IMG/VR virus record: IMGVR_UViG_3300045988_086940
Length of the DNA stretch: 33,189 bases
From: a virus
Reading direction: 5' to 3' (one strand)
Below, in pieces: positions 1-33,189 of the stretch. Under the pieces are notes generated by a model. The model made no database searches and was not told the origin of the DNA. It was given only the letters and a program-made list of their open reading frames with translations. Position 1 is the stretch's first letter, and every line of letters begins with the position of its first letter. The translations under genes and the position numbers were made by a program.

Positions 1-55
1 AGGAGTGAAAAAGCAATGGAAGTTCAGATGACACTTATCATTAAAAGAGAACAAA
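1..55. repeat. Terminal direct repeat, copy 1 (identical to 33135-33189)
   Basis: aggagtgaaaaagcaatggaagttcagatgacacttatcattaaaagagaacaaa occurs exactly at both ends. The 55-nt length matches a common de Bruijn k-mer size. Confidence 0.95.
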
Positions 56-73
56 AAGAAAGGAGAAAAGGAA

Positions 74-301
74 ATGAGAATTTCGGAATATAATGCGCCG
101 ATAGCTGAGAATATCGAACAAATCATAAATGAAAAAGGATTAAAGAAAGCATTTGTTGCTCAAAAGGCTGGTTGTACAGCACAGATGCTTAGCGACATGA
201 TTTCTGGAAGAAAGATTATCAAAGCATGCGATATCGTTCGGATTGCAGGAGCGTTGGGAGTAGATCCTAATTATTTATTTGGAATTGAGAAAGGAGAGTG
301 A
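74..301 (+). CDS. XRE-family helix-turn-helix regulator (Cro/CI-like), 75 aa
   Basis: Typical HTH_3 pattern KGLKKAFVAQKAGCTAQMLSDMISGRK. RBS aaaggagaaaagg lies upstream. The gene is divergent from the integrase across the circular junction. Confidence 0.8.
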   Translation: MRISEYNAPIAENIEQIINEKGLKKAFVAQKAGCTAQMLSDMISGRKIIKACDIVRIAGALGVDPNYLFGIEKGE

Positions 302-504
302 GAGATGTGAAAAAGTTCGATGCATTAAAGATGGTCACAGACGAACAGAAGTTTTCAGAACTGGTATTTGACATGGTTTCGGAATGCAAAACAACCGAAA
401 GGCTTACGGAGCTTCTGAGGGAAGAAATGCCAGAAAAAGAGCTACAGACATTGAAGTCCATAGCTCAATCGGGTTATCCGTTATCTTTTGATCGTAAACA
501 GTAG
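298..504 (+). CDS. Hypothetical early protein (68 aa; start uncertain: GTG 298, GTG 307 or ATG 331)
   Basis: ORF directly coupled to the XRE gene. No recognisable motif. Confidence 0.45.
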   Translation: MRDVKKFDALKMVTDEQKFSELVFDMVSECKTTERLTELLREEMPEKELQTLKSIAQSGYPLSFDRKQ

Positions 505-704
505 TAGCAACCATTTCCGCCATGTGGTGAAAAGAAAGCAGCACGGAACTTGGCATCTTCATAAGATACACAGTTCGATACATGGTCTGGATTCATTTCA
601 TCGATTTGACAGAGAGATGTTTCGTTATCCAGATCGTGGATTTCTCCAGTTGCTTTGTTTAATACATAGCGGTTTCCATTAAATGGAGGGTTGTAGCGTC
701 TCAT
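474..704 (-). CDS. Small Cys-containing protein (76 aa), possible Zn-binding, opposite strand to the early operon
   Basis: RBS aggcaggtga lies before ATG 704. Four Cys residues (C31, C45, C66, C69). Converges on ORF 298..504. Confidence 0.5.
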   Translation of the reverse strand: MRRYNPPFNGNRYVLNKATGEIHDLDNETSLCQIDEMNPDHVSNCVSYEDAKFRAAFFSPHGGNGCYYCLRSKDNG

Positions 705-826
705 ATTGTCACCTGCCTTTCATTAGAATTTTGAAGCTTCTATAAAAAGGCTACTACTAATATTATGATGTGTCAATACAAAAATACTAGATAGAGTACA
801 AAACAAATGTTTGTTATACAAAATGT

Positions 827-844
827 TGCGAAAATATTTTCGCA
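827..844. promoter_or_regulatory. Perfect 18-bp palindrome tgcgaaaatattttcgca, candidate operator
   Basis: Self-complementary. Lies in the 245-bp AT-rich intergenic region between divergent genes. The core aaaatatttt recurs at 873-882 (42 bp away), overlapping the spacer of a TTGATA (862-867) promoter-like element. Confidence 0.55.
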
Positions 845-872
845 TTTTATGAAAAAATCTTTTGATAACATA

Positions 873-882
873 AAAATATTTT
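873..882. promoter_or_regulatory. Second copy of palindromic core aaaatatttt (operator-like)
   Basis: The 12-nt aaaatattttc is shared with the 827-844 palindrome. Spacing of 42 bp is about 4 helical turns. Confidence 0.4.
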
Positions 883-949
883 CAATTTTAGAGTAGACAA
901 ATCATTAGATTACCTATTTGAGACAGATGAGAAAGTGAGGTGAGAAGAG

Positions 950-1180
950 ATGAAGAAAAAAAGACTATCAAAAGAAGATGATAGCCTGATAGGTAAAGTA
1001 GTAGAAATCGAAAAGAAATACATTAATGAAAAGGATGGCCTAGTGGAAGTTTCTTTTCAAGTACCTTGCCACGATTGGAAAAGACTAAGAAATTCAATTC
1101 AGTGGAATCTGATAGAAAAGCGTTTGGAGGAAATTCAAAGCAAATATAACCGGAAGAACCACCAAGTGAAGAGAGATTAA
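950..1180 (+). CDS. Hypothetical early protein (76 aa)
   Basis: Strong RBS. The 16-nt initiation region gaggtgagaagagatg is identical to that of gene 1882. Overlaps the 3' end of the minus-strand ORF 1023..1535 by 158 nt, so one of the two may be shorter or spurious. Confidence 0.45.
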   Translation: MKKKRLSKEDDSLIGKVVEIEKKYINEKDGLVEVSFQVPCHDWKRLRNSIQWNLIEKRLEEIQSKYNRKNHQVKRD

Positions 1181-1535
1181 TTGGCATGGAAAGTGACATC
1201 TGTTCTCTATGAGAGACAACAACGCCTTTCACCTTTTTAGTTTCCTCGTAAGCAACAATTGGAGGTTGAACACAAGGATATAGAATATCGTCTATTTTAA
1301 CACAAACATCCGTAATGGAGATTGGAAGTCTGGACATATTTTCAAATGAGGCATAGATAATTAACATTTTTGTATCGCCAAATATATGTCCGCATATTTT
1401 CATATGGATCCGTTTTCGATTAATAAGTAACGTATGCATCAATGTAAAAAAAGTACCTATACTTCCAAAAATTGATAAGACAAAAGTAATGTTTTCTTTT
1501 GTAAGAAGTGAGGAAATAAATTGAATTATGTTCAT
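1023..1535 (-). CDS. Membrane-anchored protein (170 aa, one N-terminal TM), antisense-embedded in the early operon; candidate lysogen-expressed moron
   Basis: Hydrophobic segment FVLSIFGSIGTFFTLMHTLLI. RBS gaaaggaaaaa. Own promoter-like TTGCTA-17-TATACT on the minus strand (1584-1612). The locus is visibly AT-rich. Confidence 0.55.
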   Translation of the reverse strand: MNIIQFISSLLTKENITFVLSIFGSIGTFFTLMHTLLINRKRIHMKICGHIFGDTKMLIIYASFENMSRLPISITDVCVKIDDILYPCVQPPIVAYEETKKVKGVVVSHREQMSLSMPINLSSLGGSSGYICFEFPPNAFLSDSTELNFLVFSNRGKVLEKKLPLGHPFH

Positions 1536-1583
1536 TTAGGTTGTTTTTCCTTTCGTATTGATAGGGCAGGAGCCTGTAAGAAA

Positions 1584-1612
1584 AGTATAGGAGAAGAAAT
1601 AGAAAATAGCAA
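1584..1612 (-). promoter_or_regulatory. Candidate sigma-70-type promoter for minus-strand gene 1023..1535
   Basis: The minus strand reads TTGCTA, a 17-nt spacer, then TATACT, about 45 nt upstream of the ATG. Confidence 0.4.
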
Positions 1613-1627
1613 GTGAGGTGAAAAACA

Positions 1628-1867
1628 ATGATAAACAAACTTAATTATGGAAAAGTAAACGGAGATTCTGAAGAGCTGCACGCATTGAAAGGCTTTAAGG
1701 TCTTAGCTGTTGGCAACGGAACAATCGGAGAAGAGTGTGCGTTGAGTATCATGCTGATGAACGAGAACAACGTTGCTGTTGATTTAAGTATCACAGAAGA
1801 CGGAGCGTACCTCAGCGATTTCTACGCACTGACAGAGGACATGATTCCACGCACTTATGATGACTAG
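1628..1867 (+). CDS. Hypothetical protein (79 aa)
   Basis: RBS agtgaggtg. Clean ORF. Confidence 0.6.
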   Translation: MINKLNYGKVNGDSEELHALKGFKVLAVGNGTIGEECALSIMLMNENNVAVDLSITEDGAYLSDFYALTEDMIPRTYDD

Positions 1868-1881
1868 AGAGGTGAGAAGAG

Positions 1882-2256
1882 ATGCTGACAAGAGCACAAG
1901 CTGTTGCAGAGCTAGAACGCATCTATGAAATTCTTCCGCAGATTGCATCTGCACTGGCAGATGAAAGAAAGCCAGTTGCTCAGTACGCAAAGACATCGTA
2001 CTTCAAGGATGTGTATGGCCAGTCAATGGGAACTGTTAAGAATCGGAAATATGGCATCATGAATCAGATCAAGCTCGGAAGATATCCGAAAGATGCGATC
2101 ACGGACAGATTGATTGACAAGGCGGTTTATGCAGATTACAACCGATTCTTTAGGGCATTGGAAGGTGCTACAAGAAAGTATGTTCCTGAGTATGATCCAA
2201 TCGAATCGATGATATTGGTGCGGAAGATGGAAGGTGAGACAGATGCGGAACTGTAA
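1882..2256 (+). CDS. Hypothetical protein (124 aa)
   Basis: RBS gagaggtgagaagag before the ATG. Confidence 0.6.
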   Translation: MLTRAQAVAELERIYEILPQIASALADERKPVAQYAKTSYFKDVYGQSMGTVKNRKYGIMNQIKLGRYPKDAITDRLIDKAVYADYNRFFRALEGATRKYVPEYDPIESMILVRKMEGETDAEL

Positions 2257-2336
2257 GGAATGCAGAAGAAAGAACCACTGCATGGAGATGAGTAGATTCA
2301 TTCCATGTACATCTTATGTGAAGGGAGGGAGACAAG

Positions 2337-2519
2337 GTGAATCAGATCGACATGATCGACATCCAAAGAAGAGCAATCCAGATAGTTGATATCAAGAGAC
2401 AGCCAAGAAGAATTAAGAACAATTATAGAGAAGAAACAATGTCTGCTGTTATGACAGTAGTTGCGATGGGATTGGTAGTTGTCTTAGGAATCGCAACATG
2501 GGTTATCTTCGGATATTAA
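2337..2519 (+). CDS. Small membrane protein (60 aa, C-terminal TM), GTG start
   Basis: TM segment AVMTVVAMGLVVVLGIATWVIFGY. RBS gggaggga. Confidence 0.5.
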   Translation: MNQIDMIDIQRRAIQIVDIKRQPRRIKNNYREETMSAVMTVVAMGLVVVLGIATWVIFGY

Positions 2520-2605
2520 AAAAGAGTGCCATAGCAAAGGCGGCAACCTTCAGGCACTCGGCTATAAAACCAACTTAATAATAACATTTCAGAGAGGAGA
2601 AAGCA

Positions 2606-2779
2606 ATGGGAGAAAAAACATTAGAGGTAAGTATAGATAAATTTGTAGAGCTGTGCAAGATAGACGCACGCATGGAAACACTTAAAGCTTACATTGAGAA
2701 AGCTGAGAAGAAGGGTGGATTCGTTGAACTTGATACAGTGAAACTCATCATTGGGGTGAAGGAACATGAAAGTTTATAG
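2606..2779 (+). CDS. Hypothetical small protein (57 aa; below the ORF-track cutoff)
   Basis: My own translation is MGEKTLEVSIDKFVELCKIDARMETLKAYIEKAEKKGGFVELDTVKLIIGVKEHESL. RBS agagaggaga. Fills an otherwise non-coding gap and overlaps the next start. Confidence 0.5.
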   Translation: MGEKTLEVSIDKFVELCKIDARMETLKAYIEKAEKKGGFVELDTVKLIIGVKEHESL

Positions 2780-2948
2780 AGGCATCGGACCGGAAGAAGG
2801 AACAATCGTAACAGAAGAGGAAGCATTTGATTATGCATTAGAGCGTTGCCTAAAAGGAACAGAAGAAGACCAGGAAGAGTTTAGAAAAGAACTTGTCGAG
2901 TGGTTCTTCTCCGGCAACTGGATAGATGAAGAAAGGAGCGGATTGTAA
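2766..2948 (+). CDS. Hypothetical protein (60 aa)
   Basis: ORF coupled to both neighbours (ATG overlaps). Confidence 0.55.
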   Translation: MKVYRGIGPEEGTIVTEEEAFDYALERCLKGTEEDQEEFRKELVEWFFSGNWIDEERSGL

Positions 2949-3568
2949 TGCCACTTGCAAGCTACGAAGAACTTAGAAAAGTAGATATCAAGAAGTACTG
3001 CAAGAAAAGAGACGGACTTGATTATCTCAACTGGGCAACATGTATCAACCTTTTGAGAATGCATGGAGCAGACAAGGTTTACTGGGAACCAGTACCGGAT
3101 CCAGTAACCGGTAGCAGTCTTAGAAAGACAGATGTAGAGTTCTCTGATAAGAACGGAAATAAAAACAGATGTTACGAGACACTGATTAAGGTTGTTATTG
3201 ATGAGAACACGTACTTCATGCAGACACCTGTAATGAATGGAAGCAATCCGGTAAAGGATAATTCAATGACACAGCAGAGAGTATGGAACAGCATGTGCAG
3301 AGCATTTGTAAAGTGTGTTGCTATCCATACTGGACTAGGATTTGATCTGTGGCTGAAAGAAGAGAACCACAACGAACCATTCATTCCGGAAACACTAAAG
3401 AAACGTGCATCCGCTGCAAAAATCAAAACAATCAAGCAGATATGTACAAGTCACGGTGTCGATGGAGACGCTTGGGTTGCTGGAAACGGAAAGACTTGGG
3501 AAGAACTAACAGAAGAAGAAGCGGCCATGATGCTCAATGCATTGAAACAGAAGTATGGTGATGAGTAA
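2948..3568 (+). CDS. Single-strand annealing protein, Sak3/DUF1071-like (Rad52 superfamily)
   Basis: Motifs recalled for this family are present: DYLNWATCINLLRMHG, TPVMNGSNPV, RVWNSMCRAFVKCVAIHTGLGFDLWLKEE. Confidence 0.7.
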   Translation: MPLASYEELRKVDIKKYCKKRDGLDYLNWATCINLLRMHGADKVYWEPVPDPVTGSSLRKTDVEFSDKNGNKNRCYETLIKVVIDENTYFMQTPVMNGSNPVKDNSMTQQRVWNSMCRAFVKCVAIHTGLGFDLWLKEENHNEPFIPETLKKRASAAKIKTIKQICTSHGVDGDAWVAGNGKTWEELTEEEAAMMLNALKQKYGDE

Positions 3569-4143
3569 TGCGTTTCACTGGAAAACTCAAAGAACCAATT
3601 ATCGACTTTGTAACGCATCGTCTGACCATTCTATTTGAGCCAAATGAGGACTTTCTCGAAGCCTATGAGGAATTGAAAGGCAAAGAGGTTTTGAGCCTTG
3701 AAATTAAGCCATACAGGAAGAAGAGAAGCCTTGATGCTAATGCTTACTACTGGGTACTACTCACCAAGCTTGCAAAGGTAATGAACACATCGAATGCAGA
3801 GATGCATAACTTGATGCTGATTCACTACGGAGAGCCGGAGATCATTGAAGGAAAGCCGGTATACATGACAGTACCAGATACGGAAGATGCGGAAAAGAAA
3901 GTGATGCAAGCAACAGAATATCATCTGATGCCAACATCACAAGTAAGGCAAGGCTTGGACGGTATCATGTACAGAACGTACAAGTTGTTGAGAGGTTCAA
4001 GTACCTACGATCCATCAGAGATGGCAAGGCTCATTGATGGACTTATTACAAGTTGCAAAGAAGCAGGACTTGCAGCATCAGAGATTGCGACACCAGATGA
4101 GAAGAGATTACTGAAAGAAAGATATGGTGTGGACATTGGCTAA
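3568..4143 (+). CDS. NinB/Orf-family recombination mediator-like protein
   Basis: KRSLDANAYYWVLL parallels lambda NinB RSLDQNRKLWACL. LRGSSTYDPSEMARLIDGLITSCKEAGL parallels NinB GQSTSRMRVGEFAELLELIQAFG. Alignment was done by eye from memory. Confidence 0.55.
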   Translation: MRFTGKLKEPIIDFVTHRLTILFEPNEDFLEAYEELKGKEVLSLEIKPYRKKRSLDANAYYWVLLTKLAKVMNTSNAEMHNLMLIHYGEPEIIEGKPVYMTVPDTEDAEKKVMQATEYHLMPTSQVRQGLDGIMYRTYKLLRGSSTYDPSEMARLIDGLITSCKEAGLAASEIATPDEKRLLKERYGVDIG

Positions 4144-4432
4144 ACGATTGAAAAGTGTGTTCACTGATGATATGGACCACTGCTTCTTCACTGGATATCC
4201 TTATCCACACATACACCATATCTTTTGTGGCAGCAGAAGAAAGATATCTGAGAGATACGGATTTGTGATTCCCCTTGCACCGTATCTCCATGAATTTCAA
4301 AAGGGGAGCGTACATGACAATCCGAATCATGGACTGGACTTGGAGCTTAAGCAGATGGCTCAACGATATTTCGAAGAGCATATAGGCAGCAGAGAAGAGT
4401 TCAGAGAGGTGTTCGGAAAGTCTTGGTTATAA
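4124..4432 (+). CDS. Ref-like (RecA-dependent nuclease family) HNH-derived small protein with degenerate metal ligands
   Basis: Pattern CFFTG..HHIFCGSRRKISERYGFVIPL....H......VHDNPN..LDLELKQMAQRYFE..GSREEFREVFGKSWL. The alternative start ATG 4172 is equally plausible. Confidence 0.45.
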   Translation: MVWTLAKRLKSVFTDDMDHCFFTGYPYPHIHHIFCGSRRKISERYGFVIPLAPYLHEFQKGSVHDNPNHGLDLELKQMAQRYFEEHIGSREEFREVFGKSWL

Positions 4433-4561
4433 CAGGTATTAACCTTGCGGGTAAGGTTGATATATGAACTCCTAATGGCTGACTGAACAGCATGTCACAA
4501 TCCTTTTCAAAAGCCATGATGATTCATCTCCTCGGCTTGTCCGGGGAGAGAAAGGAGAACA

Positions 4562-4936
4562 ATGCAGACTTACGATATTGACATATTAGATTACATCAGA
4601 ACCGGACATGACAGAGCAATCACGAGAGCTGAATTGTCTGATCTGACCGGAATAGACGATAGAACAATTAGAGACATGATCCATTATGCAAGACGAGATA
4701 TACCGATTCTCAACATGCAAGATGGAAGAGGGTACTTCATTCCAGACATGAATATCTTAGAAGAAAGAATGATGCTGATGAAGTATATCAGACAAGAAGA
4801 AAGCCGGCTGAAGAGTATCGGCTGGGCACTAAAAACAGCAAGGCGAACAGCCAAGAATTGCAACATGGAGGTAGACACAGATGAACTCAAACCGAAAAGG
4901 GAAAGAGGGAGAAAGAGAGTTAGCAAATCTGCTTAA
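4562..4936 (+). CDS. Winged-helix DNA-binding protein (124 aa), basic C-terminus
   Basis: ITRAELSDLTGIDDRTIRDMIHYARRD is HTH-like. RBS gaaaggagaaca. Confidence 0.5.
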   Translation: MQTYDIDILDYIRTGHDRAITRAELSDLTGIDDRTIRDMIHYARRDIPILNMQDGRGYFIPDMNILEERMMLMKYIRQEESRLKSIGWALKTARRTAKNCNMEVDTDELKPKRERGRKRVSKSA

Positions 4937-5213
4937 AGACAGATACGGATATGATTGCCGGAGAGGGCAGCAGTTCTGTGGATCCAATGGAGATGCAGAT
5001 GTAGTCGGTCTTCCTGGCATCCATATTGAGTGCAAGAGGGTAGAGAAGCTTAACATCTATGAAGCTGTGGAACAGTCCATAAACGATGCGAGAGAGGGTG
5101 AAATACCTACTGTGATGCATAGGAAGAATCATAAGCCGTGGTTAGTTACCTTGCCGTTTGAAAACTTTATAGAAATGTACAGGAAGTGTGGAACGAAATG
5201 CAAGGATGGGTAA
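4881..5213 (+). CDS. PD-(D/E)xK Holliday-junction resolvase-like nuclease
   Basis: KGKEGERELANLL ... DADVVG ... IECK gives a D...ExK catalytic arrangement. RBS ggaggt lies 8 nt upstream. Confidence 0.6.
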   Translation: MNSNRKGKEGERELANLLKDRYGYDCRRGQQFCGSNGDADVVGLPGIHIECKRVEKLNIYEAVEQSINDAREGEIPTVMHRKNHKPWLVTLPFENFIEMYRKCGTKCKDG

Positions 5214-6037
5214 AGATTCACAGAGATCTGCTGGACAATGAGCTGTGGAGTGACAAGCCTTTTACGAAAGGCCAGGCATGGGTTGACCTACTGCTACTAG
5301 CCAATCACAAAGATAAAAACGTGCTGATAGGCAGTCATACAGAAATGGTTGAAAGAGGTTCATTTATCACTTCTGAACTCAAATTAATGGAGCGTTGGGG
5401 GTGGGGAAGAAAGAAGGTCAAACTCTTTTTAAACTTCTTAGAAAGTCAAAAGATGATAGAACGAAATGCGAACAACAAAAGAACAGCTATAACCATTGTA
5501 AACTATGGGTTTTATCAAGATTGCGACTTAGAAAAGGAACAGCAAAAGAACATCAAAGGGACAGCAAAGGAACAGCGAAGGGACAGCACAGGGACAGCAA
5601 AGGAACACAAACAAGAAAGAAAGAAGGAAAGAATGAAAGAATATATAGATACTGACGTATCTATAAAGCAGCATAGCATTCAATCCATCATCGATGCATG
5701 GAATCAGCTAGAGCCTTACGGAATCAAAATGATTTACCGCATCAATCCGGGTTCTAAGAGATGTACTTCACTGATTGCCTTACTTGAGCAATTCGGAGAA
5801 GAAAAAGTGATACAAGCTGTTGATAAGGTCAAACAGAGTGACTTCCTTCAGGGAAAGACAGATGCGAGATTCTCACTGAACTTCGATTGGTTCATCAATC
5901 CGAATAATTTTGTGAAGGTGCTTGAAGGAAAGTATGATGAACGGCACGATAAGAAACCAGCAACGAAGAACAATAACAACTTTGAGAGAAGACATTACGA
6001 CATGGATGATCTGGAAAGTAAGTTGCTAGGAAGGTGA
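5198..6037 (+). CDS. Replisome organizer / replication protein (N-terminal wHTH, C-terminal conserved phage domain)
   Basis: N-terminus WVKIHRDLLDNELW...KGQAWVDLLLLANH is typical of phage replication proteins. C-terminus SIIDAWNQL...DFLQGK...FSLNFDWFINPNNFVKVLEGKYD resembles the Phg_2220_C-type domain. The central region holds 11-bp phased repeats. The ORF track starts at GTG 5186. Confidence 0.7.
   Translation: MQGWVKIHRDLLDNELWSDKPFTKGQAWVDLLLLANHKDKNVLIGSHTEMVERGSFITSELKLMERWGWGRKKVKLFLNFLESQKMIERNANNKRTAITIVNYGFYQDCDLEKEQQKNIKGTAKEQRRDSTGTAKEHKQERKKERMKEYIDTDVSIKQHSIQSIIDAWNQLEPYGIKMIYRINPGSKRCTSLIALLEQFGEEKVIQAVDKVKQSDFLQGKTDARFSLNFDWFINPNNFVKVLEGKYDERHDKKPATKNNNNFERRHYDMDDLESKLLGR
5536..5665. 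repeat. Iteron-like phased repeats plus AT-rich inverted repeat inside the replication gene (candidate origin)
   Basis: ACAGC cores occur at 5539, 5561, 5572, 5583 and 5594 (spacing 22, 11, 11, 11). The 17-mer gggacagcaaaggaaca occurs at 5558-5574 and 5591-5607. Inverted repeat tatagata/tatctata at 5644-5651 and 5658-5665. Confidence 0.5.
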
Positions 6038-6043
6038 TTAAGA

Positions 6044-6382
6044 ATGGCAGAAGAGATAAAAAGCAGCTGGGCGGTATGCTCAGTCTGCGGAAAAGAATTT
6101 GAGATAGTCGGCAATCGCAAGAAATATTGCAGTAAGGCTTGCTGTGCAGAAGCCAGTAGAAAAAAGTCTTGCGAGAGAGGTAAAGCAAGATACAAGGCAT
6201 TGACTGCCGAGCAGAAGAAAGAGCAATGGGAGAAGAGAAAGAAAGCCATGCCGAAAAAGAAAAAGGCTGTAAGAGAGCCAAAGTACCAAAATGAGATAGC
6301 AAGGATTGCAGCAGAAGCGAGAAAGCTTGGAATGAGTTACGGAGAGTACGTTGCAACTGGTGGAAGGAGAAACAATGGGTAA
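6044..6382 (+). CDS. Zinc-ribbon protein with a lysine-rich linker (112 aa)
   Basis: CSVCG...CSKAC motif, followed by a highly basic region. Confidence 0.55.
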   Translation: MAEEIKSSWAVCSVCGKEFEIVGNRKKYCSKACCAEASRKKSCERGKARYKALTAEQKKEQWEKRKKAMPKKKKAVREPKYQNEIARIAAEARKLGMSYGEYVATGGRRNNG

Positions 6383-6818
6383 GACACTTGATGTAGAAGA
6401 ATTTCTTTCGTGGCTGAATGAAGCCGAGGAAGAACTAAAGGGAGAAAGAGCGGATGAGCTGAACCCTGATCGCAAGGATGAAGGAATCCTACTGGCAACC
6501 GAGAATGTCAGAAAGTATGTCGAGAGCATGTGCAAGATTGACGATGCCGATGAGGATTGTAGATGGATTCCAGTAACGGAAAGACTCCCGGAAGATGAAA
6601 GTGATGTCCTTACAACAATCGCATCCAAGAGCGGTAACGGATACAGAGAATACAGCGTTGGGTGTTACATCAAGGTATTTGATGAGGATGAGGAAAAGCA
6701 CTGGCTTGATAGACAGTATGGATACCTTGAGTGGGACAGATATTCAAACGGACATGGCGGTTGTTCACTGTACAAGGTGACAGCATGGATGCCACTTCCG
6801 AAACTGTACAAGGGATAA
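6375..6818 (+). CDS. DUF551-like protein
   Basis: C-terminal WIPVTERLPEDESDVL...VTAWMPLPKLY pattern. ATG 6375 has RBS ggaaggaga. The ORF track starts at TTG 6351. Confidence 0.55.
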   Translation: MGKTLDVEEFLSWLNEAEEELKGERADELNPDRKDEGILLATENVRKYVESMCKIDDADEDCRWIPVTERLPEDESDVLTTIASKSGNGYREYSVGCYIKVFDEDEEKHWLDRQYGYLEWDRYSNGHGGCSLYKVTAWMPLPKLYKG

Positions 6819-6823
6819 AGACC

Positions 6824-6940
6824 ATGAATAGACAAGAGAAAGAGGATCAGGCGCAGATTGAGTACCTGAGACGATGGAAAGAGAAGAAACAGAAGAGAAA
6901 GAATCTGTTAGAAAAACTGAGAAAGAGAGGCACGAAATGA
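6824..6940 (+). CDS. Small basic protein (38 aa), tentative
   Basis: MNRQEKEDQAQIEYLRRWKEKKQKRKNLLEKLRKRGTK. ATGA overlap with the next gene. Confidence 0.3.
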   Translation: MNRQEKEDQAQIEYLRRWKEKKQKRKNLLEKLRKRGTK

Positions 6941-7515
6941 AATACAAAGTTGGAGACAAGGTAAGAGTCAGAAAAGATTTGAAAGTTAGCAAAGAATATG
7001 ACGGAATGATATTTAATGACGTTATGTCACAGCATTGCGGAGAAACTGTAACCATTAATGAGGTTTTCTCGCGTGGTTACTATCGCATTGTTGAATATGG
7101 ATGTTGTTGGACAGATGGAATGCTTGAAGGATTGGCAGATGAAGAACTGACAGCAGAAGAAGCAACTAAGATTTTAAGTGAAATTTGTTGTGAAAACGAA
7201 TTATGTGGTGGATGTCCTATTAGTGAAGCAAAAGGAAAAATGACGTGTCAAAGCTTCCGAAGAGATAAAACAGAAGAAGTGCTTGAAATCCTCAAGCGGT
7301 GGAAGAAAGATCATGAGAAGAAAGAAGTTGAGGTGGAAAGCAAGTTATATTGTCGAATTATTGATGGCGGTGATGGCTTAACCGTTCGCTCAGAAGCGCT
7401 TCAGGATGGAATCAACCTGAACGATGAAATAAAAGAGATACTTGCAAAGTACTGCTCGGAGCATGTGGGTGATTACTTTGCGTTATGTGAGAAAAGATGG
7501 ATGGTGAAGCAATGA
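6937..7515 (+). CDS. Hypothetical protein (192 aa) with an SH3/KOW-like N-terminus and a Cys-rich middle
   Basis: MKYKVGDKVRVRKDL start with RBS gagaaagagagg. CCENELCGGC cluster. Confidence 0.55.
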   Translation: MKYKVGDKVRVRKDLKVSKEYDGMIFNDVMSQHCGETVTINEVFSRGYYRIVEYGCCWTDGMLEGLADEELTAEEATKILSEICCENELCGGCPISEAKGKMTCQSFRRDKTEEVLEILKRWKKDHEKKEVEVESKLYCRIIDGGDGLTVRSEALQDGINLNDEIKEILAKYCSEHVGDYFALCEKRWMVKQ

Positions 7516-7733
7516 TGAACACAGGAGAAAAGATAGATTACATGATTCAGTGTTTGAAAGTCGCAAAAGCTGAGTATGAGTACACGGCTGATTACATTGC
7601 AAATGAACCGACTGAAGGACAAGAGTTGTGGGAGTTCCTTGATACACACAGAAGTCCAAACAAAGCATTAATTAAGGACAACTTGAAGAATGTGGCAAGA
7701 ATGGGATTCCAGCTTGCGAATGAGGTGAAATGA
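7512..7733 (+). CDS. Hypothetical protein (73 aa)
   Basis: ATGA overlap with the upstream stop. Coupled to the methyltransferase start. Confidence 0.5.
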   Translation: MMNTGEKIDYMIQCLKVAKAEYEYTADYIANEPTEGQELWEFLDTHRSPNKALIKDNLKNVARMGFQLANEVK

Positions 7734-9100
7734 TGAAAGATTTAATCGTAGATTGCTTTGCTGGTGGAGGGGGTGCATCAGTTGGAATCGAGATGGCACT
7801 CGGCAGACCGGTAGACATAGCAATCAACCATGATTCAGACGCTATATTGATGCATAAGACCAACCACCCGAACACACTTCATCTGACCGAGGATATTTTT
7901 AAAGTTAACTTGAAGAAGTATGTAAAAGGACGGCATGTGGCTCTTATGTGGGCGAGTCCAGATTGTACAAGCCATTCCAAAGCAAAGGGCGGTAAGCCAA
8001 GAGAAAAAGGACTTCGGATTCTTCCGTGGGCGGTATACAAACACGCAAAGGAGATTCTTCCAGATGTGGTGCTGATGGAAAATGTGGAAGAAATACAACA
8101 GTGGGGTCCGTTGGACGAAAAAGGTTATCCGATACCGGAGAAAAAAGGTGAGGATTATAAAAAATTCATTACAGCAATGAAGAGCCTCGGGTACCGTTTC
8201 GGTAGTAGAGAATTGATAGCTGCGGACTACGGAGCACCAACCACAAGAAAGAGATGGTATGCAGTATTCCGTAGAGATGGACGGGAAATCAGATGGCCAG
8301 AGCAAACTCACAGTGCTGACGGCATTGGCTTTAAGAAGTGGAAACCTTGTGGAGATTACATTGACTGGTCAGATCTTGGCAGTTCGATATTTGACCGCAA
8401 GAAGCCACTTGCAGAAGCTACACAGAAGAGAATTGCAAACGGCATCAAGAAATACGTTATCGATGCTGAGTCTCCTTATATCGTGAGAAACGGAGAAGCA
8501 TTGGCATACATCATCCAGTATCACGGAGAGACGAGAGCCGGTGATTCAAGAGGACAGCTTTTGACAGAACCGATCAAGACGATTGATACATCGAATAGAT
8601 ATGGACTTGTGACAGCATTTATCACGAAGTATTACAAGACGGGGATTGGACAGGGCTGTGATGAACCATTACATACAATTACGACATCTCCGGGGCATTT
8701 CGGATTGGTATCAACATTTCTGATTAAGTATTACGGCGGTGGGTGCGGACAGACACTGGATAGACCGCTTGATACGATCACAACGAAAGACCGTTTTGGA
8801 CTGGTGAATGTAATCCTGGATATCAAGGGCGAGAAATACATCATATCTGATATCTTTTTGAGGATGCTGAAACCGGAAGAATTAAAGCTGATGCAAGGAT
8901 TCCCAAAGGATTACATTATCGAAAGGGATTACAACTGGAAGAAATATCCGATTGCAAAGCAAGTCGCAAGAATCGGGAACAGTGTTGTGCCAATCATGGC
9001 AGAAAAGCTTGTAGAAGCAAACTGTCCGTATCTGAAAGTCGGTGAGAGAATGCCGAACATGAACATTGATGATACAGAAGAACAATTAAGGTTTGCTTAA
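7730..9100 (+). CDS. dcm: DNA (cytosine-5)-methyltransferase, orphan
   Basis: Motif I DCFAGGGG, motif IV SPDCTSHS, motif VI MENVEE, motif VIII TTRKRWY, motif X RIGNSVVP. No adjacent endonuclease. Confidence 0.9.
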   Translation: MMKDLIVDCFAGGGGASVGIEMALGRPVDIAINHDSDAILMHKTNHPNTLHLTEDIFKVNLKKYVKGRHVALMWASPDCTSHSKAKGGKPREKGLRILPWAVYKHAKEILPDVVLMENVEEIQQWGPLDEKGYPIPEKKGEDYKKFITAMKSLGYRFGSRELIAADYGAPTTRKRWYAVFRRDGREIRWPEQTHSADGIGFKKWKPCGDYIDWSDLGSSIFDRKKPLAEATQKRIANGIKKYVIDAESPYIVRNGEALAYIIQYHGETRAGDSRGQLLTEPIKTIDTSNRYGLVTAFITKYYKTGIGQGCDEPLHTITTSPGHFGLVSTFLIKYYGGGCGQTLDRPLDTITTKDRFGLVNVILDIKGEKYIISDIFLRMLKPEELKLMQGFPKDYIIERDYNWKKYPIAKQVARIGNSVVPIMAEKLVEANCPYLKVGERMPNMNIDDTEEQLRFA

Positions 9101-9118
9101 ATAACAGCACCTTGACAA

Positions 9119-9147
9119 TTGAATATTGATGGTTGGAATGGTATAAT
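9119..9147 (+). promoter_or_regulatory. Strong promoter: TTGAAT, 17-nt spacer, extended -10 TGgTATAAT
   Basis: TTGAAT at 9119-9124, TATAAT at 9142-9147, preceded by tgg. Confidence 0.65.
9121..9136. repeat. Left copy of a perfect 16-bp inverted repeat (gaatattgatggttgg)
   Basis: Its reverse complement ccaaccatcaatattc occurs at 9857-9872. Confidence 0.9.
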
Positions 9148-9182
9148 TTCCGTATAAATTAAATGTACGGGAGGAAATGCCA

Positions 9183-9473
9183 ATGAAAGTAATTATTAGC
9201 CAGATGGTCGTGTTTAATGGGAGTGACAATTTTCCTTATAATTGGAGTAAGACCTATGAATCCAATGTAATTCCACACGTCGGTGATACTATCGAGGACC
9301 CGATTTGGAAAGATCCAGGAGATTATGAGGTAACCGGAGTTACCATTAACTATGATGCGGATGAATGCTATGTAGGTGTAACTGACTACACGCCTGTAAT
9401 CCCGATTGAGCGGAAAGAAGAATTCGGGAAGATGGCAGAATTACACGGATGGAAAGCAAACTGGATGAGATAA
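9183..9473 (+). CDS. Hypothetical moron protein (96 aa)
   Basis: RBS gggagg lies 8 nt before ATG 9183. The ORF track starts at 9177. Confidence 0.55.
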   Translation: MKVIISQMVVFNGSDNFPYNWSKTYESNVIPHVGDTIEDPIWKDPGDYEVTGVTINYDADECYVGVTDYTPVIPIERKEEFGKMAELHGWKANWMR

Positions 9474-9483
9474 GGAGAGAGTC

Positions 9484-9843
9484 ATGGATTATATTAATAA
9501 ACTTTTTGGACAGTATCCATTTATTTATTATATCAACGGGAAATACTATGCGTTTGGAACCAATGTGTGTACAGAATGCAACGGAAAAAGCTTATTATTG
9601 GAATCAAAATATAAAGCGTTTGAGGAAAGCATAAAAAACGATGTGACAGATGAAGAAGCGTGGATAATATTCCATAAATTATCGAGCGAAGCAAGTGGTG
9701 CAGAGACGAAGAGTAATGTTCATGCAAAAGAAGAGTTTGCCAAATTCAATTTTAGCGAAGACGATATAAAAGAGCTGACAAAGCAAATAGAAAGATATAG
9801 GAGTTACTGGTTAGAGCACCATTTAGGAAATCGAGGCAGATAA
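9484..9843 (+). CDS. Hypothetical moron protein (119 aa)
   Basis: RBS aaggagagag. CTECNGK motif. AT-rich codon usage. Confidence 0.55.
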   Translation: MDYINKLFGQYPFIYYINGKYYAFGTNVCTECNGKSLLLESKYKAFEESIKNDVTDEEAWIIFHKLSSEASGAETKSNVHAKEEFAKFNFSEDDIKELTKQIERYRSYWLEHHLGNRGR

Positions 9844-9854
9844 CTGTAAATATT

Positions 9855-9890
9855 TACCAACCATCAATATTCGGTGGTTGGTATTTTTTT
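9855..9890 (+). terminator. Rho-independent terminator
   Basis: Stem taccaacca/tggttggta, 11-nt loop, then a run of 7 T. Confidence 0.8.
9857..9872. repeat. Right copy of the perfect 16-bp inverted repeat
   Basis: ccaaccatcaatattc. Forms the 5' arm and loop of the terminator hairpin. Confidence 0.9.
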
Positions 9891-9919
9891 ACGCATTTTT
9901 AAGGAGAAGAGGTGAAGAA

Positions 9920-10099
9920 ATGAAGAAAATAGCGGTAGCTGCTATGAAGAAACAGATTCCGAAGAGGCCTGTAACATATACACCAACCAATAGAGCAGAT
10001 TGTCCGGTTTGCGGTGAAACAGTTAGAGGAATAGACAAGCCTTATGGAAAATATTGCGGTTGGTGCGGTCAGAGATTGGATTGGAGTGATGAACAGTGA
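9920..10099 (+). CDS. Zinc-ribbon protein (59 aa)
   Basis: CPVCG...CGWCG. RBS aaggagaagaggtg. The track start at 9878 lies inside the terminator. Confidence 0.55.
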   Translation: MKKIAVAAMKKQIPKRPVTYTPTNRADCPVCGETVRGIDKPYGKYCGWCGQRLDWSDEQ

Positions 10100-10365
10100 A
10101 AAGAAGTACAGACACACGCTGGAGTCCTGCGGAAATCCAGCAGAACCAAAAAGAACATTATGCTGATATGGCAGAACATCCGCCGGATCGGAAGGCAAGC
10201 GAGAAGTTTCATCGACCAGCATACCAGGCAGGAAAGTTGATCGAAGCACAGGGGCAGCAGTTGTGGCATGGAGATGTTACTGGATATATAGCCAGAAAAT
10301 ACAAGATAGGGAGTGATACCGTTGGAGACAATGACGAAGGAGAGACTGGAAGCATACCGGAATAA
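10096..10365 (+). CDS. Hypothetical protein (89 aa, GTG start), tentative
   Basis: Fills the gap between neighbours. Start overlaps the upstream stop. Confidence 0.35.
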   Translation: MKRSTDTRWSPAEIQQNQKEHYADMAEHPPDRKASEKFHRPAYQAGKLIEAQGQQLWHGDVTGYIARKYKIGSDTVGDNDEGETGSIPE

Positions 10366-10759
10366 TAAGACAGAGATATTATCCTTGGACTATATTCTTA
10401 ATAACAGGTGGCAATCAGAAACCATGTTGGGAAATGATGTGATCTTAGATTACAGTAAGGGATATCCAATGCCGCAGAGCATAGTTGGTTTTGACCAAGA
10501 AAAATATGAGCGGTTACAAGAACGTGATCTGAAGAGAAAAGAGCGTCTTGAGAAGGAATGTGAAGAGGTGGAGCATTATGTTGAAGGAATCAAAGATGCG
10601 CAGCTACACAACATCTTCAGGATGTATTATATTGATGGTGTCAATGCAGTGAATCAGACAGAGGTAGCGAAGATGATTCATCTTGAGAGAAGTACGATAA
10701 GTAAGAAAATCGACAGATATCTTCAACTTTCACACAAATCACATGAATCACATATATAA
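10331..10759 (+). CDS. Late-gene transcriptional activator, sigma-70 region-4-like HTH (DUF1492/ArpU-RinA-like)
   Basis: N-terminal ERLEAYRNNKTEILSL and C-terminal IFRMYYIDGVNAVNQTEVAKMIHLERSTISKKIDRYL. Sits upstream of the packaging module. Confidence 0.55.
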   Translation: MTKERLEAYRNNKTEILSLDYILNNRWQSETMLGNDVILDYSKGYPMPQSIVGFDQEKYERLQERDLKRKERLEKECEEVEHYVEGIKDAQLHNIFRMYYIDGVNAVNQTEVAKMIHLERSTISKKIDRYLQLSHKSHESHI

Positions 10760-10816
10760 TAATACTTGAGCCAAAGGCTGAATTCCTGCGGCTCGTCCTT
10801 CCGTATATAGAACTTG

Positions 10817-10848
10817 AAAGGCACCTGATAGAATTGGGTGTCCTTTTT
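10817..10848 (+). terminator. Rho-independent terminator (one bulge)
   Basis: aaaggcacc...gggtgtccttttt. Confidence 0.55.
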
Positions 10849-10899
10849 GTATAACGTTATAGAATATTGCTATTAGATGTTTAAATGAAAAGAATATGA

Positions 10900-10928
10900 T
10901 TGACATATTCAAAATAAAAACATATAAT
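10900..10928 (+). promoter_or_regulatory. Consensus sigma-70 promoter TTGACA-17-TATAAT for the hicAB cassette
   Basis: TTGACA at 10900-10905, 17-nt spacer, TATAAT at 10923-10928. Short dyad aacta/tagtt immediately downstream. 12-bp palindrome tataacgttata at 10850-10861. Confidence 0.7.
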
Positions 10929-10970
10929 GTAACTACAAAATAGTTGCAAAAGAGGTGAGAGCCTAAAATA

Positions 10971-11228
10971 ATGAGTAAACTGGATAAAGCGAAAGAAAGA
11001 ATATTATCAAAGCCTAAAGACTATACTTATACTGAGGCAAGATATTTACTTAGCAAACTGGGATTTAAAGAATTTAATAAGGGGAAGACATCCGGGTCAA
11101 GGGTACGATTTTATCGGGAAAGTGATAAAAAAGTAATATTATTACATAAACCACATCCAGAAGATGAAATGGATGCTGGAGCAGTAAAAGATTTGGTTGG
11201 ATTTTTAAAAGAATTGGGTGAGGTGTAA
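10971..11228 (+). CDS. hicA: HicA-family toxin (mRNA interferase)
   Basis: ARYLLSKLGFKEFNKGKTSGSRVRFYRE...ILLHKPHP matches the YcfA/HicA pattern. Confidence 0.8.
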   Translation: MSKLDKAKERILSKPKDYTYTEARYLLSKLGFKEFNKGKTSGSRVRFYRESDKKVILLHKPHPEDEMDAGAVKDLVGFLKELGEV

Positions 11229-11746
11229 TGAAAAACAATGTGCTTGAATACAAGGGGTATCATGCGAAAATAGAGTTTGATACGGAAACATATACACTGC
11301 GTGGAAAAATTGAAGGTATAAATGATTTGGTCAATTTTGAAAGTAGAGATGGCTTAAAAATTGAAAAAGAATTTCATGATGCAGTGGATGACTATTTAGA
11401 GTTTTGTGAAGAGGTTGGGAAAAATCCGGACAAAGAATATAGAGGGGTATTTAATGTTCGAATAAATCCAGAATTGCATAAAAAATTAGCGTTGAAAGCA
11501 TATGCAAATGGAGATTCCTTAAATGCTACAGTTGAGAAAGCAATTCAAGAATATTTAACAGAGTATTCGGAAACAAATATCCAGTTGGAAAAGACGATTA
11601 AAATATTATCAAGTATGTTAGAAACAAAGGGATTATATAATAGAGGGAAAAATATTCCAATAGAAAATGAATCAAAAATTATTCCATTTTTTAATAAAGC
11701 AACAAATGTGAATATGCAATATAAACAAGAGGAGAGAGTGAAGTAA
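11228..11746 (+). CDS. hicB: HicB-family antitoxin with RHH domain and a roughly 60-aa C-terminal extension
   Basis: N-terminal YKGYHAKIEFDTETYTLRGKIEGINDLVNFES. RHH-like FNVRINPELHKKLALKAYANGDSLNATVEKAIQEYL. Extra tail from residue ~111 to 172. Confidence 0.8.
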   Translation: MKNNVLEYKGYHAKIEFDTETYTLRGKIEGINDLVNFESRDGLKIEKEFHDAVDDYLEFCEEVGKNPDKEYRGVFNVRINPELHKKLALKAYANGDSLNATVEKAIQEYLTEYSETNIQLEKTIKILSSMLETKGLYNRGKNIPIENESKIIPFFNKATNVNMQYKQEERVK

Positions 11747-12163
11747 ATGATTGAAAATTTATCAGAGTATTTTTTGCCAGAGCATGAATTTTATTTGCAG
11801 AGTATTTCTTATAATAGGACTGAGAAGGCGATAGAAGGAGAAGAACACTCTTTGAATTGTATTGATAATATTAAGGCAGATGTAGATGGAAATGCAAGTG
11901 TAAGAGTGACAGTTACGAGAGCTTTACATTTTGATCATAATGAATTCTTTGATTTAACAGTTACTTTTGGAGCTATTTTACAGTTTGATCCGGCCAAAAA
12001 AAATGAATATAAATGGCATGAAATAAATATGGCAGAGGAGTTTAGAAAAAACGGTGAATTTGTAACTAGTAATTTAATGTCAAGAATATCGCTATTAATC
12101 GCACAAATAACATCTTCTTTTGGGCAAATGCCGCTAGTTTTACAGCCAAGTGTAGTGAAATAA
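11747..12163 (+). CDS. SecB-like chaperone candidate (third gene of a TAC-type module)
   Basis: By-eye alignment to E. coli SecB. FYLQSISYNRTE matches FQIQRIYTKDISFE. VRVTVTRAL..FFDLTVTFGAILQFD matches LRVTVTASLG..FLCEVQQGGIFSIAG. NLMSRISLLIAQITSSFGQMPLVLQPSVV matches [35 protein letters not shown] junction with hicB. Confidence 0.55.
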   Translation: MIENLSEYFLPEHEFYLQSISYNRTEKAIEGEEHSLNCIDNIKADVDGNASVRVTVTRALHFDHNEFFDLTVTFGAILQFDPAKKNEYKWHEINMAEEFRKNGEFVTSNLMSRISLLIAQITSSFGQMPLVLQPSVVK

Positions 12164-12188
12164 ATGTGAATAAAGTGAAACCTATTTT

Positions 12189-12210
12189 AAGCACCCTCCG
12201 GGGTGCTTTT
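12189..12210 (+). terminator. Rho-independent terminator
   Basis: agcaccc tccg gggtgct followed by tttt. Confidence 0.75.
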
Positions 12211-12227
12211 CTAATACCCAAAATCTT

Positions 12228-12299
12228 GGACCATTAGTTCAGTGGTAGAACATTCGCCTCATAAGCGAAATGTCGTAGGTTCGATTCCTACATGGTCCA
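12228..12299 (+). tRNA. tRNA with CAT anticodon (elongator Met, or Ile2 if lysidine-modified)
   Basis: Full cloverleaf folded by hand: acceptor ggaccat/atggtcc, D arm gttc/gaac, anticodon arm ttcgc-ctCATaa-gcgaa, T arm gtagg-ttcgatt-cctac, discriminator A. CCA is not encoded. Confidence 0.9.
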
Positions 12300-12328
12300 T
12301 GAAATAAACTAGAACAGAGGTGACGACA

Positions 12329-12679
12329 ATGGCAGCAGGAAACCCCAGGAGTGCAAATGGAAACCTTCGAAGAAAGCACAGGGCAAGACTAAAAGCAATC
12401 GGTGCAGAGTGCGGGATCTGCAGGGGCAGGATGGGACCAATCCATTATGATGAGCCGAGTGACAGCAAGCATCCGCTATCCTTTGTGATTGATGAGATCA
12501 GACCAGTGTCCAGATGGCGAGAGTTTGGTTATAGTTCCAGGGAGGCAGCAGCACAGGACTGGAACAACCTTCAGGCGGCGCACTACTGTTGCAATGCAAT
12601 GAAAAGCAATAAAACATTGCAAGAACTGGAGCAGAGACAAAAGACACAAAAAGCGAACATTCTGGATGGAAACTGGTAA
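12329..12679 (+). CDS. HNH endonuclease (packaging-associated)
   Basis: CGIC...H..E......NLQAAHYCCNAMKSNK. Sits immediately upstream of the terminase genes. RBS agaggtg before ATG 12329 (track start is GTG 12320). Confidence 0.8.
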   Translation: MAAGNPRSANGNLRRKHRARLKAIGAECGICRGRMGPIHYDEPSDSKHPLSFVIDEIRPVSRWREFGYSSREAAAQDWNNLQAAHYCCNAMKSNKTLQELEQRQKTQKANILDGNW

Positions 12680-12687
12680 AGAAAACA

Positions 12688-12744
12688 GGGGTGGGGAGGG
12701 ATCCCCGCCAGGCGCCGAAGGCGACCACCGCCGTCCAGCGCCGA
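12688..12744. other. GC-rich block between HNH and terS, candidate cos region
   Basis: ggggtggggagggatccccgccaggcgccgaaggcgaccaccgccgtccagcgccg is roughly 75-80% GC by eye in a ~43% GC genome. Contains the palindrome gggatccc. Confidence 0.45.
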
Positions 12745-12780
12745 TTTACACACAGGAAAATTTTTGAAAGGTGAATTTAG

Positions 12781-13050
12781 ATGGGAAGAGCTAAGAAAAT
12801 GGCAACTGTAACAAGCGAGGGAAGCCGCTTGGAACGCTTGGAAAATTTAGCACTGATTCTCGCAAAACAGATTGATATATGCGCGAAAGATGTTGTTGAT
12901 GGTCCAAAGACAATGCCACAGCTCTCCAGGCAATACAGAGAAACAATCAAAGAAATTGAAGAAATAAAAGGAATGGAGAAAGACGATGACGAAATCGGAG
13001 AAATCCTGTCGGCACGAAAAGCTGATGGGAAGCCAGACACCGTCCGATAG
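12781..13050 (+). CDS. terS: Terminase small subunit (by position; 89 aa)
   Basis: Small helical, charged protein directly upstream of and overlapping TerL. RBS gaaaggtga. Confidence 0.55.
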   Translation: MGRAKKMATVTSEGSRLERLENLALILAKQIDICAKDVVDGPKTMPQLSRQYRETIKEIEEIKGMEKDDDEIGEILSARKADGKPDTVR

Positions 13051-14419
13051 AATTGTTCCGTATTATGCTTATACGGATGGCCCTGATGCGGTAAAAGTGC
13101 TTGCGGTCGGGAAACTGATTGTGGATCCGTGGCAGAGTGAAGTGCTGAATGATTGGATGGGGCGTACAGAGGATGATGTTTGGTCAGCGCCGACATGTGG
13201 CTTATCTGTTCCAAGACAGAACGGGAAAACACTGGATACTTCCGGGCGGATTGCATCCGGAATGATCCTGTATGCAGAATGGGTTATATACACAGCTCAT
13301 CTGCAGAAAACTGCAACAGAAACTTTTATGGAATTGCGCGGCTTGTTTGAAAGCAGAGGACTCCGTAAGTATGTAAAAGAAATTAAGGCGGCACTCGGAA
13401 GAGAACAGATTATTCTAAAAAATGGTGGAAGAGTAGTATTTGTTGCCAGAACCAGGAATGGAGGTCGAGGACTGCACGGTGATTGTCTTGTGTTCGATGA
13501 GGCACAGGAACTTACAAGCGAACAACAGGCTTCATTCCTGCCGGCAATATCAGCATCCAGAAATCCACAGACGATTTATTTGGGAACACCACCGGATGAG
13601 AATTGCACAGGTATAGTATTTCGGAAAATCAGAAAACGGGCAACAGAAGGCGAGAGCAAATCCACGGCCTGGACAGAATATTCCGTGAAAGAGATTGGAG
13701 ATGTTACTGATCGTCGGAGATGGGCGGAGTGCAATCCGGCATTAGGGCGCAGAATGACAGAAACAACCATAGCTGCAGAGTGTGAGCAGATGGATGCGGA
13801 CACATTTGCAAGAGAGCGTCTTGGCTGGTGGTCGCCAATCAATAATGATCAGGATTACGCAATTGATAAGAAGAAATGGGAAGCGTGTGCTTCAGAAAAA
13901 GAAAAGCCGGAAGGGAAAACTGCTTATGGCGTAAAGTTTTCTTCTGATGGTTCGGCGGTAGCATTATGCGGAGCTGTTTGTCCGGAGGTAGGGGAAGCGA
14001 GAATTTCGCTGATCGAGCTAAAAGCAACTGACAGAGGAATCCAGTGGCTTGCAGACTGGTTGAATCAGAGATATAAGATGGCGAGCTGTGTGGTGATCGA
14101 TGGAAGAAATGGAGTTGACTTCTTGATAGAGAAGATAACACCGGTGTGGAAATATAAGCAGTCAATTGTTCGACCGGCAGCAAAAGAAGTGATAGCAGCG
14201 GCGAGTCAGCTATCACAGGAAATCAATGAACAGACTGTAACATGGTATAAATACCAAGAAATACTGAATGAGTCGGCAATTACGTCTGTAAAAAGACCGA
14301 TTTCCGGTGGCTGGGGATTTGGTGGAGAAAACTCGATCCCGATTGAAGCAGCAGCACTTGCACTTTGGGGATGCAGAACATCGAAACGAAATCCGAACAG
14401 AAAGATGAGGATAGGATAA
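12986..14419 (+). CDS. terL: Terminase large subunit
   Basis: Walker A VPRQNGKT, Walker B CLVFDEAQEL, C-terminal nuclease-sized domain. RBS ggagaaagacg before ATG 12986. Confidence 0.85.
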   Translation: MTKSEKSCRHEKLMGSQTPSDRIVPYYAYTDGPDAVKVLAVGKLIVDPWQSEVLNDWMGRTEDDVWSAPTCGLSVPRQNGKTLDTSGRIASGMILYAEWVIYTAHLQKTATETFMELRGLFESRGLRKYVKEIKAALGREQIILKNGGRVVFVARTRNGGRGLHGDCLVFDEAQELTSEQQASFLPAISASRNPQTIYLGTPPDENCTGIVFRKIRKRATEGESKSTAWTEYSVKEIGDVTDRRRWAECNPALGRRMTETTIAAECEQMDADTFARERLGWWSPINNDQDYAIDKKKWEACASEKEKPEGKTAYGVKFSSDGSAVALCGAVCPEVGEARISLIELKATDRGIQWLADWLNQRYKMASCVVIDGRNGVDFLIEKITPVWKYKQSIVRPAAKEVIAAASQLSQEINEQTVTWYKYQEILNESAITSVKRPISGGWGFGGENSIPIEAAALALWGCRTSKRNPNRKMRIG

Positions 14420-22434: not shown

Positions 22435-24387
22435 ATGGCAACGGAACTTGCAAAGGCATATGTGCAGATCATACCTTCCGCACAAGGCATCAGTGGAAAA
22501 ATACAACAGGCGATAGAACCGGAGGCAGAAGTGGCCGGAACCTCTTTTGGCGGAAAACTTGTCAGTACAATCAAAAATGTGATTGCGACTGCAGCTATCG
22601 GTAAAGCGCTTGTATCGACAATCAATGAGGGTGCGGCAATCGAACAGAGCATGGGCGGAATTGAAACGTTGTTTAAGGAATCAGCGGAAAAGATGCATCA
22701 AAACGCTATCAATGCGTATAAAACAGCAGGATTATCTGCAAATGCCTATATGGAGCAGTCGACCTCGTTTGCGGCATCTCTGTTAAGCTCGCTTGGAAAT
22801 AATACGTCAAAAGCCGCTGATATAGCTGATATGGCAATGACGGACATGTCAGACAACGTAAATAAAATGGGAACCAACATGGAAGACATCACAAATGCGT
22901 ATCAGGGATTCGCAAAGCAGAATTATACGATGCTGGACAACCTAAAGCTCGGCTATGGCGGAACAAAAGGGGAGATGCAAAGGCTCCTTGATAAAGCGCA
23001 GGAACTCAGTGGAGTAGAATACAACATCGATAATCTGGCAGACGTCTACAGTGCGATTCATGTGATCCAGGGAGAGCTTGGAATTACAGGAACGACAGCT
23101 ATAGAAGCGGAAGGGACAATATCTGGTTCGTTTAATATGATGAAAGCGTCTGCGACTAATTTCTTGGCATCCTTAACTGGTGTAAAAGATGGAAACGGAA
23201 ATGCGATTCTTTCGGTGGAGGATTCCTTAAACGATCTTGTGAATTCTGCGGTTTCTTTTGCGTCAAATGTCATTCCGGCAATAGGCAGCGTAATGACATC
23301 ACTACCGAAAGCTATAGTACAGGCGATGCAAACCTATGGTCCGCAAGCAATAGTGGCAGCGCAAGAAATGCTGGCGAATTTGTTGACATACATACCAAGT
23401 ATGCTGACGAGTTTTACAACGGTTGGCGTTGAGCTGCTTAATCAAATATCGAGCGGACTTACATCTGGAATACCGACATTTTGCGCACAGTTTCTTCCAA
23501 TGCTTGTGACGATTTCGGAAAATTTGAGAGCAAACGCCGGACAACTGATAGATGCCGGACTTAACCTGATTGAAAATCTGGCTCAAGGAATAGCAAATTC
23601 TCTGCCGACATTAATTGCAACCGTACCGCAGATCATCACAAATATTGCCGGAATCATCAATGACAACATGCCGAAAATCCTTTCAACAGGGATAGAAATT
23701 CTCATAACGCTGACAAAAGGAATCATAAATGCAATTCCGACATTGATCGCAAATCTTCCAAAGATATTTACGGCAGCAGAAAGCGTATTGAGTGCGATGA
23801 ACTGGCTTGGAGTTGGAAAGAATCTCATGAATCTCCTTGTTAACGGAGTAAAAGCACTAGTACATTTACCTGGACAAATCATTAAAGGAGCGTTCAACAC
23901 GGCTAAGCAAATGATCACGACAGGCTTTTCGTGGGGAAGCGTTGGGCGCAATATCATACACGGAATTGCAAACGGACTAAGTGCGGCTGGACATATGTTG
24001 TGGGACACTGTAAAAGGAATTCTCGGAAGCTTCAAGGACAATGTACTCAGTTTCTTTGGAATCCACTCTCCGTCACGTTGGGGTGCGTTTGTCGGAAAAA
24101 TGATTGATGCAGGAGTCGCGAATGGATTGATTGATAATACATCGCTTGTATCGAATGCGGCTCTTGAATTACAGAATTCAGTGAAAAAGCCAATCGAAGC
24201 AACAGCAGATCTTACGGTTAGAAGTAATGCTTTAGCAGAAAATGAAAAAAATACACTTGCACAGAAACTGGAACTTTTGATTGAATATTTAAGAAATAAT
24301 GCAAGAACAAAAGATAGTATTGTGATTAATCTCAATGACAGAGAAGTGGCAAGGGCTTTGAAAGAATTGGGGGTTGTATTCGCTTGA
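22435..24387 (+). CDS. Tape measure protein
   Basis: 650 aa, helical and Ala/Ile/Leu-rich, with repeated ...IPTLIA... segments. Canonical position. Confidence 0.9.
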   Translation: MATELAKAYVQIIPSAQGISGKIQQAIEPEAEVAGTSFGGKLVSTIKNVIATAAIGKALVSTINEGAAIEQSMGGIETLFKESAEKMHQNAINAYKTAGLSANAYMEQSTSFAASLLSSLGNNTSKAADIADMAMTDMSDNVNKMGTNMEDITNAYQGFAKQNYTMLDNLKLGYGGTKGEMQRLLDKAQELSGVEYNIDNLADVYSAIHVIQGELGITGTTAIEAEGTISGSFNMMKASATNFLASLTGVKDGNGNAILSVEDSLNDLVNSAVSFASNVIPAIGSVMTSLPKAIVQAMQTYGPQAIVAAQEMLANLLTYIPSMLTSFTTVGVELLNQISSGLTSGIPTFCAQFLPMLVTISENLRANAGQLIDAGLNLIENLAQGIANSLPTLIATVPQIITNIAGIINDNMPKILSTGIEILITLTKGIINAIPTLIANLPKIFTAAESVLSAMNWLGVGKNLMNLLVNGVKALVHLPGQIIKGAFNTAKQMITTGFSWGSVGRNIIHGIANGLSAAGHMLWDTVKGILGSFKDNVLSFFGIHSPSRWGAFVGKMIDAGVANGLIDNTSLVSNAALELQNSVKKPIEATADLTVRSNALAENEKNTLAQKLELLIEYLRNNARTKDSIVINLNDREVARALKELGVVFA

Positions 24388-25238
24388 TAGAAGTCAGATA
24401 TATAAGTTCAAATAAAAAAGAATATAACCTAATTGGAGATAAAATGCGGCCGACAGACGGGAGTTTTCATTCGTATGAGTGGACTCCAGAAGTGATTGAA
24501 CGTAAAGTCGGAGAAACAGTAACAGGATTCACAAAAGCATCAAAGATATATCAGATTACGCTTACCATACGCGGAAAATTAGAAGATAGGAAAGCACTAA
24601 TAGATGACATCACTGATGCATTTGAACATGATGTAATAAACGTATCACCAGGAAGAATATATTTCGGAGATTGGTATATTGACTGCTTCATAAAAGACAA
24701 AACTACGGGAATATCAGGAACATGGAACAACTGGACGGAACTTCAGATAGGAATATATTGCCCATATCCATCATGGATAACCGAATGTAAGCGTTCATTC
24801 CAGAAAATTATTAACGGATCAGGCGAGTCAGAAGAGTTTTTGGATTATGAGCATGATTACGGTTACGATTACACTATGCCATACGGCGGTGATGTGATCT
24901 GGCAGGTTGACCATTATGCGCCATGCGAGTATGAGATGATTATATACGGCCCCTGCGTGGATCCACGCGTTGTGATAAATGGACATATTTATCAAGTATA
25001 CGCGACTCTGGACGAGAATGATTATCTGAAGATCAATAGCCGTGAAAATTCCGTTGTGCAATATCTGGTCAACGGAACGCAGCGAGATCTATATGATTAC
25101 CGGGTAAAGATAACGGGATCACTGTTCGATCCAATCAAGCCGGGGAATGTCCGAGTGGTGTGGTCAGGGGAATTCGGGTTCGATCTAACACTATTCTGCG
25201 AAAGGAGTGAGCCAAGATGGAAGATCCAAGGCAGTTAA
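24384..25238 (+). CDS. Distal tail protein (Dit-like)
   Basis: First gene after the tape measure. 284 aa. Confidence 0.6.
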   Translation: MIEVRYISSNKKEYNLIGDKMRPTDGSFHSYEWTPEVIERKVGETVTGFTKASKIYQITLTIRGKLEDRKALIDDITDAFEHDVINVSPGRIYFGDWYIDCFIKDKTTGISGTWNNWTELQIGIYCPYPSWITECKRSFQKIINGSGESEEFLDYEHDYGYDYTMPYGGDVIWQVDHYAPCEYEMIIYGPCVDPRVVINGHIYQVYATLDENDYLKINSRENSVVQYLVNGTQRDLYDYRVKITGSLFDPIKPGNVRVVWSGEFGFDLTLFCERSEPRWKIQGS

Positions 25239-26224
25239 TTCTTGCAGATCAGAACCTGCGCGACATCAAGCCGGTGATGAATGCGGACATCGACTTTGCT
25301 GTCGGATCGGATGAGAATGACTACGAAATTAAAATCCGGCGCGATCGGTGGGATAAGCGGTATACATACGGAAATATATTCTACATTAAAAATACAGAGT
25401 TCGGAGGGATTATCGGAAGAAAAAAGATAAACACGGAGAAGGACACGATATCACTGTATGGCCGGACATGGCGCGGGAAATTGGATAAGAAGATTATCCG
25501 GCCGCCGGAAGGACAGGATTACCGGAAAGTATCAGGGGAGTTGAATGCAGTGCTGAATACGATTGTTACGGAGCAGTTCAATGACTATTTTGTCGTATCG
25601 CAGAACGACACCGGAGTGAGTGTGACGAATTTCCAGTTCGATCGATACTGTACTTTGTTGACAGGGATCATAAAGATGCTGAAAAGTGTTGGATATAAGT
25701 TACATATCGAATACATTCAGCAGGAACGCGGCCAGCCTGGGTATGTAGAGCTGTCTGCCGTACCGATCGTGGACTACTCAGACGCAAAAGAACTGTCGCA
25801 GGATAGCCGGTTGAACTTCGTGTTCGATGAAATGAAAAACGGAGTTAACCACCTGATCTGCCTGGGAAAAGGGGAACTTCAGGACAGGCAGGTAATTGAC
25901 CTGTATGTCGGCCTAAACGGTAGTATCGGAACCACGCAGTATTATACCGGTATTAAGGAGGTCACCGATACATACAAGGATACATCCTCTGAGAGTGACG
26001 AACTGGAAGAGAAAGGACGGGAAAAACTGCGGGAACTAATGAATAAGACATCGTTTAGCATGGATGTCGAGAGCTTGGGCATAGAGGTAGAGATCGGAGA
26101 TATAGTAGGCGGCCGCGATTATGTAACGGGCATGTATGCGGCCAAGCCAATCGCAAAGAAGATCTATAAAGTAGAGGGTGGAAAAACCTCTCTTGAATAC
26201 GAAATAGAAGGAGATGATAGTTAA
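25217..26224 (+). CDS. Tail-associated / baseplate hub protein (Tal N-terminal-like, Gp37-like)
   Basis: Second gene after the tape measure. 335 aa. Confidence 0.45.
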   Translation: MEDPRQLILADQNLRDIKPVMNADIDFAVGSDENDYEIKIRRDRWDKRYTYGNIFYIKNTEFGGIIGRKKINTEKDTISLYGRTWRGKLDKKIIRPPEGQDYRKVSGELNAVLNTIVTEQFNDYFVVSQNDTGVSVTNFQFDRYCTLLTGIIKMLKSVGYKLHIEYIQQERGQPGYVELSAVPIVDYSDAKELSQDSRLNFVFDEMKNGVNHLICLGKGELQDRQVIDLYVGLNGSIGTTQYYTGIKEVTDTYKDTSSESDELEEKGREKLRELMNKTSFSMDVESLGIEVEIGDIVGGRDYVTGMYAAKPIAKKIYKVEGGKTSLEYEIEGDDS

Positions 26225-27078
26225 TGGAACTGGTAACAGGACGGGCAGGGAGCCCGCACATAACGTCACAGCAGGACCGGCAGAAGCATCAGGGAATCTG
26301 GGGCGATGGAGCATATATCCTTGCGACGGGAAATCAGCTCGAACCGCAGGTGCAGAGCTCAAATAAAATATTGATTAAGGATGGCGCTCTGATGTTTCAG
26401 GGTGCTATTTTTTCGGTCAAAGTCGGGACTACAGATGAAATCACAATCAATAATGGGAATCAAGGCATGCAAAGAAAGGATCTTGTCGTCGCCCGGTATA
26501 CATATGATTCAGCGCAGCAGAAAGAATCCGCAGAATGGATTGTGATTCAAGGAGAACCAGCGGCAAGAAATCCTGTAGCACCGTCAAGTACGAGTGGAGA
26601 TATACAGGAGGGAGATACTACTGTAGACTGCCCGTTTATGATCGTAAATCTGGATGGGATCAATGTCACGGGAGTGGATATTATACCGGAGGTCGCACCG
26701 GACATCCCTACGCTAAATGCGGCTTTGTCCAATATTAGGTTTGAGGTCATCGAATCTACCCGTTATTATGTTAAAAAATACGAAAACGGCTGTTTTGAAG
26801 CATGGGCAAAAACAACTGTTATTGGTACCCATCTGAGTTTTACGCAAATTGGAACATCCGGAATATACTATGCGCGTGTCACAAATATAGGAATCGGAAT
26901 CAGAGCGAAGGAAGTGTACGATATTGAATATACACCTCAAAATAATGGAATAGTCTGGGGAGCGTCACCAAGTATGAATTCCAACATGTCTGCGATAGAC
27001 GGATATGTCGTACAGTATGGAGCCGACAAAACACGCAACACGAATATTCGAGTTCATGTGACCGGCAAATGGAAATAA
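26224..27078 (+). CDS. Tail fibre / receptor-binding protein, currently expressed C-terminal variant
   Basis: Position in the tail tip module. Contains IR-L (26709-26734) in frame, encoding TLNAALSN. Confidence 0.6.
   Translation: MELVTGRAGSPHITSQQDRQKHQGIWGDGAYILATGNQLEPQVQSSNKILIKDGALMFQGAIFSVKVGTTDEITINNGNQGMQRKDLVVARYTYDSAQQKESAEWIVIQGEPAARNPVAPSSTSGDIQEGDTTVDCPFMIVNLDGINVTGVDIIPEVAPDIPTLNAALSNIRFEVIESTRYYVKKYENGCFEAWAKTTVIGTHLSFTQIGTSGIYYARVTNIGIGIRAKEVYDIEYTPQNNGIVWGASPSMNSNMSAIDGYVVQYGADKTRNTNIRVHVTGKWK
26709..26734 (+). repeat. IR-L of the candidate invertible segment (tacgctaaatgcggctttgtccaata)
   Basis: 24/26 match to the reverse complement of 27429-27454. The perfect 16-bp core is 26714-26729. 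Confidence 0.9.
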
Positions 27079-27438
27079 TTACTGCTTGGTGTACCGTACG
27101 GCTACAAATCCAGCATATGTACTCCAGTTACTATGAGTTGTAATTACAACTTGCTGACCATTTGCAATAATCCGTGCTGCAATACTGTTTGCAACATTAT
27201 TAGGGTCTACATACGGTAATGGATATGCGGCCCCTCCCGAGATAACCATACTGTATGTTGGATCTATCCAGAAATAATAGGCGTTGGTGATACCTGTATT
27301 TATAGTTTTGCTGGTATTGTTAGGCAACACACCTATATCGACAAGTCGCATATATACAGGTTTGCCACCAAATGTTTCGCCCGTTAAGATTTTGCCTGCG
27401 CCAATTGACATGTCATATGCATTTATTTTATTCGACAA
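27079..27438 (-). CDS. Promoterless alternative C-terminal cassette for the tail fibre gene (silent in this orientation)
   Basis: No ATG or RBS. The annotated start is the TTG Leu codon inside IR-R, and an in-frame TGA lies 8 codons upstream. Its stop abuts the stop of 26224..27078 (TAATTA). The sequence looks like a fibre tip: GKPVYMRLVDIG...WIDPTY...VAVRYTKQ. Confidence 0.6.
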   Translation of the reverse strand: MSNKINAYDMSIGAGKILTGETFGGKPVYMRLVDIGVLPNNTSKTINTGITNAYYFWIDPTYSMVISGGAAYPLPYVDPNNVANSIAARIIANGQQVVITTHSNWSTYAGFVAVRYTKQ

Positions 27439-27454
27439 AGCCGCATTTAACGTA
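27429..27454 (-). repeat. IR-R of the candidate invertible segment (minus strand reads tacgttaaatgcggctttgtcgaata)
   Basis: Inverted copy of 26709-26734. Also in frame, encoding TLNAALSN. Confidence 0.9.
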
Positions 27455-27482
27455 TAGATTCAAAAAAGAAAGGATGATGAAA

Positions 27483-28169
27483 ATGAAGATTATTTTTAAC
27501 GATGCAACAGAAATCACCGTGCAGCAAGTAGAGTCTCACGGCAATTATCTGTGTGTCCTGACCATTGGGAATACTCCGGAGCAGCTTAAAGTGTTGTTCA
27601 CTGACACGAGCCGCACATCGAAGATAATCGTGAAGGAGCGTGGCCAGACGGTCGCTACATACGAGGGATACACGGCGTTTTACAGGACGGAGATCTATAC
27701 AGGTAAGATCTATGGCGTAGTAATGTACAAGCCGGAGAAAACGCCGGAGGTGCAGTCGTCTATGGTACAGGCGGCAGTCACTGTTGCGCAGATACAGGCA
27801 CAAAGTCTGACGGATGAGCAGGCACTTACCGTGAAAGATATCTATCCTGTATGGGATGGGAATGGTGTGTCATATCAGAAAGACTTCTATTTGACACATA
27901 ACGGAAAACTGTATAAGGTTCTGCAGGCACATACATCACAGTCGGACTGGGTGCCGGATGCGGCACCGTCACTCTTTGCAGAGGTGCTCCCGGGACAGGA
28001 CGGTACTGGGATTGGAGCGTGGGCACAGCCGGGATCTACAAATCCGTATATGGCCGGAGACCGGGTGACACACAACGGCAAAACATATGAATCCTTAGTG
28101 GATAATAATGTATGGGAGCCCGGTGCGCAGGGATCAGAAGCACTGTGGAAGGAAATAGAAACAGAATAA
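27483..28169 (+). CDS. Tail-associated protein with two CBM5/12-like carbohydrate-binding repeats
   Basis: YQKDFYLTHNGKLYKVLQAHTSQSDWVP and YMAGDRVTHNGKTYESLVDNNVWEPG resemble the chitin-binding type-3 repeat. RBS aaagga before ATG 27483. Confidence 0.5.
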   Translation: MKIIFNDATEITVQQVESHGNYLCVLTIGNTPEQLKVLFTDTSRTSKIIVKERGQTVATYEGYTAFYRTEIYTGKIYGVVMYKPEKTPEVQSSMVQAAVTVAQIQAQSLTDEQALTVKDIYPVWDGNGVSYQKDFYLTHNGKLYKVLQAHTSQSDWVPDAAPSLFAEVLPGQDGTGIGAWAQPGSTNPYMAGDRVTHNGKTYESLVDNNVWEPGAQGSEALWKEIETE

Positions 28170-28185
28170 GAAAGGCGGGTAGCAT

Positions 28186-28329
28186 ATGACAGAAATCAAA
28201 GAGGTGAAAGCAGAGAAAACCACAGTGAATGCCGGGGAGCGAATTCATATATCATTTGAATTTTGGTACGATCAGGACTATCCATATGATTACCCGCACG
28301 ACTATCCAATTTCAAGCGAAAGAAAGTGA
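28186..28329 (+). CDS. Small protein (47 aa; below the track cutoff), tentative
   Basis: My own translation is MTEIKEVKAEKTTVNAGERIHISFEFWYDQDYPYDYPHDYPISSERK. Fills the gap before the Ig-like gene. Confidence 0.35.
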   Translation: MTEIKEVKAEKTTVNAGERIHISFEFWYDQDYPYDYPHDYPISSERK

Positions 28330-28340
28330 GGAAGAAACAC

Positions 28341-29249
28341 ATGAGTGATATTGTAAGGGCTTATGCCAAATACAAAGGGCAGCAGTACAATGCATCTTAC
28401 AGCTCCGGGACGCAGAAGTGGAGCGTGGACATCCCGTCCGGATCAGAATCATCTTACAGCCAGTCGAATCATACATACCCGATTGAGCTACATGCATTCG
28501 ACGCGGCGGGCAACGAGACGATCATGTACGCTACGGACGACACATACGGGGATCAACTGAAATTCCGTGTCCTTGAGAAAACGAAGCCGACTGCGACTAT
28601 CAAGTCTCCGACGCAGGGCAGCGTGCTTGGAAGCGCGACGCAGGATATTGTCATGGAGCTTTCCGATGCCGGCGGATCTGGTCTCAACATGGCGTCCGTA
28701 ATCTTCAAGGTCAACGGCGTTCAGGTAACACAGGGACTGTCTTGTAGCGATTCAGGTGGAAAGAAGACCTGCACGTATCATGCAACCAACCTGTCAGACG
28801 GTTCCAACAGTGTCAGCCTGCAGGTGTCCGATAATGACGGCAATGTTTCTGACGTTGCGACAGTATCCTTTGTGATCAGTACATCCGCGCCTACGCTAAA
28901 CATTACGAGTCCTAAAGAAGGACTGCTGACGAACAGCAAAAAGGTTACGGTATCAGGTACGGCAACGGCCGGGTCTGACGCGGTAACTCTCTCTAAGGTA
29001 ACTATTAACGGAGAGGAAGTAGCAGTCGGTGAAGGCGGCGCATTCTCGAAAGAAATTACCCTTAATGAGGGCGCGAATACAATTTCTATTATCGCTGAGG
29101 ACAGTATCGGGAAGACAACAAAGGTTGATAGGCATGTTACAGTCGATACCAAGGCACCGATCATCAGCGATGTCGAGGCAGAAGCGACCACAGTTGACGC
29201 CAACAGCACGATCCACCTGACCTTCAAGGTTGTGGATCCGGCAGAATGA
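28341..29249 (+). CDS. Ig-like domain repeat protein (tail decoration/adhesin)
   Basis: Repeated beta-sandwich-like segments: KPTATIKSPTQGSVL..., APTLNITSPKEGLL..VTVSGTAT.., TISIIAEDSIGKTT. RBS gtgaggaag. Confidence 0.6.
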   Translation: MSDIVRAYAKYKGQQYNASYSSGTQKWSVDIPSGSESSYSQSNHTYPIELHAFDAAGNETIMYATDDTYGDQLKFRVLEKTKPTATIKSPTQGSVLGSATQDIVMELSDAGGSGLNMASVIFKVNGVQVTQGLSCSDSGGKKTCTYHATNLSDGSNSVSLQVSDNDGNVSDVATVSFVISTSAPTLNITSPKEGLLTNSKKVTVSGTATAGSDAVTLSKVTINGEEVAVGEGGAFSKEITLNEGANTISIIAEDSIGKTTKVDRHVTVDTKAPIISDVEAEATTVDANSTIHLTFKVVDPAE

Positions 29250-29250
29250 A

Positions 29251-29622
29251 ATGATCATCAGGGTATGGGGCATAGTGAACTCTATTGAGGTGGAGTTTAC
29301 GCCCATCCCGGACCGTCCGGGGTACTGGGAGGGAACCGCCCCACGAATGCCGGGACTGCAGGAAATCGAGATCTGGGCGGAGAGTAGCACAGGAGCAAGA
29401 GGGCATTTACAATGCGAAGTGATGATCGAATATCATGCCCACACTGAGGCGCAACTGCTCCAGGATTGTACAGAGGCGGATTTGGTCGGACCGAAGCGGG
29501 AAGTCAGATTGCTGTTGCTGCCGTGGGTAGCACGGCTCGTCACTCTCCGGGAAACACAAGTCCTGCAGGAAAACTATAATGCGCGGCTGAAATGCTGCAG
29601 AAAGGCGGTGCGTCATGGATAG
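29251..29622 (+). CDS. Hypothetical tail-module protein (123 aa)
   Basis: ATG lies 2 nt after the upstream stop. N-terminus VEFTPIPDRPGYWEGTAPRMPGLQEIEIWAESSTG. Locally higher GC. Confidence 0.45.
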   Translation: MIIRVWGIVNSIEVEFTPIPDRPGYWEGTAPRMPGLQEIEIWAESSTGARGHLQCEVMIEYHAHTEAQLLQDCTEADLVGPKREVRLLLLPWVARLVTLRETQVLQENYNARLKCCRKAVRHG

Positions 29623-29899
29623 TGCTATATTTGAGCTTGGGGAAAAGAAATATGTATGCATCAGCGTCAGGAGTACATGCGGGAAGCCATTTGATGTGAC
29701 TTCTGCGAAATACATCCTGAAAAACGGAGATGAGAAAGAAGCATCAGGAGAGTGCGAGATCAGCAAGCGAGATAATAAAGAGACAATCCTGTCTGCATTG
29801 ATTCAGCCAATGATCAAGGGAGCGACGTACATATTGGAGTACACATACGAGATACCACCGGAGATTATCAAGCATGTTGTGAGGGTAATGGTGAAATAA
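29615..29899 (+). CDS. Hypothetical protein (94 aa)
   Basis: Overlapping start. Last gene before the terminator. Confidence 0.5.
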   Translation: MDSAIFELGEKKYVCISVRSTCGKPFDVTSAKYILKNGDEKEASGECEISKRDNKETILSALIQPMIKGATYILEYTYEIPPEIIKHVVRVMVK

Positions 29900-29928
29900 G
29901 GCAGGTGATACATATGAGCATCAGAGAC

Positions 29929-29952
29929 AGACCGTGAACCGGTCTTATTTTT
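29929..29952 (+). terminator. Rho-independent terminator
   Basis: agaccg tgaac cggtct followed by tattttt. Confidence 0.7.
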
Positions 29953-29981
29953 ATGCATAAATTATATGGAGGTATAGACCC

Positions 29982-30293
29982 GTGTATATAAGCATAGGGA
30001 CAATTATTACGGCAGGCAGCCTGATTGGTGCGCTGGGAGTGATCGGAGGAGTGCTGATTGCAGCATATAAATTCTTTAAAAAGCCGGAAGAGCTCGAGAA
30101 GAAGATCAAAAAGATCCGAGCAACCCATGAAGAGGACATCTGGAAGATCAACGAAGAACAGTGCCTAATTACCTACGGGCTTCTCGCCTGCCTGAAAGGA
30201 CTCAAGGAAAAGGGTTGCAACGGTCCTGTAACGGAAGCCATAAATAAGATTGAGAAGCACCTGAACAAACAGGCGCATGATATGGAGGAATGA
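29982..30293 (+). CDS. Single-TM membrane protein with a coiled-coil tail (lysis-associated; holin-like or regulator), GTG start
   Basis: TM segment ISIGTIITAGSLIGALGVIGGVLIAAY. RBS ggaggt. First gene of the lysis cassette. Confidence 0.45.
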   Translation: MYISIGTIITAGSLIGALGVIGGVLIAAYKFFKKPEELEKKIKKIRATHEEDIWKINEEQCLITYGLLACLKGLKEKGCNGPVTEAINKIEKHLNKQAHDMEE

Positions 30294-30616
30294 CTATGAA
30301 CATGGAAGTGTTAATGCAGTATATGAGTTACATTTTGACAGGAATCGGAGTACTGGCCTTTTTAGTCAGTGCGATTGTACAGACGATTAAGGAAATGCCA
30401 GAACTGAAGAAAGTACAGACAAATGCTGTGGCACTGATCACATCACTGATTCTGACACCAGCATCAGTAATTGTGTTGTGCACCTATTATAAGATAGTGA
30501 TTGAATGGTATTACATTTTTGCATCATTCATTGCCGCATTTATCGTCTATTTAGTGAGTACTGGTGGTTGGGAGAGAGTGACAGAGATGTGGAATAGAAA
30601 CGCATATAAAAAGTAG
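30290..30616 (+). CDS. Holin (three predicted TM segments)
   Basis: Hydrophobic segments ILTGIGVLAFLVSAIV, ALITSLILTPASVIVL and IFASFIAAFIVYLV. Charged C-terminus. Immediately upstream of the endolysin. Confidence 0.7.
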   Translation: MTMNMEVLMQYMSYILTGIGVLAFLVSAIVQTIKEMPELKKVQTNAVALITSLILTPASVIVLCTYYKIVIEWYYIFASFIAAFIVYLVSTGGWERVTEMWNRNAYKK

Positions 30617-30646
30617 AATTGCACTGGTGCAAGAAAGGAGAGCAAA

Positions 30647-31579
30647 ATGAGTAAGACAGCAGCAGGATTAGTTGCATTTGCAAAAAGCAAACTTGGTACA
30701 CCGTATATTTACGGAGCAAAAGGAACCGTAATGAGTCTGTCGCAGATCCGAGCATTAAGAAAACAGTACGGATCCAACTGTGTATGGACATCTGATGACA
30801 GCAAAGCCGGTAAGGTATGTGTTGACTGTTCCGGTTTGATTAGCTGGTATACAGGTACCATCCGTGGTTCGGGACAGTATAAGAGCACTGCGGTAGAAGT
30901 GCTTCCAATCAGTCAGAGAACCAACGCCCACATTGGATGGGCGGTGTGGATGAAGGGGCATATCGGTATCTATCTTGGAAACGATCAGTACATCGCAGCG
31001 GACGGGTCCGCATATGGTGTGAGAATTGCCAAGTTATCACAGAACAGATTTACACATCTGCTGAAGCTTTGTGATATCGATTATGGACAGGGAACAACAT
31101 CAGGACCTAAAGAGACAATCAAGCCTTCTGGAGGTTATTATAATGCAGGAGTAGATTTCACTTATGCAGTACGTGCCGGCGGAAAGACTTATCCAGCAGT
31201 AACGAACCTGGCAGATTATGCAGGCGTGAGGGGAATCCCGATCACAGACATTGCTATTAAATGTAGTGTCGGAAACATCAAGTACAGAGTACATGTTGCA
31301 GCAAACAAGAAGAAAGGAATCGCAGGCAGATGGCTGCCATATGTATCTGGATACAATTGGAAAGACAGCAACAACGGTTATGCCGGTAATGGTCTTCCGA
31401 TTGATGCAATCGAGATTATCTATACAGCTCCAAACGGCAGCACCCAGAAAGCGCAGTACAGAGTATCACCGGTGAATAGAAATTATTATTCATGGCAGTA
31501 TAACAATGAAACTGGTGGGGGACAGGATGGATATGCTGGTGCATTTGGAGTTCTGATCGATAGATTCCAGTTGTTCTAA
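30647..31579 (+). CDS. Endolysin: N-terminal NlpC/P60 (C40) peptidase plus a C-terminal wall-binding region
   Basis: GTPYIYGAKG, catalytic Cys in VDCSGLISW, His in GHIGIYLG. The C-terminal ~150 aa is a distinct domain. Confidence 0.85.
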   Translation: MSKTAAGLVAFAKSKLGTPYIYGAKGTVMSLSQIRALRKQYGSNCVWTSDDSKAGKVCVDCSGLISWYTGTIRGSGQYKSTAVEVLPISQRTNAHIGWAVWMKGHIGIYLGNDQYIAADGSAYGVRIAKLSQNRFTHLLKLCDIDYGQGTTSGPKETIKPSGGYYNAGVDFTYAVRAGGKTYPAVTNLADYAGVRGIPITDIAIKCSVGNIKYRVHVAANKKKGIAGRWLPYVSGYNWKDSNNGYAGNGLPIDAIEIIYTAPNGSTQKAQYRVSPVNRNYYSWQYNNETGGGQDGYAGAFGVLIDRFQLF

Positions 31580-31595
31580 GCGCTGACAAAAACAC

Positions 31596-31616
31596 CCCAG
31601 AGCATTTGACTCTGGG
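31596..31616. terminator. Hairpin cccagag/ctctggg, probably bidirectional (the T-run is on the minus strand)
   Basis: 7-bp stem. The minus strand continues gtgtttttgtc. Confidence 0.4.
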
Positions 31617-31649
31617 ACGTTAATATTGTACCATTTACGTGGGGCTTTC

Positions 31650-33189: not shown

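What the first reader, a model, noticed from the sequence alone, without database searches (positions are those of the whole stretch)
26709..27454. Candidate intragenic inverton that swaps the C-terminal domain of the tail fibre protein
Seen directly in the sequence:
- A 26-bp inverted repeat has one copy inside gene 26224..27078 (26709-26734, tacgctaaatgcggctttgtccaata). The other copy lies 0.7 kb downstream on the opposite strand (27429-27454, which reads tacgttaaatgcggctttgtcgaata on the minus strand).
- Identity is 24/26, with a perfect 16-bp core.
- Both copies sit in the reading frame of their ORF and both encode TLNAALSN.
- After the repeat, the + gene runs about 117 aa (IRFEVIEST...HVTGKWK) to its stop at 27076-27078. 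The minus ORF runs about 115 aa (KINAYDMSIGAGKILTGE...VAVRYTKQ) to its stop at 27079-27081, so the two stops abut (TAATTA).
- The minus ORF has no ATG or RBS. Its nominal start is the TTG Leu codon inside the repeat, and an in-frame TGA lies 8 codons upstream, so it cannot be expressed as it stands.

Inference: inverting the roughly 700-bp segment would fuse the constant N-terminal ~165 aa to a different receptor-binding tip. This is the logic of the Mu G and P1 C segments and of plasmid shufflons.

Unlike those systems, no serine invertase gene is present. The repeat also lacks the strong internal dyad symmetry of hix/gix sites.
Basis: partly seen in the sequence, partly recalled or inferred. 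Interest (0 to 1): 0.88.

Follow-up and report, generated by a model that had tools for sequence, protein, structure and literature searches.

The report
Flip-switch for a gut phage's receptor-binding tip
A 0.7-kb DNA segment inside a tail gene of a human-gut Mediterraneibacter prophage really does flip in nature, swapping the receptor-binding tip for a different one; this is a known phage trick, but here no flipping enzyme is encoded beside the switch.

Summary

- **The repeat is real.** The 26-bp inverted repeat (24/26, 16-bp perfect core) lies at the stated coordinates. Both copies encode TLNAALSN in frame.
- **The flip exists in nature.** The in-silico flipped protein is in public data at 100% identity and coverage ([Ruminococcus] torques WP_055144532.1).
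- **Flipped prophages differ only by the segment.** They are collinear with the window at about 99.9% identity, except that the segment between the repeats is reversed.
- **The crossover maps inside the 16-bp core.**
- **Flipping is recurrent.** Each orientation occurs on two haplotype backgrounds, differing by 1-2 SNPs in 15.6 kb and 9-10 positions in 20.8 kb.
- **Both cassettes are functional.** Both are under purifying selection (dN/dS about 0.1).
- **The protein is a receptor-binding protein.** Both isoforms model like the lactococcal phage p2 receptor-binding protein (shoulder, neck, head). The repeat encodes the neck helix.
- **Relatives explain the logic.** Some carry two to four cassettes with a Xer-like tyrosine recombinase embedded among them, like the Rin shufflons of Bifidobacterium and Eggerthella prophages.
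- **The enzyme here is unknown.** The window's form, and 22 other such loci, has two cassettes and no recombinase nearby. The window's only recombinase is its tyrosine integrase. The enzyme is inferred to act in trans.

Verdict: real and active, a recombinase-less variant of a known kind. Interest is moderate.

The parts
26224..27078 (+). Receptor-binding protein gene, isoform expressed in this orientation (284 aa: constant part plus head 1)
   Evidence: ORF. PHROGs 9994, 13141 and 25635 match only aa 1-171. The AF2 model best matches lactococcal phage p2 RBP (2x53_A, 2wzp_A, 2bsd_A, 1zru_B; prob 1.0).
26224..26708 (+). Constant part (shoulder domain, about 162 aa), shared by both isoforms
   Evidence: Conserved across 22 diverse homologues, whereas the C-termini are unalignable. 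dN/dS is 0.085 against L121.
26709..26734 (+). Left inverted repeat (recombination site); perfect core 26714-26729; encodes the neck helix TLNAALSN
   Evidence: The crossover is mapped between the two repeat SNPs. The models place a helix at residues 161-170/174.
26734..27078 (+). Head cassette 1 (IRFEV...GKWK), currently expressed; resembles gp53-like_C / H-type lectin domains
   Evidence: It aligns with homologues that hit Pfam PF21882 Gp53-like_C. Foldseek hits to Helix pomatia agglutinin have TM-score (target-normalised) 0.51-0.62. dN/dS is 0.09.
27079..27429 (-). Head cassette 2 (KINAYDMS...RYTKQ), silent in this orientation
   Evidence: It has no start signal of its own. It is expressed as a fusion in P0001 and loci L001-L008. 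dN/dS is 0.10. The isoform model matches p2 RBP and SPP1 gp22.
27429..27454 (-). Right inverted repeat; perfect core 27434-27449; lies just upstream of the next gene's ribosome-binding site
26730..27433 (.). Invertible segment (everything between the two crossover cores)
   Evidence: blastn of the window against L001-L008 gives collinear flanks up to 26734 and from 27429. The 746 bp in between matches in reverse at 99.2-99.7%.
31856..33052 (-). Tyrosine integrase, the only site-specific recombinase encoded in the window (a candidate, not a shown, invertase)
   Evidence: Pfam Phage_integrase 3.7e-23 and PHROG 1 integrase. It is only distantly related to the shufflon recombinase of relatives (E = 8.6e-8). 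The attP region does not resemble the repeat.
2948..3568 (+). Sak-type single-strand annealing protein (relevant only to the homologous-recombination rival)
   Evidence: Pfam SSAP_Sak 1.4e-6.
24384..26224 (+). Upstream tail-tip genes: Dit (24384-25238) and a minor tail protein (25217-26224)
   Evidence: PHROG 33 Dit and PHROG 538 minor tail protein.
27483..28169 (+). Downstream gene with CBM5/12 carbohydrate-binding modules; its start bounds the variable region
   Evidence: Pfam CBM_5_12 4.6e-18. Homology with the recombinase-bearing relative L128 resumes at 27480.

Best explanation
The locus is an active two-state DNA switch in the receptor-binding protein (RBP) gene of a temperate siphophage of Mediterraneibacter ([Ruminococcus] torques / M. 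faecis).

- **How it works.** Conservative reciprocal recombination within the 16-bp core TAAATGCGGCTTTGTC of two inverted sites flips the roughly 0.7-kb segment between them. The sites lie in the codons of the neck helix TLNAALSN.
- **What the flip changes.** The constant shoulder domain (aa 1-170) becomes fused either to head 1 (lectin-like, expressed in the window) or to head 2 (a different beta-sandwich). Only one head is expressed per genome. This presumably changes which cell-wall saccharide receptor, and so which host strains, the virion binds.
- **Where it belongs.** The switch is part of a large family of RBP cassette switches in Lachnospiraceae prophages. Its fuller versions are 4-site shufflons with a Xer-like tyrosine recombinase embedded among the cassettes.
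- **The enzyme.** The window's version has no recombinase of its own in the locus. I infer that a site-specific tyrosine recombinase supplied in trans flips it. That enzyme could come from a co-resident prophage or the host, or less likely be the phage's own integrase.

**Shown:** the sites, both orientations in nature, the crossover position, recurrence, coding constraint on both cassettes, the RBP-like fold, and the recombinase-bearing relatives.

**Inferred:** the identity of the enzyme, reversibility within a single lineage, and the effect on host range.
For: - **Flipped fusion exists.** The flipped fusion protein is present at 100% identity and coverage.
- **Precise inversion.** Sixteen near-identical prophage loci fall into 8 flipped and 8 window-oriented. 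Flanks are collinear at about 99.9% and the inner 746 bp is reversed.
- **Crossover mapped.** The outer repeat SNP stays with the flank and the inner SNP travels with the segment in all 8 flipped loci.
- **Recurrence, background A.** Flipped L001 and L003 differ from window-oriented L009 by 2 and 1 SNPs in 15.6 kb. That is no more than two window-oriented loci differ from each other.
- **Recurrence, background B.** Flipped L002 and L004 differ from window-oriented L012 by 10 and 9 positions in 20.8 kb.
- **Constraint.** dN/dS is 0.09 for head 1, 0.10 for head 2 and 0.085 for the constant part, in comparisons where one copy is the silent one.
- **Fold.** Both isoforms best match lactococcal p2 RBP, and the repeat encodes the inter-domain helix.
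- **Modularity.** The family has a conserved N-terminus and hypervariable C-termini that switch at the LNxxL junction.
- **Recombinase-bearing relatives.** Twelve loci carry an embedded Xer-like tyrosine recombinase with 2-4 sites.
- **L128.** Its tail module is 79-83% identical to the window on both sides. Between the neck and the CBM gene it carries a recombinase plus a 4-site shufflon.
- **Recombinase-less loci.** Twenty-two other two-cassette loci have no tyrosine recombinase in their fetched flanks.
- **Assembly breaks at recombinase-less sites.** Contigs stop exactly at these sites, including 13-bp ones (L074, L116, L099, L098, L121).
- **Positive control.** The same signature bounds recombinase-gene contigs (L211-L213).
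Against: - No enzyme is identified for this locus.
- The window's sites share only TAAAT with the sites of recombinase-bearing relatives (TTAAAT[AG]GCAA, TTAATTGGTAAT). A known Rin-like enzyme is therefore not an obvious fit.
- The integrase's att region does not resemble the site.
- The site has weak dyad symmetry.
- No read-level data were available, so mixed orientations within a single population of this phage are not shown directly.
- The contig-end signature is exact for other site types. For the window-type site family it is seen only in 82-88% relatives (L120 ends inside the right repeat, L121 at its outer end); in the near-identical prophages L119 and L126 end 22-25 nt past the left repeat.
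- An inversion rate as low as about 1e-6 per generation could also produce the observed polymorphism.
- The host-range effect is untested.
Confidence: 0.6

Rival explanations
1. The inversion is real and recurrent but is not enzyme-programmed. General homologous recombination between the short inverted homology at the conserved neck occasionally flips the segment, and selection on host range amplifies the products. The agent would be host RecA or the phage's Sak single-strand annealing protein during replication.
For: - No recombinase lies in or beside the locus.
- The phage encodes a Sak SSAP.
- Repeats in recombinase-less loci tend to be longer (16-50 bp) than in recombinase-bearing loci (13-15 bp).
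- The crossover lies where identity is perfect, as homology-driven exchange also predicts.
- The population data do not require a high rate.
Against: - A perfect identity of 16 bp is well below the length at which RecA works efficiently (established knowledge, not tested here).
- Related recombinase-less loci with only 13-15 bp repeats still show contigs ending exactly at the repeat. That indicates mixed orientations within samples.
- The same gene family demonstrably uses dedicated tyrosine recombinases at the homologous position.
- Single-strand annealing does not readily give clean reciprocal inversions.
Confidence: 0.22
2. The phage's own tyrosine integrase (31856-33052) moonlights as the invertase and uses the two neck sites as secondary sites.
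For: - It is the only site-specific recombinase in the 33-kb genome.
- It belongs to the same superfamily as the shufflon recombinases of relatives.
Against: - The attP/attR region (about 31766-31827, with a 9-7-9 palindrome at 31785-31809) shows no meaningful similarity to the repeat.
- It is only distantly related to the embedded recombinases (E = 8.6e-8).
- It has the long N-terminal architecture of integrases rather than the Xer-like architecture of invertases.
- L005 carries the same inverton module on a different phage backbone. The integrase of that phage was not seen.
Confidence: 0.12
3. The locus is a fossil. One or two ancient inversions happened, both arrangements persist as fixed alleles spread by phage recombination, and there is no ongoing switching.
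For: No read-level evidence of mixed orientation for this phage was available. The sixteen near-identical loci came from sixteen different samples, each with one assembled orientation.
Against: - The opposite orientations sit on backgrounds that differ by 1-2 SNPs in 15.6 kb, and this holds on two separate haplotypes.
- Silent cassettes stay intact with dN/dS about 0.1 across lineages with saturated synonymous divergence.
- The architecture recurs with different site sequences in many lineages.
Confidence: 0.05
4. The second orientation is an assembly artefact at an inverted repeat.
For: Inverted repeats can mislead assemblers.
Against: - The repeat (26 bp) is shorter than the k-mers named in the contig records (k115-k141).
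- Both orientations recur in hundreds of independent assemblies, including RefSeq proteins from isolates (WP_055144532.1 and WP_349179144.1).
Confidence: 0.01

Closest known systems
Rin shufflon of Bifidobacterium and Eggerthella lenta prophages (Mavrich et al. 2018, PMC6109161; PMC8778435)
   Same: - It is a siphophage RBP gene with a constant N-terminal part and promoter-less variable C-terminal cassettes.
- Each cassette is preceded by a short asymmetric repeat.
- Inversion fuses a new head to the constant part.
- It occurs in human-gut Gram-positive hosts.
- Relatives of the window (L027, L046, L093, L128 and others) have the same layout, with a Xer-like armless tyrosine recombinase embedded among 2-4 cassettes.
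   Different: - The window has only two cassettes and no recombinase in the locus.
- The site (TAAATGCGGCTTTGTC) is unrelated to rix (TTCCCTAACCC).
- The host phylum is Bacillota, not Actinobacteriota.
- Homology of the Lachnospiraceae recombinase to Rin itself was not tested.
Second, recombinase-less inversion in tRNA-Met-integrated bifidoprophages 689b-1 and Bb423phi2 (Mavrich et al. 2018, PMC6109161)
   Same: [quoted passage not shown]
- The exchange occurs at a short repeat.
- No recombinase flanks the locus, and an invertase acting in trans was proposed.
   Different: - That case rests on two genomes, an 8-bp repeat (CAGGGTTA) and genes of unknown function.
- Here the target is identified as an RBP.
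- Here the crossover is mapped, both orientations are documented in hundreds of assemblies, recurrence is shown, and recombinase-bearing sister loci are found.
Mu G segment/Gin, P1 C segment/Cin, p15B Min multiple-inversion system
   Same: The logic is the same: an invertible segment swaps the C-terminal, receptor-specific part of a tail protein behind a constant N-terminal part, giving alternative host ranges.
   Different: - Those systems use an adjacent serine invertase, 26-bp dyad-symmetric gix/cix sites, an enhancer with Fis, and a co-inverted chaperone gene (U/U').
- They occur in myophage long fibres of Proteobacteria.
- None of those features is present here.
R64 plasmid shufflon (Rci tyrosine recombinase, sfx sites, pilV)
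   Same: - It is a tyrosine-recombinase-type cassette switch acting on the C-terminus of an adhesin.
- Its sites are asymmetric and lack dyad symmetry.
- Only inversions occur.
   Different: - It is a plasmid pilus adhesin, not a phage RBP.
- Rci is encoded beside the shufflon.
- The site sequences are unrelated.
Gene-altering programmed inversions and intragenic invertons found by genome-wide screens (Milman et al. 2023, PMC9881135; Chanin et al. 2023 preprint, PMC10028968)
   Same: It falls within their definition: inverted repeats inside a coding sequence, alternative alleles, and intra-species variation in orientation. Tail fibre proteins were an enriched target class in the Milman screen.
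   Different: The confirmed tail examples reported there are COG5301 or Mu-type fibres in prophages. I found no mention of this RBP family or of Lachnospiraceae prophages.

Membership tests
Serine-invertase tail-fibre switches (Gin/Cin/Pin/Min) | Invertible segment carrying alternative C-terminal coding sequences behind a constant N-terminal part | tested here: met
Serine-invertase tail-fibre switches (Gin/Cin/Pin/Min) | Adjacent serine invertase gene (Pfam Resolvase) | tested here: not met
   No Resolvase-family hit in 30 window ORFs.
Serine-invertase tail-fibre switches (Gin/Cin/Pin/Min) | 26-bp dyad-symmetric crossover sites with a 2-bp central overlap | tested here: not met
   Read directly from the sequence, the two half-sites match at only about 4 of 7 positions.
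Serine-invertase tail-fibre switches (Gin/Cin/Pin/Min) | Fibre-assembly chaperone gene co-inverted with each cassette | tested here: not met
   The segment holds only the two abutting head cassettes.
Rin-type tyrosine-recombinase RBP shufflon | Constant RBP N-terminus plus promoter-less variable C-terminal cassettes, each beginning at a short repeat | tested here: met
Rin-type tyrosine-recombinase RBP shufflon | Xer-like (armless) tyrosine recombinase encoded within or beside the cassette array | tested here: not met
   Absent from the window locus. Only 28 bp separate the right repeat from the next gene's start codon. It is present in relatives L027, L035, L046, L052, L056, L058, L060, L062, L063, L080, L093, L112 and L128.
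Rin-type tyrosine-recombinase RBP shufflon | Three or more sites allowing multiple inversions | tested here: not met
   The window has two sites only. Relatives such as L027, L046, L093 and L128 have four.
Rin-type tyrosine-recombinase RBP shufflon | Different arrangements observed among near-identical genomes | tested here: met
Rin-type tyrosine-recombinase RBP shufflon | Recombinase orthologous to Bifidobacterium Rin | not tested
   No Rin sequence was compared. The Lachnospiraceae enzyme scores as Xer-like: NCBIfam XerA 223.7 bits against a cut-off of 220.
Recombinase-less simple tail-gene inversion (bifidoprophage type, PMC6109161) | [quoted passage not shown] | tested here: met
Recombinase-less simple tail-gene inversion (bifidoprophage type, PMC6109161) | No recombinase flanking the locus | tested here: met
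Recombinase-less simple tail-gene inversion (bifidoprophage type, PMC6109161) | Invertase supplied in trans | not testable with these tools
   This needs the host genome, read data or genetics.
Gene-altering programmed inversion / intragenic inverton | Inverted repeats within a coding sequence, two in-frame alleles, and orientation polymorphism within a species | tested here: met
Gene-altering programmed inversion / intragenic inverton | Both orientations co-existing within one clonal population (read-level) | not testable with these tools
   The evidence is indirect only: contigs end at the repeats.
Siphophage receptor-binding protein of lactococcal p2 type | Shoulder, neck and head architecture, encoded after Dit and Tal in the tail-tip module | tested here: met
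   Both models have pLDDT 69-72 and hit 2x53_A and 2wzp_A with E from 1e-4 to 2e-6 and probability 1.0, but TM-scores are only about 0.3.
Siphophage receptor-binding protein of lactococcal p2 type | Sequence homology to a solved RBP | tested here: not met
   phmmer against PDB sequences gave no hit at E <= 1.

The most novel reading that the evidence does not exclude
The two-cassette RBP invertons without a recombinase may be 'orphan' switches. On that reading they depend on an invertase encoded elsewhere: on a co-resident prophage's shufflon, on the host chromosome, or as a second job of the phage's own integrase. At least four site types occur in this gene family with no recombinase nearby. 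A phage's host-range switching would then be controlled by the recombinase repertoire of the cell it lysogenises, coupling prophages to each other. Alternatively, 13-16-bp sites may flip with no dedicated site-specific enzyme at all.
Probability: 0.3. Interest if true: 0.72.

Novelty: new variant of a known kind. Interest (0 to 1): 0.55.

Why it matters
Host range is the main unknown for gut phages of Lachnospiraceae, which are abundant and hard to culture.

- **Prevalence.** This prophage is common in human-gut metagenomes. Its two isoforms are listed in 203 and 79 blocks of the collection.
- **A bet-hedging strategy.** The prophage carries two alternative receptor-binding heads and flips between them. 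One genome can therefore produce virions with two specificities.
- **Annotation.** Sequence-based host prediction and strain tracking should treat the silent cassette as coding.
- **A wider family.** The work also exposes a large family of RBP shufflons with embedded Xer-like recombinases in Lachnospiraceae prophages (3,519 recombinase homologues at E <= 1e-20). I found no description of it in the searched literature. It extends the Rin-type system from Actinobacteria to Bacillota.
- **A tractable question.** The recombinase-less members ask a concrete question: which enzyme flips them?
- **Engineering.** The neck helix is a natural, proven splice point for swapping RBP heads.

Tried and rejected
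- **Cultured-phage DNA search.** A 'distant' search of 25200-28200 gave only two short, irrelevant matches. No cultured relative has the locus.
- **Cultured-phage protein search.** The family is present only distantly, in C. scindens phage phiCs5676-1 and Bifidobacterium phage PMBT6, and is unannotated there.
- **attP versus the repeat.** I mapped the attP/attR break (about 31766-31827) to test the integrase idea and found no convincing similarity to the repeat.
- **Truncated homologue P0047.** I looked it up hoping for contigs broken at the repeat. One contig carries a nonsense mutation and the other ends 25 nt past the repeat, so it is not decisive.
- **Short contigs of the silent ORF (P0263).** They are low-coverage fragments that span the right repeat, so they are not informative.
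- **Taxonomy of the shufflon recombinases.** The listing of cluster members returned no organism names. Whether Mediterraneibacter genomes carry such an enzyme elsewhere stays open.
- **Left-junction scan of JGI metagenomes.** Only 3 hits: two in window orientation, one of them ending 22 nt after the repeat, and one flipped.
- **16-mer core scan of IMG/VR.** It returned mostly single chance matches in unrelated viruses and only the inverton loci already known.
- **Dyad symmetry of the site.** It is weak for the window and stronger for some sister site types such as GACAAAT-AAGG-ATTTGTC. I did not build on it, because the conserved LNxxL codons confound it.
- **Promoter and terminator scan.** It found nothing convincing that would let the silent cassette be expressed alone.
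Full report
**1.

The two arms are at 26709-26734 (+) and 27429-27454 (-). They match at 24 of 26 positions, with a perfect 16-bp core, TAAATGCGGCTTTGTC. The repeat finder extends the pair to 31 nt at 87%, and nothing else in 24000-30000 comes close. The core, even with three mismatches allowed, occurs only at these two places in the 33-kb window, against 0.37 expected.

Both arms read TLNAALSN in the frame of their ORF. The + gene (26224-27078, 284 aa) and the minus ORF end on abutting stops, TAA and TTA. The minus cassette has an in-frame TGA three codons before its Thr. It has no Shine-Dalgarno sequence and no convincing promoter.

**2. Context**

The window is a complete temperate siphophage genome.

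- **Tail and lysis genes.** In order: tape measure (22435-24387), Dit (24384-25238), a minor tail protein (25217-26224), the target gene, and a CBM5/12 protein (27483-28169). These are followed by an Ig-domain protein (28326-29249) and an NlpC/P60 endolysin (30647-31579).
- **Integrase.** A tyrosine integrase lies on the minus strand at 31856-33052.
- **Early genes.** They include a Sak single-strand annealing protein, a PD-(D/E)XK nuclease and a C5 methylase. No serine recombinase is present.
- **Origin.** The window is a rotated copy of a circular 33,189-bp metagenome contig, L010. Integrated copies sit next to a HAD hydrolase and polA in Mediterraneibacter.
- **Hosts.** Source names give [Ruminococcus] torques and Mediterraneibacter faecis.

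**3. The flip exists in nature**

I built the flipped sequence in silico and searched its predicted 286-aa protein. It is present verbatim (P0001, WP_055144532.1; 100% identity and coverage). The index lists it in 203 blocks of the collection, against 79 for the window's isoform.

Eight loci encoding P0001 (L001-L008) were compared with the window. Seven of them are collinear at 99.8-99.96% up to 26734 and from 27429 onwards. In all eight the 746 bp between matches only in reverse complement, at 99.2-99.7%. The eighth, L005, sits on a different phage backbone, so its flanks match at 98.5-98.7% and its left-flank alignment begins only at 24762.

The two repeat SNPs map the exchange. In all eight, the outer SNP (C/T) stays with the flank and the inner SNP (C/G) moves with the segment. 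The crossover therefore lies inside the 16-bp core.

**4. The flip is recent and recurrent**

After normalising orientation, two haplotype backgrounds each carry both orientations.

| Background | Flipped loci | Window-oriented locus | Differences |
|---|---|---|---|
| A | L001, L003 | L009 | 2 and 1 SNPs in 15.6 kb of prophage |
| B | L002, L004 | L012 | 10 and 9 positions in 20.8 kb, host flank included |

On background A, the two window-oriented loci L009 and L013 themselves differ by 2 SNPs. The orientation classes are thus no further apart than loci within a class. At least two independent inversions are required.

**5. Both cassettes are real coding sequence**

I compared the window with a relative (L121) that expresses head 2 and keeps head 1 silent. 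dN/dS is 0.09 for head 1, 0.10 for head 2 and 0.085 for the constant part. Synonymous sites are near saturation, with pS 0.65-0.74. A cassette that was never expressed would not be maintained like this.

**6. What the protein is**

- PHROG profiles match only residues 1-171.
- An alignment of 22 homologues shows an invariant N-terminal domain, a junction motif PDIPTLNA[AS]LS, and then unalignable C-termini of about 110 aa of many types.
- AlphaFold models of both isoforms (pLDDT 69 and 72) give a beta-sandwich at residues 40-153. A short helix follows at 161-170/174, which is exactly the repeat-encoded peptide. Two different C-terminal beta-sandwiches complete the two models.
- For both, the best PDB matches are the receptor-binding protein of lactococcal phage p2 (2x53_A, 2wzp_A; 2bsd_A and 1zru_B as well for the window isoform). 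Probability is 1.0 and E ranges from 1e-4 to 2e-6.
- Head 1 also matches H-type lectins and aligns with homologues that hit Pfam Gp53-like_C.
- Head 2 also matches SPP1 gp22.
- Sequence search against PDB finds nothing.

The gene is best called an RBP with shoulder, neck and head. The switch swaps the head at the neck.

**7. Relatives explain the logic**

I fetched 21 loci from GTDB genomes and 80 from IMG/VR that encode the N-terminal domain. They fall into three groups.

- **No repeat detected.** Many loci have none.
- **Two cassettes, no recombinase.** Twenty-two loci, besides the window itself, have one inverted silent cassette whose repeat sits at the homologous LNxxL junction. None has a tyrosine recombinase in the fetched flanks.
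- **Embedded recombinase.** Twelve loci carry a roughly 330-aa tyrosine recombinase just after the first silent cassette. It has Pfam Phage_integrase plus SAM_4/SAM_1 domains, and it scores 223.7 bits on NCBIfam XerA-type against a cut-off of 220. Further cassettes usually follow it.

The recombinase-less loci use several site sequences:

| Site | Length |
|---|---|
| TAAATGCG[GT]CTTTGTC (the window's type) | 16 bp |
| AAATAAGGATTTG | 13 bp |
| AATGCAGATTTGGCGGAGTT | 20 bp |
| TGAATTAAATGGCAAAT | 17 bp |
| perfect repeat in L098 | 50 bp |

Two recombinase-bearing loci are worth detail.

- **L027** has four sites, GAGTTAAATAGCAA, in alternating orientation. They bound four cassettes and the recombinase gene.
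- **L128** is the most telling. Its tail module is 83% identical to the window up to 26691 and 79% identical from 27480 onwards. Between the neck and the CBM gene it holds a four-site shufflon (TTAATTGGTAAT, encoding LIGN) with the recombinase.

The window therefore carries a minimal, recombinase-less cassette module in the slot where sister phages carry a full tyrosine-recombinase shufflon.

**8. Indirect evidence for mixed orientations within samples**

Contigs often stop exactly at these sites.

- L074 and L116 end at ...AAATAAGGATTTG.
- L099 ends at ...AAATAAGGATTTGTC.
- L029 ends at ...AATTAAATAACAAT.
- L098 ends at the outer end of its 50-bp repeat.
- L121 ends at its right repeat.

This is what a de Bruijn graph does when both orientations are present.

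There is a positive control. Recombinase genes of the shufflon type are very often on contigs of 1.1-1.2 kb. L211-L213 end, and L213 also begins, exactly at the inverted site CTGGATTAATTAGGAA.

For the window's own site the signature is weaker. L119 and L126 end 22-25 nt past the left repeat.

**9. Mechanism**

Shown: conservative exchange within the core, two in-frame products, recurrence.

Not shown: the enzyme.

- **Integrase.** It is the only site-specific recombinase in the genome. Its att region (break at about 31766-31827, palindrome at 31785-31809) does not resemble the site. It is only distantly related to the shufflon recombinases.
- **Shufflon recombinases of relatives.** The window's site shares only TAAAT with their sites.
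- **RecA or Sak exchange.** I cannot exclude it. Perfect identity of 13-16 bp is very short for it, and the same gene family demonstrably uses dedicated recombinases at the same position.

My ranking is as follows.

| Explanation | Probability |
|---|---|
| Site-specific tyrosine recombinase acting in trans | about 0.6, taken together with the rest of the best explanation |
| Homology-driven inversion (RecA or Sak) | about 0.2 |
| The phage integrase | about 0.1 |
| Fixed fossil alleles | about 0.05 |
| Assembly artefact | about 0.01 |

**10. Comparison with what is known**

The logic is that of Mu G/Gin, P1 C/Cin and p15B Min. The defining parts of those systems are a serine invertase, dyad-symmetric sites and a co-inverted chaperone. 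All were tested and are absent.

The closest described systems are in Mavrich et al. 2018 (PMC6109161) and, for Eggerthella, PMC8778435.

- **Rin shufflon of Bifidobacterium and Eggerthella prophages.** It has an adjacent tyrosine invertase and 11-bp rix sites.
- **A second, recombinase-less inversion.** A roughly 500-bp segment in tRNA-Met bifidoprophages inverts at an 8-bp repeat. An invertase acting in trans was proposed for it.

Genome-wide screens list tail fibre genes among the targets of gene-altering inversions (PMC9881135). Intragenic invertons are an established concept (PMC10028968). Seven literature searches found no description of this RBP family, of its Xer-like shufflons in Lachnospiraceae, or of this prophage's switch. 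The library does not hold most subscription-journal papers, so absence there is not proof.

**11. Verdict**

This is a real, naturally flipping, two-state RBP head switch in a prevalent human-gut prophage.

It is a variant of a known kind, not a new kind. What is unusual is that the locus, and indeed the phage, has no dedicated invertase, while sister loci carry one. That leaves a concrete open question about recombinases acting in trans.

Interest is 0.55.

Noticed in passing
window 1-33189; L010: The window is a rotated copy of a circular 33,189-bp metagenome contig (ERZ28575667 scaffold_730), so it is probably a complete excised phage genome. Integrated copies lie beside a HAD hydrolase and polA in Mediterraneibacter.
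   Followed up: partly
window 31766-31827 (palindrome 31785-31809): Homology between the circular form and the prophage right end decays here, which marks the attP/attR region. It contains a perfect 9-7-9 palindrome, CCTTGTAAA-TCCAGTG-TTTACAAGG, a plausible integrase core site. The host-side sequence is a diverged copy of the same palindrome. No tRNA gene was found at the junction.
   Followed up: partly
window 12227-12300: A tRNA-Met (CAT) gene sits just upstream of the packaging genes.
   Followed up: no
window 7730-9100, 11228-11746, 2948-3568, 4881-5213: The phage carries a C5 cytosine DNA methylase, a HicB-family antitoxin-like protein, a Sak single-strand annealing protein and a PD-(D/E)XK nuclease.
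   Followed up: no
L005 1-20861: A different phage backbone (916-aa tape measure, other head genes) carries the same RBP, inverton and lysis module at 98-99% identity. The whole adsorption and lysis block moves between phages as a unit.
   Followed up: partly
L118 1688-2221: In one metagenome the expressed head-2 isoform carries a nonsense mutation (TCA to TAA) seven codons after the repeat, truncating the RBP at 177 aa.
   Followed up: no
L128 7001-9973: A close relative of the window's tail module carries a 4-site shufflon (site TTAATTGGTAAT) in the same slot, with an embedded Xer-like recombinase at 8383-9372. That phage uses a large serine recombinase as its integrase (14119-14879, minus strand).
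   Followed up: yes
L211-L213; one search list: Shufflon-type recombinase genes are very often assembled as isolated contigs of 1.1-1.2 kb whose ends are the inverted sites (CTGGATTAATTAGGAA). This assembly signature of active shuffling could be mined systematically. The recombinase family has 3,519 homologues at E <= 1e-20.
   Followed up: partly
L120-L122; P0033, P0042: Relatives at 82-88% identity express head 2 with an extra ELIG before NK (TLNASLSELIGNK...). This is a remnant of the recombinase-type site next to the window-type site, which suggests head 2 once belonged to a recombinase-bearing shufflon.
   Followed up: partly
L115, L117 (gene positions 1143-1160 and 1329-1342): These loci have a recombinase-type inverted repeat (CTGAATTAAATGGCAAAT). 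About 170 nt further on, just before the CBM gene, they also have an orphan copy of the window-type site with no partner in the expressed gene.
   Followed up: no
L026, L094, L064: Cassettes are shared in a chain. The silent head of L026 is the expressed head of L094, and the silent head of L094 is the expressed head of L064. So more than two heads circulate in this sub-family through cassette exchange.
   Followed up: no
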